Shown here: positions 1 through 64,000 of the stretch, in pieces | Layout: every line of letters starts with the position of its first letter | Numbering within the stretch: position 1 is the stretch's first letter | NCBI GenBank assembly: GCA_964244585.1 | Contig: CAXTJM010000018.1 | Location: forward strand, 2,084 to 66,083 | Reading direction: 5' to 3' | Length of the DNA stretch: 64,000 bases | From: an uncultured Acetobacteraceae bacterium | Lineage (GTDB): Bacteria > Pseudomonadota > Alphaproteobacteria > Acetobacterales > Acetobacteraceae | Translations under genes and position numbers: made by a program | The notes under the pieces: generated by a model | Seen by the model: only the letters and a program-made list of their open reading frames with translations | Told to the model about the DNA's origin: nothing | The model's database searches: none

Positions 1-1
1 C

Positions 2-787
2 GGCCTTCAGCCGTTCCTCGAATTCGCCGCGATACTTGGCGCCTGCGACCAACGCGCCGAGGTCGAGCGCCATCAGGCGCTTGTTGCGCAGCGCCTCCGG
101 CACGTCGCCGTTGACGATACGCAGCGCCAGACCCTCGACGATGGCCGTCTTGCCGACGCCGGGCTCGCCGATCAGCACCGGGTTGTTCTTGGTGCGGCGG
201 GCGAGCACCTGGATGGTGCGTCGGATCTCCTCGTCGCGGCCGATCACCGGGTCAAGCTTGCCTTCGCGGGCGACGGCGGTGACGTCGCGGGCGTATTTCT
301 TCAGCGCGTCGAAATTGTCCTCAGCGGTGGCGCTGGTCACCTTGCGGCCCTTGCGGATGTCGGCGACCGCCTTTTCTAACGCCTGGGGCGTGGCGCCGGC
401 CTGGCGCAGGGCGCGTGCGCCGGGCCCATCGGCGGCGGCGAGCGCAAGCAGCAGGCGATCCTGCGCAACGAAATCGTCGCCTGCCTTGGCGGCGTCACGC
501 TCCGCCGCATCCAAGGCACGGACGAGGTCAGGCGTGACCTGCGGCTGCCCGGCACCGCCGCCTTCGACCCGCGGGTTGCGGGCGACCTCGGCGTTGATGG
601 CAGCCTGCGCCGCCTTCGGGTCGGCCCCGGCCGCACGCAGCAACCCGGCGGCGGCACCCTGCTCATCATCCAGCAGGGCCTTGATCAAGTGCTCCGGCGT
701 GATGCGCTGGTGGTACTCACGCATGGCGATGGTCTGTGCCGCCTGCAGGAAACCGCGAGCACGTTCGGTAAATTTCTCGATGTTCAT
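2..787 (-). CDS. clpB: ATP-dependent chaperone ClpB, N-terminal part (runs off the window start)
   Basis: Manual translation from ATG at 787: [34 protein letters not shown]...[38 protein letters not shown] (Clp N-domain and Walker A of NBD1). Not in the ORF track because it has no stop in the window. Confidence 0.96.
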
Positions 788-861
788 CTGTGTCCCTTTC
801 GATCAGGCGACAAGGCTGTGGCGCGTCCCTAATCAGGCGACGCAGCTGCATCGGGAAGTGG

Positions 862-885
862 CCATGTCGGCCGCGTGACTCAAGG
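862..885 (-). promoter_or_regulatory. Possible RpoH (sigma32)-type promoter for clpB
   Basis: Minus strand CTTGAG-N16-GCCACTT about 75 nt upstream of the clpB ATG; partial match to the CTTG...CCCATNT consensus. Confidence 0.3.
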
Positions 886-927
886 GGATGGCCGGCCTTC
901 GGAGTTGGAAAATCGGTAAGGCCCAGG

Positions 928-1824
928 CTACTTGGCTGGCACCTGGCCGACCGCCACTTCCACATTGACCTTCATGCTGCCGAACGCCCCCGGAGGCCCC
1001 AGGAAGCTGCCAGACACCGGCACCGCCTGCTGGGGCGTACGGGCCACGCTGACGCGGATCAGGTTGCGGCCGGCCACCCACCCGTTGGTGGGATCGAACT
1101 CCACCCATCCTGCCCCTGGCAGGTAGACCTCCACCCAGGCATGCGTCGCGCCGCCGCCGATGACCGGCTCATCCGAGGCGACCAACCTTTCATCATACAA
1201 GTAGCCACTGACGAACCGCGCCGCGAGGCCGAGCGAACGCACCGCCTCCATCATGAACACGGTGAAGTCCCGGCATGCCCCGGCACGGATCGCCAGCGTC
1301 ACCAACGGGTCGTTGGTGCCCTCGGCCTGCCGCCCCTCGTAGCGGAACTGGGACCGGATCGCCTGGGTCATGGCGGTGAGCATCGCCATCGTGCCGGTTG
1401 GGCCGCCCGTGGCGAGGAACTGGTGCGCCCAGGCATCCACGACTCGATCCGGGTCGTCGTAATGCCGCTCGATCGAGCGGGCGAGGTCGGGCACCTCCGT
1501 CGACGTGTAGCTGAACGGGAACGTCTCCGCCCGGGGATCCAGCGGCAGATCGGCGCGGGTCGGATAATGATGCAGGTCGAGCGTCGACACCACGGCTAGA
1601 TGGTCCACCATCCGGTCACGCGGGAATGCAAGGTAGCAGACGGAATTGCCGAACACGTCATGCGCCCAGCGTGTGGACAGGGCGGGCGGCGAGACCGCCA
1701 GCCTGGTCTCCAGCAACCGCAAATCGTGGCTGTCACGCGGCCGGAGCATCAGCCGATGCGAGAGCAGGCTCACCGGCTCCTTGTAGCGATACTCCGTCTC
1801 ATGGATGACACGGACCCGTGGCAC
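928..1824 (-). CDS. Transglutaminase-like family protein (Bact_transglu_N + transglutaminase core)
   Basis: N-terminal IHETEYRY...LMLRPRD, catalytic GACRDF, ARFVSGYL, ATHAWVEVYLPGAGWVEFDPTN (Cys-His-Asp triad). Confidence 0.93.
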   Translation of the reverse strand: MPRVRVIHETEYRYKEPVSLLSHRLMLRPRDSHDLRLLETRLAVSPPALSTRWAHDVFGNSVCYLAFPRDRMVDHLAVVSTLDLHHYPTRADLPLDPRAETFPFSYTSTEVPDLARSIERHYDDPDRVVDAWAHQFLATGGPTGTMAMLTAMTQAIRSQFRYEGRQAEGTNDPLVTLAIRAGACRDFTVFMMEAVRSLGLAARFVSGYLYDERLVASDEPVIGGGATHAWVEVYLPGAGWVEFDPTNGWVAGRNLIRVSVARTPQQAVPVSGSFLGPPGAFGSMKVNVEVAVGQVPAK

Positions 1825-1902
1825 TCAGATGACGTGGAAAATCAGGAGGAGGATGATGATCGGAATGGGGATCCCGATCAACCACAACAGGATGCTGCGC
1901 AT
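1825..1902 (-). CDS. 25-aa hydrophobic microprotein MRSILLWLIGIPIPIIILLLIFHVI
   Basis: Read by hand: GGAGG RBS 8 nt before ATG (1902); TGA (1825-1827) abuts the GTG start of the transglutaminase gene; a single TM-like helix. Below the ORF-track length cutoff. Confidence 0.8.
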   Translation of the reverse strand: MRSILLWLIGIPIPIIILLLIFHVI

Positions 1903-1937
1903 CGCCTAAACCTCCATTACGCCTAGCCCCAATCGCA

Positions 1938-1964
1938 AACGCAAAGCTTGCAGCCCAGGTTTCC
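1938..1964 (-). promoter_or_regulatory. EcfG/SigT (general stress response)-like promoter
   Basis: Minus strand GGAAAC-N17-CGTT about 35 nt upstream of the microprotein ATG; near match to alphaproteobacterial GGAAC-N16/17-CGTT. Confidence 0.5.
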
Positions 1965-2061
1965 GTCATAGCCATGGCTTGCAAGGCTGATACACGTTTG
2001 AGGTTAAGCAACCTCGAACGAACACGCCCTGCATGGCAGAGCGTGGCCGCTATTGTTGTGC

Positions 2062-2607
2062 CTACGCCCAAACTTTGCGCCGCAGCCGTCCGATCCGGCC
2101 GAGCCCGGCAAGCCGGCGATCAAGGAACGCCAATGTCGCCGCATCGTCGTCGCTGTCGTCGCGCAGCCAGAACAGCAGTGTCGCACCATAAACACCGGCC
2201 AGGATCGCCCGCTTGCTATACCAACTCCAGTCGGCGCTGCGGTCGCCGGCCGCATGCCAGAGCGCGTCCACCGTGCGGGCGGTCACCCGTGCAGAGGCGG
2301 CAGGGTGGGCCGCCAGGATGGCCACCCCTCGGCGGACTGCCTCCCTAGCCGGACGGGTAGCGGCCAGGCGGCCGGCGATCGCGCCGTGGACGCGGTCGGC
2401 AAGGCGGTCGCCCAGGGCCGCCGGCATGCGGCGATCGGCCAGGTCGCACCAGCTTTCCACCATGTCGACCGGGCCGCCAGGAAACAGCAAATCCGCGTCC
2501 GGCCCAGCGACCGCCTGCAATCCGACCAACGTCCAACCCGGAAACGGCACCGCGGCGACCAACGCGTCGAGCGCTGCGTCGCGCCCATCCGTGCGCTCGG
2601 GCGGCAT
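2062..2607 (-). CDS. COQ9 family ubiquinone biosynthesis lipid-binding protein
   Basis: LFPGG..D motif, DALWHAAGDRSADWSWYSKRAILAGVY, TLAFLDRRL; TGATG overlap with def; typical rpsU/def/COQ9 context. Confidence 0.9.
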   Translation of the reverse strand: MPPERTDGRDAALDALVAAVPFPGWTLVGLQAVAGPDADLLFPGGPVDMVESWCDLADRRMPAALGDRLADRVHGAIAGRLAATRPAREAVRRGVAILAAHPAASARVTARTVDALWHAAGDRSADWSWYSKRAILAGVYGATLLFWLRDDSDDDAATLAFLDRRLAGLGRIGRLRRKVWA

Positions 2608-3134
2608 CACGCCCCGGCCCGGGACAGTTCCTCGTTGAAGCCGAACTGGCGGAAATCGTTCATGCGCATGGGGTAGAGGATCCCGTCAAGGTGGTCGTAC
2701 TCGTGCTGCACAACCCCGGCATGGAAGCCGCCGACCTCGGCGCCCACCGGGTTGCCGTCACAATCCACCCCGCTATAGCGCACCCTCGCCCAACGCGGTA
2801 CGGCCGCCCGCATGCCGGGGATGGAGAGGCAGCCCTCCCAGCGCAGCACGCGCTCCTCGCCGGCAGGCTCGACGGTGGGATTGATCACCACGGTATTGCC
2901 GACCGGGATATCGTCCGGCACATCGCTGGCCCGCACCGGCTGGACGCGGAATACGAACAGCCGCAGCGGGACATGCACCTGCGGCGCGGCCAACCCGGCG
3001 CCCGGCGCGTCCTCCATCGTCTCCATCATGTCCTCCACGAGGCGGCGGATCTCAGGCGCCCCGGGGTCTGCAACCGGCTCCGCCCGTTGCAGCAGCACAG
3101 GGTGGCCCATGCGGGCAATCTTCAGGATGGCCAT
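2607..3134 (-). CDS. def: Peptide deformylase
   Basis: GAGLAAPQ, EGCLSIPG, QHEYDHLDG motifs; start reset to MAILKIARMGHP. Confidence 0.97.
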   Translation of the reverse strand: MAILKIARMGHPVLLQRAEPVADPGAPEIRRLVEDMMETMEDAPGAGLAAPQVHVPLRLFVFRVQPVRASDVPDDIPVGNTVVINPTVEPAGEERVLRWEGCLSIPGMRAAVPRWARVRYSGVDCDGNPVGAEVGGFHAGVVQHEYDHLDGILYPMRMNDFRQFGFNEELSRAGA

Positions 3135-3165
3135 GGCTCGTCCCTGACTGGGGTTGCGAAAGGCT

Positions 3166-3194
3166 TTGGCGAGAGACAAAGGCCATGCTATAGC
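3166..3194 (+). promoter_or_regulatory. Putative sigma70 promoter for rpsU
   Basis: TTGGCG-N17-TATAGC in the def/rpsU divergent gap. Confidence 0.45.
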
Positions 3195-3284
3195 GCCCGC
3201 TCCGCAGTTTCATAGCTTGGCGGAAGCCCTTTATCACGTCCGCCGATGCAACTCGTCGGGCGCAGCCGCAGGAGAAGGCAGCGA

Positions 3285-3488
3285 GTGCAGGTTCTGGTTC
3301 GTGACAACAATGTCGATCAAGCGCTCAAGGCGCTCAAGAAGAAGATGCAGCGCGAAGGAATTTTTCGCGAGATGAAGCTGCGCCGGCATTTCGAGAAGCC
3401 GTCCGAACGTCGCGCCCGCGAAGCTGCCGAGGCTGTGCGCCGCGCCCGCAAGATGGAGCGCAAGCGCCTGGAACGCGAGGGCTTCTAA
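3285..3488 (+). CDS. rpsU: 30S ribosomal protein S21
   Basis: [25 protein letters not shown]...HFEKPSE; GTG start after AGGAG RBS. Confidence 0.98.
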
Positions 3489-3495
3489 CCAGCAG

Positions 3496-3550
3496 CCCTT
3501 CGAAGCGAGGCATGGTCGCGAGCGGCCGTCGCCCGGCTTCGACAAGGGCC
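3496..3550. terminator. Long GC hairpin between convergent rpsU and DMT genes
   Basis: GCCCTT-CGAAGC...GCTTCG-AC-AAGGGC arms pair; no clear U tract. Confidence 0.45.
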
Positions 3551-3990
3551 TAGAATACGGCGACGCAGATAAGTCCGACAACCATCAGCGCGCCGCCGAT
3601 GAGCCGGCCAATACCGGCGGTGTGCTGCTCAAATCCCACCAGGCCGTAATTATCCAAGGCGATGGACGTTATAACGGCAGCCGACACCGTCAATCCCGTG
3701 AACAGGCCCGCCCCCAGCTGCCCCGGCGCGATCAGCATCGACAAGATATAAATCGCGCTGATTGCTCCGCCGCACCAGCCCCACCAGGGCACCTCGCGTA
3801 GCTGACCCATCGTGATGGGCTTGCCGAAGATCAGCGCGCCTATGGCCAGGACGGCGATCGAGATTAGCGAGAACAGGATTGCGGCCCACCAAGGCCCGCC
3901 TAACGTCTTGGTCAGCTTCGCATTGGCGCCGGACTCGATGGAGGTAAGCGCCCCGGCGACGGCTACGAAGACATACAGGAGCGCTTTCAC
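3550..3990 (-). CDS. DMT family transporter (YdcZ/DUF606-like)
   Basis: 146-aa hydrophobic protein with N.KL...G, PWWGWCGG and D.YGLVG motifs. Confidence 0.85.
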   Translation of the reverse strand: MKALLYVFVAVAGALTSIESGANAKLTKTLGGPWWAAILFSLISIAVLAIGALIFGKPITMGQLREVPWWGWCGGAISAIYILSMLIAPGQLGAGLFTGLTVSAAVITSIALDNYGLVGFEQHTAGIGRLIGGALMVVGLICVAVF

Positions 3991-4035
3991 CCTGGCGGAA
4001 CGTGTGGCCCGCCAGTCTGGTTCGCGCAGACCCTG

Positions 4036-4581
4036 TCAAGACGTCGGTACATCGCAACCATCATTCGGTGCATTCTGGCCCGGCTCCACCGTCACATCGA
4101 AGCTTGCCTCCGCCAGCACGCGCGGTCCCTGGCTGATGGTGAACGTCCATCGACCGGCGACGAGCGCCCAAGGCTCCTCCAGCGTGTATCCCGTATAGGA
4201 CCAATGGCCTGCATCGACGCCGCCGATGTTGGTCTCCGTCGTGCTCGTACGCCCGTCGGGTAAGGTCCAAAGCGGATGCTGCAACTGGATCGTCACTGGC
4301 GCGACGTCGCCGGGCGGCAGGTTCGCCGCGCGGAATTCCAAGCCGAACTGCCGGCAGTAAACCCCGGTGACGTCGCTGCCGAGGTGTACGAAGCGGGGCG
4401 CGCGCACCGGAGTGCTGCCGACGACGTTGCCGGGCCGCGGCGGCTCCGCCGGTCCGGCCTCCTGCGCCACCACCTCCCCCAGCCGCCCAACCTGGAGCAC
4501 CAACGGGTCCGCCCGAGCCGGCAGCCCCGCGAGCAGGAACCCGGCGAGCAGCAGGCAACCGCTGTTCGACGCCGCCGCCAT
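4036..4581 (-). CDS. DUF3859-like secreted protein
   Basis: Signal peptide (LLLAGFLLAGLPARA) then FGLEF...QHP...PDG...GYTLEEPWALVAGRWTFTI...SFDV beta-rich domain. Confidence 0.75.
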   Translation of the reverse strand: MAAASNSGCLLLAGFLLAGLPARADPLVLQVGRLGEVVAQEAGPAEPPRPGNVVGSTPVRAPRFVHLGSDVTGVYCRQFGLEFRAANLPPGDVAPVTIQLQHPLWTLPDGRTSTTETNIGGVDAGHWSYTGYTLEEPWALVAGRWTFTISQGPRVLAEASFDVTVEPGQNAPNDGCDVPTS

Positions 4582-4584
4582 CGC

Positions 4585-5985
4585 TCAGCGATCCGTCAGT
4601 CGGAATTCGATCCGGCGGTTCTTGGCGTTTGCGTCGGGACCCTCCGTGCCGTCCAGCGGCTGGTATTCGGCAAACCCGGTAGCCGCCAGGTGAGTGGCTG
4701 GAACCCCCTCGGCGATCAGCAGCTTGACCACGTTGATCGCGCGCTGGGACGACAGCTCCCAGTTGGAGGCGAACGCACCGCCGCGTTGAACCGGCAGCCG
4801 GTCCGCATGGCCGTCGACCCGCATGATCCAGGGCAGGCCGCTCGGGATCTCCGCCGCCACCTGCTTGATGGTGCCGGCAAGCGCGCCGATCTGGTCCTGG
4901 CCGGCCTGCGTCAGATCCGCGCTGCCGACGGGGAACAGCACCTCCGACTGGAACACGAACCGGTCACCCACGATCTGCACGCCGGGCTTGTTGGCCAGCA
5001 CCTCGCGCAAACGGCCGAAGAACTCGCTGCGGTAGCGCTGCAACTCTTCCACCTTGGAGGCGAGCGCCGTGTTCAGGCGGGACCCGAGATTGGCGATCTG
5101 CACGTCCTTCGCCTTGTCCGCCTGGTCGGACAGATCCAGAGCCGCGGACACCTGCGCCACCTGCGCCCGCAGCTGGGCGACCTGCTGGTTCATCAGCGCG
5201 ATCTGGGCGCGGGCGGAATCGGACAGCTTCTGCTCGTCGGCCAATTGCGCGGCCACCGCCGCGCGGGCTTGCTGCTCCGTGACGGATTTGGCTGCCGCCA
5301 TCCGGGCCTGGGCCTCCAACTCGTCGCGCAGCGCGGTCAGCGCATTCACCTGGTCGGTCAGCTTGGCCAGGTCGGCCAGCTTCGCCTCCACCGTCGCCTT
5401 GTCCGCCGCGACCGTGCGATCCAACTCTGCCCTCGCCGCGGCGAGTTGCCGCTTGGCATCGGCCAGTTGAGCCGCCAGCCCGGCCGCATCCTGCCCGGCG
5501 GCGTCGCTGCGACTGGCGGCGGACGCCAGTTGCTGCTGAAGCAACTGGTTGCGCGCGGCACTCCCCTGGCCCTGGGCGGAGGCATCGGCCAGCTGCGCGG
5601 CGAGCCGGGTCCGCTCGGCCTGCAGGGAATCCCGTTGGGCTGCCGCGTCCGCCAGTTGCTGGTGCAACGTCGACACTTGCGCGTCAAGCTGGTCGCGTGC
5701 GCTGCCCGCCGCCTTTACCTCGGCCGTCAGGCTGGCGACGGAGGCCTGCAACTCGCTGCCCCGGCCGCGTTCCAGGGACAGCATGTCGGTGAGTTCCGCC
5801 ATTTGCCGGTTCAGCCGGTCGAGCGCCCGGTCCTTGCCGGAGAGCGCCACCGACAGGAACGCCTGCGCCAGCACGAAGACCAGCAAGACGAAGATGATGA
5901 CCATCAGCAGCGTGGACAGCGCGTCTACGTAGCCGGGCCAAGGGTTCAGCGCCTCCCCGCCGCCGCCGCGCCTGCGCAGGCTCAT
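4585..5985 (-). CDS. MotB-like protein: N-terminal TM with conserved Asp, long coiled coil, OmpA-like peptidoglycan-binding domain
   Basis: NPWPGYVDALSTLLMVIIF TM; about 300 aa of heptad-rich helix; VDGHAD, NWELSSQRA, NAKNRRIE. Confidence 0.9.
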   Translation of the reverse strand: MSLRRRGGGGEALNPWPGYVDALSTLLMVIIFVLLVFVLAQAFLSVALSGKDRALDRLNRQMAELTDMLSLERGRGSELQASVASLTAEVKAAGSARDQLDAQVSTLHQQLADAAAQRDSLQAERTRLAAQLADASAQGQGSAARNQLLQQQLASAASRSDAAGQDAAGLAAQLADAKRQLAAARAELDRTVAADKATVEAKLADLAKLTDQVNALTALRDELEAQARMAAAKSVTEQQARAAVAAQLADEQKLSDSARAQIALMNQQVAQLRAQVAQVSAALDLSDQADKAKDVQIANLGSRLNTALASKVEELQRYRSEFFGRLREVLANKPGVQIVGDRFVFQSEVLFPVGSADLTQAGQDQIGALAGTIKQVAAEIPSGLPWIMRVDGHADRLPVQRGGAFASNWELSSQRAINVVKLLIAEGVPATHLAATGFAEYQPLDGTEGPDANAKNRRIEFRLTDR

Positions 5986-7115
5986 GGCGGCTTGGCGGCC
6001 ATGCCGGCAATGGTGCGCGTCAGCACGCGGATCTCGTTGCGCAGATCCGCGGTGGTCTGGGCGCGGCCTTGTTCCATTTCGCCCGCCAGCCGGCTGAGGA
6101 ACGCCTCGATATTGCGCAGGTGTCCGCGCGACTGGTCATCGCCCCCCCGCTCGCCCAACCGCTGCAGGGCCGGGGCGAGGGTGGACTGCGTCTCCGCGAT
6201 CCGCAGCATCAATTGCTGATTGGTGCGCATCGAATCCGCCAATTGGCCGATGCGCTCGCCCAACGCGGTGATCGCCTGGTTCGCCTGCACCCGCCCCTCT
6301 TCGCCGCGCACCAGGATGCGCTGGAGGTTCTCCATGTTCTCCGCCGTCTGCTCCAGCAACGCCTGCACGTAGACCGGGACCGACGCCTCCCCCTCGCCGC
6401 CCAGCACGCCGGATGACAGGCGCGTCAAGCCGGCCAGCCACTCCTCCAACTCGTTGAAGAAGCGGTTCTGCGCTTGCCCGGCCGTGAGGTCGAGGAAGCC
6501 CAGCACCAGGGCGCCGGCCAGGCCAAGCATGGAGGAGGAAAACGCCGTTCCCATGCCGGTCAGCGGCTTCGACAGGCCGCTCTTGAGCTGCTCGAACAAC
6601 GCGTTGATGTCGCCGGAGCCGACCGACATGCCGTTGATGACCGCCGCCACCGCGCCGACCGTCAGCAGCAGGCCCCAGAACGTGCCCAGCAGCCCCAGGA
6701 AGATCAGCAGCCCGGTCATGTAGCGCGACAGCTCACGGCTTTCGTCCAGGCGGCTGGCGAGGCTGTCGAGCAGCGAGCGCATCGCCGGCGCCGAGAGCGT
6801 GAAGCGGTCCGTCCCCTTGGTCGAGCGCTGCGCCATCATGGAAGCCATCGGCGCCAGCAACACCGGCGGCGGCAACCCGGCCAGGCGGGCGCGCGACTGC
6901 TGGAACGTCTCCACCCAGCGCACTTCCGGCGCCAGCCGGATCACCTGGCGCAGGTTCCAGCCGATGCCCAGGAACAGCACCAGCAGGATCAGCGCGTTGA
7001 GTAACGGGTTGCTCTCGAACGCGACGAGCAAAGCGCCGGACAGGACCCCCGCCACCACGGCCACCGCCAGCAGGAACGCCACCATGCGGACCAGATAGGT
7101 GGCAGGGCGCGTCAT
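5982..7115 (-). CDS. MotA/TolQ/ExbB-like proton channel protein with C-terminal coiled-coil tail
   Basis: Multiple TMs, LGLLGTFWGL and GMGTAFSSSMLGLAG channel motifs; ATGA overlap with the MotB-like gene; start reset to MTRPATY. Confidence 0.88.
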   Translation of the reverse strand: MTRPATYLVRMVAFLLAVAVVAGVLSGALLVAFESNPLLNALILLVLFLGIGWNLRQVIRLAPEVRWVETFQQSRARLAGLPPPVLLAPMASMMAQRSTKGTDRFTLSAPAMRSLLDSLASRLDESRELSRYMTGLLIFLGLLGTFWGLLLTVGAVAAVINGMSVGSGDINALFEQLKSGLSKPLTGMGTAFSSSMLGLAGALVLGFLDLTAGQAQNRFFNELEEWLAGLTRLSSGVLGGEGEASVPVYVQALLEQTAENMENLQRILVRGEEGRVQANQAITALGERIGQLADSMRTNQQLMLRIAETQSTLAPALQRLGERGGDDQSRGHLRNIEAFLSRLAGEMEQGRAQTTADLRNEIRVLTRTIAGMAAKPP

Positions 7116-7116
7116 C

Positions 7117-7830
7117 TCAGGGGGTCGCTGCCGGGGTGGTGGCGAGCAGCAGGTCCACCCGGTCGGACGGCGCGTCACTCCCCGCCGGGCCGGGCGAGGC
7201 GCCGAGCGCACGGGGGTAGATCCGGGTCGAGACGATGCCGTCGCTGATCAGGATCGCGCGTATGGCAAGCGCGCGCGCCAGGGACAGCCGGCGCGGGGTG
7301 GAGGGATCATCCGGCACCCCGGCGGCGAAGGCATAGACGTTGAGGTCGGTCCCCGGCTCCGCTTTCACCGTGTCCGCGAAGCTGCGGACGGCGCCTTCCG
7401 TAGACCCACTCATGTCGGCGACCCCGGCGCCGAAGGTGACGCGGATGCCGCCCTTGATCTGCGACACGTCGCCCGGGGCGTTCGGAACGATCGGCACGGG
7501 CGGCGGCGGCGCTACCGGGCGGGCCGGCGGCACGACCGGCGGCGGCAGCGCCGCGCCCGATGGCGGCGCCGCCGGCACGGTGGGCGGCAGGCCCGGACGC
7601 AGGTTGGCGGTGTGCGGACTGGACGGCGCTGCCCGGGCCGGTGCGGCCGGATGCACCGGATGGGCGGGATGACGCGGCTGCGGCCGTGCGCCAGGCTTCG
7701 CAGGCGCCGCCGCGGCGTGGGCAGGAGGCGACGCGGGCTGCAAACGATCCAGCGCACCATTGTTCACGCTCACCTGAGCGAACGCGGTGCCCGGAAGCAG
7801 GAGGGCGGCGAGCAGGGCTGGGCGGGTCAC
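7117..7830 (-). CDS. Secreted Pro/Ala-rich protein with C-terminal OmpA-like domain
   Basis: Signal peptide (TRPALLAALLLPGTAFAQ), Pro-rich linker, RRLSLARALAIRAILISDGI..TRI...ALG. Start uncertain (7830 GTG, or up to 7875). Confidence 0.75.
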   Translation of the reverse strand: MTRPALLAALLLPGTAFAQVSVNNGALDRLQPASPPAHAAAAPAKPGARPQPRHPAHPVHPAAPARAAPSSPHTANLRPGLPPTVPAAPPSGAALPPPVVPPARPVAPPPPVPIVPNAPGDVSQIKGGIRVTFGAGVADMSGSTEGAVRSFADTVKAEPGTDLNVYAFAAGVPDDPSTPRRLSLARALAIRAILISDGIVSTRIYPRALGASPGPAGSDAPSDRVDLLLATTPAATP

Positions 7831-7879
7831 TCGCGGATGATACCCCGCCATGCGGAAGCCAGCTACCCGGGCCAACGGG

Positions 7880-8719
7880 TCAGGCTGCGCGTGAGGCGGC
7901 GACGCCCTCGGCCACCACCTCCAGCAGCTTGGGGTGCAGATGCGGGTTGGCGGCGACGATGTCGATCCCAGCCACGTCCATGACGAGGTCGCCGCCCGCC
8001 GTGTCGGTGGCGTAGCCGCCCGCCTCGCGCACGATCAATGCCCCCGCAGCCACGTCCCACGGCTTGGGTCCCAGTTCCCAATACCCGTCATAGCGGCCGG
8101 CCGCGACCCAGGCGAGGTCCAGCGCCGCCGCCCCGAAGCGGCGGATGCCGGCCACGACCGGCATCAGCGTGCCGAGCGTCCGTGCGAAGGCCAGGCGGCG
8201 CGCGGCGGGAACGGCAGCGAACGGGATGCCGGTGGCGAACAGCGCATCCTTGATCTCCCGCCGGCCGGAAACGCGGAGCCGGCGCTCGTTCAAGAAGGCG
8301 CCGACACCCTTCTCGGCCCAGAACATCTCGTCGTTCACCGGGTTGTAGATGCAGCCGGCCACGATCTCGCTGCCGGCATCGCTGCGGCGCTCCAGCGCCA
8401 CGCTGATGCACCAATGCGGCACGCCGTGCAGGTAATTGGTGGTTCCGTCCAGCGGGTCGACGATCCAGCGCCACGTCCAGTTGGCGCTGCCTACCATGCC
8501 GCCTTCCTCCAGCAGGAAAGCATAACCCGGGCGGGCGCGCTCCAACTCGGTGCGGATGGTCTGTTCGGCGCGAAGGTCGGCTTGGCTGACGAAGTCGCCC
8601 GGCCCCTTCACGCTGACCTGAAGCTGCTCCACCTCCGCGAAGTCGCGCACCAGGCGGCGCGATGCCTTCTGCACGGCGTTCTGCATCACCGTCATGTGGG
8701 GGGAGAGTTGCAGGGCCAT
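7880..8719 (-). CDS. suhB: Inositol monophosphatase family protein SuhB
   Basis: DFVSQAD, WIVDPLDGTTNYLHG, RRFGAAALDLAWVAAGRYDGYWE, PWDVAAG. Confidence 0.95.
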   Translation of the reverse strand: MALQLSPHMTVMQNAVQKASRRLVRDFAEVEQLQVSVKGPGDFVSQADLRAEQTIRTELERARPGYAFLLEEGGMVGSANWTWRWIVDPLDGTTNYLHGVPHWCISVALERRSDAGSEIVAGCIYNPVNDEMFWAEKGVGAFLNERRLRVSGRREIKDALFATGIPFAAVPAARRLAFARTLGTLMPVVAGIRRFGAAALDLAWVAAGRYDGYWELGPKPWDVAAGALIVREAGGYATDTAGGDLVMDVAGIDIVAANPHLHPKLLEVVAEGVAASRAA

Positions 8720-8723
8720 GCCG

Positions 8724-9290
8724 CTAGCCCTTCGAGCGCTCCACGTAGCTGCCATCCTCGGTCTTCACCACGATGCGCTCCCCCGTCTCGATGAAGGGCG
8801 GCACCAGGGTCTTCACCCCGTTCGACAGCTTGGCGGGCTTGTAGGAGCTGGCGGCAGTCTGCCCCTTCACCACCGGGTCGGCTTCCTCGACGGTGAGGAT
8901 CACGGTGGCGGGCAGGTGGATGCCGACCGGCTCGCCTTCGACCGTATCGACCTCGACCTCCATGTTGTCCTGCAGGAAGGCGACCTGGCTGCCGAGGATC
9001 TCGGCCGGGATCATCGCCTGCTCGAACGTCTCGGGGTCCATAAGGACCAGGTTGTCGCCGTCGGTGTAGGAATAGGTGTAGTCCTTGGTGTCGGTCATCA
9101 GCCGCTCGACCGTATCGGCGGTGCGCCACCGCTCGTTGGTCTTGTTGCCGGTCTTCATGTTGCGCATCTCGACCTGGATGAACGCGCCACCCTTGCCCGG
9201 CGTGATGATCTGCTGCTTGAGCACGGTCCAGCGATTGCCGTCGTGCTCGATCACCTGGCCGGCGCGGATCAGGTTGGCCTGCTGCTTCAT
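8724..9290 (-). CDS. efp: Elongation factor P
   Basis: MKQQANLIRAG...TPGKGGAF (modifiable Lys loop), SSYKPA, VPPFIE.GE; the upstream part of the 444-aa track ORF is spurious. Confidence 0.97.
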   Translation of the reverse strand: MKQQANLIRAGQVIEHDGNRWTVLKQQIITPGKGGAFIQVEMRNMKTGNKTNERWRTADTVERLMTDTKDYTYSYTDGDNLVLMDPETFEQAMIPAEILGSQVAFLQDNMEVEVDTVEGEPVGIHLPATVILTVEEADPVVKGQTAASSYKPAKLSNGVKTLVPPFIETGERIVVKTEDGSYVERSKG

Positions 9291-9328
9291 GGTCTCTCGG
9301 GCTCTTGCGGGGTTCGAAGCGCGGAGGT

Positions 9329-10372
9329 CTACAAGGTGCCAGCCGGTGCGGCAAGCACATGGCGCCCGCCCGCAGGGTCGCGCACGACGTGACCGTCCAG
9401 GTAATCGGGCCCGACCGGGACCTTGCCATGGCCGCCCGGGATGTCCAGCACGTAGGTGGGCCAGGCCAGCCCGGTCACCCGCCCGCGCAGGGCTGCCAGC
9501 AACGCACGGCCTTCCGCGAGCGGCACGTGGAAGCGCGCCGTGCCGGGCGCCGGGTCGAGCTGGTGCAGGTAGTATGGCTTGACGCGGGCGGCGAGCATGG
9601 CGCGGAACAGGGCTTCCAACGCGGGCGCCGAATCGTTCACCCCGCGTAGCAGCACGGATTGGCCCAGCAGCGGCACGCCGCGCCGGGTGACGGCATGCAG
9701 CGCCGCTATCGCCGCCGGCGTGAATTCCCGCGCGTGATTGGCATGAACCACCAGCCAAAGCGGCTTGTCCGTCTCCAGCACCGGCGTCACGGCCTGCAAT
9801 TGCGCCGGATCGGCCACCGGCACGCGCGTATGGATGCGCAAGATCTGGATATGCGGGATCGCGTCCAGCGCCTTGAGGATGCCGCCGAGCCGTCGAGGCG
9901 ACAGCAGCAGCGGATCGCCGCCCGTCAGGATGATCTCGGTGATGGCCGGGCGCGCCCGCAGCCAATCCAGCGCACCGGCAAGCTGCGCGTCGGACAGCAG
10001 GCCGCCCGCGGGACCGACATGCTCGCGGCGGAAACAGAACCGGCAATACACCGGGCAAACCAGCAGCGGCTTCAGCAAAGCGCGGTCGGCATAGCGGTGC
10101 ACGATGCCCGGCACGGGGGACAGCGCGTCATCCCCGATCGGGTCGGCCCGCTCATGCGGCGCGGTTCGCAGCTCGTCCGGATGCGGGATGAACTGGCGGC
10201 CGATCGGATCGTCCGGATCGGCGATCAGCGCGGCCAGCGTTGGCGGCACCGCGACGGCGTAGCGCTCCCCCACCCGGTCCAGCACCGCCCGGTGCTCGGC
10301 CGGCACCAACCCGGCGGCAACCAGGGCGGCTGCGTCACGCAGCGTGTGGGCAGGAAGGGCGCCATCCGGCAT
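9329..10372 (-). CDS. epmB: EF-P beta-lysylation lysine 2,3-aminomutase (radical SAM, EpmB/KamA family)
   Basis: HRYADR, CPVYCRFCFRR (CxxxCxxC), ILTGGDPLL, QSVLLRGVND, PYYLHQLD; adjacent to efp and epmA. Confidence 0.92.
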   Translation of the reverse strand: MPDGALPAHTLRDAAALVAAGLVPAEHRAVLDRVGERYAVAVPPTLAALIADPDDPIGRQFIPHPDELRTAPHERADPIGDDALSPVPGIVHRYADRALLKPLLVCPVYCRFCFRREHVGPAGGLLSDAQLAGALDWLRARPAITEIILTGGDPLLLSPRRLGGILKALDAIPHIQILRIHTRVPVADPAQLQAVTPVLETDKPLWLVVHANHAREFTPAAIAALHAVTRRGVPLLGQSVLLRGVNDSAPALEALFRAMLAARVKPYYLHQLDPAPGTARFHVPLAEGRALLAALRGRVTGLAWPTYVLDIPGGHGKVPVGPDYLDGHVVRDPAGGRHVLAAPAGTL

Positions 10373-10400
10373 GGTGGCGGCGTGTAGTCCCGGAGCCTGC

Positions 10401-11402
10401 ATGCCGCAACCATCCTGGCATCCCGACCAGTTCGGCGCCCGCCTGCCCTTTCTGCGCCGGCGCGCCCGATTGGCCCAGGCGACGCGCGCCTTCTTCGACG
10501 CGCGCGGCTATATGGAGGTGGAGACGCCCTATGCCGTGCCCGTGCCTGGCGAGGACGTGCATCTGCGTGCCTTCCGCACCGAGCAGGTGGGCACTGACGG
10601 CGCCCGCACCCCGCTCTGGCTGCACACCAGTCCGGAATTCGCCATGAAGACGCTGCTGGTGGCGGGCGCCGGCCCGATCTTCCAGCTCGCCCGGGTCTGG
10701 CGCAACGAGGAAGGCAGCGACACCCATGCCGCCGAATTCACCATGCTGGAATGGTATCGCCCCGGCGCGTCGCTCGCGGCGCTGATGGACGAGACGGAAG
10801 CCCTGCTCCGTGCCGTCCTGCCGCCGGTGGTGCAATGCCGCGGCATCCAGACCGCCCTCGCCCCGTTCGAACGGCTGAGCATGGCCGAGGCGTTCGCGCG
10901 CTGGGCCGGCGTGGATGTCCTGGGTACCGCCGGCGACGCCGGGGCACTGGCCGGGCAGGCCGGCATCCGGTTGCGGGATGGCGAGACCTGGGAGGATCTG
11001 TTCTTCCGTCTGCTGCTGGACCGGGTGGAGCCGCATCTGGGCCGGACCACGCCCACCTTCCTGACCCAGTGGCCCGCCGAACAGGCTGCCCTTGCCCGCC
11101 GCGACCCGGACGAGCCGCGGGCGGCGCTGCGGTTCGAGCTGTTCGTCTGCGGCATGGAGCTGGCGAACGCGTTCGAGGAACTGACCGACGCGGCGGAGCA
11201 ACGCGCCCGCTTCGCCGCCGACCGTGCGCGGCGGGAGGCGCTGTACGGCAGCGAGTGGGAAACGGACGAGCGCTTTCTCGCGGCGTTGGCGCATGGCATG
11301 CCGCCGGCAAGCGGCATCGCCCTGGGTTTCGACCGCCTGGCGATGCTTGCGGCGGGGGCGGATCGGATCGAGCAGGTGACGTGGCTGCAGCCTGGTTGCT
11401 AG
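10401..11402 (+). CDS. epmA: EF-P lysine aminoacylase EpmA (GenX/PoxA)
   Basis: LHTSPEFAMK, FQLARVWRNEE, EFTMLEWYR, ELANAFEEL, SGIALGFDRL; lysyl-tRNA synthetase catalytic core without an anticodon domain. Confidence 0.95.
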   Translation: MPQPSWHPDQFGARLPFLRRRARLAQATRAFFDARGYMEVETPYAVPVPGEDVHLRAFRTEQVGTDGARTPLWLHTSPEFAMKTLLVAGAGPIFQLARVWRNEEGSDTHAAEFTMLEWYRPGASLAALMDETEALLRAVLPPVVQCRGIQTALAPFERLSMAEAFARWAGVDVLGTAGDAGALAGQAGIRLRDGETWEDLFFRLLLDRVEPHLGRTTPTFLTQWPAEQAALARRDPDEPRAALRFELFVCGMELANAFEELTDAAEQRARFAADRARREALYGSEWETDERFLAALAHGMPPASGIALGFDRLAMLAAGADRIEQVTWLQPGC

Positions 11403-11471
11403 CGCATCTGAAGGGCAGAGCCCCGGATTTGCCGGCTCATCCCGGCCGCGTTGGCTCCCCCAGCCCGCGCA

Positions 11472-11500
11472 TTGACCGAGTTGGAGGACGTCCCTATTCA
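11472..11500 (+). promoter_or_regulatory. sigma70 promoter for tRNA-Pro
   Basis: TTGACC-N17-TATTCA, 16 nt upstream of the tRNA. Confidence 0.6.
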
Positions 11501-11516
11501 ATCCGTTGCGGCCGGT

Positions 11517-11593
11517 CGGGGCGTGGCGCAGCCTGGTAGCGCGCCTGTTTTGGGTACAGGAGGCCCCCGGTTCGAGTCCGGGCGCCCCGACCA
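11517..11593 (+). tRNA. tRNA-Pro(TGG)
   Basis: CGGGGCG acceptor...CCTGT-TT-TGG-GT-ACAGG anticodon arm, GGTTCGAGTCC T-arm, encoded CCA; 77 nt. Confidence 0.97.
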
Positions 11594-11786
11594 TCTCCCG
11601 TCGAACCGCCACGCAACGATTACCGGCCCATCCACGCGGCGGCGGCGAGCGGCATGGGCTGGGCAGAGTGGAACCAGTGCCCCTAGGATGCTGCCCATCG
11701 ACAGTCCGGCCGGACCGCGGCTTGGGGGCCAGTTCCCGATCAAGCCCCGCGGTGTGCGCCACCGAACCCCAATGCCAGGAGCCGCC

Positions 11787-12611
11787 ATGACCCGCCCTCG
11801 CCTGACCGCCCTCGCCCTCATGTGCCTGCTTGTCCCCGGCGCACGGGCGGCCGGCTTGCCCGAGGCCATTCAGCAATCCGGCACGCTGCACCTGAGCGTC
11901 AACGCAACCTACGCACCCATGGAGTACCATGACCCGGCCAGCAACGACCTGACCGGGCTGGACATCGACCTGGCGAACGCACTGGCCAAGAAGCTGGGGG
12001 TCAAGATCGTCTGGAGCGACGTGGCCTTCGAGCAGCTCATCCCCTCGTTGCAGACCGGCCGGTCCGACTTCATCATCAGCGGCTTCTCGGATCGGGCATC
12101 CCGTCGCGAGATCGCCGATTTCGTCGACTACCTCACCACCGGCCCGCAATTTTTCGTCTTGTCCGGCAGTCCCGCCAAGGCGGAAATCGACCTGTGCGGC
12201 ATGAAGGTCGGCACCGTCCGCAGCACGTCTTTTCCGATCGAGATCGACAAGTGGAGCAAGGCGGATTGCGAGGCCGCCGGCAAGCCGGCCGTGCAGTACG
12301 TGCCGGGCGAGAACAGCATCGACGTGCGCAACCAGCTCAAGCAAGGCCGGATCGACGGCGCCGTGCAGGGTAGCGAGACGCTGCCCTATGCGCAGGCCAA
12401 CGAGCCGGACAAATATCGCATCGTCGGCAAGCCCATCTCGTACGGCGACCAGGGCATCGCCTTCCGCAAAACCGACACGGCCTTGCGCGACGCCGTGACG
12501 GATGCGCTGCGCGGGCTGATCGCGGACGGGAGCTACCAGGCCGTCCTGGCAAAATACGGCCTGGGCGCCAACGCCGTCACCGAGCCGATGCTGAACGCCT
12601 CGGCGCAATGA
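11787..12611 (+). CDS. Polar amino-acid ABC transporter substrate-binding protein
   Basis: Signal peptide; YAPMEY, GLDIDLA, FEQLIPSLQTGRSD, FVDYL; AGGAG RBS. Confidence 0.92.
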   Translation: MTRPRLTALALMCLLVPGARAAGLPEAIQQSGTLHLSVNATYAPMEYHDPASNDLTGLDIDLANALAKKLGVKIVWSDVAFEQLIPSLQTGRSDFIISGFSDRASRREIADFVDYLTTGPQFFVLSGSPAKAEIDLCGMKVGTVRSTSFPIEIDKWSKADCEAAGKPAVQYVPGENSIDVRNQLKQGRIDGAVQGSETLPYAQANEPDKYRIVGKPISYGDQGIAFRKTDTALRDAVTDALRGLIADGSYQAVLAKYGLGANAVTEPMLNASAQ

Positions 12612-13462
12612 GCGTCGGCGGCGTGGCCGAGGCATTCCCCGATCTGTCGGGCCTGCCGGTCGCCCGCCGCCTGCACTGGGGCCGTTGGCTCGCCGCCGGA
12701 TCGATGGTGGCCGTGCTGCTGCTGCTGGCCCGCGCCTTTGCCGGCGGGCAGATCGAGTGGGCCTATGTCGGCCGCTTCCTCACCGTGCCCGTCATCTTGC
12801 ATGGCATCGCGAACACCGTGGTGATGGCGGTGCTCGCCATGGCGCTCGGAATCGTGCTCGGCATCGGCGTCGCGGTCATGCGGCTTTCGCCCAACCCGGT
12901 GGTGGCGTCGGTGGCCGCCGGGTACACCTGGCTGTTCCGCGGCACGCCGCTGATCCTGCAATTGCTGCTGTGGTACAACCTGGCGCTGGTGTTCCCCACC
13001 ATCGGCGTTCCGGGCCTCTGGTCCGGTCGCGCCGTCGACATCATGACGCCGTTCCTGGCCGCATTGCTCGGCCTGGGCATCAACCAGGGCGCCTACACCT
13101 CGGAGGTGGTGCGGGCCGGCATGCTGTCGGTGGATGCCGGGCAGTACGAGGCAGCGGACGCGATCGGGATGGGCCGCATGCGGGCGTTGCGCCGGATCAT
13201 CCTGCCGCAAGCGATGCGCGTCATCGTGCCGCCGCTGGCCAACGAGTTCATCGGCCTGGTGAAGGCCACCTCGCTCGCCAGCGTGATCCAGTATCCCGAG
13301 GTGCTGCACAGCGCGGAGAACATCTACTATGCCAACTCCCGCGTGATCGAGCTGCTGATCGTGGCCGGGCTGTGGTACCTGCTCGTCGTCTCGGTCCTGG
13401 TTCCGTTGCAGGTGCTGGTGGAGCGCCGCTTCGCCCGCGGGATCGCAAGGGCCGCCCGTTAA
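12608..13462 (+). CDS. Amino-acid ABC transporter permease (HisM/GlnP family)
   Basis: FRGTPLILQL, AYTSEVVRAG, GQYEAA..IGM (EAA loop), LPQAMR; ATGA overlap with the SBP gene. Confidence 0.93.
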   Translation: MSVGGVAEAFPDLSGLPVARRLHWGRWLAAGSMVAVLLLLARAFAGGQIEWAYVGRFLTVPVILHGIANTVVMAVLAMALGIVLGIGVAVMRLSPNPVVASVAAGYTWLFRGTPLILQLLLWYNLALVFPTIGVPGLWSGRAVDIMTPFLAALLGLGINQGAYTSEVVRAGMLSVDAGQYEAADAIGMGRMRALRRIILPQAMRVIVPPLANEFIGLVKATSLASVIQYPEVLHSAENIYYANSRVIELLIVAGLWYLLVVSVLVPLQVLVERRFARGIARAAR

Positions 13463-13501
13463 GCCGTGCGCCGCAGCATGCAGTGCGGTGGCAGATGCCG
13501 T

Positions 13502-15442
13502 TCAAGCCACCAGCATGAACGCATCGAAATAGGCTGCGAGTTCGGCGTAGGCATCAAGGGGTAGCACGTTGCCGATGTATTGGTCGGGGCGGACGACAAC
13601 GACACAGCCGTGCATCCGGTCGACCTCCCTCGCGTCGAAAATGTCCCCTGCGCGTGGATCGGCACAGAATATCTTCTCGTAATCCGTGAGGCCATACCGG
13701 CCTTTTCGCGGCCGCAGCAGGCCCGGCATGTCCGCGTCCGACAGGTCACGGTGGCCCTGCTGGAACACGGCGCGCACATCGATGACCGCGTCGATATCGG
13801 CGCCGGCCGGCCGGTATTTCAGCACCGGCGCCAGTGGCGCTTCGGCCAGGTGGATGCACAGGGCCCGCAACCTGGAGGATGGGCTGCCAGGATCTTCGGG
13901 GTCGGCGAACAGGAACAAGCGCCAGCGGCCATCGGCCTTGACGGCGTGGCCAAGTTGGACCGGTTTGGCGTCTGCCAGCCGGATGACCGGCGCCGAGTGG
14001 AACCGTGTGCCGATGATGAATGACCGGGCAAGAGCCTGGTGCCGCGGCTCGGCCGAAATCAGGGATGGTTGGTAGCGGGTGGCCGTGCCGGCCGTGAAGC
14101 GGCCTTGCTTGGCGAAGTAGCGCTGGAACTCCGCCGGGTCGACCCCCCCGTCCTCGCCGGCACGCTTGGGGGTGGCGCTGAACATCTTGGCGAATTCCCG
14201 GTCGAAGTCGATCAATTCCTTGGCGATTGCCTGCCGCTCAGCCGAGTAGGTATGCAGGATGGCTGGCGAGGCGTGCCCGCGCAGGACCGATGCGAGCTTC
14301 CAGCCAAGATTGAAGCCGTCCTGCATCGAGACGTTCATACCCTGACCGGCCTTCGGGCTGTGGGTGTGGCAGGCATCGCCCGCGATGAAGACGCTGGGCA
14401 GCTCGGGGCCGGCGCTGCCCGCAGGCAGGTCGTCGAATGTGTCGCAGAGCCGCTGGCCGATCTCGTAGACCGACCACCAGGCCACTTCCTTCACCTCCAG
14501 CGTATAGGGATGCAGGATTCGCTGCGCCGCCGCGACCAGGCGGTCTATCGTGATGTTGCGTTCGCTCACGCGCTCGTTGGCGCGCAACTTGTCGAGTTCG
14601 ATGTAGAGCCGCACGAGGTATCCCCCCTCGCGCGGGATGATCAGCATGCTGCCTTCGGCGCCCGAGTGGATGGCCGTCTTCAGGCGGATGTCGGGGAAGT
14701 CGGTGACGGCCAGGATGTCCATCACACCCCAGGCCTGGTTCGCCGAATCCCCCTGCAGGGATAGCCCCAGCGCCTTGCGCACCCCACTGCGCGCGCCGTC
14801 GCACCCGACGACGTAGCGGGCCTGCACCGTTTTCACCTGTCCAGGCTGGTCCGCCGCAGCCCTCTGCAGGGTCACCGTCACCGGGTGGCTTGGCAGGCCG
14901 GTGACGGTGTTTGCCGAGCGTGCGATCCGCAGGTCAAGGAACGTCCACCCGTAATCCGGCTCCAACCTAGTCGGACCATCGCGCATGACGTCGAGCAGGA
15001 AGTCATGCACCCGAGCCTGGTTCAGGATGACATGCGGGAATTCCGATAGCCCATCCTCGGTGTCCTGGATCTTGCCGCTGCGGATGATCATGTCCCGGCG
15101 AACATCGTCCGGCTTCCAGAAGCACGTCTCGTTGATCCAGTAGGACTCCCGCAGCACCCGCTGGCTGAAGCCGAACGCCTCGAACATCTCCGTCGTCCGG
15201 CAGGCGATGCCGTCCGCCTGGCCGACCAGCAACCGGCCGGGCTTCTGATCGACGATACGGGTCGTTATACCGCCGAACGCCGCGAGTTGAGCCGCGAGCG
15301 TCAGTCCAGCCGGCCCGCTGCCGACGATCAACACGTCCACCTGGCCGGGAAGCCCATCCACAGGCGGTTCCTGATCCCTGACTTGGGCCGGCGTGGCGAT
15401 GGCTGGATCGCCGGGGACGTAGCCATTCAGATGAAACTGCAT
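13502..15442 (-). CDS. FAD-dependent monooxygenase, phenol 2-/3-hydroxybenzoate 4-hydroxylase (MobA) family
   Basis: MQFHLNG N-terminus, GSGPAG, YVVGCDGARS, FIAGDACHTHSPKAGQGMN, C-terminal thioredoxin-like VVVRPDQY. Confidence 0.88.
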   Translation of the reverse strand: MQFHLNGYVPGDPAIATPAQVRDQEPPVDGLPGQVDVLIVGSGPAGLTLAAQLAAFGGITTRIVDQKPGRLLVGQADGIACRTTEMFEAFGFSQRVLRESYWINETCFWKPDDVRRDMIIRSGKIQDTEDGLSEFPHVILNQARVHDFLLDVMRDGPTRLEPDYGWTFLDLRIARSANTVTGLPSHPVTVTLQRAAADQPGQVKTVQARYVVGCDGARSGVRKALGLSLQGDSANQAWGVMDILAVTDFPDIRLKTAIHSGAEGSMLIIPREGGYLVRLYIELDKLRANERVSERNITIDRLVAAAQRILHPYTLEVKEVAWWSVYEIGQRLCDTFDDLPAGSAGPELPSVFIAGDACHTHSPKAGQGMNVSMQDGFNLGWKLASVLRGHASPAILHTYSAERQAIAKELIDFDREFAKMFSATPKRAGEDGGVDPAEFQRYFAKQGRFTAGTATRYQPSLISAEPRHQALARSFIIGTRFHSAPVIRLADAKPVQLGHAVKADGRWRLFLFADPEDPGSPSSRLRALCIHLAEAPLAPVLKYRPAGADIDAVIDVRAVFQQGHRDLSDADMPGLLRPRKGRYGLTDYEKIFCADPRAGDIFDAREVDRMHGCVVVVRPDQYIGNVLPLDAYAELAAYFDAFMLVA

Positions 15443-15657
15443 ATCGGGCGTTCCCATGCGATGACTAATTGATGAAGCTCGGCCACGTCCGCACTTCAGT
15501 GTCTGGCGATGTTCCGTATACTGTCAATTAGGCGACGTGCCCGGCACGGCGATCAGTCGGACACTTCCGCTCCCTGACGGCACGAGCGTCCGACGCATGT
15601 TCAGCCAGCTGTGGGCCATGACGTCGGCACAATTGACACGCCGCCTGAAAGACACTC

Positions 15658-15729
15658 TGCCGGGTGAGGGATTTGAACCCCCGACCTTCGGTTTACAAAA
15701 CCGCTGCACTACCACTGTGCTAACCCGGC
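15658..15729 (-). tRNA. tRNA-Thr(TGT), CCA not encoded
   Basis: GCCGGGT acceptor, GCGGT-TT-TGT-AA-ACCGA anticodon arm, GGTTCAAATCC T-arm; followed by GAG rather than CCA. Confidence 0.93.
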
Positions 15730-15741
15730 ATTTCAGGGTCT

Positions 15742-15770
15742 GAACTAGACTGTAGTTGAAGGGCTTTCAA
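15742..15770 (-). promoter_or_regulatory. Putative sigma70 promoter for tRNA-Thr, overlapping an AGTTGAA/TTCAACT inverted repeat
   Basis: Minus strand TTGAAA-N17-TAGTTC 12 nt before the tRNA; 7-bp inverted repeat at 15754-15772. Confidence 0.4.
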
Positions 15771-15872
15771 CTCGCCCGTCAGCGGCCGGTCGAGCTGCCT
15801 TGGCGTTTCGCGGGCGGCCGGGCTTGGCATGGCGGGACGAAGCGGCCAAGTTTCCTGTGGGAGGGCTCGGCG

Positions 15873-17270
15873 ATGGCTCGGACGATGTTCGACAAAATCT
15901 GGGATCGGCACGTGGTGGCGGAGCTCGGCGAGGGCTGGGCGCTGCTGCACATAGACCGCCACCTGCTGCACGATCTCTCTGGCGGCCGTGCCCTGCAGGC
16001 GCTTGAGAAACGCGGCCTCACCGCCCGCAACCCCGAACTTGCTTTCGCCACGCCTGACCACGCGGTGTCCAGCGCACCGGGGCGGACGGCAGCCAGCTAC
16101 GGTCCGGGGGCGTTGCTGCATGAAGGCCTGCAAGCGCGGGCGCGGGCCAACCGCATCGCCTTTTTCGACCTGGGCGAGGATGGCCAGGGTATCGTGCACG
16201 TGATGGCGCCTGAACTCGGCATCGTGCTGCCGGGGACCACGCTGATCTGCGGCGACAGCCACACCTGCACCAATGGCGCGGTCGGGGCGCTGGCCTTCGG
16301 CGTGGGCTCGTCGGAGTTGACGCATGCCCTGGCGACGCAAACGCTGCGGCAACGCAAGCCGCGCAGCATGCGTTTGCGGTTCGAAGGTGTGTGCGGGCCG
16401 TATGTCGGTCCCAAAGACCTGATCCTGCACGCGATTGCCGTGCTGGGCGCCAAGGCGGGGACTGGCTACGCCGTGGAGTATGCCGGCGCAGCCGTGCGCG
16501 CGATGACCATCGAACAACGGTTGACGCTGTGCAACCTGTCGATTGAGATGGGCGCGAAGATGGGCATGATCGCGCCGGACGACACCACCTACGCCTATCT
16601 CCGGGACCGCCGCTTCGCTCCGCAAGGCGCCGCCTTCGTCGCTGCGATGGCAGAGTGGCGGCAGTTGCCGAGCGATCCGGGCGCGGTGTTCGAGCGGGAG
16701 GAGGTGATCGACGCCTCCATCGTGGCACCCACGGTGACCTGGGGCACGAGTCCGGAGCACGCGATCGGGGTCGATGGCCTCGTGCCGGATCCCGAAGCGT
16801 CGGCCAACCCGGCAATCCGCTCGGCTCAGGCGGCAGCGCTGCAGTACATGGACCTGCGGCCCGGGCAGCCCATCGCGGACACGAAGATCGACTGGGTGTT
16901 CATCGGCTCGTGCACCAACGGCCGGTTGTCCGATCTGCGGCAGGCCGCCTCCGTGCTCGGGGGCCGACGCGTGGCGCCCGGCGTCACTGCCTGGGTCGTA
17001 CCCGGCTCGGAGCGGGTGAAGCGCGATGCGGAAGCGGAGGGGCTCGACCGCTTGTTCCGCGACGCTGGCTTCGCCTGGCGGGAACCCGGATGCAGCATGT
17101 GCGTGGCCGCCAATGGGGAGCGTGTGCCGCCCGGCGCGCGGTCGGTCTCCACATCCAACCGCAACTTCGTCGGCCGGCAGGGCCCCGGGGCGCGCACCCA
17201 CCTCGCCAGCCCGGCGATGGCCGCCGCCGCCGCGTTGGCCGGACGCATCACCGACGTGCGGGAGATCTGA
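15873..17270 (+). CDS. LeuC-like aconitase-family [4Fe-4S] hydro-lyase large subunit (divergent paralog)
   Basis: FDKIWDRH, CGDSHTCT, IGSCTNGRL, PGCSMC, STSNRNF.GRQG; has HDLSGGRAL where canonical LeuC has HEVTSPQAF; no leuA or leuB nearby. Confidence 0.9.
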   Translation: MARTMFDKIWDRHVVAELGEGWALLHIDRHLLHDLSGGRALQALEKRGLTARNPELAFATPDHAVSSAPGRTAASYGPGALLHEGLQARARANRIAFFDLGEDGQGIVHVMAPELGIVLPGTTLICGDSHTCTNGAVGALAFGVGSSELTHALATQTLRQRKPRSMRLRFEGVCGPYVGPKDLILHAIAVLGAKAGTGYAVEYAGAAVRAMTIEQRLTLCNLSIEMGAKMGMIAPDDTTYAYLRDRRFAPQGAAFVAAMAEWRQLPSDPGAVFEREEVIDASIVAPTVTWGTSPEHAIGVDGLVPDPEASANPAIRSAQAAALQYMDLRPGQPIADTKIDWVFIGSCTNGRLSDLRQAASVLGGRRVAPGVTAWVVPGSERVKRDAEAEGLDRLFRDAGFAWREPGCSMCVAANGERVPPGARSVSTSNRNFVGRQGPGARTHLASPAMAAAAALAGRITDVREI

Positions 17271-17272
17271 CC

Positions 17273-17887
17273 GTGGAACAGTTCACCGTGCTCACCGGTA
17301 TGGCGGCGCCGTTGATGCGCGCGAACATCGACACCGATACCGTCATACGCATCGAGCGCTTGAGCAACACCGAGCCGGCCGACACCGCTCAGTGGCTGTT
17401 CGAGTCGCTGCGGTTCGACCCCGCCGGTCGGGAGAGACCCGACTTCGTGCTCAACCAGCCGCAGTTCCGCGACGCGCCGATCTTGCTGGCGGGCGAGAAT
17501 TTCGGCTGCGGGTCGTCGCGCGAGGGGGCTGTCTGGGCGCTGAAATACAGCGGCATACGCTGCGTGATCGCACCAAGCTTCGGGGATATCTTCGCGAACA
17601 ACTGCTACCAGAACTTCGTCCTTCCGGTGGCGCTGCCGGCCGACCAGGTGGAGCGGCTGGCTGCCGAATGCGCAGGCGGCAACGCCCGGGTGGTCGTCGA
17701 CCTTCGCCGAAAGGTGGTGGTGTCCCCGCACGGTGAGGAAATGCCGTTCGAGATCGAGGGGATCCGCCGGGACGCGCTCCTGGAGGGGCTTGACGAGATC
17801 GGGCTGACGTTGAAGCACGCGGCGGCGATCACGGCGTTCCAGGCGCGGGACAGGCAGGCGCGTCCGTGGGTCTGGCAGCCAGGATAA
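17273..17887 (+). CDS. LeuD-like hydro-lyase small subunit
   Basis: GTG start; RANIDTDTVI, GENFGCGSSREGAVWAL, SFGDIF.NN, LLEGLDEIGLTL. Confidence 0.92.
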   Translation: MEQFTVLTGMAAPLMRANIDTDTVIRIERLSNTEPADTAQWLFESLRFDPAGRERPDFVLNQPQFRDAPILLAGENFGCGSSREGAVWALKYSGIRCVIAPSFGDIFANNCYQNFVLPVALPADQVERLAAECAGGNARVVVDLRRKVVVSPHGEEMPFEIEGIRRDALLEGLDEIGLTLKHAAAITAFQARDRQARPWVWQPG

Positions 17888-17892
17888 GGCCG

Positions 17893-18663
17893 TCAGGCGG
17901 ACCGTGCCGCCATACGGCTTAGCCGCAGCATCACGGTATTGGCCCCCACGGCGAACAGCACGATCGCCAGCACCACCGCCGTGCTAAGCGCCACATTGTG
18001 TTGCGCCATGCCGCTGACCAGGAGGAAGCCCAACCCGCGTTGGGAGCTGAACATCTCACCGATCAGCACGCCCAGCAGCGTCAACGAGAAGCCCAGCCGC
18101 AGCCCGGCCACGATCTGCGGCAGGCAGGCCGGCAGCAGCACCCAGCGCATCGTCTGGCCGTGCGACAATCGCAGAGCGCGGGCAGTGCGCGGCAGCGCAG
18201 GCGGCAGGGTACGAACCGCGGCGATGGTGAACAGCGTGACCGGCACCAGGCCGTGCATGACGCCGAACGCCACCTTCGCGCTCAAGCCGAGTCCGAACAG
18301 CAGAAGGACGACCGGGTACAGCGTGACCTTCGGGATGGTGTAGAACCCGGCCAGCACCGGCTCCATCACATCGCCGGCGAAGCGGCCGACCCCAAGCACC
18401 AAGCCGAGCAGCAGGCCACACGCCGCCGATAGCACGAACGCCAGCAGGAAGGCCGCCATGGTCGCCCAGACCTGCCCCCAGAAGGCAGCCGTCACCACGA
18501 GCTGGCCGAGATAGGCGAAGGTCGTCAAGGGGCCGGTGATGGCCATTCCCCCCGTCCAGCGACCAACGGCCTGCCACACCAGCAGCACCACGACGAGCAG
18601 CAACACTACATCAAGGACGTTGCCGCCCGGCCGCACGACGTTGCGCGAAACCGCCGCGCTCAC
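17893..18663 (-). CDS. NitT/TauT family ABC transporter permease
   Basis: GTGA overlap with the upstream permease; YTIPKVTLYP, LPACLPQIVAGLRLG, GEMFSSQRGLG. Confidence 0.9.
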   Translation of the reverse strand: MSAAVSRNVVRPGGNVLDVVLLLVVVLLVWQAVGRWTGGMAITGPLTTFAYLGQLVVTAAFWGQVWATMAAFLLAFVLSAACGLLLGLVLGVGRFAGDVMEPVLAGFYTIPKVTLYPVVLLLFGLGLSAKVAFGVMHGLVPVTLFTIAAVRTLPPALPRTARALRLSHGQTMRWVLLPACLPQIVAGLRLGFSLTLLGVLIGEMFSSQRGLGFLLVSGMAQHNVALSTAVVLAIVLFAVGANTVMLRLSRMAARSA

Positions 18664-19421
18664 GACCGCGCGCGGCGCCGGACGAGCCGCCCCTCCCAGG
18701 TGTAGAGCACGATGTTGGCAAGGACCGCGACCAGCAGCACGAACAGCATCAGCCCGTACATCGTGCGGGTGTCGAACGCCTGGTATGCATACGAGATCGC
18801 GTAGCCGAGGCCACTGCCCGACAGGATGAACTCGCCCGCGATCACGCCGATGAGGGCGTAGCTCAAAGCCAGCTTGAAACCGCCGAAGAGTGACGGCATG
18901 GCGGCAGGCAGCATGACGGAAAAGAAGGTGCGCGCACGCCCGAGCCGCTGCACGCGCGCCACCTTGCGCAGGACCGGAGTGATGCTGTCCAGTCCGGACA
19001 CCGTGCTGATCACCATGGCCGGCACGGCGGACAACACGCCCAGCACCACCAGCGGCGCCATGCTCAGCCCTAGCAGCGCAACCAACAGCGGGTAGAACAC
19101 GAAGGTCGGCACCGAGTAGTAGGAGGCGAGCAGGGGATCGATCGCCCGGCGCAGCCGCGGCGCCGCATGCAGGGCCGCCCCCAAGGCCGTCCCACCCGTC
19201 ACGCTGCACATCCACGCCAGCGCCACGGTGCTGAAGGTCTGCAGCGTCGGCTCGGTGGCGGTGCCCGACCAAAATGCCTCCGCCATGGCCGCTACCATCC
19301 CGCTCGGCGGCAACACGGCTTGCGGATCGATCAACCCGCCCCGGCACGCAGCTTCCAGCAGCAGGACGCAGCCCGCCAGCAATGCCGCCCGCACCAGCAG
19401 GACCGTGCGGCCCCGCGTCAC
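18660..19421 (-). CDS. NitT/TauT family ABC transporter permease
   Basis: GTGA overlap with the ATPase gene; YYSVPTFVFYP, LPAAMPSLFGG, AGEFILSGSGLG. Confidence 0.9.
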   Translation of the reverse strand: MTRGRTVLLVRAALLAGCVLLLEAACRGGLIDPQAVLPPSGMVAAMAEAFWSGTATEPTLQTFSTVALAWMCSVTGGTALGAALHAAPRLRRAIDPLLASYYSVPTFVFYPLLVALLGLSMAPLVVLGVLSAVPAMVISTVSGLDSITPVLRKVARVQRLGRARTFFSVMLPAAMPSLFGGFKLALSYALIGVIAGEFILSGSGLGYAISYAYQAFDTRTMYGLMLFVLLVAVLANIVLYTWEGRLVRRRARS

Positions 19422-20206
19422 GCAGTGTGGCCCATGGCACGCAGCGACTCGGCCCGCAGCGAGGTCCATAGCCGCGCCGTAAGCTCGCCGAAATGCGGGT
19501 CGGACACGATGCGGCTGTCGCGGTCGCGCGGCCAACCGGTCGTCACCAGGTCGATGAAGGTGCCCGGCCGGGCCGACATCACGCCCACCCGGTCGGACAG
19601 CATCGCAGCCTCGTCCAGTGCGTGCGTGATCAACAGCACGGTGGCGCCCGTCTGCCGCCAAAGCCGCAGGAGTTCGTCGCCCATCAGCAGCCTGGTCTGC
19701 TGGTCCAGCGCGCCGAACGGCTCATCCAGCAGGATCAGCCGCGGCTGCTGCACCAACGTGCGCGCGATGCAGACGCGCTGCCGCATGCCGCCCGAGAGTT
19801 GCGCCGGGTAGTGCCCGACGAACTGCGTCAGGCCCATGAATGCGATCGCCCCGTCGACCCGGCGGTCGACCTCGGCGCGGCGCAGACCGGAGCGGCGCAG
19901 GCCGAAGGCGACGTTGTCGCGCACGGTCAGCCAGGCGAAGCTCGAATCCTCCTGGAACACCACGCCGACGCCATCCGGCACCTCGCCCCTGACCGGCTTG
20001 CCCTCGAAGCTGATGCTGCCCTCACTTGGCACGCCCAGCCCGGACAGCACGTCCAGCAAGGTAGACTTGCCGCAGCCCGAGGGGCCGACGACCGAGAAGA
20101 ACTCTCCCGGCGCCAATTCCAGGTCGACCGGGCCCAGCGCGTGGGTGGTCTGCTTGCCGGCATAACGCCGGGTCACGCCGCGAAGAATGGCGTGCGGCTC
20201 GGCCAT
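19418..20206 (-). CDS. NitT/TauT family ABC transporter ATP-binding protein
   Basis: GPSGCGKST, LSGGMRQR, ILLDEPFGALD, ITHALDEA. Confidence 0.95.
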   Translation of the reverse strand: MAEPHAILRGVTRRYAGKQTTHALGPVDLELAPGEFFSVVGPSGCGKSTLLDVLSGLGVPSEGSISFEGKPVRGEVPDGVGVVFQEDSSFAWLTVRDNVAFGLRRSGLRRAEVDRRVDGAIAFMGLTQFVGHYPAQLSGGMRQRVCIARTLVQQPRLILLDEPFGALDQQTRLLMGDELLRLWRQTGATVLLITHALDEAAMLSDRVGVMSARPGTFIDLVTTGWPRDRDSRIVSDPHFGELTARLWTSLRAESLRAMGHTA

Positions 20207-20207
20207 G

Positions 20208-21197
20208 TCAGCGTGCGGCGCGCTGGTCCGGCGGCAGGAAGGCGGTGTCGACCATCGTGGACCAGTTCGGCGCATCCTTGAGCTGGCCGGTGATCTGCAA
20301 GCCCTCGACCATATGGTTCATGCCCTCGTAGTCCAGGCGGCCATCGCTCCAGTAGTCGTCGGCCACCAGTTCCTTCATATGCGTGCGGTACAGGGCAACG
20401 TCCGGGTTGTTGTACGCCTTGGCCAGGATATCGGCCGACTCGTCCGGATGCGCCCGGATGTAGTCGAGCCCCTCCTTGCGCGCGGCGATGATCCCGCGGA
20501 CGACCTCCGGATGATCATGTGCGAACGCGACGGTGGTGACGCATACGGTCTGCATCATGCGGGGGGACATGACGTCCTTGACCCAGAACACCGGCTGGAT
20601 CGCACCGGGATTTTGCGAGAAGGTGAGTGTGTCGGTGAAGCCCGCATCCACCGCGCCGCTGGTGATCGCGGACAGGTTGGACCCAAGATCGCCGGCAGGA
20701 ACGAGACGGACCTGCTGCGCCGTCATGCCGTTCGCCTTCAGGGCCATCAGGATGATCATGTTGGAGACGGAATTGGGCGCGGTGAACGCGATACGCTTTC
20801 CGGCCAGGTCCTTGATGCTGTCCAGGGGAGACCCCTTCTTCGCCGCCCATAACTGGTCCGCCACGCTCTGCGCGCCCGCCGACGTTATCACGAGTTTCTG
20901 CCCGGCGTTGATCGCCTGTACCGCCGCCGCAAGCGAAACCTCCCCGAACGGGATGTCGCCCGCTATCGTGTTGCGCACGGCCGTTCCGCCGCCGGGCGCG
21001 GTGAGGATGCCGGTGATGTCCACGCCATGCTGCTTGAAGAAGCCTTTCTCCATGGCGACGGCATAGGGCGCCCCATAGAACTGGCCGCCCCAATGGGTGA
21101 CCGTGATGGTGTCGGCCCAGGCAGCGGTGCTGGCCATGAAACCCAGGCAGGCGACCACGGCACCCGCGACGGCACGGCCCTTTGCTCGTAACGCCAT
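20208..21197 (-). CDS. NMT1/SsuA-like ABC substrate-binding protein
   Basis: Signal peptide ending AWA; AVAMEKGFF, GKRIAFTAPNS, GAVDAG; followed by the TauB/TauC-type genes. Confidence 0.88.
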   Translation of the reverse strand: MALRAKGRAVAGAVVACLGFMASTAAWADTITVTHWGGQFYGAPYAVAMEKGFFKQHGVDITGILTAPGGGTAVRNTIAGDIPFGEVSLAAAVQAINAGQKLVITSAGAQSVADQLWAAKKGSPLDSIKDLAGKRIAFTAPNSVSNMIILMALKANGMTAQQVRLVPAGDLGSNLSAITSGAVDAGFTDTLTFSQNPGAIQPVFWVKDVMSPRMMQTVCVTTVAFAHDHPEVVRGIIAARKEGLDYIRAHPDESADILAKAYNNPDVALYRTHMKELVADDYWSDGRLDYEGMNHMVEGLQITGQLKDAPNWSTMVDTAFLPPDQRAAR

Positions 21198-21394
21198 CTT
21201 CAACTCCCCACTCCGCCGCCTCTTACCCGGCCGCGTTCGGCGGGACGCTAACATGCCCGCCGGTACAGCGGAAACGCTGTCTGGCGACGCCGGCGATCAT
21301 TTCCAAGCCGTGACCTTGGCAGACCTCCGGGTGGTGCCGACACCCGATCGCCTGTCGATCGATGCCGACCACAGGGCGCCGCCTCGTCTCCGGA

Positions 21395-22279
21395 TCACTC
21401 TGCCGCGGCCTTCACCTCGGGACCTTCGCGAAAACGGGTGCGCAGGGCATTCCACTCGTCGGCGCCGAAGCGGCGGAACCGGTCACCCACCTTCATCTGC
21501 CCGGCACTCGAGGGCGGCCTATCGGTGTCGCGCACGCTCGCCAGCACGGCGTCACAGGCGGTCATGACGGTGCTGAGCAGGAGGCTCGGCATGATCGCCA
21601 CGCGATAGCCCATCGCTTGCGCGTCCGACAGCGCGATGTCCGGCGTCTTGCCAGCCACCACGATGTTCAGCAGGCACGGGCCGTGGACCAGGCGCGGAAT
21701 CGCCTCCACCTCCTCCAGGCTTGCTGCCGCCTCCACGAAGGCGATGTCCGCGCCCGCATCCAGCGCGGCGTTGGCGCGGCCCACGGCTTCGTCCAAGCCG
21801 GCGATGGCGCGTGAGTCCGTGCGGGCGATCACGACGAAATCCGGATCGGTGCGGGCAGCGACGGCGGCGCGTATCTTGGCCACGAACTCCTCCCTCGGGA
21901 CCACCTCCTTGCCGTCCAGGTGACCGCAGCGCTTCGGCATGACCTGGTCTTCGATATGCAGGCCGGCGACCCCGCCGCGCTCGTATTCCATCACGGTGCG
22001 GGTCACGTTCAGCTCGTTGCCATAGCCGGTATCGGCGTCGGCGATGAGCGGCACGCCGGCCGCACGCGCGATCATGGCGGCATTCGCCGCCATCTCCGTC
22101 AACGTCAGCAAACCGAGATCGGGGTAGCCTCGCGCCATCGAAGTGCCGGCCCCGGTCATGTACAGGCAGTCGAACCCGGCCTGTTCCGCCAGCCGGGCGG
22201 TGATCCCGTCATATACGCCAGGCGCGCGGACCATGCGGCCGGATGCGAGCAACTCGCGCAGTTTGCGGGCGCTTGTCAT
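21395..22279 (-). CDS. Isocitrate lyase/PEP mutase superfamily C-C lyase (methylisocitrate/2,3-dimethylmalate lyase-like)
   Basis: APGVYDGITAR, IADADTGYG, HIEDQVMPKRCGH (catalytic Cys loop), IARTD. Confidence 0.9.
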   Translation of the reverse strand: MTSARKLRELLASGRMVRAPGVYDGITARLAEQAGFDCLYMTGAGTSMARGYPDLGLLTLTEMAANAAMIARAAGVPLIADADTGYGNELNVTRTVMEYERGGVAGLHIEDQVMPKRCGHLDGKEVVPREEFVAKIRAAVAARTDPDFVVIARTDSRAIAGLDEAVGRANAALDAGADIAFVEAAASLEEVEAIPRLVHGPCLLNIVVAGKTPDIALSDAQAMGYRVAIMPSLLLSTVMTACDAVLASVRDTDRPPSSAGQMKVGDRFRRFGADEWNALRTRFREGPEVKAAAE

Positions 22280-22686
22280 TGTACCGTCTCCTGCTGTTCG
22301 GCGGACATTTCGGCCCGGACCGTCACATAGACCTGGCCGTCGCGCACCGTGACCGGGTAGAAGCGCAGCCTGGTCGGGACCGGGCGGAACATCTCCATCC
22401 CGGTGTCGAGATCGTATTCCCAGCCATGCCACGGGCACGCCAGCACCTCGCCCTCGCGGTCATACACCAGTGCGCCGGGCTGGCTCGGCAGCCAGGTCCC
22501 GCCGACGATGCCGCGGCAGATCGGCGCACCCTTGTGCGGGCAGTAATTCCGCACCGCCCGCAATTGCCCGTCGCGCAGACGCACCACGCCGATAGCCTGC
22601 CCGGGAATGTCGACCATGACGAACCGGCCGGCGACGAAGCGCTCCTCCGGCCCGACACCGACCTCCGTCTTCGCGCGCAACGCCAT
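22276..22686 (-). CDS. Rieske [2Fe-2S] ferredoxin
   Basis: NYCPHKGAP...LACPWHGWEYD (CxH...CxxH); stop/start overlaps with both neighbours. Confidence 0.93.
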   Translation of the reverse strand: MALRAKTEVGVGPEERFVAGRFVMVDIPGQAIGVVRLRDGQLRAVRNYCPHKGAPICRGIVGGTWLPSQPGALVYDREGEVLACPWHGWEYDLDTGMEMFRPVPTRLRFYPVTVRDGQVYVTVRAEMSAEQQETVQ

Positions 22687-23807
22687 CAGGCCGGCAGCCG
22701 CAGCACGTCGCGGGCGTTGCTGCGGAAGATGCGGTCGCGGTCCTCCGGCGCCAGCGAACGCAACGACTGCATCGGCATGTCGTTGTCCCAGTGTGGGTAG
22801 TCCGTGCTGAAGCACAGGTTCTGCACGCCCACCATCTTCACCAGGCGTTCCAGGTCGCGGGGGTCCCGCGGCTCCTCGATCGGCTGGGTGGTGAACCAGA
22901 CATGCTCGTTCACGTAGTCGATCGGCGATTTCTTGACCCATGGCACCTCGTGCCGCAGGCCGCGCCAGAGGCGGTCCATGCGCAGCATCACGGGGATCGG
23001 CCACACGAAGCCATATTCCACGAACAGGATGCGCAGGCGGGAGAAACGCTCGAACAGTCCGTTCATGATCATGCTGTTGAGGTTGGCTTCCGCCCCCTGG
23101 CCCAGCGTGACGTAACGCTCGATATACGTATCGGGCATGCCGCCGGCCGGCATCGGCGCGCCATTGTACACGCCTTCGGACCCGGTGACGTGCAGCAGGA
23201 TGGGCAGGTCCATGTCGGAGGCAGCCTCGAACACGGGCCACCAGTAGCGGTTGCCGAACAGGATCGCGATCGGCGGCACGGCAACGGCGCAGACCTGGGC
23301 GTGCCCGCCGACACGGCGAATCTCGGCCGCCGCGGCAAGCGGGTCCTGGGCGGACACCACCGGCGCATAGACCAGGCGGCGGTCGAGCGGCAGCCATTGG
23401 TCGAGGTAGTAGTCGTTGGCCGCCTGTGCGATCACGATGCTTTCGTCGGCCGAGGCGTGGACCGAACAGAATGCGCCGGTTTGCAGGCTGTTCAGCAACG
23501 CGACCGAGATGTCGTTCGCGTCCAGGTGGTCCTTGATGAGGAAATGCGGATCGCTGCCGCCCGGGCCGCCGCTATCCGGCCTGGCGTCATCGCGCACGAC
23601 CGTCCCGTTGGGATGCGCGTAGCGCAAGGTGAGGCCACCACCGGATTGATGCGCCCGCTTGCGGACGAAACGCTGCCTCCAGGCGTCCGCCATGTAGGGA
23701 TAGAGGCTGCGGATGCCGTCGGCGAGCAACGGGTGCACGTCGCAGTCGACGATGCCGTGACGGTGCGTCTGCGAGGCCTGCGCAAGCGTCTGGGTGATGT
23801 CGTCCAT
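22686..23807 (-). CDS. Amidohydrolase_2-fold protein, probable PtmU3/AibH-type dinuclear-metal oxygenase
   Basis: IVDCDVH, ILLH, LFVEYG, WFTTQPIEEP, FSTDYPHWD; coupled to a Rieske gene. Fold confident, oxygenase function inferred. Confidence 0.8.
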   Translation of the reverse strand: MDDITQTLAQASQTHRHGIVDCDVHPLLADGIRSLYPYMADAWRQRFVRKRAHQSGGGLTLRYAHPNGTVVRDDARPDSGGPGGSDPHFLIKDHLDANDISVALLNSLQTGAFCSVHASADESIVIAQAANDYYLDQWLPLDRRLVYAPVVSAQDPLAAAAEIRRVGGHAQVCAVAVPPIAILFGNRYWWPVFEAASDMDLPILLHVTGSEGVYNGAPMPAGGMPDTYIERYVTLGQGAEANLNSMIMNGLFERFSRLRILFVEYGFVWPIPVMLRMDRLWRGLRHEVPWVKKSPIDYVNEHVWFTTQPIEEPRDPRDLERLVKMVGVQNLCFSTDYPHWDNDMPMQSLRSLAPEDRDRIFRSNARDVLRLPA

Positions 23808-23819
23808 GATGCCTTCCGG

Positions 23820-25211
23820 TCAGTCGTTGAGCAGCAATGCGTCGGCTGGCCCCGCTGCCGTCTCGGCCTCGGCAGCGATCGCTTCCAAGGAGCGGTTGCT
23901 GGTCTCATGGCCCAACAGGATCACCGCAAGGGCCATCAACGCCATGCTGCCGCTGAGGAAGCCTGCGACGCCACCGATCCCGAAGGCGCCGAAGACCAGC
24001 ACGATGACGAAGCCGACCTGGCTGGAGGTCAGGCGGCTGATCCCCAGCACGACGGACGCGCCGCGCAGCCGCAGCCGGGTCGGGAACATCTCCGGGATGT
24101 AGAGCGCGAAGCCCACCGCGACGATCGCATAGGCGCAGAGCGTCACGCCGGACCCGACGGCGATCAGTTCGATACCGTTGCCGACCATCGGATACGCCGC
24201 TCCCAGCACTGCCTCGCATAGGGCAAGGCATGCCAGGCTGCGGACCCGTCCGACCCGGTCGGCGATGAAGGCGCCGAGCAGCGCCCCCAGGGGGGCGCCG
24301 AGGCCCATGATGCCGGAGAACCAAAGAGACGAGCCGATCGACAGCCCTTGCTTCACCAGGAAGGTCGGGATCCAGGAAAGAAAGCCATACAGGCTGACGC
24401 CGCTGACACATGCGATGATGATGCCGAGCAAGGTGTTGCGGACCAGTCCGGGAGCCAGAAGCTCGCCATAGCGCCCCGGTGCCGGTGTCTCCTCCACTGC
24501 GTCGACCACGGGCGGCAGCGGGCCGGACCGCGCCGCCTCGGCCTCGATCGCGAGCAGCATGGCCTCTGCCTCGGCGGCACGGCCGCGCGATTCGAGCCAG
24601 CGCGGTGATTCCGGCATGTTCTTGCGCAGCGCCCAGACGATGAGTGCGCTGGCGCCCACGATGGCGAACAACCATCGCCAGCCGATCGCCGGGATCAACC
24701 AGGCGCCGCCCAGCCCGGTCACTGGCACCGCCAGGTTCGTCACCATGGACAGCAGCGCCACGTACCGGCCGCGTTTGGCCCGCGGCATGAATTCCGCCAG
24801 GCTGGAGTAGCCGACCACGATCTCGGCACCTAAGCCGATGCCCATGACGAAGCGGATGGCGATCAGCACCGTCATGTTGGGCGCGAACGCCGCAGCGATG
24901 GAGGCCAGGCCGAACAACATCAGGTTCACCTGGTAGCAATAGCGGCGGCCGTAGCGGTCGCCGAGCCAGCCGGCGGCGAAGGTGCCGCAAAGCATGCCCA
25001 GGAACGTCGCCGACATGAACCGCGCGTTGGCCGCAAGGTCCGACCAGCCGGATTTCACCAGCGACCCGAGCACGCCGCCCGCCAGGTAGATGTCACAGGC
25101 GTCCAGGAACATGCCGAGCCCCACCAGCCAGAGCACCCGGCGGTGGAAGCTGCCGATCGGCAATCGGTCCAGGCGCGCACCGGCATTCGTCCTCGTGGCG
25201 CCAAGCTGCAT
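23820..25211 (-). CDS. MFS transporter (aromatic/organic acid:H+ symporter-like)
   Basis: RLDRLP, GWLGDRYGRR (motif A), EFMPRAKRG, ESPRWL, PEMFPTRLR. Confidence 0.93.
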   Translation of the reverse strand: MQLGATRTNAGARLDRLPIGSFHRRVLWLVGLGMFLDACDIYLAGGVLGSLVKSGWSDLAANARFMSATFLGMLCGTFAAGWLGDRYGRRYCYQVNLMLFGLASIAAAFAPNMTVLIAIRFVMGIGLGAEIVVGYSSLAEFMPRAKRGRYVALLSMVTNLAVPVTGLGGAWLIPAIGWRWLFAIVGASALIVWALRKNMPESPRWLESRGRAAEAEAMLLAIEAEAARSGPLPPVVDAVEETPAPGRYGELLAPGLVRNTLLGIIIACVSGVSLYGFLSWIPTFLVKQGLSIGSSLWFSGIMGLGAPLGALLGAFIADRVGRVRSLACLALCEAVLGAAYPMVGNGIELIAVGSGVTLCAYAIVAVGFALYIPEMFPTRLRLRGASVVLGISRLTSSQVGFVIVLVFGAFGIGGVAGFLSGSMALMALAVILLGHETSNRSLEAIAAEAETAAGPADALLLND

Positions 25212-25303
25212 CAAACGGCTCCCGACATCGTGCTGCCCGGTCTGCTCGCGCCGAACTTCGTCACACAATGGCTCCGGTTCCACTGAAAGGCAACGAAGCT
25301 GGT

Positions 25304-25330
25304 TCGACCGGTCGATCCACGGACCGGTCG
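25304..25330. promoter_or_regulatory. Tandem GACCGGTC palindromes, putative operator upstream of the MFS-led operon
   Basis: Perfect 12-bp palindrome TCGACCGGTCGA (25304-25315) and a second GACCGGTCG 16 bp downstream. Confidence 0.4.
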
Positions 25331-25492
25331 TTATCTCGATGGCGGTCTTGAGGGTGTTCGATGCCTGCAGACCCCCGCCTGACTGCCAGGGATACGTGCG
25401 ACGGACCCAGCCCTGAAGGCGGCCGCACCGTTGACCCCAATCTCACCGTGTGGCGTCCTCCGCAGGGTGAGAAGGACAACAGAGGCACACAC

Positions 25493-26677
25493 ATGACGCT
25501 AGGGGTCGCGGACGAGGAGCAAACCCCTCGGTCGATCGGCATTCTGCCAATTCACGTTCTGACCAACGCACCGGTCATCTCACTGCCCGGCAACGGCCTT
25601 CTGACCAATGCCGCTGCACCGCTGGTGACCGGGACGGCGACGCCTGCATCCGAAGTTCACATCTATGACGGAGCGGCCCAGGCCGGCATCGCAACTGCCG
25701 ACCCGTCGACCGGCACCTGGCAATCGGCGCTCTCCGGGGTATCGGCCGGCTTCCAGCAGGTCACCGCCATGTCCTCTGGCCCGGGCGAGTTCAGCTCCCT
25801 GCCCTCCGCGGCGGTGAATGTCTTCGGCTTATCCGCGCCGGTGAACGGCGTAAGCAGCGTAGACGTGGCGTCCGTGGACATCGCATCAGTTCTTGGCCAG
25901 GGGTTTGGACTGCAGTTCGTAGCCGGGACGGAGGCCGTGCAGTTATTGGACAGCACGCTGAGCGTGGGTCCGGACACCGACGCCGCCTATGTCGCCCGAC
26001 TGTTCCAGGGCTTGTTCGGCACGGTACCGGACAGCAGTAATCTAAGCGTTTGGACCAACTACCTGGCAGCAGGGCATAGCTATACGGACGTCGCCGCTGG
26101 TTTCCTGCAAGCTCCCGTCGCTGCCGCCATAACCGCACTGCCGGATGCCGGTTACGTGCAGCAGCTGTTCACTGGCCTGCTCGGCCGGGCGCCCTCGGCA
26201 TCGGAGTCAGGTGCGTACACTGCGGTCCTCGCAGCAGGAGCGTCCCGGGCATCCGTACTGGCGGGCATCGCCGATGCACCAGAGGCGAAGGTCGCATTGG
26301 CGTCGCAGACGGCACGGCTGTTCGTGACGGACAGCGCGAAGCAAGTCGTAAACAACATGTTCGAAGCCGGGCTTGGACACGAAGCCACCCAGCCGGTGGT
26401 GCAAGGGCTTGCAGCCAACATCGATGCCGGATTGATGGCGCCTCAACTGGCGCAGGAAGTCGCGAGCACGCCGGAGTTTCTCGGGCTGCATGCGGGCGAA
26501 ACCAACGCAGCCTATGTCGCGGACATCTACACGGCCGGGCTTGGCCGCGCACCGACCAGTGCGGAGGTGACCTTCGACGTTGGCAACCTGGAATCGGGTG
26601 TGTTCAGCCGCTCGACGATACTGGCGGCCATCGCAAATTCACCAGAGGCCATGGCGCATTTGACGCATCCGCTGTGA
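25493..26677 (+). CDS. Surface protein with one Ig-like repeat and about three DUF4214 repeats
   Basis: TNAAAPLVTGTATPASEVHIYDG...ADPSTGTW (Bap-type Ig); YVQQLFTGLLGRAPS, IYTAGLGRAPT, SRSTILAAIANSPEA (DUF4214-like). Start uncertain (25361 or 25493); no signal peptide seen. Confidence 0.75.
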   Translation: MTLGVADEEQTPRSIGILPIHVLTNAPVISLPGNGLLTNAAAPLVTGTATPASEVHIYDGAAQAGIATADPSTGTWQSALSGVSAGFQQVTAMSSGPGEFSSLPSAAVNVFGLSAPVNGVSSVDVASVDIASVLGQGFGLQFVAGTEAVQLLDSTLSVGPDTDAAYVARLFQGLFGTVPDSSNLSVWTNYLAAGHSYTDVAAGFLQAPVAAAITALPDAGYVQQLFTGLLGRAPSASESGAYTAVLAAGASRASVLAGIADAPEAKVALASQTARLFVTDSAKQVVNNMFEAGLGHEATQPVVQGLAANIDAGLMAPQLAQEVASTPEFLGLHAGETNAAYVADIYTAGLGRAPTSAEVTFDVGNLESGVFSRSTILAAIANSPEAMAHLTHPL

Positions 26678-26917
26678 AGGATCGGATACCGGGTAGGGCA
26701 GGCCGCAAGCTCTCGCCGCAATTCAACTTTCCTATGGCGACGGATGCAAACGATGTGATCAAACGGTGATCGCCGCCTGTGGCGGCCATCGATGAGCTTG
26801 GAGAGTGGACAAATATGCTCGTTTCTGTCACAAATGGGATAGTTGCACGTTGATACTTGCAACAGCGGCTATGTCCACCTTGCACCAGCGGCAACTCGTT
26901 CCACTCGACACACGGTG

Positions 26918-28801
26918 ATGGACGGCACGGCCTTCGAGCCGCTCGGGATATTGCTGCAACGCTTCCTGGTGGAGCGGCCAGTCGATCGGCGTCCCCTGTA
27001 TTGGAGCGCCGCAGCTGGACACCCCGCCGCGACCACGCAGCCCAGGGTAACCTGTCGAGCCGACAGCCTGGTCGTGACACAGGGGACCATCCTCAGCTTC
27101 GACACGTATTTCAACAGCTTCTTCGAAGCACACTGGCGCCGGCACACGTCGCTCGGCGCCGTCGTGCTCCGGCTGGTGGTGCAAGGCGCTGGTATGCTGA
27201 GGGTGTTCCGCCGCGCCGTGGGCCGCAAGGTCTTGGTGCACGAACAGCCGCTCGACGCCGACCACGTCACAATCAGGCTGCCGAACGAGGCGGTGACGTT
27301 CCGCCAGTATGGCACGCTCTGCGTGGAGTTGGAGGCGGACAGGTCAGACCTCGTCTTCGTCGCCGGCGGCTGGTGGAGCGACGCGCCGGCCCCGGCGGAT
27401 GTCGGTCTGGCCGCCGTGTTCTGCACGTTCGGCCGGGAGGCCGAGATCACCCGGCTTGTGGGCACGGTGGCAAACGATGCGGAAGCCGCGGCAACGCTGG
27501 CGCGGCTCATCGTCGTCAACCAGGGCAAGCCGGGCCTGGCCGGCCATCCAGTGATGCAGGACGCCGCCTTGTCCCTGGGCATGAAGCTTGCGGTCGTGGA
27601 GCAAGGCAATTTCGGCGGCGCCGGCGGGTTCGGTCGCGGCATTTTGGCTGCACTGGATGATCCGGCAGCGACGCATGCGGTGCTGCTCGACGACGACATC
27701 CTGATCGAACCGGACAGCCTGCTGCGGATGGCCGCTTTCTTCGCCTTCTGCCGCCGCGACATGGTGGTGGGCGGCCACATGCTCGACCTGGTGCAGCCAA
27801 ACCTGCTCTACGAGGCCGGCGCCGTCGTGTCGGACCGGCATTGGGAGTTCAAGCCGCAGCACCATGGTCTTGCACTGGACGAACCGTCCGCCCTTGAGAC
27901 CCTCGCGAGGCCGGGCGCTGTCCACTACAATGGCTGGTGGTGCTGCGGCTTTCCCCTGGCGATCGTGGAGGAGTACGGTATGCCGCTGCCGTGCTTCATC
28001 CGCGGCGACGACGTGGAGTTCGGCCTGCGGCTGCACATGAACGGCATCCCGACGGTATCGATGCCCGGCATCGCCGTGTGGCACGAACCGTTCTACCTCA
28101 AGCTCGGCGCGTGGCAGCCTTTCTACGAGACGCGCAACCTGCTGATCGCTGCCTCGCTCCACCTGGCGCCGAGCCGTTCGGGTGCGGTGCGCCGGATCGG
28201 ACGGCAATTCGTGGTAAACCTGCTGACCTTCCGTTACTACACTGCGGCCCTCATGCTGGCGGCGATCGAGGATTTCCTTCGTGGGCCCGGCAAAATGCAT
28301 GATAATCCGGCCGAGCTGCATGCAAGCCTGGCAGCGTTCCGCATCGCGTATCCGCCACGGACGACCCGGCGGGAGACAGTGTTGGAGCCGCAGATTCTGC
28401 GCCGCAGCCCGCGCACCCGGTTCGCCTGCATCGCCTTGCTCGTATACCTCACGCTCCGGAATGCCGTTGTCCCGACGGGAACGACGGTCGCCAAGACGCT
28501 CGATGTGGCCGACCTGAATTGGCTCACGATGCGGGATGTCGAACACATCGCGATCGAGCGCTGGTGGGATGACGAGCTGCCGACCGTCCGCCGGTCGCGC
28601 GAACATCATCGTGCCCTGCTGCGCCGGGCCATCTCGGTTCTATCCCGTCTGTATCGCGACCTTCCGGCGATGGCGGCGGCGTGGCGGAGCGAAGTGCCAG
28701 TGCTCACATCGCAAGCTTTTTGGCGCAGCTACCTTGGGGTGCCAAGCCGGGGCGGCGTCATGTCGGGCGAACCCACGGCCCCGGTCACGTCAGACGCTTG
28801 A
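26918..28801 (+). CDS. GlfT2-like galactofuranosyltransferase (GT2)
   Basis: SFDTYFNSF...HWRRHT N-domain, NFGGAGGFGRG, LLDDDILIEPDSL, YNGWWCC, LPCFIRGDDVEFGLR; coupled to glf. Confidence 0.85.
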   Translation: MDGTAFEPLGILLQRFLVERPVDRRPLYWSAAAGHPAATTQPRVTCRADSLVVTQGTILSFDTYFNSFFEAHWRRHTSLGAVVLRLVVQGAGMLRVFRRAVGRKVLVHEQPLDADHVTIRLPNEAVTFRQYGTLCVELEADRSDLVFVAGGWWSDAPAPADVGLAAVFCTFGREAEITRLVGTVANDAEAAATLARLIVVNQGKPGLAGHPVMQDAALSLGMKLAVVEQGNFGGAGGFGRGILAALDDPAATHAVLLDDDILIEPDSLLRMAAFFAFCRRDMVVGGHMLDLVQPNLLYEAGAVVSDRHWEFKPQHHGLALDEPSALETLARPGAVHYNGWWCCGFPLAIVEEYGMPLPCFIRGDDVEFGLRLHMNGIPTVSMPGIAVWHEPFYLKLGAWQPFYETRNLLIAASLHLAPSRSGAVRRIGRQFVVNLLTFRYYTAALMLAAIEDFLRGPGKMHDNPAELHASLAAFRIAYPPRTTRRETVLEPQILRRSPRTRFACIALLVYLTLRNAVVPTGTTVAKTLDVADLNWLTMRDVEHIAIERWWDDELPTVRRSREHHRALLRRAISVLSRLYRDLPAMAAAWRSEVPVLTSQAFWRSYLGVPSRGGVMSGEPTAPVTSDA

Positions 28802-29973
28802 GCCTCCTCCCTGAACCGTCGCGCGTGGGCCGGCCGGAGCCTGTCGCGCCGTTCGACTGGCTGGTCGTCGGGGCCGGGTTCGCCGGTGCGACGCTGGCCG
28901 GACAACTCGCCCGTGTGCGGGGCGACCGCGTGCTTGTGGTGGATCGGCGCGACCATGTCGGCGGCAACGCCTACGACGAGTACGATGCGGCGGGCGTTCT
29001 GGTGCATCGCTACGGTCCACACATCTTCCACACGAATTCCTCCGCGGTTTTCGAGTACCTGTCCGCGTTCACGGAGTGGCGGTTCTACGAACACCGCGTC
29101 TTGGGCCGAGTGGATGGTATGCTGTTGCCCATCCCGATCAACCTCGACACGGTCAACCGGCTATACGGTCTGGACCTGAACGGCGCGCAGCTTGAAGCAT
29201 GGTTCGCTGCGCGCGCGGAACCCGTCGACGTCGTTTGTACCTCCGAGGATGTCGTCGTCTCGCGCATCGGACGAGCGCTGTACGAGAAGTTCTTCCGTGC
29301 CTACACGCGCAAGCAATGGGGATTGGACCCCTCGCAGCTCGATAAGTCGGTCACAGCGCGCGTGCCCATTCGGACTGATCGGGACGACCGCTACTTCACC
29401 GACGCCTTTCAGTTCATGCCGCTGCACGGATACACCGCGATGTTCGAGCGGATGTTGCAGCATCCGAACATCGAGGTACGCGTCGGGACGGAACACGGCG
29501 CCGTGCGAGGGCTGGGGCGGCGCACCATCTGGACCGGGCCGGTGGACGAGTATTTCGGCCATTGCTACGGCAAGCTGCCCTACCGCTCGCTCCGGTTCCG
29601 CCATGAGACGGTGGCGCAGGCGCAGTTCCAACCGGTCGGAACGGTGAATTACCCGCAGGACGAGGAATTCACCCGCATCACCGAGTACAAGCACCTGACC
29701 GGGCAGGTCTGCGACGTCACCAGCCTGACCTACGAGTATCCAGCCGCGGACGGCGACCCGTACTATCCCGTGCTGAGGCCGGAGACGCAACTCATGTACA
29801 GGCAGTACGAGGCACGAGCCGACGCGGAAGCAGACACTTGGTTCGTTGGGCGGCTGGCGACGTACCGGTATTTGAATATGGACCAGGTCGTGGGCCAGGC
29901 GCTTGCCACGTTCCGTCGCATTCAGGCCAGCGTGGCAACGGCGTCGAACCCGCACCCACCGGTCGCGCGTTGA
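28798..29973 (+). CDS. glf: UDP-galactopyranose mutase
   Basis: VVGAGFAG, GGNAYD, HRYGPHIFHT, YTRKQWG, FTRITEYKH, GDPYYP, GRLATYRYLNMDQ; TTGA overlap with the transferase gene. Confidence 0.96.
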   Translation: MSLLPEPSRVGRPEPVAPFDWLVVGAGFAGATLAGQLARVRGDRVLVVDRRDHVGGNAYDEYDAAGVLVHRYGPHIFHTNSSAVFEYLSAFTEWRFYEHRVLGRVDGMLLPIPINLDTVNRLYGLDLNGAQLEAWFAARAEPVDVVCTSEDVVVSRIGRALYEKFFRAYTRKQWGLDPSQLDKSVTARVPIRTDRDDRYFTDAFQFMPLHGYTAMFERMLQHPNIEVRVGTEHGAVRGLGRRTIWTGPVDEYFGHCYGKLPYRSLRFRHETVAQAQFQPVGTVNYPQDEEFTRITEYKHLTGQVCDVTSLTYEYPAADGDPYYPVLRPETQLMYRQYEARADAEADTWFVGRLATYRYLNMDQVVGQALATFRRIQASVATASNPHPPVAR

Positions 29974-30136
29974 AGGCCCGTGCCGGCGCATGATTCGGGC
30001 GACGTGCCGTTGGACTGTGGAAGTGGCGCGCGGAGCATAGCTGCCCAGCCGTGTCGACACCCCCCTCATCCAAACAGGATTTGTCGGCGGGGCCTCCGCT
30101 TCCCCATACTGCCGACAAAATTGGGGAGCAGCCGTC

Positions 30137-30985
30137 ATGCCCGTTATCGCCGTCATCGCGCCCGGCGCCATGGGCGCCGCAGTGGGTGCGCGCCTCGTCG
30201 AGCACGGCGCCGAGGTATGGACCTTGCTGGCCAGCCGCAGCCAGGCGAGCGCGGCGCGGGCGGAAAAGGCCGGAATGCGGGACGTCGATCTGCGTCAGCT
30301 CGGCGAAGCGGAGATCATCCTCTCCATCGTGCCGCCTGGGGAGGCGATGGCGCTGGCCCGGTCTGTGGCGCCGGTGCTGCGCGATGCGGCGCGCAAGCCG
30401 GTCTACGCCGACTGCAATGCCGTCAGCCCGCAGACTGCCGCGGCCATCGCGGCGGACATCAGCGCGACGGGAACCCGCTTCGTCGATGCCGGCATCATCG
30501 GCGGGCCGCCAAAATCGGGTACGCCCGGGCCAATGATCTACACCTCCGGCCCGGACGCAGCTGCGCTCGATGTGCTGGCGCGGCACGGCCTACGGGTAAG
30601 CGACCTGAATGGCGACTTAGGCGCCGCGTCCGGCCTGAAGATGAGCTATGCCGGGATCACCAAGGGCCTGACGGCACTCGGCTCGGCCATGATGCTGGCC
30701 GCCACACGGTTTGGGGCCGCTCCGGCGCTCGCGGCCGAACTCGCCGCCAGTCAGCCTGACCTGCTCAGATACCTCGGCCGCTCGGTGCCCGACATGTATC
30801 CGAAGGCCTATCGCTGGGTGGCCGAGATGCAGGAGATCGCGGCCTTCGCCGGCGAGGATGCGGCGACACGCGATATCTATGCCGCCATCGCTGCGCTTTA
30901 CCAAGGGTTCGCACGGGATGCGGCCGGGCCGAGGACGGACGTCGGTGCGCTCGATGCTTTTCTGCGCACCGGCCTGGCGAGTTGA
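30137..30985 (+). CDS. NAD(P)-dependent oxidoreductase (6PGDH/HIBADH NAD-binding + DUF1932)
   Basis: IAPGAMG, DCNAVSP, DAGIIGGPP, ASGLKMSYAGITKG, KAYRWVAEMQEIA. Confidence 0.88.
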   Translation: MPVIAVIAPGAMGAAVGARLVEHGAEVWTLLASRSQASAARAEKAGMRDVDLRQLGEAEIILSIVPPGEAMALARSVAPVLRDAARKPVYADCNAVSPQTAAAIAADISATGTRFVDAGIIGGPPKSGTPGPMIYTSGPDAAALDVLARHGLRVSDLNGDLGAASGLKMSYAGITKGLTALGSAMMLAATRFGAAPALAAELAASQPDLLRYLGRSVPDMYPKAYRWVAEMQEIAAFAGEDAATRDIYAAIAALYQGFARDAAGPRTDVGALDAFLRTGLAS

Positions 30986-31028
30986 GGTGGAGACTGGTAG
31001 CTGACGCGCGTCTTTCTGAGAGGCACCC

Positions 31029-31277
31029 ATGGCCACGTCGCTGCCGGACCGACTATCCACAGATCCCAGGAGCCCGCACTACGATGCCGCCGTGCTGGAG
31101 CGCGAGGTGGGCATCCGTCTCAACGGCGCGGAGAAGACCACGGTGCAGGAATACTGCGTCAGCGAGGGTTGGGTCCGGATCACGGTTGGCAAGACGGTCG
31201 ACCGGAAAGGAAGCCCGCTGACCATGAAGCTCAGCGGGACGGTGGAGCCTTATTTCCGCGACGAGGAGGCAAGATAG
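31029..31277 (+). CDS. DUF3297 family protein
   Basis: PDRLSTDPRSPHY...GIRLNG.EKT.V.EYCVSEGWVR...G.VEPY. Confidence 0.85.
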   Translation: MATSLPDRLSTDPRSPHYDAAVLEREVGIRLNGAEKTTVQEYCVSEGWVRITVGKTVDRKGSPLTMKLSGTVEPYFRDEEAR

Positions 31278-31365
31278 GGGCTAGCCCACCTCTCGGCCCC
31301 TCTCGCCGTTCCTGTCCAAGCTGGCAGTTGACTTGTCGTGCGCCTCCTGGTTCGGCCCTGAGTGC

Positions 31366-31408
31366 ATTGGCCGCTTCGGGGTTTGATCCCCGGGGGTGAC
31401 GCGGCCGG
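31366..31408. terminator. Hairpin between convergent DUF3297 and DUF1499 genes
   Basis: GGCCGC...CGGGG-TTTGAT-CCCCG...GCGGCC nested stem. Confidence 0.4.
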
Positions 31409-31423
31409 ACGCCGGCACCCTGC

Positions 31424-31933
31424 TTACGGTGCTGTGGGCACGGTGCCGAACCGTTCGGTGAGTTCCTGGATCAGGCTGCTGACGCGGTTCTTGTTGACGG
31501 CGATGAACGGGACCACGTCGTACCGGCTGCGCGAGAGGATGACCACCTTGCTCGTGGCGCCATCCACCGGCAACGCCTGGACCACGACCGCGTCCGGCAA
31601 GTTCAGGAAGGCACTGCGCACGATGAAGGAGTCCTGCAACACCCCGGGATGTTCGCTCGTGACCCATGTTCGGGGCTTGGCCAGGAGGATGTCCCGTATG
31701 GCCATGAGGATCTGAGGTGCCGCGGCGCGGAAGGTCGGCGTGACGAGTGTCGGCGCGGGCGTCCAACCCGCTGGCGCACCCAGCGCGGCGCTGCCGTCGA
31801 CCTTGCCGATGTCGGCGTGCATGTCGACGGCCGGCAGTGAGGACACATCCAGGTCCGGCGGCCCCTTGACGCCGCAGGCTGCCACGGGGAGGCAGGTCAG
31901 GATGACGATTGCGGCCTTGCGGGAGAGAAGCAT
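31424..31933 (-). CDS. DUF1499-like lipoprotein
   Basis: Lipobox VAAC; FIVRSAFLNLPD...ILSRSRY...NKNRV..LI; start reset to MLLSRK. Confidence 0.7.
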   Translation of the reverse strand: MLLSRKAAIVILTCLPVAACGVKGPPDLDVSSLPAVDMHADIGKVDGSAALGAPAGWTPAPTLVTPTFRAAAPQILMAIRDILLAKPRTWVTSEHPGVLQDSFIVRSAFLNLPDAVVVQALPVDGATSKVVILSRSRYDVVPFIAVNKNRVSSLIQELTERFGTVPTAP

Positions 31934-32020
31934 GTCGTCTGATTGCCCTATTGCGGCGGGACCGCAAGCTCCGATGACCCGGTGCAGGGTAGACCGTGCG
32001 CGCATGATGGCGGCTGCGCG

Positions 32021-32395
32021 GTGACGACCGCCCTCGACCAGCTTGGCATCTTCTTCACCCCCTACGCCTGGCTCGGGCATGTGCTGCTCGGCACGGGCAT
32101 CCAGGCTGTTGTCGCCATGCCGCTCCAACTGGCCCGCATCCGGGCAGCCTGGTGGATCGGCGGTGCGGTGTCCGCAGGCTTCTGGTGGGGCCGCAAGAAG
32201 ATGGAATATGAATTCGCGCTGAAGGCGGCGGCAGGATTGCACCCGGTCGGACCGTTTTGGTGGCGAGGCTGGCTCCCTTTCGAGTGGGGAGCACAGCGCG
32301 CGTGGGACTTCATCGCGCCGACGCTGGTGGCGCTGCTGATTGCGGCATTGATGGACCGGCGGCGCCGGAGCGGTCCCGCAGCACCACGGTCGTAG
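32021..32395 (+). CDS. Trp-rich membrane protein of unknown function, resembling a prophage-associated family
   Basis: H.L...IQ...W.IG...FWWGR...E...WWRGWLPFEW...WDFIAP; three hydrophobic segments; start uncertain. Confidence 0.6.
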   Translation: MTTALDQLGIFFTPYAWLGHVLLGTGIQAVVAMPLQLARIRAAWWIGGAVSAGFWWGRKKMEYEFALKAAAGLHPVGPFWWRGWLPFEWGAQRAWDFIAPTLVALLIAALMDRRRRSGPAAPRS

Positions 32396-32510
32396 CAGCG
32401 TGCGCGGCCTTCAGCACCGTTCCGCCAGCACTATCGATCAGACTGTGGGTTCACCGTTCGCTGGACGCAGCCGGAGGGATCTGGGCGCTTCAGAGCATTC
32501 CATACGGCGG

Positions 32511-32586
32511 TGGTGGAGCTGAGGGGAATCGAACCCCTGACCTCCTCATTGCGAACGAGGCGCTCTACCAACTGAGCTACAGCCCC
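32511..32586 (-). tRNA. tRNA-Ala(CGC)
   Basis: GGGGCTG acceptor, CCTCG-TT-CGC-AA-TGAGG anticodon arm, GGTTCGATTCC, encoded CCA; 76 nt. Confidence 0.97.
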
Positions 32587-32601
32587 GCCGTGCGGTGGTG
32601 G

Positions 32602-32630
32602 CATATGCCGAGCGCGGCCGGGCGAGTCAA
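32602..32630 (-). promoter_or_regulatory. Putative sigma70 promoter for tRNA-Ala
   Basis: Minus strand TTGACT-N17-CATATG, 15 nt upstream of the tRNA. Confidence 0.45.
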
Positions 32631-32643
32631 GTTGGACGGATGC

Positions 32644-33846
32644 TCAGTAGGTTTCGCAGTGGAACCGCCCCTCCTCCCGCATCGTGTCCCGGGTGGCCAG
32701 CCAGTCGCCTCCGCGGGCACGCATGATCTCCGTCAGCGCCGCCTCCACCCCGTCCTCCAGGCCGCGTAGCCCGCAGATATAGAGGTGGAGGCCGGGCTGG
32801 CCGAGCAGGGCGGCCAGCTCCCCGGGCTGGGCACGCATGCGGTCCTGGACGTACTCGCGTCGCGCACCGGGCAGCCGGGAATACACCAGTTCCTGTCGCA
32901 ACAGCGTCGGCGCCAGCTTTCGCAGCGGACCGAAATACGGCAGCTCGTCCGGGGATCGGGCGCCGAAATACAGATGCAGGCGGCCCCGCCCATTCGGGCT
33001 GGCGCGGCGGCGGCGCTCCGTAAAGCCGCGGAAAGGTGCGGCGCCCGTGCCGGTGCAGATCATCAGGATGTCGGCATCGGGGTCGTCCGGCATCAGGAAG
33101 GTCGACCCGAACGGGCCGATCACCGGCACCTTGGACCCGAGCGGCAGGTCGCACAGCCAATTGGAGGCGATGCCGCGAAACTCCCCCTCCGGCCGGCTTT
33201 CCACCACGCGCTTGACGGTGAGGGCGAGGTTGTTGGTGTTCGGCCGCTCCCCGTCGCGCGCGCTCGCGATTGAATACAGCCGCATCGCATGCGGCCGTCC
33301 TGCCGCATCGCCGCCCGGCGGAACCAGGCCGATGCTTTGCCCCTCCAGCACGGGAAACGCGACGGCGCCGAAATCCAGGATGATGTGACGCACGTCGGAT
33401 GACGCGCCGGACGCGGTGATGCGGAAATTCCCAGCCACCGTCGCCATGGCGGGACCGGCGCGGTTGAACAGGTTGACGCGCGGCTTGCTTGCGGTCGCCG
33501 GCGCCCGGGCCCGGCCGCCGGCGCCGCGATGGGCATCGTCCAGCAGGGCCGCCGCCTCGTCTTCCAAGGCGTCCAACGCCGCGGCAGGTTCCGGTGGCAG
33601 TTCCAGCCAGCCGAACTGCTCTTGCAGCGAGAAGGGCTGCTGGATGGCGAACCAGTGGTCGATCGATCCGGTCGGGCAAGGCGACACGCAATCCATGCAG
33701 AAATTGCACTTCGCCGGGTCCACGACGTAGTTGTTGTCGTCATGGGTGATCGCGTCGACCGGGCAGGTCGCCTCGCAGGTATTGCACCGGATGCAGACTT
33801 CCGGGTCGATGAGGTGCTGCTTGCGAGCCTCCGTCGTCACGCCCAT
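32644..33846 (-). CDS. boxA: Benzoyl-CoA 2,3-epoxidase reductase subunit BoxA
   Basis: KQHLIDPEVCIRCNTCEATCP and CNFCMDC..PCP (2x[4Fe-4S]), RLYSIAS, MICTGTGAAPF, YICGL, ends ETY. Confidence 0.95.
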   Translation of the reverse strand: MGVTTEARKQHLIDPEVCIRCNTCEATCPVDAITHDDNNYVVDPAKCNFCMDCVSPCPTGSIDHWFAIQQPFSLQEQFGWLELPPEPAAALDALEDEAAALLDDAHRGAGGRARAPATASKPRVNLFNRAGPAMATVAGNFRITASGASSDVRHIILDFGAVAFPVLEGQSIGLVPPGGDAAGRPHAMRLYSIASARDGERPNTNNLALTVKRVVESRPEGEFRGIASNWLCDLPLGSKVPVIGPFGSTFLMPDDPDADILMICTGTGAAPFRGFTERRRRASPNGRGRLHLYFGARSPDELPYFGPLRKLAPTLLRQELVYSRLPGARREYVQDRMRAQPGELAALLGQPGLHLYICGLRGLEDGVEAALTEIMRARGGDWLATRDTMREEGRFHCETY

Positions 33847-33928
33847 GCGTCTGCCCGGAAGACTGCAGCGGTCCTCGTCCCACCTTCCGCGGAAGGGAGC
33901 GGGCTTGCCATGATGGAGGCGACCACCA

Positions 33929-35386
33929 TCACGCCACGATCTGCACGTATTCGAAATCGCCGGATTTGTTGTCGATGCCGACGCGGGGCGGTGCGATCCA
34001 GCCGGCGAACTTGCCGGGTGCGGCTTCGGCCACCATCAGGCTGGTGATGAACCCGGCATCGCCGTCATCCGGCAGCACGGCGGGCTTCAGCGCCGCCCAG
34101 TCCGTCTCCGACAACAGCGTGCCGCTTTCATCGGCATGGACGGAGGCGAATTCACCGATGGCGCGGTTGAACGCCACGTGCGGCAGCCGCAGTTGGAAGG
34201 CAAAGCCGGCCTTCTCGATCACCCGGTTCCACCGCGTGACGCCGGACAGGCAATCCTTCACGTAGTCGTCGCGCAGCCGCATGTTCAGCGCGGACAGGGC
34301 GGGCACGGCCTCCTCCACCAGCACGCCGTCGCGGCAGCGCAGCACCGGGTAGGTCGCCTCCCGCAGCAGGTGATCGTCCTCCAGCTTGTCCTCGCGGTAG
34401 CGGCCCTTGATGCCGCTGTCGAAGGCATTGGCAGCGTTGGTGCTGATCTCGTTGCCGAACAGATCCAGCGTCAACGAGAAATGCAGGTTCATCTTCTTCT
34501 GGATGGTGGGCAGGTCGATCACGCCCAAGGCCCGCACGGCGGCGATGTCGGACGGGTCGGTGATCCCGGCCTCCTTCATGGCCTGGCACGTCCGCTCCAC
34601 CACGCGCTGCACGCCGCTGTCGCCCACGAACATGTGGTGCGCCTCCTCCGTCAGCATGAAGCGGCAGGTGCGCGACAGCGGATCGAAGGCGGACTGCGCC
34701 AGCGCTTCCAACTGCATCTTGCCGTCGCGGTCGGTGAAGTAGGTGAACATGAAGAAGCTCAGCCAATCCGGCGTCGCCTCGTTGAAGGCTCCCAGCATGC
34801 GGGGCGTGTCGACGTTGCCGGAGCGGCGGCGCAGCAGGTCGTCCGCTTCCTCGCGGCCTTCCTTGCCGAAATATTTTTGCAGCAGGTAGACCATCGCCCA
34901 AAGATGGCGGCCTTCCTCCACGTTCACCTGGAACAGGTTACGCAGATCGTATAGCGACGGCGCCGTCTTGCCGAGATGGCGCTGCTGTTCCACCGACGCG
35001 GGTTCGGTATCGCCCTGGATGGTGATCAGACGGCGCAGCAGGGCGCGGTATTCGCCGGGAACCTCCTGCCATGCCGGCTCGCCCTTGTGCTTGCCGAACG
35101 GGATGGTCCGTCCTTCCACGGCCGGGGCCAGCAGCACGCCCCATTTGTATTCCGGCATCTTCACGTAGTCGAACTTGGCCCAACCTTTCGGGTCCACGCC
35201 GATCGCGGTGCGGAGATAGACCATGCTCTCCTGGAATCCGTCCGGGCCGGCATCTTTCCACCAGTCAATATAGCCCGGGTGCCAGCTCTCCAGCGCCTTG
35301 CGGACGCGCATGTCCTCGTTGAGCGAGACGTTGTTGGGGATCAGGCCGTCGTAATCAACGGCGATCGGGGTCATTCCATCTGGCAT
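33929..35386 (-). CDS. boxB: Benzoyl-CoA 2,3-epoxidase subunit BoxB (diiron)
   Basis: IPNNV, QGDTEPASVEQQ, VEEGRHLWAM, TDRDGK, LTEEAHHMFVG (two EExH motifs); AGGAGG RBS. Confidence 0.96.
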   Translation of the reverse strand: MPDGMTPIAVDYDGLIPNNVSLNEDMRVRKALESWHPGYIDWWKDAGPDGFQESMVYLRTAIGVDPKGWAKFDYVKMPEYKWGVLLAPAVEGRTIPFGKHKGEPAWQEVPGEYRALLRRLITIQGDTEPASVEQQRHLGKTAPSLYDLRNLFQVNVEEGRHLWAMVYLLQKYFGKEGREEADDLLRRRSGNVDTPRMLGAFNEATPDWLSFFMFTYFTDRDGKMQLEALAQSAFDPLSRTCRFMLTEEAHHMFVGDSGVQRVVERTCQAMKEAGITDPSDIAAVRALGVIDLPTIQKKMNLHFSLTLDLFGNEISTNAANAFDSGIKGRYREDKLEDDHLLREATYPVLRCRDGVLVEEAVPALSALNMRLRDDYVKDCLSGVTRWNRVIEKAGFAFQLRLPHVAFNRAIGEFASVHADESGTLLSETDWAALKPAVLPDDGDAGFITSLMVAEAAPGKFAGWIAPPRVGIDNKSGDFEYVQIVA

Positions 35387-35396
35387 AGGAGCCTCC

Positions 35397-37052
35397 TTAT
35401 ACGCGGTTGCGGTCGAACACGGCGCGCTGGCCGGAGCCGTAGCGTTTCAGCGCACCATCCTCGCCGACGGCGTTGGGCCGCTGGAAGATCCAGTTCTGCC
35501 ATGCCGTCAATCGTCCGAAGATGCGCGTCTCCATCGTCTCCGGCCCGGCAAACCGCAGGTTCGCCTCCAGGCCGGTCAGGCTGTCCGGAGAGAAGCTGGC
35601 CCGCTCCTCCAGCATGATGCGGATCTCGTCGTCCCAATCCGTCCCGTCATAGGCGTAGGTGACCAGGCCGGCCTCGTCCGCCGCCTCCCCGTCCAGGGCT
35701 TGGCCCGCCGCGGCCTCCGCTGCGGCCAGCGTATCGGGCTCGCCCAGGAAACGGGTTTGCAGCCGGGTCAACCCGTTGCCCATCGGCAGCGGGCCGAAAT
35801 TGGCCGGGCCCAGCGTGATGGCCGCCAGCCGGTTGTCCCCCGCGCGGCTGCCGGTGAAGATCGCCGAGCGGTCGGCGGCGAAGGCCAGTTCCGCCAGCGT
35901 GCCGGCGAAGCAGCTCCCCGGCTCGATCAGCGCGACCAGGCTGCGGGACGTCACGTCCAGCCGCTTCAGGGTGCGCTTGAGAAAATGGCGCACCTCCCGC
36001 ATCAGCCAATGGTCTTGGCTGCCGTCCAGCAGCGCGTCATAGGCGAGCACCTGGGGCGCATCGCCCTCGGTCCGCAACACCCAGACGCCGAGTTCCGGTT
36101 CATTGGTGCGCAGGTGCAGGATGGCGTCGTCCAGCGCACGGGCCATGGCGAGCGGCCAGAAGCCACATCCCTGCGCCTGCGCCGCCGCCGGGTCAGCCGG
36201 GGGCGCCCCGTCCGGACCGAGCACGACGAGGGTCGCCGTGCCGCGGCCCCGGTCCAGCTCCACGCGTAAATACGGATAGGTGATGGCCTGGCCGGCGACC
36301 TGCCGCTGCAGCGGGTGCAACGCCACGCCAGGCGCGTCTTTCGGCCGGTCGCTCCGCGCGGCCATCTCCTCGGCCCTGGCCTTGACCGTCGCGTCCCATT
36401 GCGATGGCGCCACCACTTCATCCACCAGGCGCCAGGCCACGGCGCGGCTGCCGCGCACGCCCTCTTCGGTGGAGCAGAACACATCCGCCCGGTCGCGCCG
36501 CACCCGGCGCTTGTCGGTCACCCGGGTCAGTCCGCCCGTGCCCGGCAACACCGCCAGCAGCGGCAGCTCGGGCAGCGAGACGGTGGATCGCCGGTCGTCG
36601 ATCAGCATGATGTGCTCGGCCGTGACCGCAAGCTCGTAGCCGCCGCCCGCCGCCGTGCCGCTGACGGCGGCGATGTAGGTCTGGCCCGAGTTGTCGGTCG
36701 CGTCCTCGATCGACATCCGCGTCTCGTTGGTGAACTTGCAGAAATTCACCTTGTGCCCGTGCGTCGCCTTGCTGAGCATGCGGATGTTGGCGCCGGCGCA
36801 GAATACGCCTGGCTTGCCGGAACGGATCACCACCGCCCCCACCTCCGGATGTTCGAAGCGAAGGCGCTGCACCGCGTCGTTCAACTCGATGTCGACGCCG
36901 AGGTCATAGGAATTGAGCTTCAACTCGTAGCCGTCGAACAGGCCGCCGGTCGGGTCCACGTCCATGATCAGCGAGGCAACGCCGCCCGCCACCTCGATCC
37001 GCCAGTGGCGATATCGGCTCGGCTCGGTCTGGAAGTCGATCACGGCGTTCAT
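35397..37052 (-). CDS. boxC: 2,3-epoxybenzoyl-CoA dihydrolase BoxC
   Basis: IDFQTEPSRYRHW, LKLNSYDLGVDIEL, FCKFTNETR, LTAWQNWIFQRPNA.G, FDRNRV. Confidence 0.96.
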   Translation of the reverse strand: MNAVIDFQTEPSRYRHWRIEVAGGVASLIMDVDPTGGLFDGYELKLNSYDLGVDIELNDAVQRLRFEHPEVGAVVIRSGKPGVFCAGANIRMLSKATHGHKVNFCKFTNETRMSIEDATDNSGQTYIAAVSGTAAGGGYELAVTAEHIMLIDDRRSTVSLPELPLLAVLPGTGGLTRVTDKRRVRRDRADVFCSTEEGVRGSRAVAWRLVDEVVAPSQWDATVKARAEEMAARSDRPKDAPGVALHPLQRQVAGQAITYPYLRVELDRGRGTATLVVLGPDGAPPADPAAAQAQGCGFWPLAMARALDDAILHLRTNEPELGVWVLRTEGDAPQVLAYDALLDGSQDHWLMREVRHFLKRTLKRLDVTSRSLVALIEPGSCFAGTLAELAFAADRSAIFTGSRAGDNRLAAITLGPANFGPLPMGNGLTRLQTRFLGEPDTLAAAEAAAGQALDGEAADEAGLVTYAYDGTDWDDEIRIMLEERASFSPDSLTGLEANLRFAGPETMETRIFGRLTAWQNWIFQRPNAVGEDGALKRYGSGQRAVFDRNRV

Positions 37053-37106
37053 CACAGGACGCTCTTCAGTGTTGCCGAACGATAATGCGGCATCGGAGGC
37101 GAAACA

Positions 37107-37120
37107 AGCACTATAATGCC
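37107..37120. promoter_or_regulatory. BoxR/BzdR-like operator upstream of boxC
   Basis: AGCA-CTATAA-TGCC, near copy of the TGCA-GTATAA-TGCA site at 39526. Confidence 0.5.
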
Positions 37121-37947
37121 GAAGCCACGGCGGCTGTAAGGTTGGCCGGCGCGGCCACGCCTTCCAAGGCCCGCACGCGGGCGACGAACCCGGCCACCGC
37201 CGCCAGCACGGCAGCGGGATGGCTGACCTGAGGCGCATGGCCGGCGCCTGCCACCAACACGGTCTCCACGGGGCAATAGGCTTCCTGCTCGATCAGGCGG
37301 AGCTGTTCGGCCGTGCCATACTCGTCGGCCTCCCCCTGGATCAGCAGGATGGGCAGGCGCACGAAGGCCACGCTGTCGTCGATGCGCCAGCTCCGGAACC
37401 CCGGGTCCAGCCAGGCGCGGTTCCAGCCCCAAAATGCGTTGTCCACGTCGCGATGGTAGCGCGCCAACCGCGTGCGCAGGTCCGCCGCCTCATAGGCGTC
37501 CCGCGCCTTGGCGATGCTGGCGACGGTGACGTCCTCCACGATCACGTGCGGCGCGATCAGCACCAGGCCGGCGATGCGAAAATCCTGGGTGCCCCCCGCG
37601 TGCAGCAGCGCGATGGAGGCACCGTCGGAATGCCCCATCAGGATCGCCCGGCGGATACCGACCGCGTCCAGCACCCGCGGCAACACCTCCCGCGCCTCGT
37701 CCTGCATGTAGGTGAGCGGCCGCGGCAGCGCGACCGGGTCGGATTGGCCGTAGCCGGCGCGGGACCAGGCGAACACGCCGCAACCGGTGGCGGCGACCAG
37801 TTGCTCCGGCAGGTCACGCCACAGGGCGACGCAGCCCAACCCCTCATGCAGCAGGACGAGCGTCGGCGCCTCCTCAGGGGGCGGCCCCCACCAGGCTGCT
37901 TCCAGCGTCTGGCCCGCGATCTTCAACGGGACCGGCTTGCCGCTCAT
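37111..37947 (-). CDS. Alpha/beta hydrolase in the box cluster
   Basis: LLHEGLG, GHSDGASIA nucleophile elbow, QGEADEYG, GHAP. Confidence 0.9.
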   Translation of the reverse strand: MSGKPVPLKIAGQTLEAAWWGPPPEEAPTLVLLHEGLGCVALWRDLPEQLVAATGCGVFAWSRAGYGQSDPVALPRPLTYMQDEAREVLPRVLDAVGIRRAILMGHSDGASIALLHAGGTQDFRIAGLVLIAPHVIVEDVTVASIAKARDAYEAADLRTRLARYHRDVDNAFWGWNRAWLDPGFRSWRIDDSVAFVRLPILLIQGEADEYGTAEQLRLIEQEAYCPVETVLVAGAGHAPQVSHPAAVLAAVAGFVARVRALEGVAAPANLTAAVASAL

Positions 37948-39464
37948 GGCAGGGCCCGCAACTTGAACCGCTGGATCTTGCCTGTGGCCGTCTTGGGCAG
38001 ATCGTCCACCATCTCGACCCAGCGCGGATATTTCCACGGCCCGGCGGCAGCTTTCACATGCGCCTGCAACGCTTCCACCGACACCTCCGCCCCCTGCTTC
38101 AGCACCACGAAGGCGCGCGGCTTGGTCAATCCCTGGTCGTCCTCATGCCCGACCACGGCCGCCTCCACCACCGCCGGATGGGCGACCAGCGCGCCTTCCA
38201 CCTCGAACGGGCTCACCCAGATGCCGCTGACCTTGAACATGTCGTCGGAGCGGCCGCAGTAGCGGTAATGGCCGCTCGGCTCGCGGATGTATTTGTCGCC
38301 GGTCCAGGTCCACTCCCCCTGGAAGGTGCGGCGGGATTTTTCGCGCTGGTTCCAGTAGCCATCGCCGGCGCTGGCGCCGCGCACCACCAGTTCCCCCACC
38401 TCGCCATCGGGCAGGTCCACGCCGGCCGGGTCGACGATGCGCAGCTCGTAGCCCGGCACGGCACGGCCGGAGGTGCCATAGCTGATATCGCCGGGCTGGT
38501 TGGACAGGAAGATGTGCAGCATCTCGGTCGAGCCGATACCGTCCAGGATGTCCACGCCCACCAGGCGCGACCACTCGATGCCAACATGCTCCGGCAGCGC
38601 CTCGCCCGCGGAAATGCAGCATCGCAGGCGGTCGGACCCGGCGCCGGGCCCGATGCCCGGATGCGCCACCATGTTCGCGTACAGCGTCGGGACGCCGCAG
38701 AACACGGTGGGACGATGCTGCCGCATCAATGCCAGCACGGCGTCGGGCGTGGGGCGATGGGGGAACAGCACGCTACACGCGCCGACCGCCATCGGAAAGG
38801 TCATGGCGTTGCCCAGCCCGTAGGCGAAGAACAGCTTGGCGACGGAGTAGACCAGATCGTCGGCCTCGATGCCCAGCACGTGCCTGCCATAGCTTTCGAA
38901 CGTCGCGCGCAGGCTGCCATGGACGTGGCGCACGCCCTTCGGCGCCGCCGTCGAGCCCGAGGAGTACAGCCAGAACGCCGTCTCGTCGGCGCTGGCCGCG
39001 ACCGGCGGCGCGTCGCCCTCCGCCAGGAAGTCGTCGAACGGCGTGGCGCCCTCCCCGGCCCCGCCACCGGCCACCACCACCCGCAGCACTGGCAGATCCG
39101 CCAGCCGGGCTCGCAGCGGCTCCAGCAAGGCGGCGGACACCACCAGCAGCTCGGCTCGGCAGTCCCTCAGGATGTAGGCAATCTGTTGCGGCGGCAGCAG
39201 GGTGTTGACGGGCACCGGCACCACGCCAGCCCGCACCGCGCCCCAAAAGGCGACGGGGAACTCGGTCGTGTCGTGCAGCAGCAGGGCGATGCGCGCCTCC
39301 CGCCGCACGCCGGCGCGACGCAGGCCGGCCGCAAAGCGGGCGCTCTCCACCCGCAGCCCGGCATAGCTCAGCGTGCGGCGATCGTCGATGAAGGCTGGTG
39401 AGCCGCCACGGCTTTCCCGCAAATGACGATCCACGAACCAGTCTGCGGCGTTGTCCTGCACCAT
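37944..39464 (-). CDS. Benzoate-CoA ligase family protein
   Basis: WLYSSGSTAAPKGVRH, KLFFAYGLGN, DGIGSTEMLHIF, GRSDDMFKVSG, PKTATGKIQRF. Confidence 0.93.
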   Translation of the reverse strand: MVQDNAADWFVDRHLRESRGGSPAFIDDRRTLSYAGLRVESARFAAGLRRAGVRREARIALLLHDTTEFPVAFWGAVRAGVVPVPVNTLLPPQQIAYILRDCRAELLVVSAALLEPLRARLADLPVLRVVVAGGGAGEGATPFDDFLAEGDAPPVAASADETAFWLYSSGSTAAPKGVRHVHGSLRATFESYGRHVLGIEADDLVYSVAKLFFAYGLGNAMTFPMAVGACSVLFPHRPTPDAVLALMRQHRPTVFCGVPTLYANMVAHPGIGPGAGSDRLRCCISAGEALPEHVGIEWSRLVGVDILDGIGSTEMLHIFLSNQPGDISYGTSGRAVPGYELRIVDPAGVDLPDGEVGELVVRGASAGDGYWNQREKSRRTFQGEWTWTGDKYIREPSGHYRYCGRSDDMFKVSGIWVSPFEVEGALVAHPAVVEAAVVGHEDDQGLTKPRAFVVLKQGAEVSVEALQAHVKAAAGPWKYPRWVEMVDDLPKTATGKIQRFKLRALP

Positions 39465-39525
39465 CCGCGTCTTTCCCGTGCGGCCTGTTGACGCGGCCAA
39501 TCCCGTTAACGAGCTAATCGAACTC

Positions 39526-39539
39526 TGCAGTATAATGCA
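39526..39539. promoter_or_regulatory. TGCA-N6-TGCA BoxR/BzdR-type operator overlapping -10 hexamers on both strands
   Basis: TGCAGTATAATGCA: TATAAT on + and TATACT on -, in the ligase/regulator divergent gap. Confidence 0.6.
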
Positions 39540-39614
39540 AGACGATCCTGGCTGGAGCATGCAGCGGAGCGCATCCTGGCGTGGCAGCCACCGTGCCGTG
39601 TAAGGACGGACAGG

Positions 39615-40490
39615 ATGACCGACCCGACCGCCGAGACCGCCCTGCTGCAAGCCTTGGGCGCCCGCGTGCGCACCATCCGCGCCCGGCGCGGCATGACGCA
39701 GCGGGCGCTCTCGACACGGTCGGGCGTGTCCGAGCGGTATGTCGCCCAATTCGAAGCCGGCAACGGCAACGTGTCCGTGCTGGTGCTGCACCGCGTCGGC
39801 ACGGCGCTCGGCGTCCCCGTGGCGGAGTTGCTGGCCGACCAACCCGAGCCACCGGGCGAGCTGGCAGCCCTGCATGCCATGCTGGCGCGGCTGGATGCGG
39901 CGCAGCTGGCCGGTGCGCGCCAGATGCTGGCGGATTGGCTGGGCCAGTCGGCGGACCCGCGGCGTCGCTCCCGCATCGCGCTGGTCGGGCTACGCGGCGC
40001 GGGGAAATCCTCCCTCGGGCAGGCCTTGGCGGGGCGGCACGGCATTCCCTTCGTGGAACTGGACCGCGAGGTGGAGCGGCAGAGCGGCATGGACCTGCGC
40101 GACATCTTCGAGATGCATGGCCAGGCGGGCTTCCGCCGGCTGGAACGGCAGGTGCTGGAGGCGGCGCTGGCCCGCAACGGCGCCATGGTGCTGGCCGCCG
40201 GGGGCGGCATCGTCGCCGAGGCTGGCACGCTGGACTTGCTGCTGTCCCACTGCCTGACCGTATGGGTCCGCACCTCGCCGGAGGAGCACATGCAGCGCGT
40301 GGTCACCCAGGGTGACGAGCGCCCGATGCGGGACAACACCAACGCGATGGCCGACCTGCGCGCCATCCTCGCCAGCCGGGAAAAGCTGTATGCCCGCGCC
40401 GATTTCGTGCTGGACAACCAGGACCGCTCGCTCGAGGACAGCCTGGCGGAACTGTCGGCGCGGACCGGCCTGGCAAATTTGCCGGAGTGA
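39615..40490 (+). CDS. boxR: BzdR/BoxR regulator (XRE HTH + shikimate-kinase-like benzoyl-CoA sensor)
   Basis: SGVSERYVAQFEAGNGN HTH; IALVGLRGAGKS, QGDERPM. Confidence 0.92.
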   Translation: MTDPTAETALLQALGARVRTIRARRGMTQRALSTRSGVSERYVAQFEAGNGNVSVLVLHRVGTALGVPVAELLADQPEPPGELAALHAMLARLDAAQLAGARQMLADWLGQSADPRRRSRIALVGLRGAGKSSLGQALAGRHGIPFVELDREVERQSGMDLRDIFEMHGQAGFRRLERQVLEAALARNGAMVLAAGGGIVAEAGTLDLLLSHCLTVWVRTSPEEHMQRVVTQGDERPMRDNTNAMADLRAILASREKLYARADFVLDNQDRSLEDSLAELSARTGLANLPE

Positions 40491-40568
40491 GGCGACACTG
40501 CCCGGCAGGGTTCGGCTGGCCGCTACGACCGGCAGCATCCGGAACATCTTCCATGACGAGGTGGCGCG

Positions 40569-42032
40569 GTGAGCAAGGTTCCTCCAGGCGTCGGTCCGAA
40601 GCACGGGCAAGTGCTCGTGCTGGTGGGCGCGACAGGGGATCTGTCGCAGCGCAAGTTGCTGCCCGGCCTGTTCCACCTGGCGCGCGGCGGCTTCATGCCC
40701 GGTTGCCGCATCGTCGGCGTCTCGTTGGACAACCTCGATGCCGACGGCTTTCGGGTCCTGGCGCGGGGGGCGCTGGACCAGTTCTCCACCCGCACGGTGA
40801 ACGAGGATGACTGGGCGGCCTTCGCGCAGACGCTGGACTACGTGCCGCTCGCGGCCGGCGCGCAGACGCTGCGGACCGCGGTGGAAACGGCCGAGCGCAT
40901 CCTGGGCGGCGAGACGAGGCGCATCCACTACCTGAGCGTGCCGCCCAACGCCGCGCTGTCGGCGGTGCGGCTGCTCGGCGAGGCCGGCCTGGTCGAGCGG
41001 TCCCGCGTCATCATGGAAAAGCCGTTTGGCACCGACCTGGCCAGCGCCGTGTCGCTGAACGCCAGGCTGCACGAGGTGTTTTCCGAGGACCAGATCTTCC
41101 GTATCGACCACTTCCTGGGCAAGGAGCCGGCGCAGAACATCCTGGCGTTCCGTTTCGCCAACGGCCTGTTCGAGCCGATCTGGAACCGCAACTTCATCGA
41201 CCACGTGCAGATCGACGTGCCGGAGACGCTGGGCCTGGGCAAGCGCACCGGCTTCTACGAATCGACCGGCGCGTATCGCGACATGGTGGTGACCCACCTG
41301 TTCCAGATCCTCGCCTTCATGGCGATGGAGCCGCCGACCGCGCTGGAGCCGGTATCGATCAGCGAGGAGAAGAACAAGGTCTTCCGCAGCATGTCGCCGA
41401 TCGACCCCGCCAACGTGGTGCGGGGCCAATATGTCGGATACCGCAACGAGGAAGGGGTTGACCCGGAATCCGACACGGAGACCTTCATCGCGCTGAAATG
41501 CGTCATCGATAATTGGCGCTGGGCCGGCGTGCCGTTCTTCCTGCGCACCGGCAAACGGCTGGCCGAGGGGCAGCGGATCATCTCCATCGCCTTCCGCGAA
41601 CCGCCGAAAAGCATGTTCCCGGTGGGCTCCGGCGTAGGCGCGCAGGGGCCGGACCATCTGACCTTCGACCTGGCCGACGCCTCGAAGATGTCGCTGTCCT
41701 TCTACGGCAAGCGGCCCGGCCCAGGCATGCGGCTGGACAAGCTGAGCCTGCAATTCGCCATGAACGACACCGGCCGCATCGGCGACGTGCTCGAAGCCTA
41801 CGAGCGTTTGATCCTGGACGCGATGCGCGGCGACCGCACGCTGTTCACCACCGCCGAAGGGATCGAGCGGCTGTGGCAGGTCTCCACCCCGTTGCTGGAG
41901 GCGCCGCCGCCGGTGCGGCTGTATCCGATCGGGTCATGGGGACCGAAATCGATCCACCAGCTGGTGGCCCCGCATGCCTGGCGGCTGCCGTTCGAGCGCG
42001 CCTGGCGGGCGCCCGCGGCGGCGGGGGGCTGA
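40569..42032 (+). CDS. zwf: Glucose-6-phosphate 1-dehydrogenase (atypical coenzyme site)
   Basis: GATGDL..RK, EKPFG, RIDHFLGKE, RDMVVTHL, WRWAGVPFFLRTGK, EAYERL. Confidence 0.95.
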   Translation: MSKVPPGVGPKHGQVLVLVGATGDLSQRKLLPGLFHLARGGFMPGCRIVGVSLDNLDADGFRVLARGALDQFSTRTVNEDDWAAFAQTLDYVPLAAGAQTLRTAVETAERILGGETRRIHYLSVPPNAALSAVRLLGEAGLVERSRVIMEKPFGTDLASAVSLNARLHEVFSEDQIFRIDHFLGKEPAQNILAFRFANGLFEPIWNRNFIDHVQIDVPETLGLGKRTGFYESTGAYRDMVVTHLFQILAFMAMEPPTALEPVSISEEKNKVFRSMSPIDPANVVRGQYVGYRNEEGVDPESDTETFIALKCVIDNWRWAGVPFFLRTGKRLAEGQRIISIAFREPPKSMFPVGSGVGAQGPDHLTFDLADASKMSLSFYGKRPGPGMRLDKLSLQFAMNDTGRIGDVLEAYERLILDAMRGDRTLFTTAEGIERLWQVSTPLLEAPPPVRLYPIGSWGPKSIHQLVAPHAWRLPFERAWRAPAAAGG

Positions 42033-42067
42033 ACAAGGCCGGTTGTCGAATGGGGAGGGACCAGAAA

Positions 42068-43720
42068 ATGTCCAAAAACGCGCAGGATGCGTTCGACTAC
42101 GTCGTCGTCGGTGCCGGCGCCGCTGGTTGCGTGCTGGCCAACCGGCTGAGCGAGGACGGCACCGCCACCGTCTGCGTGCTGGAGGCCGGGCCGCCGGATC
42201 GCAACCCCTACATCCATATCCCTGCCGGATTCATCAAGACGCTGTTCGACCCGTCCTGCACCTGGCAGTTCAAGACGGAGCCGACCGAGCGCACCGGCGG
42301 ACGGCCCATCTCGACCACGCAGGGGCGGACGCTAGGCGGCGGGTCCTCGGTCAACGGCATGATCTACAACCGGGGCCAGCCGGCGGATTTCGATAGCTGG
42401 GCGCAGCGCGGCAACCGCGGCTGGGGCTATGCCGACGTGCTGCCGTATTTCCGCCAGTCCGAGCAGCGCATCGGCTTCGGCGACGACGCCGTGCGTGGCC
42501 GCGGTGACGGCATCCCGGTCACCGACATGGATTGGTTCCATCCCGTTTCGGAGGCGTTCATCCAGGGCTGCATCAATGCGGGTATCCCGCGCAACCCGGA
42601 TTACAACAGCGGCGACCAGGCCGGAGTCGGATATTTCCAGCGCGCCATCCGCAACGGGCGCCGGGTGAGCGCCGCCCGTGCCTTCCTCAAGCCTGCGCGG
42701 GAACGCGCCAACCTGGATGTCCGCACCAGCGCGCGCGCCTGCGAGATCATGCTGGACGGCAAGCGCGCCGTGGGCGTCCGCTACTTGCACGAGCGCGGGG
42801 GAGAGACCCGCACGGTGCAGGCCCGGCGGGAGGTGATCCTGTGTTCCGGCACGGCCAACACCGCACGGCTGTTGCAGGTATCCGGCATCGGGCCTGCCGG
42901 CTTGCTGGGCGACCTCGGCGTGCCCGTCCGGCACGAACTGCGCGGGGTGGGAGAGAATTTCCGCGACCACTACGCCGTGCGGGCAGTGCTGCGGGCCAAA
43001 CCCGGCGTGCTGACGCTGAACGAACTGTCGCGCGGCCCGCGGCTGGGGCTGCAGATCGCGCGGTGGGCCACCGGCCGCCCCAGCATCCTGGCGACCGCGC
43101 CGTCCCAGGTGCACGTGTTCTGGAAGTCCTTCGAGGGGCTGGACCAGCCGGACCTGCAATGCGTGTTCACGCCCGGCTCCTACAAGCAGGGCGCCACCTA
43201 CGTGCTGGACGACTATCCGGGCATGACGGCCGGCGCCTGGGCGCATCGCCCGGAAAGCACCGGATACGTGCGTGCCTGCTCCACCGACGTGTTCGTGGAC
43301 CCGGTGCTGCAACCGAACTACCTGGCCGACGCCATGGACCGCCGGGTGACGCTCGGCGGCATCCGCCTGATCCGTCGGCTGCTTGCCACGCCCGAGGTCG
43401 CGGCGTTCGCCGAACGCGAGACGTTGCCGGGACCGGATGTGCAAAGCGACGACGAGCTGCTCGACTTCGCCTATCGCAACGGCTCCACCTGCTACCACCT
43501 GATCGGCACCGCGCGGATGGGACCGGACACCGACCCCGGCGCCGTGGTCGATGACCAGTTGCGCGTGCACGGCCTGGGCGGGCTGCGGGTGGCCGACGCC
43601 TCGATCATGCCCAGCATGCCCTCCGCCAACACCTATGCCACGACGCTGATGATCGCCGGCAAGGCCGCTGACCTGATCCGCGGCAGGACGGCGATGCCGG
43701 AGGAGGCACGGGCGGCATAG
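42068..43720 (+). CDS. GMC family oxidoreductase (choline dehydrogenase-like)
   Basis: DYVVVGAGAAG, GRTLGGGSSVNGMIY, YHLIGTARMG, LRVADASIMP, NT motif. Confidence 0.93.
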   Translation: MSKNAQDAFDYVVVGAGAAGCVLANRLSEDGTATVCVLEAGPPDRNPYIHIPAGFIKTLFDPSCTWQFKTEPTERTGGRPISTTQGRTLGGGSSVNGMIYNRGQPADFDSWAQRGNRGWGYADVLPYFRQSEQRIGFGDDAVRGRGDGIPVTDMDWFHPVSEAFIQGCINAGIPRNPDYNSGDQAGVGYFQRAIRNGRRVSAARAFLKPARERANLDVRTSARACEIMLDGKRAVGVRYLHERGGETRTVQARREVILCSGTANTARLLQVSGIGPAGLLGDLGVPVRHELRGVGENFRDHYAVRAVLRAKPGVLTLNELSRGPRLGLQIARWATGRPSILATAPSQVHVFWKSFEGLDQPDLQCVFTPGSYKQGATYVLDDYPGMTAGAWAHRPESTGYVRACSTDVFVDPVLQPNYLADAMDRRVTLGGIRLIRRLLATPEVAAFAERETLPGPDVQSDDELLDFAYRNGSTCYHLIGTARMGPDTDPGAVVDDQLRVHGLGGLRVADASIMPSMPSANTYATTLMIAGKAADLIRGRTAMPEEARAA

Positions 43721-43959
43721 CGCGGGATCAACCCGCCGCCGGGCTGTTGCTGCGGCGGCCAAGTGTCTCGCTGAGTCGTGCGACCACCGTATGGGCCTGG
43801 CCAGGCCGGCCCTGTTTGTGGCGGCCAGGATAGTACGTGCCATCCGCCAACAGGGCGACCCGTCAGGGAATCAATTCCGACGAGCGGCGGCGGGCTGGCG
43901 CGATGGTGGTTCTTGCGGGCTCCCGCCTGCCTCGATCGGCGACAGCATCTGTAACGCGG

Positions 43960-43994
43960 GTGCAGGGCGTGCGATAATCCGCCACGCCCTGCAC
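43960..43994. promoter_or_regulatory. 12-bp perfect inverted repeat upstream of LysR
   Basis: GTGCAGGGCGTG-N11-CACGCCCTGCAC, ending 22 nt before the LysR ATG. Confidence 0.55.
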
Positions 43995-44016
43995 AGCCCG
44001 TTCGAAGAACTGCACG

Positions 44017-44940
44017 ATGTCTTCGCCTGACCTCGCCGACCTCGACGCGTTCACAGTCGTTGCCCGGGCCCGCAGCTTCCGGGGGGCCGCCTTGCTGCGC
44101 GGCGTTTCAGCCTCGGGGCTGAGCGAGGCGGTGCGGCGGATCGAGACCCGGCTTGGGGTGCGGCTGCTCAACCGGACGACCCGCAGCGTGACGCCGACCG
44201 CGGCGGGAGAACGCCTGTTGGCGCGCCTGGGTCCAGCGCTCGGGGAGGTCTCCGCCGCGCTGGAGGCGCTGGCGGAGGACCGCGACACGGCGGTGGGGAC
44301 GCTGCGGCTGAACGTCCCCGTCATCGTCGCCCGGACGATCCTGCCGCGCATCATCGGTCCCTTCCAGGCAGCGCACCCGGGTCTCACCCTGGAGGTGATG
44401 GCCAATGACAGCTTCATCGACGTGCTGGCAGCCGGATTCGATGCCGGCATCCGCTACGAGGAGCGGCTGGAGCGGGACATGATCGCGATCCCGATCGGCC
44501 CGCGCATCCAGCGTTACGCGGCTGGCGCCTCGCCCGGCTACCTGCGGGCCCGCGGCCGGCCGGAACACCCGCGCGACCTGCTGAACCATGCCTGCATCGG
44601 GCACCGCTTCGTCAGCGGCGTGGTCCCGTCCTGGGAGTTCGAGCGTGCGGGCGAGGTCCTCCGCATCGCGCCCTCCGGCCCGTTGCTGGCGAATACGCTG
44701 GACATCGAGCTACAGGCCGCGATCGACGGCATCGGCATCATCGCCACCTTCGAGGACGTCCTGGCACCGGCCCTGTCGGGCGGCTTGCTGGAGCCGGTGC
44801 TGCCGGAGTGGTGGCAAAGCTTCTCCGGCCCGTTCCTCTATTACCCCAGCCGTCGGCACATGCCGCCGCCGCTGCGCGCGTTCGTGGATTTCATCCGCAC
44901 AACCCCCTATCCTGGCCCCGTCGCAAGGGTTGACGCGTGA
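44017..44940 (+). CDS. LysR family regulator (CrgA-like)
   Basis: LGVRLLNRTTRSVTPTAAG, FDAGIR, LYYPSRRH. Confidence 0.95.
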   Translation: MSSPDLADLDAFTVVARARSFRGAALLRGVSASGLSEAVRRIETRLGVRLLNRTTRSVTPTAAGERLLARLGPALGEVSAALEALAEDRDTAVGTLRLNVPVIVARTILPRIIGPFQAAHPGLTLEVMANDSFIDVLAAGFDAGIRYEERLERDMIAIPIGPRIQRYAAGASPGYLRARGRPEHPRDLLNHACIGHRFVSGVVPSWEFERAGEVLRIAPSGPLLANTLDIELQAAIDGIGIIATFEDVLAPALSGGLLEPVLPEWWQSFSGPFLYYPSRRHMPPPLRAFVDFIRTTPYPGPVARVDA

Positions 44941-44953
44941 GGACCCCGCCGCG

Positions 44954-44981
44954 CTTGCAGCGGCATGCCGCGGTCCCATTT
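44954..44981 (+). promoter_or_regulatory. RpoH (sigma32)-type promoter for clpS
   Basis: CTTGCA-N15-CCCATTT, 26 nt upstream of the ATG. Confidence 0.55.
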
Positions 44982-45007
44982 GCGTCGTGATGTGGTAAGG
45001 GACGGCG

Positions 45008-45319
45008 ATGCACGACAACAACACCATCACCACGCCGCGCGGGGTCACCGAACTCAAGGTCGAGCGGCCGCGCCTGCACAAGGTCATGCTGGTCAACGAC
45101 GATTTCACGCCGCGCGACTTCGTGGTGACCGTGTTGCGCGCCGAGTTCCGGTTGAGCGAAGAACAGGCCGGCCGGGTCATGACGACGGCGCATACGCGGG
45201 GCGTTTGCGTAGTGGGGGTGTTCACCCGGGATGTGGCGGAAACCAAGGCGACGAACGCCACCGACGCCGGGCGCAAGAAGGGCTATCCGCTGTTGTTCAC
45301 GACGGAGCCGGAGGAGTAG
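45008..45319 (+). CDS. clpS: N-end rule adaptor ClpS, ClpS2-type (stand-alone)
   Basis: KVMLVNDDFTPRDFV, MTTAH..G, AETK, ends LFTTEPEE; not linked to clpA. Confidence 0.92.
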   Translation: MHDNNTITTPRGVTELKVERPRLHKVMLVNDDFTPRDFVVTVLRAEFRLSEEQAGRVMTTAHTRGVCVVGVFTRDVAETKATNATDAGRKKGYPLLFTTEPEE

Positions 45320-45341
45320 TCGGCGCCGTGCCAGGACGGGC

Positions 45342-45896
45342 TTACAGGCCGAGAAGGGATTGGCGATCCCGCAACGCTGCATCCATGGCGGCGACATGGG
45401 CCTTGATGGCGGCGCCCTGCTGAACGACCCAGTCAGCGGCCTGACCGTCCAGCATGCGCCGCAGCGCGTCGGCATGACCGGTCAGCGCCATGTCGGCCTC
45501 CAGCAACCGGGCGAGCGTGTCCGCTTCCTGTCGATGCCGCTGTGCGATGCGGTCGTTCCCCGGCACAGGCAGCGAGCGGATGCGGCTGGCGAGGCCACTG
45601 ACCAGCGCCACCAGCGCCTCAAGCAGGCGTGCCTCCTGCAACGCGACGGCATCGGGGCGGGGATGCTCCCGCGACAGCGGCGGCAGATGCGCCGCGCGAT
45701 AGGCGATCTCCGCCTCTCCGATGGCCTGGCGGGCCTCGCCGAGCAGCCCGGCGACGTGGTGCCGGACTAGCAGGTCGTCCGCCCGGAGCTGGTTCTCGGC
45801 GCGATAGAAATTGTAGCCCCATCCGTAGAACAGGTTGATGGCGACCTGGGACACCGGATCCGCGCTGTAGAACTCGGGATCGCGCTCCAACGTCAC
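45342..45896 (-). CDS. Uncharacterised all-helical protein coupled to the SPFH gene
   Basis: GTGA overlap; GWGYNFYRAENQLRADDLLVR followed by amphipathic helices; biased codon usage typical of coding sequence. Confidence 0.75.
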   Translation of the reverse strand: MTLERDPEFYSADPVSQVAINLFYGWGYNFYRAENQLRADDLLVRHHVAGLLGEARQAIGEAEIAYRAAHLPPLSREHPRPDAVALQEARLLEALVALVSGLASRIRSLPVPGNDRIAQRHRQEADTLARLLEADMALTGHADALRRMLDGQAADWVVQQGAAIKAHVAAMDAALRDRQSLLGL

Positions 45897-46735
45897 TTGG
45901 CGGCGTCCAGCCCGGCTGTACGGCCCATCGGGAGGGTTCCCATGGTCTGGCCACCGATATGGAACGCTTCGCCGACGGCGGCATTCGGGGCGGAGACCAG
46001 CCCGGCCTGGGCCATGGCCATCGCCAGGTAGTATCGCACCGCCTCGAGCGGAGTGAGGCCGAACGCCTTCAGCGAGATCAACTGCCGCATGCGCTCGTCC
46101 TTCGGCAGCACCAGGATCTTCAGGTCGTTCAGCATGATGCCGTAGACCTTCAGGAATTCGGTCAGATGGGCTTTGACGCTGTCGCGCAGCTCCCCGATGC
46201 GCTCGTTGATCGATTCCAGCGGCGTGACCTGGATGACCTGGTTGATCGCCTGCTCAATCGCCGGCCCGGCATAGGCCGAAATCTCGTCCGTGTTGATGAC
46301 AGAGCCATTGAACGGCAGGTGCTGGATGAGGTCGAGCGCCTCCTGCTTGGTGTCGATGTGGATGTAATAATCCGCCTGCCACGACACCTCCGCCATTTCC
46401 GACGTCGTCGCCGTGCCGACGCTCTTCACCAGCAGCTTGGACCGGTTGATGTAGATGACTTCGTAGACCCAAGGGGACGAACCGCCGAAGAACCCCTGCG
46501 AGATGGAGCCGAACAGCGGCTTGTCGGGGGTGACGAGCGGATACTGCCCGGTCTCGTAGACCTGGAGGATGGCGCCGCGGCTCTTCAGCACGCAGAAATG
46601 GTTGCTCTCGACCGTCAGCAGCGAGCCGGAGACGATGTTCTGGTCGTCCATCATCTTCAAGGCGACATTGCTGGTGCCGAGAAGGTCGACCCCACGGCTG
46701 TCCAACGCCGTGATCACGCTTCTCGTCATCGCCAT
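45893..46735 (-). CDS. SPFH/Band-7 domain protein (YdjI-like, no N-terminal TM)
   Basis: GSLLTVESNHFCVLKSRGAILQVYETGQYPL, YEVIYIN, YGIMLNDLKILV patterns. Confidence 0.75.
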   Translation of the reverse strand: MAMTRSVITALDSRGVDLLGTSNVALKMMDDQNIVSGSLLTVESNHFCVLKSRGAILQVYETGQYPLVTPDKPLFGSISQGFFGGSSPWVYEVIYINRSKLLVKSVGTATTSEMAEVSWQADYYIHIDTKQEALDLIQHLPFNGSVINTDEISAYAGPAIEQAINQVIQVTPLESINERIGELRDSVKAHLTEFLKVYGIMLNDLKILVLPKDERMRQLISLKAFGLTPLEAVRYYLAMAMAQAGLVSAPNAAVGEAFHIGGQTMGTLPMGRTAGLDAAK

Positions 46736-46824
46736 GGTGCAGCCTTTCGAATGCCGTTTGTGGCAGGCATGACACGGTAATCCTGCACCTCCGGCTGCGC
46801 CAGCCAGCCGTCACGGCAGGCCGC

Positions 46825-47601
46825 CTATCGTGCGACGAGGGCCAACACGCGGCACGGACTGCCGGAGCCGGCGGCGATCTTCAGCGGCGGCGTGATCAGC
46901 AGCGCGCCCGTGACGGGCAACTGGTCCAAATTGGCCAGGCTGGCCAGACCGAACTTGCCGGCGCCGTGCATGATGGTGTGACAGGGGAACGCCGGGTCGA
47001 AGCTGTGCGCCGCACCGGCATCCGTGCCGACGCATTCCGTGCCGAAACCGGCCACGTCGCGTTCCAGCGCCAGGAAGCGCACGCACTCCGCGTCCGGGCC
47101 CGGCGTCTGCGGCCCGGCGGCACCGATGTTCAGGAACGCCTCGCCGGTCCGCTTGGACCAGCCGGAGCGCAGCAGCAGCCAGGCCCCGGCAGGCACCCGG
47201 CCGTGCTCGCCTTCCCATTGCTGCATCCGCGCCCGCGTCAGCAGGAAGCCGGCATCGGCGGCACACTCCGCCTCCACATCCACGACGCAAGCCGGGGCGA
47301 CCAGGCGGCCGGGCGGGATGGTGTCCGTCGTGTTGTCCGGCTGCTCACGCCCGCTGATCCAATGCACGGGAGCGTCGAAATGCGTGCCGGTGTGCTCACC
47401 CAGGCTGATGTCGTTCCAGTACCAGCCCGGCCCGGCCTCGTCATAGGCGGAGATGCGGGTCATCCGGAACGGCGAGGATTGCGCGAAGGGCGGCGGCAGG
47501 CCGATCACCGGCGTATCGGGCGACAGCGGCTGGGACAGATCGACCACGCGGACGGACCCGGAGGCGAGTGCCCCGATCAACGAGGACAGCACGTCGGCCA
47601 T
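46825..47601 (-). CDS. Cyclase/kynurenine formamidase-like metallohydrolase
   Basis: VVDLSQPL, GEHTGTHFDAPVHW (HxGTHxDxPxH), LLLRSGW, PLKIAAGSGSP.R. Confidence 0.92.
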   Translation of the reverse strand: MADVLSSLIGALASGSVRVVDLSQPLSPDTPVIGLPPPFAQSSPFRMTRISAYDEAGPGWYWNDISLGEHTGTHFDAPVHWISGREQPDNTTDTIPPGRLVAPACVVDVEAECAADAGFLLTRARMQQWEGEHGRVPAGAWLLLRSGWSKRTGEAFLNIGAAGPQTPGPDAECVRFLALERDVAGFGTECVGTDAGAAHSFDPAFPCHTIMHGAGKFGLASLANLDQLPVTGALLITPPLKIAAGSGSPCRVLALVAR

Positions 47602-47728
47602 ATCCACTCTCCGCTCTGACGGGTGCCAGCTTGGAACAAGATGCTTTAGGTGTGAAGCAGTTTCTTCCAGAGGCGATACCGACGTGCTTAACTGCGGCCA
47701 CCATATCCGCCGCCATCCGGAGTGTCCC

Positions 47729-48496
47729 ATGAACGAAGTGTCGCCGTTGCACATCCCCGCCGGGCATCGCTGGAGCGATGCGGAATGGGCGCTGCGGGTC
47801 CAGCTGGCCGAGTGTTACCACGCCATCGATTACCTCGGCTGGACCGAGATGATGATCTTCAACCACATCTCCGTACGGCTGCCTGGCGATCAGACGCACT
47901 ACCTGGTGAACCCGTTCGGGCTGACCTACGACGAGGTCACGCCGAAGAACCTGCTGAAGGTCGATCTGGCCGGCAACCTGGTCGAGCCGTCCGAGTACAA
48001 GGCCAACCCCGCCGGCTTCGCCCTGCACAGCGCCATCCACGGCGCACGGCACGACGCGCATTGCGTGATCCACACCCACACCAATGCCGTGTCGGCCATC
48101 GCGCTCAAACAGGGCGGCCTGGGGCACGACGATTTCTACGGCGCGCAACTGTTCGGCCGGGTGGGCTACCATCCGTTCGAGGGCATCACGCTCTGGGCCG
48201 AGGAAAAGGAGCGCATGCTGGCAAGCCTGGGCGACAAGGACGTGCTGGTGCTGCGCAACCACGGTGTCGCCGTATGCGGGGCGGACATTCCGAAGGCGTT
48301 CATGCTGCTGTGGACCGTGCAGCGCGCTGCCGAGATCCAGTGCCATGCCGGCATGCTGCCGGGGCCGAACATGGAGATCAGCGACACGGTGCGCCAGCAT
48401 TGCGCCGACACGGCGGCGCGGCTGGTGGGGGCGGATGCCTTCGCGACCAAGGTGTTCGACGCCACCGTGCGCAAGATGCGCGCGGCGCGGGGATAG
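47729..48496 (+). CDS. Class II aldolase/adducin family protein (copy 1)
   Basis: FNHISVR, LVNPFGLTYDEVT, LHSAIHGAR, VIHTHT, LRNHG. Confidence 0.92.
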   Translation: MNEVSPLHIPAGHRWSDAEWALRVQLAECYHAIDYLGWTEMMIFNHISVRLPGDQTHYLVNPFGLTYDEVTPKNLLKVDLAGNLVEPSEYKANPAGFALHSAIHGARHDAHCVIHTHTNAVSAIALKQGGLGHDDFYGAQLFGRVGYHPFEGITLWAEEKERMLASLGDKDVLVLRNHGVAVCGADIPKAFMLLWTVQRAAEIQCHAGMLPGPNMEISDTVRQHCADTAARLVGADAFATKVFDATVRKMRAARG

Positions 48497-49270
48497 TCAG
48501 TCCGCGAAGGCGGGCTCTTCGCGCAGCAGCACCCGCTTGATGCTCTCCAGATGCAGCCGGGCGCCCTCGCCATCCGCCTGGCGCATCTGGCGGGCGGTCG
48601 CCTCGGCCATGGCAGGGGAGACCGGCTTCAATGTACGGCCGCTGCTCTCGGCCAGCCACTGCGCCTGGGCGGCTCGTTCCAGGTAGTAGAGATCGTCCCA
48701 GGCCGCCGCGATGGATGGGCCGGTCACCAGCACGCCGTGGTTGCGCATGAAGGCGATGTCGGCGTCTCCCATGGCGGCGGCGATGCGGTCCCCCTCCGTG
48801 CCGTCGAGCGCCAGGCCGTTATAGTCCTCGTCCACAACGGTGCGGCCGTAGAATTTCAGCGCGGTCTGCCCGGCCCAGACCAGCGGCGGACCCTCCAACA
48901 TCGCGAGCGCGGTCGCATACGGCATGTGGGTGTGGAACGCCGCCGCCGCCCGCGGATTGCGCATGTGCAGGCGGGCATGGATGAAGAACGCCGTTGCCTC
49001 CGGCACGCCCTCGCCGGCCACCACACCGCCCTCGAAGTCGCAGACCAACAGGCGGGATGCCGTGATCTCCCCGAACGCCCAGCCATAAGGGTTGACCAGG
49101 AACAGGTCCGGCCGGCCCGGCACGACGGCGGAGAAGTGGTTGCAGATGCCCTCCTGCAGCCCGAGCCGCGCCGCCATGCGGAAGCACGCGGCCAGGTCGA
49201 CCCGCGCCTGCTGCACCGCCGGGTCGTCCAGCGTGCTGTTGCGGCGGATAGCGGGGAGCGATTGTGCCAT
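48497..49270 (-). CDS. Class II aldolase/adducin family protein (copy 2)
   Basis: CNHFSA, FLVNPYG, FFIHARLH, FHTHMPYAT, FMRNHG. Confidence 0.92.
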   Translation of the reverse strand: MAQSLPAIRRNSTLDDPAVQQARVDLAACFRMAARLGLQEGICNHFSAVVPGRPDLFLVNPYGWAFGEITASRLLVCDFEGGVVAGEGVPEATAFFIHARLHMRNPRAAAAFHTHMPYATALAMLEGPPLVWAGQTALKFYGRTVVDEDYNGLALDGTEGDRIAAAMGDADIAFMRNHGVLVTGPSIAAAWDDLYYLERAAQAQWLAESSGRTLKPVSPAMAEATARQMRQADGEGARLHLESIKRVLLREEPAFAD

Positions 49271-49346
49271 GCGAGCCTCCACCAGCTTGATCCCCGGCAC
49301 GGCGTGTGCTCGGGACAGCACCATCCTGCCACCGTTGGGGACCTGC

Positions 49347-50366
49347 ATGCCAACCCTGTTCGTGACCTCGCCCCTGGAACCCGAATACGCCAGGCGCATG
49401 GCCGGCCTGGACTTGCGCCTGACGGTGGTCCACGAGCCGGATCTGCTGCCGGTGCCGCGTTTCCCGGGCGACCATACCGGCGGTCCGTTCACGCGCGACC
49501 CGGCGCAGCAGGCACGATGGCAGGCGAGGCTGGCGGAGGCGGACATCCTGTGGGGCGTTCCCACCCCTGCGGACGCCGCCCACGCCACCCGGTTGCGCTG
49601 GATCCAGGGCACCAGCACCGGCGTCGGCCCGGCAGCGGCGCGGCTCAACCGGCCGGACGTGCTGGTCACCACCGCCCGCGGCGTGCATGCCCGCCCGCTG
49701 GCGGAGTTCGTGTTCATGGCGTTGCTGGCGCATGTCCGCGACCTGGCGCATTTGCAGGCGGACCAGGCGGCCCATCGCTGGACTCGCGGCTGCGTGGCGG
49801 AAATCGCGGGCAAGACGCTGGTCATCCTGGGCGCCGGCGACCTGGCCCGCGGCTGCGCCCGCATCGCCCGTGCGCTGGACATGCGGGTGGTCGCCGTAAC
49901 CCGCGACCCGGCCCGCGACCGCGACCATGCCGCGTTGTTCGACGCGGTCATACCGGTCACCCAATTGCATGCGGCGATGCGCCAGGCCGACGCCTTCGTC
50001 ATCACCGTCCCGCACACGCCCTTGACCGATCGGATGGTGGACGCCGCGGCGCTGGCCTGCCTGCCGCGTGGCGCCGCCCTGGTGAATATCGGCCGCGGCC
50101 TGGTGATGGACGAGCCGGCGCTGATCGCGGCGCTGCGCTCCGGCCAGGTGGGCTACGCGGCGTTGGACGTCACCGCCATCGAGCCGCTGCCGGCGGACAG
50201 CCCGCTATGGGACATGCCGAACGTGCTGATCAGCCCGCACTCCGCCAGCACGGTGGCAACGGAGAACGGGCAGATCGTCGACATCTTCGCCCATAACCTG
50301 CAATGCTGGCTGGATGGCCGCGTAGCGGACATGCGCAACCTGCTGGATGTGGCCAGGCTGTATTGA
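49347..50366 (+). CDS. D-2-hydroxyacid dehydrogenase family protein
   Basis: ILGAGDLA, VPHTPLT, VNIGRG, ALDVTAIEPL, ISPHSA. Confidence 0.92.
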   Translation: MPTLFVTSPLEPEYARRMAGLDLRLTVVHEPDLLPVPRFPGDHTGGPFTRDPAQQARWQARLAEADILWGVPTPADAAHATRLRWIQGTSTGVGPAAARLNRPDVLVTTARGVHARPLAEFVFMALLAHVRDLAHLQADQAAHRWTRGCVAEIAGKTLVILGAGDLARGCARIARALDMRVVAVTRDPARDRDHAALFDAVIPVTQLHAAMRQADAFVITVPHTPLTDRMVDAAALACLPRGAALVNIGRGLVMDEPALIAALRSGQVGYAALDVTAIEPLPADSPLWDMPNVLISPHSASTVATENGQIVDIFAHNLQCWLDGRVADMRNLLDVARLY

Positions 50367-50370
50367 GCGC

Positions 50371-51162
50371 TCAGCGCTCCCGCGTGTAGTCCATGGCGCA
50401 ATAGGCGCCACCCTGGTGCAGTTCGACGACCGGGTCGTCCGTGACCTTGCCGGTCATGGCGTCGGCGAAGATGTCCGCCGTGTCCTGCGGCACCCAATCC
50501 AGCTCGGCCCGTGCGTCGTCGCGCCACCAGCTTCGGGCATTGGCGGAGTTGCCCCATACGATGCAGCAGCCGGTCCGCTCCGCCTCGATGCAGCGCACCA
50601 TGAGCCGGGCGAGGTCGGCATAGGACAGCCAGGTGGCCAGCATCCGCTCATCCACCGGCGCAGGGAAGGACGACCCAATGCGAACGGAGACGTTCTCCAC
50701 CCCATGCTTTTCCCAATACAGGCCGCCCATCAGCTCGCCGTAGGCCTTGGACAGGCCGTAGAAGCTGTCCGGCCGCAACGCGCAACCAGCGTCGAGCGGC
50801 GTCTCGCGCGGGTGGAAGCCGATGGCATGGTTGGACGAGGCGAACACCACCCGCGCCTTGGCCATGCGCGCCGCCTCGTAGACGGTGTGCAGGCCGACGA
50901 TGTTGGGCCCCAGCACCGTCTCGAACGGCTTTTCCGTCGACACTCCGCCGAAATGCAGGATGGTGCGGCAGCCTGCCGCAAGCGCGGCGATGGCCGGACC
51001 ATCGGCCAGGTCGGCCTGGATGAAGGCAGCGCCCGGCGGGAGCGTATCCGGAAACGCCGCGATATCGGTGAGGCGCAGGGTATAGCCTGCCTCCCCCAGG
51101 ATGCGGGTGAGTTGGCGGCCAAGCCCGCCCGAGGCGCCCGTGAGCAGAACCGGTGCCGTCAT
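50371..51162 (-). CDS. NAD-dependent epimerase/dehydratase, uronate dehydrogenase-like
   Basis: LTGASGGLG, VFASSNHAIG, RPDSFYGLSK, VRIGS, WLSY.D. Confidence 0.85.
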   Translation of the reverse strand: MTAPVLLTGASGGLGRQLTRILGEAGYTLRLTDIAAFPDTLPPGAAFIQADLADGPAIAALAAGCRTILHFGGVSTEKPFETVLGPNIVGLHTVYEAARMAKARVVFASSNHAIGFHPRETPLDAGCALRPDSFYGLSKAYGELMGGLYWEKHGVENVSVRIGSSFPAPVDERMLATWLSYADLARLMVRCIEAERTGCCIVWGNSANARSWWRDDARAELDWVPQDTADIFADAMTGKVTDDPVVELHQGGAYCAMDYTRER

Positions 51163-51169
51163 GGTGATT

Positions 51170-52477
51170 TCATTCCCCTCGCCTGCGCGCCTTCAGCATG
51201 GCCCAGTAGTCCAGCCGCTTGCGGATGTCGCGTTCAAACCCGCGTTCGTTGGGCTGGTAGAAACCCGGCTCCTGCCGTTGCGCCAGCGCCTCCGGCAAGA
51301 ACTCCTGCGCACCGTAGGCATCCGGCTCGTCATGGTCGTATCGATACCCGGCATGATAGCCCATTTCGCGCATCAGCGCGGTCGGCGCATTCAGGATGTT
51401 CAGCGGTGGCGGCAGGTCGGACGTGCGCTCCGCCACGCCGAGCGCCTGCATGAAGCCGAGATAGGACGCGTTGCTCTTCGGCGCCGTGGCCACGTAGGTG
51501 ACCGCCTGCGCCATGAACAGCCGGGCTTCCGGCCATCCCACGCGCTCATAGGCGTCCCACGCCATCAGGACCTGCACCATGGCCTGCGGATCGGCCATGC
51601 CCACGTCCTCGGAAGCGGCGCAGACCAGGCGGCGGAACACCGTCTCCGGTGCTTCGCCGGCCACCATCATCCGGGCGGCGTAGTACAGCGCCGCGTTCAC
51701 GTCCGAGCCGCGCAGCGATTTGTGGAAGGCGCTGAGCAGGTCGTAATGCCCATCCCCGGCCTTGTCATGGACCGCCACGCGCCGTTGCAACACCTGCGCC
51801 AGCCCGGCCATGTCGAGCGGTGCGGCGGCGGCAAGCGTCTCCAGCTGTTCGGCCATGTTGAGCAGGTAGCGACCATCGCCGCCGGCCATGGCGATCATCG
51901 CCTGGCGCGCGTCCGGCTGCAGCGGCAGGTCGTGGCCGACATGGGCCTCCGCCCGGCGCAGCAACTGCTCCAGCGCCGCTTCGTCCAGGCGCCGCAGCAC
52001 GAAGACCCGGCAGCGCGACAGCAGTGCGCCGTTCAACTCGAACGAGGGGTTCTCGGTCGTGGCACCCACCAGGATGATGGTGCCGTCTTCCACCACGGGC
52101 AGGAAGCTATCCTGCTGCCCGCGGTTGAACCGGTGGATTTCGTCACAGAACAGCAGCGTGCCGCCACCCGCCTCGCGCCGTCGCCGTGCGGCATCCCACA
52201 GCTTGCGCAGGTCTGCCACGCCGCTTTGGATCGCGCTAATCGCCTCGAAATGCAGTTCGGTCTGCCGGGCCAGGAGACGGGCGATGGTGGTCTTCCCCGT
52301 GCCCGGCGGTCCCCACAGGATCATGGAGGAAAGGGCACGGCCCGCGACCATGCGGCCCAGCGGCGCGTCCGCCGCCAGCAGATGCCGCTGTCCTACGACA
52401 TCCGCGATGTCGGCCGGGCGCAGCCGGTCGGCCAGTGGCCGGGTATCCTGGTCGGAAAACAGCGATGGCGCCGCCAC
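51170..52477 (-). CDS. rarA: Replication-associated recombination protein A (RarA/MgsA)
   Basis: PLADRLRP, WGPPGTGKTT, DEIHRFN, GATTENPSF, SAFHKSLRGSD, ASEDVG.A, APKSN. Confidence 0.96.
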   Translation of the reverse strand: MAAPSLFSDQDTRPLADRLRPADIADVVGQRHLLAADAPLGRMVAGRALSSMILWGPPGTGKTTIARLLARQTELHFEAISAIQSGVADLRKLWDAARRRREAGGGTLLFCDEIHRFNRGQQDSFLPVVEDGTIILVGATTENPSFELNGALLSRCRVFVLRRLDEAALEQLLRRAEAHVGHDLPLQPDARQAMIAMAGGDGRYLLNMAEQLETLAAAAPLDMAGLAQVLQRRVAVHDKAGDGHYDLLSAFHKSLRGSDVNAALYYAARMMVAGEAPETVFRRLVCAASEDVGMADPQAMVQVLMAWDAYERVGWPEARLFMAQAVTYVATAPKSNASYLGFMQALGVAERTSDLPPPLNILNAPTALMREMGYHAGYRYDHDEPDAYGAQEFLPEALAQRQEPGFYQPNERGFERDIRKRLDYWAMLKARRRGE

Positions 52478-52486
52478 GCGCCCGTC

Positions 52487-52948
52487 TCAGGAAATGGCGG
52501 CGGTGCAGGCCGGACCTTGATGCACCGTTGCGACCGCCCGATCCGTCTCATCCTCCAGGGTGAACAGAACGTCGCCCAAGGTCAGCGCAGCCAACCGTGC
52601 GTTGTCATACCCGTCCAATGTGCCGCCATTGTCGATCGGGTGGGTGGATGGCGCGCCGTTCGCGCCCTGCTTCAGCAGCTTGCCGCACAGGGTGAAGCCG
52701 AGTTGCGACTGCAGGGGGATGGTGGCAACGAAACTGTCGTCGGGATGGCCGACATAGACGTGCAACGTACCGGCCAGCACGCCTGCGAAGTAGACCGCGA
52801 TGGTTTCTTCCTGTTGCTCGCTACCCAGATGATCGATGACCGTGACGGTCGTGCGACGCAAACTAGGGCCCGGTGGCGGCTGCGCCGCGGCGTTGCCGGC
52901 CAGCGCCATCCCGGCCGCGACGAGCGCCGCGCGACCGGGATGGCGCAT
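52487..52948 (-). CDS. Secreted hypothetical protein
   Basis: Signal peptide (RAALVAAGMALAGNAAA), beta-rich body, two Cys; 4 nt after rplQ and 9 nt before rarA. Confidence 0.7.
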   Translation of the reverse strand: MRHPGRAALVAAGMALAGNAAAQPPPGPSLRRTTVTVIDHLGSEQQEETIAVYFAGVLAGTLHVYVGHPDDSFVATIPLQSQLGFTLCGKLLKQGANGAPSTHPIDNGGTLDGYDNARLAALTLGDVLFTLEDETDRAVATVHQGPACTAAIS

Positions 52949-52952
52949 CGCG

Positions 52953-53369
52953 TCAGGCTGCCTGGTCGGCCAACTCGGGGCGGGGACCGCTATCCTGCCC
53001 CTTGGCTGCCGGATCACGCTCCACCAATTCGATCACTGCCATGTCGGCGGCATCGCCGTAGCGCATCCCCGCCTTCAGGACGCGCGTGTAGCCGCCGGGC
53101 CGTGCTTTGTAGCGGGTCGCCAGCGCATCGAACAGCTTGGCGACGATCTTTTCGTCCCGCAACTGTGCATAGGCCTGGCGGCGCGCATGCAGCCCGCCGC
53201 GTTTACCAAGGGTGATCAGCTTTTCCGCCACGGGCCGCAGTTCCTTGGCCTTCGGCAGTGTGGTGGTGATCTGTTCGTGCTTCAGCAACGCGACGGCCAT
53301 GTTGCGGAACATGGCGAAGCGGTGGCTGGTCGTAACACTGAGCTTGCGGCCGCTCACACCATGACGCAT
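52953..53369 (-). CDS. rplQ: 50S ribosomal protein L17
   Basis: [27 protein letters not shown]. Confidence 0.98.
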
Positions 53370-53381
53370 CTGCTTGCTTCC

Positions 53382-54401
53382 TTAAAAAGGCTCGTCCAGC
53401 CGCTTGGCCAGGTCTTCAATGTTCTCAGGCGGCCAGCCCGGAACGGTGATGCCGAGGGTGAGGCCCATATTGGTCAACACCTCCTTGATCTCGTTCAGCG
53501 ACTTGCGGCCGAAGTTTGGCGTCCGGAGCATCTCTTGCTCGGATTTCTGCACCAGGTCGCCGATATAGACGATATTGTCGTTCTTCAGGCAGTTCGCCGA
53601 ACGAACCGATAGCTCCAACTCGTCCACCTTGCGCAACAGGTTGCGGTTGAACGGCAGGTCGTCATGATGCTCCTCCGCGCGAAGCTGCTGTGGCTCATCG
53701 AAATTGATGAACAACTGCAACTGGTCCTGCAAGATGCGCGCGGCCAACGCCACGGCATCTTCCGGGGTGACCGCCCCGTTGGTCTCCACCGAAAGCAGCA
53801 GCTTGTCGAAGTTGGTCAGGTTGCCGACGCGCGTGGGCTCCACTCGGTAGGACACCCGGCGGACCGGGGAATAGATGCTGTCCACGGGAATGAGCCCGAT
53901 CGGCGCGTCTTCCGGTCGGTTGCTGCTGGCGGGTTCGTACCCCTTGCCCAGGTTGACCGTGAATTCCATCCCGAGCTTCACGCCATCGTCTAGCGTGCAC
54001 AGCACAAGTTCGGGGTTCATGATGTCGATGTCGTGCCCGGCCTGGATCTGGCCGGCCTTCACCTCGCCGGGCCCGGTGGCGGTGAGCACCATGCGCTTCG
54101 GGCCGTCGCCATGCATGCGCAACGCCAATTGCTTCACGTTCAACACGATGTCGGTCACGTCTTCCCGAACGCCCGCAATGGTGCTGAACTCATGCAGCAC
54201 GCCATCGATCTGCACGGCGGTAACGGCGGCGCCTTGCAGGGAGGACAGCAGAATGCGTCGAATGGCGTTGCCGAGGGTCATGCCGAAGCCACGCTCCAGC
54301 GGCTCTGCCACGACCAGGGCAGTGCGTGACGGGTCCGAACCCGGCTCGAATTCCAACTTCTCCGGTTTGATCAGCGACTGCCAATTGCGCTGCATGACCA
54401 A
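53382..54401 (-). CDS. rpoA: RNA polymerase alpha subunit
   Basis: [41 protein letters not shown]; start uncertain (TTG 54401, ATG 54395 or 54416). Confidence 0.98.
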
Positions 54402-54475
54402 TGTGTCGTTTCTCATGTCAATTCGGGCCCGCGTCATGGACGCGGGACCCGCCTTTCATCGAATGCGGTCCGGAT

Positions 54476-54865
54476 TTAGACGCGGCGACGCTTGCGCGGG
54501 CGGCATCCATTATGCGGGATCGGCGTCAGATCGCGGATCTGGGTAATGGAGAAGCCAACCGTCTGGAGCGCGCGCAACGCACTTTCGCGACCGGACCCCG
54601 GGCCGTTCACCTCGATCTCTAACGTCTCCATGCCATGCTCACGTGCCTTCCGGCCGGCATCCTCTGCGGCCACCTGAGCAGCGTAAGGCGTGGATTTGCG
54701 GCTTCCCTTGAACCCGCCCATCCCGGCGGACGACCATGCGATCGTGTTGCCCTGGGCGTCCGTAATGGTGACCATGGTGTTGTTGAACGTCGCATTCACG
54801 TGCGCGACGCCGGAGATGATGTTCTTGCGCTCCTTGCGACGGGGACGCGCTGGGGCTTTCGCCAT
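54476..54865 (-). CDS. rpsK: 30S ribosomal protein S11
   Basis: [26 protein letters not shown]. Confidence 0.99.
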
Positions 54866-54908
54866 GAGGTGATCCTACCTTCAAACGAGTGTGCGGCGAC
54901 GCCGACTG

Positions 54909-55286
54909 CTACTTGGTGACTTTCTTCTTGCCAGCGATCGCCACCGCCTTGCCTTTCCGGGTGCGCGCGTTGGTGTGCGTGCGCTGACCGCGAACCGGCA
55001 GGCCACGACGATGGCGCAGCCCACGGTAGCAGCCGAGATCCATCAGGCGCTTGATGTTCATTGCGACTTCACGCCGCAGGTCGCCTTCAACGCGGAACTC
55101 CCGGTCGATCAGCTCACGAATCTTTAGCACTTCGTCATCGGACAGCTGGTTTACCCGGCGGTCATCCGGAATGCCGAGCTTCTCGCAAATACTCGCAGCC
55201 TTTGTCGGCCCGATGCCGTAGATGTAACGGAGGCTGATCGTTACCCGCTTGTTGGTCGGGATGTTCACACCGGCAATACGCGCCAC
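54909..55286 (-). CDS. rpsM: 30S ribosomal protein S13
   Basis: [33 protein letters not shown]. Confidence 0.99.
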
Positions 55287-55426
55287 GCTCGTCTCCTACT
55301 CGAACCCGGATGCGCACTATCGCAGCGTGCCGCCGGGCTTGGTGGTCAAGCGGCCTGCTCGCATCTGCGCTGGGCCACCGAAAATGTCATACGGGCGCAA
55401 ACGTTGCCGCTGCGCCGGAGCAGCCC

Positions 55427-55454
55427 GTTATACGAAGGCACGACGGAGAGTCAA
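55427..55454 (-). promoter_or_regulatory. sigma70 promoter of the rpsM-rpsK-rpoA-rplQ operon
   Basis: Minus strand TTGACT-N16-TATAAC overlapping the adk stop. Confidence 0.65.
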
Positions 55455-56140
55455 CGAACTTCGGTCACATTTAGGTGAACATGCGCGCTCGGCAAGGTTT
55501 GCAGCACAGCCTCGATCCCGGCAGCGACTGCGTCCATCGAGCCCATTCCGTCCAAAGTGTGCAGCCGGCCGGTAGCCTGGTAATGCGGCAGGATCGGCCT
55601 GGTTTGGCGGTTGTATACGTCCAGTCGCTCGCGCACCGTCTCCCGCTTGTCATCCGGGCGACGAATGAACTGCGTCGATCCACAGATATCGCAGACACCG
55701 GGCTTGCCAGTCGGCTTGAAACTGTCGTGATAGCTGGTGCCGCAATTCGCACAGCTAAATCGCCCGGCGATCCGCTCGATCAAGGCCGTGTCGTCCACCT
55801 TCAACTCGATCACAGCATCCAGTTCGAGGCCGAGTTCGGACAGCATGGTGTCCAGCGCCTCGGCCTGCGCGACGGTGCGGGGAAAGCCGTCCAGGATGAA
55901 ACCGGCGGTGCAGTCAGGCTGCCGTACCCGACTGGCCAGCATGTCGATGATGATATCGTCGGACACCAAGGCGCCGGACGCCATCACGGCAGCCGCCCGC
56001 CTGCCAACATCGCTGCCCGCGGCCACCTCACTGCGCAACATGTCGCCCGTGGAGATCTGTGCAATGCCGTGCGCCTCCTGCAGCCGCTTGGCCTGGGTCC
56101 CCTTCCCCGCACCAGGCGGCCCGAGCAGGATGAGCTTCAT
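55451..56140 (-). CDS. adk: Adenylate kinase (Zn-LID type)
   Basis: [25 protein letters not shown], CxxC...CxxC LID. Confidence 0.98.
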
Positions 56141-57483
56141 CTCGCGCGGCCTTTCACACGAGATTTACGGATAAGGCCTTCATACTGGTGAGCCAGCAAA
56201 TGCGACTGCACCTGGGTCACCGTATCCATGGTCACGGATACGATGATCATCAGGCTCGTGCCGCCGAAGTAGAACGGCACGTTGTAATTGGCGATCAGCA
56301 CCTCCGGCAACAGGCAGACGACGCAGAGATACAGCGCACCGATCGTGGTCAAACGCGTGAGGATCCGGTCGAAGTAATCCGCTGTGTTGCTGCCGGGTCG
56401 TATGCCGGGAATGAAGCCACCGTACTTCTTCAGGTTATCTGCCGTCTCCTGCGGGTTGAACACCACGGCGGTATAGAAATACGAGAAGAAGATGATCATC
56501 CCGGCATACAGCCCGAGGTACAGGGGCTGGCCATGCGCGAGCTGGGTCGAGAGCCAACCCAGGACCGAATTCGGGTTGCTTTGACCGAAGCCGGCGATCG
56601 TCGCCGGGATCAGCAGGATGGAGGAAGCGAAGATGGGCGGGATAACGCCAGCCGTGTTCACCTTGAGCGGCATGTGGGTCGAATCGCCGCCGAACATGCG
56701 CTGCCCGACCTGGCGCTTGGGGTATTGCACGACGATGCGTCGCTGCGCCCGCTCCATGAACACGATGAACGCGATCACCGCGACGGCGATGACGATGAAG
56801 GCCAGGATGAAGACTGGCGATAGGGCGCCGGTGCGCCCCAAATCCAGGAGCGTCACCAGCGCATGCGGCAGGTTGGCGACGATGCCGGCAAAGATGATCA
56901 GGCTGGTGCCGTTGCCGACGCCCCGTGCAGTGATCTGCTCTCCCAACCACATGAGGAACATCGTTCCGCCCGTGAGCGTCACGACGCAGGACAGGCGGAA
57001 GAACCATCCTGGATCGAGCACGGCGCCCAGGCCTGCACGGTCATGGAACGCTTCCAAGCCCACGGCGATGCCGTACGACTGGAAGATCGCGATCAGCACC
57101 GTCAGGTAGCGCGTGTACTGATTCAGCTTCTTCCGCCCACTCTCCCCCTCCTTCTTGAGGGTCTCCAACGAGGGAATGGCGGCCGACATCAGCTGGATGA
57201 TGATCGACGCGCTGATGTAGGGCATGATGGTCAGTGCGAAGACCGTCATACGACTCAGATTGCCGCCGCTGAACATGTCGAACATGCCCAACACGCCGCC
57301 ACCTTGCTCCGTCATCGCGTGGCTCATCACGCTGGCGTCGATACCCGGCACCGGCACGTAGCTGCCAACCCGATACACTACTAGGGCACCCAGCGTGAAC
57401 CAGATACGGCTTTTTAACTCGGTAGCCTTACTGAAGGCGCCGAGGTTCATGCTGCCAGCCATCTGCTCGGCGGCCGAGGCCAT
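56137..57483 (-). CDS. secY: Preprotein translocase subunit SecY
   Basis: [47 protein letters not shown]. Confidence 0.99.
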
Positions 57484-57606
57484 GCGTCCATCCCCTAATG
57501 AGCCCGCGGCATCCATTGTGACGCGCGGAGCGTTCCGCGTGCAAGCGTCGGGACGCCACCCTACAGCTGCCCCGACCTAGAGAAGGGTTGAGGCAGGACG
57601 GCGCTG

Positions 57607-58089
57607 CTAGACCCCCGCCGGCTCCGCGGCCACAACGGTCGCCGTCACCGACCCGCCCGCCGCCTCCACCGCCGCCTTGGCCGATGCCGAGACACCGGAC
57701 ACCGTCACGGTGATCGCGCGATTGATAGCGCCCCGGCCGAGCAGGCGAACGCCCGCCACCTTCGCCAACCGCACGAGACCGGCCTTTTCCAACGCCGCCT
57801 CATCGATCGCGCCGGCATCGAGCCGGCCCGCTTCGACGGCCTTGTCGACCGTGCCCAGATTAACCGGGGCATATGACTTGCGGAAGATGTTCTTGAATCC
57901 GCGCTTCGGCAACCGTCGATAGATCGGGAGCTGGCCGCCCTCGAATCCGTTCAGCGCCACGCCCTCGCGCGCCTTCTGTCCCTTGACGCCCTTGCCCGAC
58001 GTCTTGCCCTTGCCGGAACCGATGCCACGCCCCAGCCGCTTGAACTTCAGCCGCGATCCGGGATTATCCCGGAGTTCGTTGAGCTTCAC
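57607..58089 (-). CDS. rplO: 50S ribosomal protein L15
   Basis: [29 protein letters not shown]. Confidence 0.99.
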
Positions 58090-58283
58090 GATAGCTCCTC
58101 CACCTGCACCAGATGATGCACCTTGCGGATCATCCCCCGCACCGCCGGGGTGTCCTCCAACGTGCTGGCCTTGCGCATCTTGTTGAGACCAAGCCCGATC
58201 AGCGTCTCGATCTGGCCCGGCTTGCGACCCAGGCCAGACGCGACCTGCACGATCCTAACTCGCTTCTTCTGCGTCTCAGACAT
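58086..58283 (-). CDS. rpmD: 50S ribosomal protein L30
   Basis: TLIGLGLNK...[16 protein letters not shown]; start MSETQKK. Confidence 0.97.
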
Positions 58284-58854
58284 CGGCTGCAACCTCCGCT
58301 TCCGGCGCATCGCGCTTGCCCAGGATGTCGCCGACTTTCTTGCCCCGGCGGCTCGCGACTGAGCGCGGGCTGGCACAGCGCGAGAGCCCGGCGAACGTCG
58401 CCTTCACCATGTTATGCGGATTGCGGCTGCCCAACGACTTGGCCACCACGTCGCCGATGCCCAGCGCCTCGAACACCGCACGCATCGGTCCGCCAGCGAT
58501 GATGCCCGTCCCCGCCTCCGCGGCGCGCAACACGACCATGCCGGCGCCATACTCGCCATGCACGTCGTGGTGCAACGTGCGGCCTTCCTTCATGGGGACG
58601 CGGATCATGGTGCGCTTGGCCCGCTCGGTCGCCTTGCGGATCGCCTCCGGCACTTCGCGCGCCTTGCCGGCTCCATAGCCCACCCGGCCCTTCTGGTCAC
58701 CCACCACCACCAAGGCAGCGAAGGCGAAGCGACGGCCGCCTTTCACCACCTTGGCCACACGGTTGATGGTAACCAGCTTGTCGATCAGGTCATCGCTGCC
58801 ATCGCGGTCGCGCTCGCGTCCGCCGCGGTTGCCGTCCCGGGAATCCCGTGCCAT
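58276..58854 (-). CDS. rpsE: 30S ribosomal protein S5
   Basis: [28 protein letters not shown]. Confidence 0.99.
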
Positions 58855-58868
58855 GTGCGCCTAGCCTC

Positions 58869-59231
58869 TCAGAACGCCAGCCCGCCTTCGCGGGCGGCAT
58901 CGGCCAGCGCTTTGACGCGGCCGTGATACAAATACATGCCGCGATCGAACACCACGGCAGTCACCCCAGCGGCGACGGCCCGTTCGGCAACCAACTTGCC
59001 GACCGCCGCGGCCGCGGCCTTGTCGGCGCCAGTCCGCAACTCCGTGCGAAGTGTCGCGTCCAGGCTGCCGGCTGCCGCCAGGGTTCGACCCTGCGCATCG
59101 TCGATGATCTGGGCATAGATATGCTTGCCCGACCGGAACACCGACAGGCGGGGCCGCCCGGCCGATTTCTGCCTGAGCTGGTAGCGAAGCCGTTGGCGAC
59201 GACGCTCCCGAAGGTCGCGAGGAGAGCTCAT
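58869..59231 (-). CDS. rplR: 50S ribosomal protein L18
   Basis: [20 protein letters not shown]...YHGRV.ALA.AARE.GL.F. Confidence 0.99.
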
Positions 59232-59761
59232 TTCTTCTTTCCCTCCTTGCGGCGGATCGTCTCGGTGTCATACCGCACGCCCTTGCCCTTGTAGGGCTCG
59301 GGCGGACGGTAGGCGCGAATTTCCGCAGCGACCTGCCCAACCAGGCGCTTATCCGTGCCCTCGACAGTGATGGCGGTCGGCCGGGGCGTCGTGATCTTGA
59401 TCCCCTCCGGCACGGGATACACCACGTCGTGGCTGAACCCGAGGTTGATCACCAGGTTCGGGCCAGTCACCGCAGCGCGGAACCCGGTTCCCTGGATTTC
59501 CATCGTCTTGGCGTACCCAGTCGACACGCCCTTCACCATGTTGGCAACCAAGGCGCGCGTGGTGCCCCACATCATGCGCGCGGTCCGCTCGCCGCCATTC
59601 GGCGCCACCGACACCTTGCCATCCTCGACCTTGACCGTAACGCTGTCCCGCACCGCCAGGGACAACTCGCCCAGCTTGCCCTTGGCCGTGAGCGTCCGGC
59701 CAGCCATCGCCAACTCGACGCCGGCCGGGATCTCGACCGGATATTTACCTACCCGTGACAT
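59228..59761 (-). CDS. rplF: 50S ribosomal protein L6
   Basis: [18 protein letters not shown]. Confidence 0.99.
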
Positions 59762-59771
59762 ACCAGCCTCC

Positions 59772-60170
59772 CTAGAACACGCGGCAAAGGACTTCGCCGC
59801 CGACATTGGCAGCACGCGCCTCTGCATCGCTCAGCACGCCACGTGGTGTGGAAAGGATGGAGACGCCCAAGCCCGCATACACGCGCGGCAACTCCTTGAT
59901 TTTCGAATACACCCGGCGACCCGGCTTGGACACGCGAGTGATTTCCTTGATCACGGGTTCGCCCTCATTGTACTTCAACTCGATCCGGAGCTGTCCCACG
60001 CCAGGACGCAACTCCTCGGCTGAAAACCCGCGGATGAAGCCCTCGCGTTTCAGCGCATCCAGCACGTTGGCCCGCAACTTGGACGCCGGGGCGACACAAC
60101 CCGAATGGCGGGCACGCTGTGCATTACGAATACGGGTGAGCATGTCACCCAGCGGATCCGACATCGACAT
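59772..60170 (-). CDS. rpsH: 30S ribosomal protein S8
   Basis: [27 protein letters not shown]. Confidence 0.99.
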
Positions 60171-60182
60171 GGCCGCGCTCCC

Positions 60183-60488
60183 CTACCAGCTCGCCTTGAC
60201 CATGCCGGGAATCTGCCCGGCACTGGCAAGGTCCCGCAGGGCGATGCGGCACAGCTTGAACTTGCGGTAATTGGCGCGGGCACGGCCTGTCAGCGCGCAG
60301 CGCAACCGCACCCGGCCCTTGGCGCCGTTACGCGGCAATTGCGCCAGCTTCATCGACGCATCGAACCGCTCCTCCACCGGAGCCTCGCGATCCATCAACA
60401 CCGTCTTCAACACGGCCCGCTTGTTCTTGTCCCGCGCCGCCATGCGCTCGCGCTTGGCATTGCGGTTGACCTGGGAGACTTTCGCCAT
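60183..60488 (-). CDS. rpsN: 30S ribosomal protein S14 (long, zinc-independent form)
   Basis: RCALTGR, CR..LR, IPG..KASW; 101 aa. Confidence 0.99.
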
Positions 60489-60563
60489 CGTCTACTCACT
60501 CCTTGGAACCTGCCGGACACGGTCCGACGGTTTTCCCAAACTCGGTTGCGGCCCCAAGGCCTG

Positions 60564-61151
60564 TCAGGCAGCCTTGGCCTGTTGCCCGGCCTCGCCGGCG
60601 AACGGCACGTCGAAAACCTTCAACAGCGCCTTCGCCTCGGCATCGGTCTTCGCCGTTGTCACAAAGATGATGTCCATCCCGCGAACCGCATCGATCTTGT
60701 CGTAGGCGATTTCCGGAAAGATGATCTGCTCCTTGACGCCCATGGCGAAGTTGCCATTGCCGTCAAAGCCCTTGTTCCCTGGGATCCCGCGGAAGTCGCG
60801 CACCCGCGGCAGCGCGATCGTGGTGAGGCGGTCGAGGAACTCGTACATGCGCTGCTTGCGCAACGTGACCTTGCAGCCGATCGCTAGGCCCTCCCGGATC
60901 TTGAACCCCGCGATCGCCTTCTTGGCCAACGTCTTCACCGGCTTCTGGCCGCTGATCAGCATCATCTCGGCCACGGCGGCATCCAGCTTCTTTTGGTCAC
61001 CCGCTGCCTCGCCGACACCCATGTTGAGGACGATCTTCTCGAGTCGAGGCACCTGCATCGGATTCTTGTAGCCGAACTGTTCCTGTAGTGTGGCGCGGCC
61101 TGTGTCCAGGTAACGGCGCTGCAGGCGCGCCATGGGCTTGCTCTCGCTCAT
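60564..61151 (-). CDS. rplE: 50S ribosomal protein L5
   Basis: [25 protein letters not shown]; alternative start MARLQ at 61133. Confidence 0.99.
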
Positions 61152-61152
61152 C

Positions 61153-61473
61153 TCAGCTCTCGATCACTTCGCCGGTCGCCTTGGCGACGCGGACCTTGCG
61201 GCCGCCCTCGATCACGCGGAACCCGACCTTGGTTGGCTTGTCGCTCTTCGGGTCGACCAACATCAGGTTGGACAGGTGGATCGGGCCTTCTTTCTCGATG
61301 ATCCCGCTTGGCGCTCCCATTCCAGTGGGCTTGGTGTGCCGCTTGACGATGCGAACCCCCCGCACCAGCGCACGGTCGTCCTTCGGCATCACCTGAAGCA
61401 CCTCGCCACGACGCCCTTTATCGGCGCCGGTGATCACCACGACCTGGTCGCCCTTCTTAATCCGAGCGGCCAT
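61153..61473 (-). CDS. rplX: 50S ribosomal protein L24
   Basis: [22 protein letters not shown]. Confidence 0.99.
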
Positions 61474-61475
61474 GG

Positions 61476-61844
61476 CTACAGCACCTCCGGCGCGAGCGAG
61501 ATGATCTTCATGAACTTGCGACCGCGCAGCTCGCGGACGACCGGCCCGAAGATGCGCGTGCCAATCGGCTCCTGCTGCTTGTTGATCAACACGGCCGCGT
61601 TGCGATCGAACCGTATAGCGCTGCCATCGTTGCGGCGGACCGGGAACGCCGTACGCACGATCACGGCCTGGTGCACGTCACCCTTTTTGACCTTGCCACG
61701 CGGGATCGCTTCCTTGATGGACACGACGATCACGTCGCCCACGGACGCGGTTTTGCGCTTCGAGCCGCCAAGCACCTTGATGCACTGCACGCGCCGGGCG
61801 CCGGAATTATCTGCGACGTCGAGGTTGGATTCGACTTGGATCAT
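61476..61844 (-). CDS. rplN: 50S ribosomal protein L14
   Basis: [26 protein letters not shown]. Confidence 0.99.
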
Positions 61845-61854
61845 CTATCCGCTC

Positions 61855-62163
61855 CTAGACCTGCACGGGCGCGTCGTGATGCACCTCGCCCACGGCCGCG
61901 ACGTCCGGCGGCACGTCACCGACCGTCTCGCCATTCCGCTCCAGCAGCGTCCAGGTCTTGCGCTTGCTGATCGGCGGGCACTCGATGATACGAACCGTGT
62001 CACCTTCGACGCACAAATTGGTGGCATCGTGGGCCGCGTATTTCTTCGAACGCCGGATGAACTTCTTATACAACGGATGCATAACGCGACGGCTCACCAG
62101 GACAGTGATGGTCTTGTCCATCTTGTCGCTGGTCACCCGCCCGGTCAGGACGCGCCTCGGCAT
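61855..62163 (-). CDS. rpsQ: 30S ribosomal protein S17 with C-terminal extension
   Basis: G.V.SDKMDKT, KKYAAHD, PISK.K.W. Confidence 0.98.
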
Positions 62164-62175
62164 CGTCCGCCTCCT

Positions 62176-62382
62176 TTACTTGGCAGCGGCGGAAGGCTTG
62201 CGCTCCGCCATGATGGTTTTCACGCGCGCAATGTCACGACGCACCTTCTTGACCTGCCCGATGCCTTCGTTCTGCCCGGTCGCACGCTGGAATCGCAGGT
62301 TGAACTGCTCCTTGCGCAGATCCAGCAGCATCGTGCCGAGTTCGTCCGGGGTCTTGGCGCGGATGTCGGTCGCCTTCGCCAT
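62176..62382 (-). CDS. rpmC: 50S ribosomal protein L29
   Basis: LRKEQFNLRFQ.ATGQ, RRDIAR.KT. Confidence 0.98.
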   Translation of the reverse strand: MAKATDIRAKTPDELGTMLLDLRKEQFNLRFQRATGQNEGIGQVKKVRRDIARVKTIMAERKPSAAAK

Positions 62383-62384
62383 GA

Positions 62385-62801
62385 TCAGCCCTCCCCAAGC
62401 CGGGTGATGAATTTGGTCTTGATCGGCAGCTTCGCCGCACCGAGCGCGAGCGATGCCCGGGCCAGGTCATTGGACACACCGTCAATCTCGAACATGATAC
62501 GGCCCGGCTTGACCCGGCACACCCAGAACTCCGGGCTGCCCTTGCCCGAACCCATGCGAACCTCGGCCGGCTTCTGCGACACCGGAACATCCGGAAAGAT
62601 GCGAATCCACACGCGCCCGGCGCGCTTCATGGACCGGGTGATCGCACGCCGCGCAGCCTCGATCTGCCGCGCCGTGATCCGGTCTGGCTCCAACGCCTTC
62701 AACCCGAAGGCCCCGAAATTCAATGCCGTGCCGCCTTTGGCCAGGCCGTGGATGCGACCCTTATGGGCCTTGCGGTACTTGGTCCGCTTGGGGGAAAGCA
62801 T
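62385..62801 (-). CDS. rplP: 50S ribosomal protein L16
   Basis: [24 protein letters not shown]. Confidence 0.99.
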
Positions 62802-62813
62802 GCTCGTCCGTCC

Positions 62814-63491
62814 TTAACGCTGCGGCGCCTGCTCGGCCGCACGGCGATCCTGCGCCGCAGGGTCGTGCGCCAGGATCTCACCCTTGAAGATCCAAACCTT
62901 CACACCGCAAGTGCCATACGTCGTCTTCGCCGTGGCCGTGCCAAAATCAATGTCGGCGCGCAGCGTGTGCAATGGCACGCGGCCTTCGCGATACCACTCG
63001 GTCCGCGCAATCTCCGCACCGCCAAGCCGGCCGCCGCAGTTGATCCGGATCCCCTGCGCGCCCAGCCGCATGGCGGACTGCACGGCGCGCTTCATTGCCC
63101 GGCGGAACGCCACCCGCCGCTCCAATTGCTGGGCGATGTTCTCCGCCACCAGCACCGCATCGATTTCCGGCTTGCGGATTTCAACCAGGTTGAGGTTGAC
63201 CTCGACCTTGGTCATCTTCTGTAGCTCCTTGCGGAGCACCTCGATGTCCTGGCCCTTCTTGCCGATGACCACGCCGGGCCGCGCCGCGTAGATCGTCACG
63301 CGCGGCTTCTTCGCTGGGCGCTCGATCACGACGCGGGATACCCCGGCACCCGACAGGCGCTTGCGCAGGTGAGCCCGCAGCTTCAGATCGTCGTGCAACA
63401 GCCGGGCGTAATCCGTCCCGGCATACCAGCGGCTGTCCCAAGTCCGGTTGATGCCCAGGCGCAGGCCGATCGGATTGACCTTGTGACCCAT
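62814..63491 (-). CDS. rpsC: 30S ribosomal protein S3
   Basis: [32 protein letters not shown]. Confidence 0.99.
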
Positions 63492-63889
63492 TACGCGGCT
63501 TCCTTCTCAGGCGCAGGCGCTTGACGCTCGGCAACTACGATCTTCAGGTGGCTGAAGAATTTTTCGATGCGTGAAGACTTGCCACGGCCCCGGGCCATGA
63601 AGCGCTTCATGACGATCGACTTGCCGACCTCGGCCCGCGTCACGATCAGCTGGTCGACATCCAATTGGTGGTTGTTCTCGGCGTTCGCGATGGCGCTCTG
63701 CAACGTCTTCTTTACCTGCTGGGCAATCCGGCGTTTGCTGAACGTCAGCGTGGCCACTGCCTGCCCGGCCGGAAGGTTGCGGATCATGCCGGCGACGAGG
63801 TTCAGCTTGCGAGGGCTGACGCGTATGTTGCTCAGAATCGCCTGGGCCTCGGTCTCGGCCAGCATACGCGGATGCTTGGGCTTGCTCAT
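63491..63889 (-). CDS. rplV: 50S ribosomal protein L22
   Basis: [20 protein letters not shown]...I.K..SH. Confidence 0.99.
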
Positions 63890-63999
63890 CCCCGCTTCGC
63901 CTTCTTGTCGGCCGAGTGGCTGCTGAACGTGCGGGTGGGAGAGAATTCCCCGAACTTATGCCCGACCATGTTCTCGTTCACCTGAACGGGCAGGAATTT
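63886..63999 (-). CDS. rpsS: 30S ribosomal protein S19, C-terminal part (starts beyond the window end)
   Basis: [37 protein letters not shown]; ATGA overlap with rplV. Confidence 0.97.
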
Positions 64000-64000
64000 A

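Follow-up and report, generated by a model that had tools for sequence, protein, structure and literature searches.

The amidohydrolase-related dinuclear oxygenase (ARO) superfamily, including the pairing of an ARO with a Rieske protein, has already been published and named (2024 and 2026). Its defining motifs are an N-terminal D-x-H and a C-terminal D-x-P-H-x-D/E, both reported to be missing from every characterised PF04909 hydrolase and decarboxylase (PMC13154177). A Rieske partner is typical of the 'Mn-dependent' ARO class. The described ARO systems closest to the one considered here are AibH1H2/AibG/AibF (2-aminoisobutyrate hydroxylase), SfbO/SfbR and the orphan D3EI84 (PDB 8SM7).

In the nicotinate fermentation of Eubacterium barkeri, the last two steps are those of dimethylmaleate hydratase DmdAB and 2,3-dimethylmalate lyase Dml; as at the locus described below, a two-subunit aconitase-family hydratase is paired with a Cys lyase of the ICL/PEP-mutase superfamily. 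The back half of the methylcitrate cycle (PrpD or AcnD/PrpF, aconitase, PrpB) follows the same logic: a hydroxy-polycarboxylate is dehydrated and rehydrated, and an ICL-family lyase then yields pyruvate. In the hydrolytic gentisate branch of pseudomonads, maleate/citraconate hydratase, a LeuCD-like two-subunit enzyme, forms D-malate or D-citramalate; neither an ICL-family lyase nor an ARO is known to act in that branch.

Organisation of the locus

The window (the whole 64-kb stretch of DNA that was analysed) comes from a lichen-associated bacterium and contains a ten-gene cluster encoding a two-metal oxygenase and its iron-sulfur partner, a hydratase, a C-C lyase and two importers. The gene set was derived from GC3 frame analysis and ORF calls. 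The boundaries of all ten genes agree exactly with those of a public gene call made independently for this sequence (L087), and all ten families are confirmed by Pfam and NCBIfam:

15873-17270, plus strand: LeuC-like large subunit of an aconitase-family (de)hydratase, a divergent, lyase-linked paralog (Pfam Aconitase, 1e-150)
17273-17887, plus strand: LeuD-like small subunit of the same (de)hydratase (Aconitase_C, 4e-25)
17893-18663, minus strand: permease 2 of a NitT/TauT-type ABC importer (BPD_transp_1, 4e-19)
18660-19421, minus strand: ABC importer permease 1 (BPD_transp_1, 2e-28; boundaries as in the public gene call)
19418-20206, minus strand: ABC importer ATPase (ABC_tran, 1.5e-33)
20208-21197, minus strand: periplasmic substrate-binding protein (SBP), NMT1/SsuA-like, with signal peptide (NMT1, 3e-30)
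21198-21394, no strand: intergenic gap of 197 nt between the lyase and ABC genes (read directly)
21395-22279, minus strand: ICL/PEP-mutase-superfamily C-C lyase, 2,3-dimethylmalate-lyase-like, common to both modules described below (PEP_mutase, 9e-48)
22276-22686, minus strand: small soluble Rieske [2Fe-2S] ferredoxin, predicted electron donor of the oxygenase (Rieske, 3e-15)
22686-23807, minus strand: ARO, predicted to be of the Mn-dependent low-potential class (Amidohydro_2, 4e-29)
23820-25211, minus strand: MFS transporter, aromatic-acid/H+ symporter-like, the first gene of the minus-strand array (MFS_1, 1.5e-37)

The gene content and order given by the first-pass annotation are thus borne out, as is the spacing it described: junctions within the cluster overlap by 1-4 nt or lie at most 12 nt apart, the sole larger gap is that of 197 nt, and the LeuD (17887) and permease (17893) stop codons converge with 5 nt between them. 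Its interval, 15873-25330, follows the gene boundaries except at the upper end, which lies about 120 nt past the likeliest MFS start codon, the ATG at 25211 (the frame is also open from a GTG at 25283).

A search of the 197-nt gap (21198-21394) for a consensus promoter or terminator found neither. The gap is a possible site for an internal promoter and may split the genes into two transcription units. In the related loci L003 and L176, a second Cys-containing lyase paralog takes its place. Neither a ferredoxin reductase nor a regulator for the cluster is encoded within the window.

The oxygenase and its Rieske partner

The 'amidohydrolase', proposed in the first-pass annotation to be a dimetal oxygenase, is on its motifs and matches a member of the ARO superfamily. 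Both motifs are present, as D22-V23-H24 and D335-Y-P-H-W-D340, and are invariant in 15 homologs. The best PDB matches are 8SM7 (5e-69), AibH2 (1e-54) and SfbO (1e-52), with PtmU3 at 4e-17. An AlphaFold model of the protein (pTM 0.81) returned only AROs among its top 20 Foldseek matches (TM 0.75-0.82).

Pfam assigns the protein to Amidohydro_2 only and no NCBIfam equivalog names it, as might be expected of a non-redox hydrolase, decarboxylase or hydratase of the LigI/LigJ/LigW/ACMSD type beside a Rieske protein that serves something else. The motifs just described, which characterised PF04909 hydrolases and decarboxylases lack (PMC13154177), make this very improbable. E-values for ARO structures run from 1e-45 to 5e-69, whereas those for decarboxylases are 1e-12 or weaker, a lead of at least 10 orders of magnitude among the protein's neighbours, and the fold ranking agrees. 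In addition, the Rieske gene overlaps the ARO stop codon, and a Rieske homolog adjoins the ARO in 80 of 85 related loci. The Rieske protein itself carries the motif CPH...CPWH, and its nearest solved relatives are the Rieske ferredoxins of oxygenase systems.

Within the superfamily, gamma1 (Val), gamma2 (Asn105) and gamma4 (Trp339) agree with the published 'Mn-dependent' rule. The window ARO, which has the Rieske partner typical of that class, is predicted to be Mn-dependent. It shares with AibH1H2, SfbO and D3EI84 the fold (TM about 0.8), the D-x-H and D-x-P-H-x-D motifs, the low-potential class residues gamma1 Val and gamma4 Trp, and a small Rieske ferredoxin gene immediately downstream; a reductase gene is present in some close relatives. 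Yet identity to these enzymes is only about 30-40%, and gamma5 is Asn in place of the aromatic residue that is proposed to stack on the Rieske partner. The window ARO is a single gene, homomeric like SfbO and D3EI84, in contrast to the H1/H2 pair of AibH1H2, and it has no reductase in the window. The combination of a dimethylmalate-lyase-like enzyme, a LeuCD paralog and organic-acid importers is not among the described ARO contexts.

Homologs of the ARO at 50-57% identity occur in other contexts, with PrpD, TctC, RraA-like aldolases or PEP-mutase-family proteins without the catalytic Cys, so a substrate inference cannot be transferred from them.

The C-C lyase and the importers

The lyase retains DADTGYG, HIEDQ and the catalytic KRCGH gating loop, whose motif the first-pass annotation had noted. 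Among solved structures it is most closely related to A. niger 2,3-dimethylmalate lyase (DMML; 3fa3, 1e-64) and then to oxaloacetate acetylhydrolase (OAH; 1e-62). Like DMML, it has the KRCGH loop and, where OAH has its marker Ser, the Pro that tells DMML and oxaloacetate hydrolase apart. By these comparisons the enzyme is closest to 2,3-dimethylmalate lyase and is not an oxaloacetate hydrolase. Scores below the NCBIfam cut-offs for prpB (271 bits, cut-off 354), CPEP mutase and PEP mutase exclude PrpB and PEP mutase. The prpB score and the absence of methylcitrate synthase also separate the locus from the methylcitrate cycle. In an alignment with E. coli PrpB, the window lyase also appears to lack the residues that bind the succinate carboxylate in PrpB (Arg241 and Thr212 positions).

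The nearest NCBIfam models of the NitT/TauT-type ATPase are the nitrate and taurine ABC ATPases. The SBP, with the N-terminus ...STAAWA/DT, scores 93.5 bits against SsuA_fam, under the cut-off. The MFS transporter also matches Sugar_tr (1.5e-36), and its nearest NCBIfam model is the AAHS family, again under the cut-off.

A secondary Pfam match of the SBP to Phosphonate-bd (1.7e-12) raises the question of phosphonate metabolism, in which a PEP-mutase-family enzyme, a LeuCD-like isomerase and a phosphonate-type SBP would be joined by an ARO acting on a phosphonate. There are precedents: the pantaphos biosynthesis cluster combines PEP mutase with isopropylmalate-dehydratase-like genes (PMC7858074), one L-ARO sits in a phosphonate gene cluster, and SfbO binds 2-aminoethylphosphonate. 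The lyase, however, reads EDQVMPKRCGH where the PEP-mutase signature is EDK-x5-NS, and scores 122 bits against the PEP mutase model (cut-off 320) and 121 bits against that of phosphonopyruvate hydrolase (cut-off 374). Its nearest solved relatives are Cys-dependent lyases, and the best SBP match is NMT1/SsuA-like. We regard a role in phosphonate metabolism as highly unlikely.

A divergent LeuCD pair

The first-pass annotation called the LeuCD pair divergent, and the scores agree. The LeuC-like subunit (best NCBIfam match NF009116, 690 bits) reaches 575.6 bits on the TIGR00170 equivalog, marginally over the cut-off of 560.25, against 939.9 for E. coli LeuC; the LeuD-like subunit reaches 182 bits on TIGR00171 (cut-off 116), against 343.9 for E. 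coli LeuD. The former is 49.5% identical to E. coli LeuC and 72.5% identical to the plasmid-borne, lyase-linked LeuC of Methylobacterium aquaticum. The latter is 44% identical to E. coli LeuD and 54-57% identical to its lyase-linked counterparts in M. aquaticum and V. paradoxus.

That both subunits pass their equivalog cut-offs would suit an ordinary isopropylmalate isomerase of leucine biosynthesis, fortuitously placed beside the cluster. So would the naming of the M. aquaticum plasmid homologs as leuC/leuD by the NCBI pipeline, the lack of a second visible leuCD in the 64-kb window, and the position of the ortholog in the near relative OZ240681.1 among housekeeping genes. This reading is nevertheless improbable, given how far the scores fall below those of the E. 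coli proteins. The window LeuC shares 72-73% identity with Methylobacterium LeuCs that in turn match the plasmid lyase-linked copy at 93-99% identity, no leuA or leuB lies near the pair, and LeuCD of the window type directly follows most close lyase homologs (counts below). Taken together, the sequence comparisons mark the pair as a divergent paralog, not canonical leuCD.

The pair resembles pseudomonad maleate/citraconate hydratase as a LeuCD-type paralog that would serve the catabolic hydration of a substituted maleate to a (2R)-hydroxy acid. Whereas the E. barkeri hydratase is of the DmdB/archaeal LeuD type, the window enzyme is of the bacterial LeuC/LeuD type (TIGR02087, 72 bits; cut-off 109). 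The window host is an aerobic alphaproteobacterium in which, unlike in the E. barkeri pathway, an O2-dependent oxygenase and importers are attached; no upstream nicotinate-fermentation genes were seen in the window.

Two modules that share the lyase

Co-occurrence of the gene families in other genomes, offered in the first-pass annotation as a check on its reading, was found, and the cluster is more aptly viewed as two separable modules with the lyase in common. Module 1, MFS-ARO-Rieske-(Fer2-FdR)-lyase, occurs in every Acetobacteraceae relative whose ARO identity is at least 73%, as well as in Roseomonas chloroacetimidivorans and at the metagenome locus L096. ARO, Rieske protein and lyase occur together in all close ARO relatives, and the MFS gene is kept upstream of the ARO in Acetobacteraceae relatives. 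In close relatives, the Rieske and lyase genes are separated by genes for a plant-type ferredoxin and an FAD reductase, neither of which the window has.

Module 2 consists of lyase-LeuC-LeuD and a transporter. Where 600 nt or more of sequence is available past a lyase homolog, LeuC directly follows 24 of the 33 homologs with identities of at least 59%, 3 of the 13 with 52-59% and none of the 20 with less than 52%; the LeuC association is specific to the orthologous group of the window lyase. A plasmid operon of M. aquaticum reads GntR | lyase-leuC-leuD-SBP-ATPase-perm-perm, with the ABC genes ordered as in the window (identities: lyase 70%, LeuC 72%, LeuD 54%, SBP 52%, ATPase 76.5%, permease 1 56%, permease 2 57%), and an MFS homolog of 53% identity lies beside it. 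In Variovorax and Paraburkholderia replicons, lyase-LeuCD is accompanied by TctC, PrpF, PrpD, MFS and GntR genes; PrpD- and PrpF-family genes alongside this module in several genomes are a further likeness to the methylcitrate cycle.

Both modules occur together in the window, L176 and R. chloroacetimidivorans. The near relative L176 (LeuC 93%) has the convergent LeuCD/ABC layout of the window. A second near relative, L177 (LeuC 87%), retains the LeuCD/ABC/MFS/lyase arrangement and the convergent junction without an ARO, which demonstrates the modularity. In R. chloroacetimidivorans, ARO through LeuCD lie on one strand flanked by IS110 elements, and genes for a Baeyer-Villiger monooxygenase, an esterase, an SDR and an alcohol dehydrogenase are inserted between the modules; these extra enzymes hint that several steps may separate hydroxylation from cleavage. 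About 130 kb separates the LeuCD ortholog of OZ240681.1 from its ARO/lyase/ABC cluster, and at seven further ARO-lyase loci LeuCD is absent within 10 kb. LeuCD is thus not obligatory for the ARO-lyase pair.

Such separations, with the ARO-lyase loci that lack LeuCD or ABC genes, the lyase-LeuCD-ABC loci that lack an ARO, the 197-nt gap before the ABC genes and the opposite strand of LeuCD, would also fit two or three functionally independent neighbours (ARO/Rieske/lyase/MFS, the ABC importer and LeuCD), the ARO product not feeding the LeuCD/lyase chemistry. We consider this unlikely, though less so than the other alternatives. The lyase belongs to both modules, and LeuC is tied to its orthologous group; ABC, LeuCD and MFS orthologs all surround the lyase on the M. 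aquaticum plasmid; the convergent junction is kept in both L176 and L177; and R. chloroacetimidivorans carries everything on one strand.

Proposed pathway

The locus is probably a composite cluster for the catabolism of one or more carboxylic acids, small to medium in size and branched or substituted, with two conserved modules sharing one C-C lyase. The substrate is presumably of the alkyl-succinate, -maleate or -malate type. The earlier reading of the cluster as parts of a catabolic pathway is supported in its gene content and co-occurrence; for the chemistry, step order and substrate, we infer the following. A catabolic rather than biosynthetic role is favoured by the binding-protein-dependent importers and by the GntR or LysR regulators found in relatives.

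In the oxidative module, the substrate would enter through the MFS symporter. The homomeric ARO, with a predicted Mn-containing dinuclear cofactor, would take electrons from the adjacent Rieske ferredoxin and use O2 to hydroxylate an unactivated C-H bond. As the window has no ferredoxin-reductase genes, a reductase encoded elsewhere must serve the ARO. In the hydrolyase/lyase module, the NitT/TauT-type importer would bring in an unsaturated or hydroxylated acid. The LeuCD paralog could then catalyse a hydration or hydroxyl shift, like the maleate, citraconate and dimethylmaleate hydratases or isopropylmalate isomerase, to give a (2R)-2-alkylmalate-type acid.

In the shared step, the dimethylmalate-lyase-like enzyme would split the C2-C3 bond by an Mg2+/Cys (KRCGH) mechanism, yielding a shorter carboxylic acid together with a 2-oxo acid, most likely pyruvate. 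The product of the ARO may join at this step or just before. The 'leucine-like' hydratase is widespread and mis-annotated, and here it belongs to a cluster that most likely breaks down a branched organic acid.

Organization of the cluster

The cluster genes were called from third-position GC and frame analysis, start-site inspection and translations; the ~67% G+C of the window makes ORF lists noisy. Ten genes result, with families all confirmed by Pfam and NCBIfam and with boundaries identical to those in a public gene call made independently on this metagenome contig (L087):

15873-17270, plus: LeuC-like gene
17273-17887, plus: LeuD-like gene
17893-18663, minus: ABC permease, converging on the LeuC/LeuD-like pair
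18660-19421, minus: ABC permease
19418-20206, minus: ABC ATPase
20208-21197, minus: NMT1/SsuA-type binding protein (SBP) with a signal peptide
21198-21394: 197-nt gap between the SBP and lyase genes
21395-22279, minus: PEP-mutase/ICL-family lyase
22276-22686, minus: Rieske protein, 136 residues
22686-23807, minus: Amidohydro_2 protein
23820-25211, minus: MFS transporter

The first-pass annotation had described this arrangement from the sequence, including the spacings between genes, and its description is accurate by the gene calls, the Pfam and NCBIfam matches and the L087 boundaries. A scan of the cluster for promoters and terminators returned none above shuffled expectation.

Searches of the window for reductase, plant-type ferredoxin (Fer2), GntR, PrpD, PrpF, SDR and TctC homologs serving the cluster found none, and neither a cluster reductase nor a regulator is encoded in the 64-kb window. 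The BoxA-type reductase at 32.6-34.0 kb is part of a benzoyl-CoA oxygenase (box) type cluster. That cluster (32644-39989, minus), assigned by domain content only, comprises a BoxA-like reductase (Fer4 and NAD_binding_1), a BoxB-like diiron protein (weak PaaA_PaaC match), an enoyl-CoA hydratase-family protein and an AMP-binding CoA ligase.

Directly upstream of the MFS gene, 25361-29973 encodes a DUF4214 repeat protein, a GlfT2-like galactofuranosyltransferase and a UDP-galactopyranose mutase, which suggests synthesis of a galactofuranose-containing surface polysaccharide. Divergent from the LeuC-like gene is a phenol-hydroxylase-type large FAD monooxygenase (13502-15457, minus; FAD_binding_3 and Phe_hydrox_dim) that is not kept beside LeuCD in the related loci L086, L176 and L177. 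The genes at 9329-11402 diverge and encode a radical SAM protein like lysine-2,3-aminomutase and a truncated protein like class II lysyl-tRNA synthetase, the usual EpmB/EpmA pairing for EF-P lysylation.

The ABC genes encode a NitT/TauT-family importer, with an NMT1/SsuA-like SBP, two BPD_transp_1 permeases and an NtrCD/TauB-like ATPase. All components score under the equivalog cut-offs for nitrate, taurine and sulfonate systems, and no ligand is therefore assigned.

The Amidohydro_2 protein and its Rieske partner

The Amidohydro_2 protein matches its Pfam family over its full length (3.8e-29) and matches no NCBIfam model. Among solved structures, the closest are 8SM7 (5e-69), AibH2 (1e-54) and SfbO (1e-52), followed by AibH1, 8SM9 and 8SM8; PtmU3 is found at 4e-17 and decarboxylases at 1e-12 or weaker. 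The 8SM7/AibH/SfbO-type structures come from the study that defined amidohydrolase-related dinuclear oxygenases (AROs) by genomic association with small Rieske ferredoxins, and the closest solved relative of the window protein, D3EI84 (8SM7), is itself an orphan (PMC10811679). The superfamily was later extended to ~17,000 sequences defined by two motifs, D-x-H in the N-terminal part and D-x-P-H-x-D/E in the C-terminal part, both absent from the characterised hydrolases and decarboxylases of the PF04909 fold (PMC13154177).

Assignment to the AROs calls for D-x-H on the first beta strand, as site 1 ligands, and for the C-terminal motif after ~200 residues or more. Here, D22-V23-H24 lies within predicted strand 18-23, and D335-Y-P-H338-W-D340 forms the C-terminal motif. 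Neither motif varies across 15 aligned homologs, which reach down to 51% identity. The AlphaFold model (pTM 0.81) has the PF04909 TIM-barrel fold, and its best 20 Foldseek matches are AROs only (TM 0.75-0.82). Taken together, sequence and model identify the protein as a new member of the published ARO superfamily, an enzyme class already known, with a predicted oxygenase activity that would depend on O2 and a reductant and use a dinuclear Fe/Mn site.

Under the published rule, members of the Mn-dependent low-potential class have a hydrophobic gamma1, a hydrophilic gamma2 and an aromatic gamma4, usually with a Rieske neighbour. In the window ARO, gamma1 is Val23 and gamma4 is Trp339, both read directly from the motifs; gamma2 is Asn105, a less certain assignment whose only source is the pairwise alignment to SfbO; and gamma5 is N341, which is not aromatic. 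These residues fit the rule, and use of Mn is predicted.

The Rieske gene adjoins the ARO gene, and its product carries CxH...CxxH ligands and resembles the ferredoxins of oxygenase systems. The AibH1H2-type three-component hydroxylase combines a heteromeric H1/H2 pair with a Rieske ferredoxin and an operon-encoded reductase, whereas the window holds a single ARO gene with a Rieske gene, and homologs of the reductase and of Fer2 are absent throughout. Fer2 and an FAD reductase (FdR) are present in the related loci L001, L006, L007, L096 and L168.

Gene neighbourhoods of the ARO

A scan with the ARO, taking one genome per species, gave 80 loci, and further look-ups brought the number counted to 85. 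A Rieske gene adjoins the ARO gene in 80/85. Relatives with an ARO identity of at least 73% are all Acetobacteraceae and share MFS-ARO-Rieske-lyase, several with Fer2 and FAD reductase genes between Rieske and lyase, and often with a divergent LysR regulator. Of the genomes in the species scan, OZ240681.1 (ARO 94%) is the nearest; it has an 8-gene block in common with the window, from the MFS gene to the second permease, at ~86% DNA identity. Its flanks differ, and a second lyase paralog occupies the site of the window's 197-nt gap.

Near relatives carry this second, Cys-containing paralog between the lyase and ABC genes (L003, 12407-13306; L176, 15395-16282), 47% identical to the first. No remnant of it is recognisable in the 197 nt of the window at 21198-21394.

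The ARO homologs at 50-57% identity have PrpD, TctC, aconitase, RraA-like aldolases and an Nramp transporter as neighbours, a loose indication of carboxylate metabolism. Finer substrate hints from these loci were discarded, as the PEP-mutase-family proteins beside them are missing the catalytic Cys (KRAHYH) and are not orthologs of the window lyase. The PEP-mutase-family proteins found near betaproteobacterial ARO homologs form a separate subgroup (L084, 15655-16545; L012, 3833-4843; L014, 6683-7690). The L084 protein has its catalytic Cys replaced in the loop PKRAHYH, and those of L012 and L014 share 60-61% identity with it. The accompanying genes encode PrpD-family proteins and binding proteins of the TctC or NMT1 type, and L014 also has an AcnA-type aconitase. 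In L012, a gene for an Nramp (Mn2+/Fe2+) transporter (4880-6235) lies near a 57%-identical ARO of predicted Mn-dependent class.

The lyase

The lyase aligns to 2,3-dimethylmalate lyase (DMML), oxaloacetate acetylhydrolase (OAH) and PrpB, and holds the PKRCGH gating loop with the catalytic Cys together with DADTGYG and HIEDQ. The gating loop, K-(K/R)-C-G-H, and the Mg2+-binding motifs place it among the C-C lyases of the ICL/PEP-mutase superfamily, in the DMML/OAH/PDP/MICL branch. Its nearest solved relatives are the A. niger DMML (1e-64) and OAH (1e-62).

Several more specific identities can be set aside. PrpB is rejected on model scores (TIGR02317, 271.1 bits vs a cut-off of 354.4; NF008455, 210.5 vs 353), as are phosphonopyruvate hydrolase (TIGR02321, 121.2 bits vs 374.4) and CPEP mutase (under the equivalog cut-off). 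For PEP mutase, the score is 121.9 bits on TIGR02320 (cut-off 319.55), and the sequence reads EDQVMPKRCGH with no E-D-K-x5-N-S. On the lyase motif and model scores, phosphonate metabolism is rejected as the role of the cluster. The remaining comparison, DMML with OAH, turns on the I-F-(P/S)-F segment, which reads I-F-P-F in DMML, I-F-S-F in OAH and I-M-P-S in the window. The Ser of this segment, the OAH marker, is Pro in the window lyase, and an OAH identity is rejected. From its sequence, the enzyme is best described as a 2-alkylmalate-type lyase.

A probable LeuCD paralog linked to the lyase

Seen from the ARO, the LeuC/LeuD-like genes could be taken for a housekeeping leuCD pair, fortuitously adjacent: none of the 85 loci has LeuCD near its ARO, and in OZ240681.1 the LeuC ortholog is ~130 kb away. 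A neighbourhood search centred on the lyase led to the rejection of this reading. In a metagenome scan with the lyase, with counts limited to loci having at least 600 nt of downstream sequence, close lyase homologs are very often directly succeeded by LeuC-LeuD homologs on the same strand. LeuC lies directly downstream of the lyase in 24/33 loci at a lyase identity of at least 59%, in 3/13 at 52-59% and in 0/20 below 52%.

Plasmids and chromids across the Alpha- and Betaproteobacteria widely carry the lyase-LeuCD(-transporter) operon. On the M. aquaticum plasmid pMaq22A_2p, the order is GntR / lyase-leuC-leuD-SBP-ATPase-permease-permease, with identities to the window of 70% (lyase), 72% (LeuC) and 54% (LeuD). 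The ABC genes are in identical order (SBP 52%, ATPase 77%, permeases 56-57%), and 3.4 kb upstream a 53% homolog of the window MFS is found next to genes for a CoA transferase and an HMG-CoA-lyase-like protein. In Variovorax paradoxus the order is GntR / lyase-LeuC-LeuD-TctC-PrpF-TctC, and a Paraburkholderia plasmid has lyase-leuC-leuD together with GntR, PrpD-family and MFS genes.

Three relatives join the two gene sets. L176 (LeuC 93% identical) has exactly the convergent layout of the window. In L177 (LeuC 87%), which lacks ARO and Rieske genes, LeuCD converges on permease-permease-ATPase-SBP-MFS-lyase. Roseomonas chloroacetimidivorans (L168/L169, JBNBZS010000087.1) carries on one strand LysR / ARO-Rieske-Fer2-FdR-lyase-TctC-FeADH-lyase2-BVMO-esterase-SDR-LeuC-LeuD-TctC; IS110-family transposases bracket the ARO-to-LeuCD array, which resembles a mobile catabolic island encoding additional steps.

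Model scores are consistent with a divergent pair. The window LeuC scores 575.6 bits on TIGR00170 (cut-off 560.25; E. coli LeuC 939.9) and LeuD 182 bits on TIGR00171 (cut-off 116; E. coli LeuD 343.9), so that the pair clears the canonical isopropylmalate isomerase cut-offs marginally. The lyase-linked plasmid LeuCs score 556-603 bits on TIGR00170 and group with the window LeuC, and NF009116 is the best match of all of them alike. Identity to E. coli LeuC is 49.5%; Methylobacterium LeuCs 73% identical to the window LeuC are 93-99% identical to the plasmid-borne, lyase-linked copy. Neither leuA nor leuB is found near the pair, and its conserved neighbours are the lyase and the importers. By sequence and context, the window LeuCD is probably a paralog and not the canonical leucine-biosynthesis pair. 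The NCBI pipeline gives GO:0009098, leucine biosynthesis, to plasmid lyase-linked leuC/leuD genes (L170, 9885-11893, M. aquaticum; L173, 8897-10910); because the scores sit at the equivalog cut-off, this label is probably a systematic mis-annotation.

A proposed convergent pathway

The locus is best read as two conserved modules with the lyase in common: a putative O2-dependent hydroxylase with an MFS importer (module 1), and a putative hydratase/isomerase-lyase pair with an ABC importer (module 2). The closest mechanistic precedent for module 2 is DmdAB with Dml of E. barkeri. The small subunit of DmdAB is of the LeuD/DmdB type, and the window LeuD scores 72.1 bits on TIGR02087 against a cut-off of 108.95. 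As it is not of the DmdB type, the likeness is one of analogy: the pair may work as DmdAB does and is not its ortholog.

The most economical reading, in which the order of steps, the substrate and the products are all inferred, is a convergent funnelling of related substituted C4-dicarboxylates. The ARO would admit saturated substrates by hydroxylating them, and LeuCD would take those that are unsaturated or hydroxylated. Both routes would lead to a 2-alkylmalate, which the lyase would cleave to a 2-oxo acid and a shorter acid. Additional genes in relatives warn that further steps may exist: R. chloroacetimidivorans has BVMO, esterase, SDR and ADH genes, and in both L176 and M. aquaticum the module is adjoined by genes for a CoA transferase and an acyl-CoA lyase.

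A more specific proposal, offered as a long shot, is that the ARO hydroxylates the tertiary C-H of an alkyl-substituted succinate, yielding a 2,3-dialkylmalate that the DMML-like lyase splits into pyruvate and a (fatty) acid, while LeuCD feeds alkylmaleates or regio-isomeric alkylmalates to the lyase. Candidate substrates would be methyl- or dimethylsuccinate, or lichen and fungal 2-alkyl-3-methylsuccinates such as roccellic acid. The roccellic-type acids are proposed because of the lichen source: lichen metagenome runs have the most sampled words in common with 21395-23807 (best 0.98 of sampled words), and moss and air metagenomes give weaker matches. The public runs containing the sequence look like DNA metagenomes from lichen, moss and air, the kind of run being a guess. 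Lichens and fungi make alkyl-methyl-succinic and alkylcitric acids; to connect these with the cluster substrate is speculation.

Implications

The literature searched, which had most subscription journals outside it, describes neither an ARO linked to a DMML-like enzyme nor the lyase-LeuCD-transporter operon as a catabolic unit; the search for an ARO-plus-lyase or lyase-plus-LeuCD pathway returned PrpB mis-annotations and the pantaphos cluster only. Natural substrates are known for only a handful of AROs, and the solved Rieske-coupled members are orphans or act on buffer surrogates only. The conserved and chemically interpretable context of this ARO clade, with organic-acid importers and a DMML-like enzyme, narrows the substrate search, and deorphanisation of the clade is directly testable in cultured relatives.

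Seeing the lyase-LeuCD operon as a catabolic hydratase/lyase pair would correct a probably systematic error, its automatic annotation as leucine biosynthesis, and suggests an aerobic route, not yet described, for substituted maleates or malates. Tertiary C-H hydroxylation, if true, would for the first time give a Rieske-coupled Mn-type ARO a physiological substrate and a pathway within primary carbon catabolism, and would make an O2-dependent, CoA-independent route for branched dicarboxylates.

Follow-up and report, generated by a model that had tools for sequence, protein, structure and literature searches.

A predicted ARO-type oxygenase with an adjoining Rieske ferredoxin gene, encoded beside a C-C lyase in a lichen-associated Acetobacteraceae bacterium

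AROs (amidohydrolase-related dinuclear oxygenases) are recently recognised C-H-activating metalloenzymes, some of which use Mn/Fe, a cofactor seldom met in biology; substrates are known for hardly any of them. The class, described in work published from 2021 to 2026, is defined by a D-x-H motif on strand 1 and a D-x-P-H-x-D motif near the C-terminus, a pair that, according to the literature, the characterised hydrolases and decarboxylases of this fold all lack (PMC13154177); the definition sets D-x-P-H-x-[D/E] about 200 or more residues from the N-terminus. In the Mn-dependent (L-type) class, gamma1 is a hydrophobic position, gamma2 a hydrophilic and gamma4 an aromatic one (Table 1, PMC13154177). 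An aromatic or hydrophobic gamma5 residue was proposed in a 2026 paper as the Rieske docking point, and its authors call gamma5 not decisive; F4KXV9, a validated L-type ARO, has Ala there. According to the literature, Rieske ferredoxins accompany L-type AROs, and the diiron, H-type AROs largely lack a Rieske neighbour. Genome mining for Rieske-neighbour genes yielded the orphan L-type ARO D3EI84 (PMC10811679). D3EI84 is one of the nearest solved relatives of the protein analysed here, together with SfbO, W7L2Y2 and B6JH23; all four are listed in the Mn-dependent class, and assays with B6JH23 gave a Mn(III)Fe(III) cofactor. The present protein is an uncharacterised further member of this described class. 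Nor is it new to recognise such oxygenases by a Rieske neighbour, an approach already published in 2024 (PMC10811679).

We analysed a 64-kb stretch of DNA (hereafter the window) from a lichen-associated member of the Acetobacteraceae, which encodes a 373-aa protein of this kind among the features listed in Table 1. The gene starts with ATG, and a GGAAGG ribosome-binding site lies 6 nt upstream. Its product contains one occurrence each of DCDVH (aa 21-25), LLH (204-206), FVE (262-264), FTTQPIEEP (305-313) and STDYPHWD (334-341); these motifs, the TGATG overlap with the following gene and an insertion in the Rieske protein encoded there had been pointed out in a first-pass annotation of the locus, and all are present. 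The protein covers the whole Amidohydro_2 profile (PF04909, E 3.8e-29) and is matched by no NCBIfam model, and database names for its homologues are "amidohydrolase family protein" or "TIM-barrel metal-dependent hydrolase", in agreement with the expectation that automated pipelines would label it an amidohydrolase. A tblastn search detected no second PF04909 paralogue in the window, as expected for the single-subunit enzyme that had been suggested. Tandem PF04909 paralogues occur in more distant loci (L047, L052, L054, L065, L066 and L076-L080).

Table 1. Features of the oxygenase locus, with positions in the window
Feature	Position	Strand	Evidence
Gene for predicted ARO-type dinuclear oxygenase, 373 aa	22686..23807	minus	PF04909, PDB phmmer, AF2 model, Foldseek, ligand conservation
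TGATG stop/start overlap, oxygenase-Rieske coupling	22684..22688	minus	read directly from sequence
Rieske [2Fe-2S] ferredoxin gene, 136 aa	22276..22686	minus	PF00355, E 3.3e-15
PEP-mutase/isocitrate-lyase-superfamily C-C lyase gene, 294 aa	21395..22279	minus	PF13714, E 9e-48
MFS transporter gene	23820..25283	minus	PF07690, E 1.7e-37
ABC transporter genes: SsuA/NMT1-type binding protein, ATPase, two permeases	17893..21254	minus	Pfam, NCBIfam

Comparison with the PDB using phmmer gave matches to six solved AROs (8SM7, AibH2, SfbO, AibH1, 8SM9 and 8SM8) with E values from 4.8e-69 to 4.8e-45, among them 8SM7 at 4.8e-69, AibH2 at 1e-54 and SfbO at 1.1e-52; PtmU3 (4e-17), LigW (5e-12) and ACMSD (2e-5) scored lower, and DitZ matched with E 1.7e-7. 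Structure prediction, which the first-pass annotation had put forward as a check, returned an AF2 model with pLDDT 90.1, and Foldseek reproduced the phmmer ranking, with 8SM7 (E 1.8e-30, TM 0.87/0.93), AibH2 (about 4e-28) and SfbO (7e-28) ahead of PtmU3 (1e-17) and ACMSD (1e-14); the top 20 matches are all AROs. Both defining motifs are present, as D23-V24-H25 and D336-Y-P-H339-W-D341. Residues predicted for the metal site are D23, H25, H206, E264, D336 and H339, and D341 is placed in its second shell. The AF2 model contains no metals, and these residues were placed by their position on the barrel strands: D23-V24-H25, with the two predicted site-1 ligands D23 and H25, lies where strand 19-24 ends, H206 ends strand 203-206, E264 follows strand 260-263, and each of the seven residues sits either right at a C-terminal strand end of the barrel or no more than a few positions beyond it. 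The other predicted site-1 ligands, H206 and E264, correspond in the alignments to the matching His and Glu of SfbO, AibH2 and 8SM7. All seven residues are invariant in 115 homologues (50-85% identity), as are P338 and W340 of the C-terminal motif. On sequence and structural modelling, the 373-aa protein is almost certainly an oxygen-activating, two-metal, ARO-type hydroxylase, not an amidohydrolase.

The overlapping gene encodes a 136-aa Rieske protein, the TGA stop of the oxygenase gene (22688-22686) and the ATG of the Rieske gene (22686-22684) having one base in common. Its cluster ligands are C49-P-H51 and C84-P-W-H87, two pairs 32 residues apart, between which lies the insertion GGTWLPSQPGALVYDREGE (aa 62-80, window 22447-22503). 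Alignment to the canonical Rieske domain 3vca revealed a 15-residue gap exactly at this insertion. The four ligands C49, H51, C84 and H87 are invariant among 75 Rieske homologues, and the ligand-pair spacing is 32 residues in 76 of the 77 partner Rieske proteins (range 32-33), about 15 residues longer than the canonical spacing; the insertion is clade-specific. The AF2 model (pLDDT 84.4) has a small ferredoxin fold like that of CarAc, BphA3, the NDO ferredoxin and T4moC. The related loci compared, 80 in number, come from Alpha- and Betaproteobacteria, Bacillota and Actinomycetota, and in 75-76 of them a Rieske gene adjoins the ARO gene; this adjacency and the conservation of the metal ligands are not due to chance. 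The automated name of the Rieske partner is "nitrite reductase small subunit", and with an oxygenase called "amidohydrolase" beside it the locus exemplifies a systematic misannotation.

These data bear on whether the protein could instead be an ordinary redox-inert PF04909 enzyme like LigI, LigJ, LigW or ACMSD, whether hydrolase, hydratase or decarboxylase, that binds a single Zn or Mn ion or no metal at all and is encoded next to an unrelated Rieske gene. Such an enzyme would share the Pfam family and suit the automated names, and LigW, gamma-resorcylate decarboxylase and ACMSD do turn up as weak matches. However, those matches fall short of the ARO ones by 30-60 orders of magnitude, the D-V-H of strand 1 and the C-terminal D-Y-P-H-W-D belong to a motif pair reported as foreign to the characterised hydrolases and decarboxylases of the fold, and the Rieske gene both overlaps translationally and keeps its place across the related loci. 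We consider this explanation scarcely tenable. Two outcomes named beforehand as speaking against a monooxygenase did not appear: the sequence does not cluster with ACMSD/LigW decarboxylases (E 5e-12 to 2e-5, versus 1e-45 to 1e-69 for AROs), and the predicted site is of the dinuclear ARO type, not a mononuclear Zn-type one. The proposal of a monooxygenase in place of a hydrolase is thus supported by the ARO motifs, the invariant ligands and the precedence of AROs in both sequence and fold matches. We estimate a probability of roughly 80% for the joint reading that this protein is an L-type ARO and the 136-aa protein its dedicated Rieske ferredoxin, with the electron path, metal identity and chemistry that we infer below.

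Next, we compared the positions that bear on metal preference, which in the oxygenase are V24 (gamma1), N106 (gamma2), S334 (gamma3), W340 (gamma4) and N342 (gamma5). V24, N106 and W340 all fit the Mn-dependent class of the published rule, which was built on 15 characterised proteins; N106 directly follows strand 100-105 in the model and aligns with T108 of SfbO. Because these three residues fit the rule, we predict a low-potential cofactor that is Mn/Fe or otherwise Mn-containing, and not Fe/Fe. The first-pass annotation had named Fe/Fe, Mn/Fe and Mn/Mn, of which the Mn-containing options are retained and Fe/Fe is not predicted by the rules. At gamma5, the oxygenase has neither an aromatic nor a hydrophobic residue, N342 being at least 90% conserved in the clade. 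This essentially invariant Asn and the conserved 32-residue Rieske loop could point to a docking mode other than the Trp-Trp stacking proposed for SfbO/SfbR. The enzyme might still use a diiron cofactor under physiological conditions, whether as a high-potential ARO or as a cambialistic one metallated with Fe/Fe in vivo: SfbO stays active with Fe/Fe, the four AROs of the 2024 study were crystallised or reconstituted with redox-active Fe2 sites, and most predicted AROs (about 12,000 out of roughly 17,000) are assigned to the diiron class. The Mn-type residues at gamma1, gamma2 and gamma4, the L-type character of the closest solved relatives and the reported scarcity of Rieske partners near diiron AROs make this quite improbable, and a Mn-containing L-type enzyme is the reading we retain.

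The two genes belong to a larger module. The Rieske stop overlaps the start of the lyase gene (ATGA, 22279-22276), an overlap missed in the first-pass annotation, and on the other side the oxygenase start follows 12 nt after the end of the MFS transporter gene. This MFS-ARO-Rieske-lyase order is kept in five Acetobacteraceae genomes (L001-L005) in which the flanking genes otherwise differ, and the lyase association is limited to one ortholog group and locus L007. The lyase has the catalytic loop EDQVMPKRCGH, with KRCGH found in all five lyases. Its PDB matches to 2,3-dimethylmalate lyase (3fa3, 1e-64), oxaloacetate acetylhydrolase (3lye, 1.2e-62) and the 2-methylisocitrate lyase (MICL) PrpB (about 1e-48) are stronger than that to PEP mutase (3e-37), placing it nearer the C-C lyases than the P-C mutases; it scores 271 against the NCBIfam prpB cut-off of 354 and falls under every NCBIfam equivalog cut-off. 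The MFS transporter, the probable substrate importer, reaches 162.7 bits with TIGR00895, below the cut-off, and belongs loosely to the aromatic-acid/H+ symporter family. The ABC transporter genes, downstream of the lyase gene after a gap of ~140 nt, are shared by this locus and its closest relative, L001, and absent from L002-L005, and we tie them to the module only weakly. Across the 80 related ARO loci, the neighbours include CoA transferase (19), SDR (16), aldehyde dehydrogenase (9) and HIBADH (7) genes.

Several other features of the region were considered and set aside. LeuCD-like genes (15756-17887), examined as part of a substituted-malate pathway, score above the leuC/leuD equivalog cut-offs of NCBIfam, are encoded on the opposite strand and have no counterpart in the syntenic locus L001. 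A phosphonate link, suggested by the PEP-mutase-family gene and a "Phosphonate-bd" match of the binding protein, was rejected, the lyase having the KRCGH loop and scoring far under the PEP-mutase and phosphonopyruvate-hydrolase cut-offs, and the binding protein fitting the NMT1/SsuA family better and not being conserved with the module. In a scan of positions 17500-26000, nothing resembling a promoter turned up and terminator-like sites were scarcer than in shuffled sequence, and Rfam searches of 15000-30000 returned a single tRNA and no riboswitch. In sequencing runs, the operon was present in DNA runs from lichen metagenomes and in no RNA runs.

To search for a reductase, all ORFs of appreciable size between positions 1 and 54437 were compared with Pfam, and the genes beyond, for ribosomal proteins and housekeeping functions, were identified by eye. 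No plausible reductase gene for the Rieske protein was found in the window, where the sole NAD-binding ferredoxin-reductase-type protein is BoxA (32644-33846), an unlikely candidate located ~9 kb away with BoxB, BoxC, a benzoate-CoA ligase and a regulator in a separate benzoyl-CoA oxidation cluster. A phenol 2-monooxygenase-like flavoprotein (13502-15457) was dismissed as a complete PHBH-type monooxygenase (NF006144, 1051 bits) that is not syntenic in L001, and 8.5 kb downstream in L001 lies a reductase-like gene whose 427-aa product by eye resembles an assimilatory nitrite/sulfite reductase flavoprotein. In the orthologous operons of L003 (79% identity) and L004 (73%), genes for a Fer2 ferredoxin and a Pyr_redox_2/Reductase_C reductase lie between the Rieske and lyase genes; tblastn with both reductases and the L003 ferredoxin found nothing in the window, and a Pyr_redox_2-type ferredoxin reductase is present in only 6 of the 80 related loci. 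The earlier remark that no reductase gene is adjacent thus extends to the whole window, BoxA excepted, and the suggestion that it is encoded elsewhere is consistent with the window and strengthened by the L003 and L004 operons, whose ferredoxin and reductase are ready redox partners for reconstitution.

In the proposed mechanism, electrons from NAD(P)H would pass to a flavoprotein reductase encoded outside the window, then possibly to a plant-type ferredoxin and on to the Rieske cluster, which would deliver them to the two-metal site at the mouth of the TIM barrel. This site would be formed by D23 and H25 of strand 1, H206, a bridging E264, a bridging D336 and H339, with D341 hydrogen-bonding a metal-bound water. 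Once reduced, it would bind O2 and hydroxylate a C-H bond of a small anionic substrate.

Pairing of an ARO with a lyase of well-understood chemistry in a conserved module narrows the possible oxygenase products. Isocitrate-lyase-family enzymes with the KRCGH loop need a 2-hydroxy acid, and hydroxylation would supply one directly. We tentatively propose, as a possibility that falls short of probable, that the oxygenase makes a 2-hydroxy-dicarboxylate (a substituted malate), which the lyase would split by retro-aldol cleavage into a 2-oxo acid and a carboxylic acid. The MFS family is best known for aromatic acids and is a poor fit to a malate-type product. The oxygenase and its Rieske partner might alternatively catalyse desaturation, oxidative decarboxylation or an oxidative dealkylation at N or O, in which case the lyase would act elsewhere in the pathway, for example on a post-dealkylation product. 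N-dealkylation via a hemiaminal is the only known reaction of SfbO, BarH-like AROs perform oxidative decarboxylation, the neighbours of related AROs vary widely, and the transporter comes from an aromatic-acid family; against this stand the overlap of the lyase start with the Rieske stop, the persistence of the four genes together in five genomes with differing flanks, and the need of such lyases for a 2-hydroxy acid, which hydroxylation would supply. We regard it as somewhat unlikely, though far from implausible. Returning to hydroxylation followed by cleavage, the module may, in a more speculative and on balance unlikely version, represent an undescribed two-step, CoA-free route in which a substituted succinate or similar small di- or tricarboxylate is hydroxylated at an unactivated C-H bond and the resulting substituted malate cleaved to a 2-oxo acid and a carboxylic acid. 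The host being an Acetobacteraceae bacterium associated with lichen, the substrate could conceivably be an aliphatic acid derived from the lichen. The supplement of the 2024 study (PMC10811679) makes no mention of a PEP-mutase or isocitrate-lyase neighbour, and a full-text literature search on family terms returned Rittle-group work only. The ARO-lyase pairing permits a simple coupled assay, in which released pyruvate or glyoxylate is followed, to de-orphan one clade.

Among known systems, D3EI84 of Geobacillus sp. Y412MC10 (8SM7) is the best sequence and fold match to the oxygenase (about 36% identity); it likewise has the DxH and DYPHWD motifs, a Rieske gene nearby, no second paralogue and membership of the Mn-dependent class, but has Phe in place of Asn at gamma5, a Bacillota host and another genomic context. 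The 2-aminoisobutyrate monooxygenase AibH1H2/AibG/AibF of Rhodococcus wratislaviensis (6M1W, 8FUN) is similarly a Rieske-fed, TIM-barrel dinuclear hydroxylase, and the window oxygenase may be likened to it in its Mn/Fe cofactor, its hydroxylation of an aliphatic C-H bond of a small acid and its catabolic operon. By contrast, AibH1H2 is a heterotetramer with the second paralogue AibH1, whereas the window has a single PF04909 gene; the Aib operon encodes AibF, an FMN/[2Fe-2S] reductase with no counterpart in the operon here; and its downstream chemistry uses dehydrogenases and a decarboxylase instead of a C-C lyase. SfbO (8SM6), the cambialistic ARO from Litorilinea aerophila that works with either Mn/Fe or Fe2, shares the ligand set, the gamma4 Trp and a Rieske partner (SfbR), but in the alignment Y232 and L235 of the window oxygenase stand opposite R232 and R235, which bind sulfonate in SfbO, and the gamma5 residue of SfbO is Trp instead of Asn. 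The H-type diiron enzymes PtmU3 and DitZ belong to the same superfamily and have D-x-P-H-x-[D/E] in common with the oxygenase, but are distant in sequence, as given above, and differ in their hydrophilic gamma1 and aromatic gamma2 residues. The lyase, for its part, shares the PEP-mutase/isocitrate-lyase fold and the E-D-Q-x-x-x-K-R-C-G-H loop with 2,3-dimethylmalate lyase (3FA3) and PrpB, and differs from PrpB in its score below the prpB equivalog cut-off and in being encoded outside a prp operon, within the module that it forms with the transporter, the oxygenase and the Rieske protein.

Four tightly packed minus-strand genes between 25283 and 21395 of the window encode an MFS transporter, a protein labelled by its PF04909 domain as an amidohydrolase, a Rieske protein and a member of the PEP-mutase/isocitrate-lyase family (the lyase). 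The MFS stop lies 12 nt from the start of the PF04909 gene, whose TGA shares one base with the Rieske ATG, giving the TGATG overlap noted in the first-pass annotation; the lyase start codon and the Rieske stop codon overlap in an ATGA. That annotation had taken the pair for a probable Rieske-fed monooxygenase rather than a hydrolase, and the reading is supported for this gene by its matches to amidohydrolase-related dinuclear oxygenases (AROs), its motifs and its Rieske link. The motifs cited at the time each occur exactly once in the protein (DCDVH, aa 21-25; LLH, 204-206; FVE, 262-264; FTTQPIEEP, 305-313; STDYPHWD, 334-341).

Five Acetobacteraceae genomes (L001-L005, 73-94% identity) preserve the gene order MFS-ARO-Rieske-lyase amid otherwise differing flanking genes; a divergent LysR regulator is present in three of the five, and a downstream SsuA-type ABC transporter is common only to the window and L001. 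The operon occurs in lichen metagenomes, the nearest genomes being those of Acetobacteraceae. A sequencing-run search recovered 99% of its sampled words in one lichen-metagenome run, with partial recovery in several others, and found no RNA run containing it.

Features of the window and of related loci
Feature	Coordinates	Strand	Remarks
MFS transporter	23820-25283	-	
PF04909 'amidohydrolase_2' protein (oxygenase)	22686-23807	-	373 aa; GGAAGG ribosome-binding site
Gamma5 codon of the oxygenase	22782-22784		
Rieske protein	22276-22686	-	136 aa
PEP-mutase/isocitrate-lyase-family protein (lyase)	21395-22279	-	294 aa
EF-P, lysine-2,3-aminomutase-like radical SAM protein, truncated class II lysyl-tRNA-synthetase-like protein	8724-11402		resembles an EpmA/EpmB-type set for EF-P beta-lysylation
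Phenol 2-monooxygenase-type flavoprotein	13502-15457	-	651 aa; NF006144, 1051 bits; C-terminal dimerisation domain; not syntenic with the module in L001
tRNA gene	15658-15729	-	Rfam, 71.7 bits; between phenol monooxygenase gene and leuC
DUF4214-repeat protein	25361-26677	+	438 aa; upstream of module; not picked by GC3-based gene calling
GlfT2-like galactofuranosyltransferase, then UDP-galactopyranose mutase	26915-29973	+	after DUF4214-repeat gene
Aerobic benzoyl-CoA (box) cluster	32644-40490		complete-looking
BoxA	32644-33846		4Fe-4S and NAD_binding_1
Two class II aldolase/adducin-domain genes	47684-50366		opposite strands
Long ORF	48497-50017	-	overlaps the next ORF, so one call must be shorter than its ORF
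D-2-hydroxyacid dehydrogenase ORF	49089-50366	+	
Fer2 ferredoxin and ferredoxin reductase pair	L003:11521-13016		
Fer2 ferredoxin and ferredoxin reductase pair	L004:11538-13021		
Second PEP-mutase/ICL-family paralogue	L001:12410-13309		loop EDQEFPKKCGH; directly after lyase gene

When the 373-aa protein was searched against all PDB chains, the best match was 8SM7 (E 4.8e-69), followed by AibH2 (1e-54), SfbO (1.1e-52), AibH1 (2e-50), 8SM9 (7.5e-49), 8SM8 (4.8e-45) and PtmU3 (4e-17), and then by 5-carboxyvanillate decarboxylase (LigW, 5e-12), gamma-resorcylate decarboxylase (4e-9) and ACMSD (2e-5). The gap between AROs and decarboxylases was wider with a profile of 115 homologues than with the single sequence. 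8SM7, 8SM8 and 8SM9 are D3EI84 of Geobacillus sp. Y412MC10, B6JH23 of Afipia carboxidovorans and W7L2Y2 of Cytobacillus firmus, respectively (PMC10811679 supplement). An AlphaFold2 model built on the 115-homologue alignment was confident (mean pLDDT 90.1, pTM 0.89), and Foldseek ranked PDB structures in the same order, with 8SM7 first (E 1.8e-30, TM 0.87/0.93), AibH2 and SfbO at about 1e-28 to 1e-27, PtmU3 at 1e-17 and ACMSD at about 1e-14. Solved AROs therefore outrank ACMSD and LigW by both sequence and fold, and the clustering with these decarboxylases that the first-pass annotation had named as counting against an oxygenase was not found.

AROs are defined by a first-strand D-x-H and a C-terminal D-x-P-H-x-[D/E] loop, both reportedly absent from the characterised hydrolases and decarboxylases that share the fold (Liu et al., PMC13154177). 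Both are present here as D23-V24-H25 and D336-Y-P-H339-W-D341, while in alignments with SfbO, AibH2 and 8SM7 the other His ligand corresponds to H206 and the bridging Glu to E264; all seven residues (D23, H25, H206, E264, D336, H339 and D341) are invariant in the 115 homologues (50-85% identity). The model places D23 within strand 19-24 with H25 just beyond it, H206 at the end of strand 203-206, E264 directly after strand 260-263, and D336, H339 and D341 after the last barrel strand.

Among published work on AROs, PtmU3 dates from 2019, AibH1H2/AibG/AibF from 2021 (PMC7782822), the Mn/Fe cofactor from 2023 (PMC10401708), SfbO and 3,307 candidates found through Rieske neighbours from 2024 (PMC10811679), and the metal rules, together with a predicted membership of about 17,000, from 2026 (PMC13154177). 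The ARO class is thus established, and the oxygenase assignment repeats already published logic. The lyase coupling is a useful lead; a literature search that included the PMC10811679 supplement found no earlier description of it.

The Rieske protein carries its ligands as C49-P-H51 and C84-P-W-H87, and alignment to the canonical Rieske domain of stachydrine demethylase (3vca) left a 15-residue gap exactly at GGTWLPSQPGALVYDREGE (aa 62-80), bearing out the insertion between the CxH and CxxH ligands described earlier. To survey related loci, one genome per species was scanned with an oxygenase profile, and 80 loci (36-94% identity) were kept from Alpha- and Betaproteobacteria, Bacillota, Actinomycetota and others. 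A Rieske homologue adjoins the oxygenase gene in 75-76 of these, directly downstream as a rule and directly upstream in one Hyphomicrobiaceae group; among the four exceptions, L006, L015 and L021 are short contigs, and two of these three break off no more than about 50 bp from the oxygenase gene. Of 77 partner Rieske proteins, 76 have a C-x-H to C-x-x-H spacing of 32 residues and the other one of 33 (consensus CPHkgAp.CkG...GT.lps.pge...g..ge.lrCPWH), so the insertion characterises the ARO-partner clade as a whole and is not peculiar to the window gene. The AlphaFold2 model of the Rieske protein (pLDDT 84.4) has a small soluble Rieske-ferredoxin fold, in which the insertion is predicted to form a loop without regular secondary structure (pLDDT 74-82). 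Its best PDB matches (E about 1e-6) were a NirD-like protein, CarAc, BphA3, NDO ferredoxin and T4moC, and no member of the ARO-partner clade has a solved structure; 'nitrite reductase small subunit' is a frequent source label of the partner proteins.

The first-pass annotation had also placed the reductase elsewhere, with none adjacent, and this agrees with the window. A Pfam scan of every sizeable ORF in 1-54437, with the ribosomal-protein and related housekeeping genes beyond identified by eye, found BoxA as the only ferredoxin-reductase-type protein. BoxA belongs to a benzoyl-CoA oxidation cluster, alongside a BoxB-like diiron epoxidase (only a weak PaaA_PaaC match), a BoxC-like enoyl-CoA hydratase-family protein, an alpha/beta hydrolase, an AMP-forming CoA ligase and a divergent regulator with HTH and shikimate-kinase domains. 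A Pyr_redox_2/Reductase_C-type reductase, the type covered by the count, lies nearby in only 6 of the 80 loci, and no other reductase family appeared among their recurrent neighbour clusters; a separately encoded electron donor would thus be the norm for this oxygenase clade. The orthologous operons of L003 (79% identity) and L004 (73%) encode a Fer2 ferredoxin of roughly 105 aa and a 393-aa Pyr_redox_2/Reductase_C flavoprotein (ferredoxin reductase) between the Rieske and lyase genes, so both Rieske and plant-type ferredoxins are encoded in these systems. These in-operon reductases are independent evidence that the oxygenase-Rieske pair is a redox system. tblastn found no homologue of either protein in the window; the ferredoxin-reductase pair is also present in L039 and L049.

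Metal preference is assigned from three second-shell positions, gamma1 (x of D-x-H), gamma2 (end of strand 2) and gamma4 (x of P-H-x-D), which are hydrophobic, hydrophilic and aromatic, respectively, in 'Mn-dependent' low-potential AROs (PMC13154177). The window oxygenase has V24, N106 (directly after strand 100-105, aligned with SfbO T108) and W340, matching the Mn class at all three under a rule trained on 15 proteins; its four closest solved relatives are placed there too (PMC13154177). The oxygenase is therefore probably Mn-dependent by this rule, a prediction we hold no more firmly because SfbO also turns over with Fe/Fe. The one deviating position is gamma5, Asn342, which is at least 90% conserved in the clade, whereas SfbO and D3EI84 have an aromatic residue. 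An aromatic gamma5 was proposed to stack against a Trp in the partner Rieske protein, but the authors also show that gamma5 is not decisive, because F4KXV9 has Ala there (PMC13154177). Asn occupies gamma5 in 60 of 80 motif-bearing ARO ORFs of the related loci, nearly all of which have a Rieske neighbour; the sample is biased, since the patterns searched for included DYPHWDN.

The lyase, with the catalytic loop EDQVMPKRCGH, belongs to the lyase branch of its superfamily. It matches fungal 2,3-dimethylmalate lyase (E 1e-64) and oxaloacetate acetylhydrolase (1.2e-62) best, versus about 1e-48 for 2-methylisocitrate lyases and 3e-37 for PEP mutase, and reaches none of the NCBIfam equivalog cut-offs. 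Unlike L001, the closest relative (94% identity), the window has no second paralogue of this family. Lyase-branch enzymes split 2-hydroxy-dicarboxylates, releasing a 2-oxo acid together with a carboxylic acid. On the simplest reading, a small acid would be imported, hydroxylated to a substituted malate and then split by retro-aldol cleavage, a tentative role to which we give about one chance in three. Across the 80 loci, AROs of other lineages adjoin other organic-acid catabolic genes, encoding family III CoA transferases (19/80), SDRs (16/80), acyl-CoA and aldehyde dehydrogenases (9/80 each), HIBADH-like (7/80), PrpD-like (6/80), RraA-like aldolase (6/80) and HMG-CoA-lyase-like (5/80) proteins. 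This pattern fits a clade of putative small-carboxylic-acid hydroxylases with differing substrates.

Since the window contains a single PF04909 gene, the hydroxylase is predicted to be homo-oligomeric, like SfbO, and not a heteromer of the AibH1H2 type. At more distant loci (L047, L052, L054, L065, L066 and L076-L080), a second ARO-like paralogue lies in tandem about 1-4 kb upstream of the matched gene; these paralogues lack the D-x-P-H-x-D motif and resemble AibH1, the non-catalytic partner of AibH2. The sulfonate-binding R232 and R235 of SfbO are replaced by Y232 and L235 in the window oxygenase, so its substrate is predicted to differ from the surrogate of SfbO.
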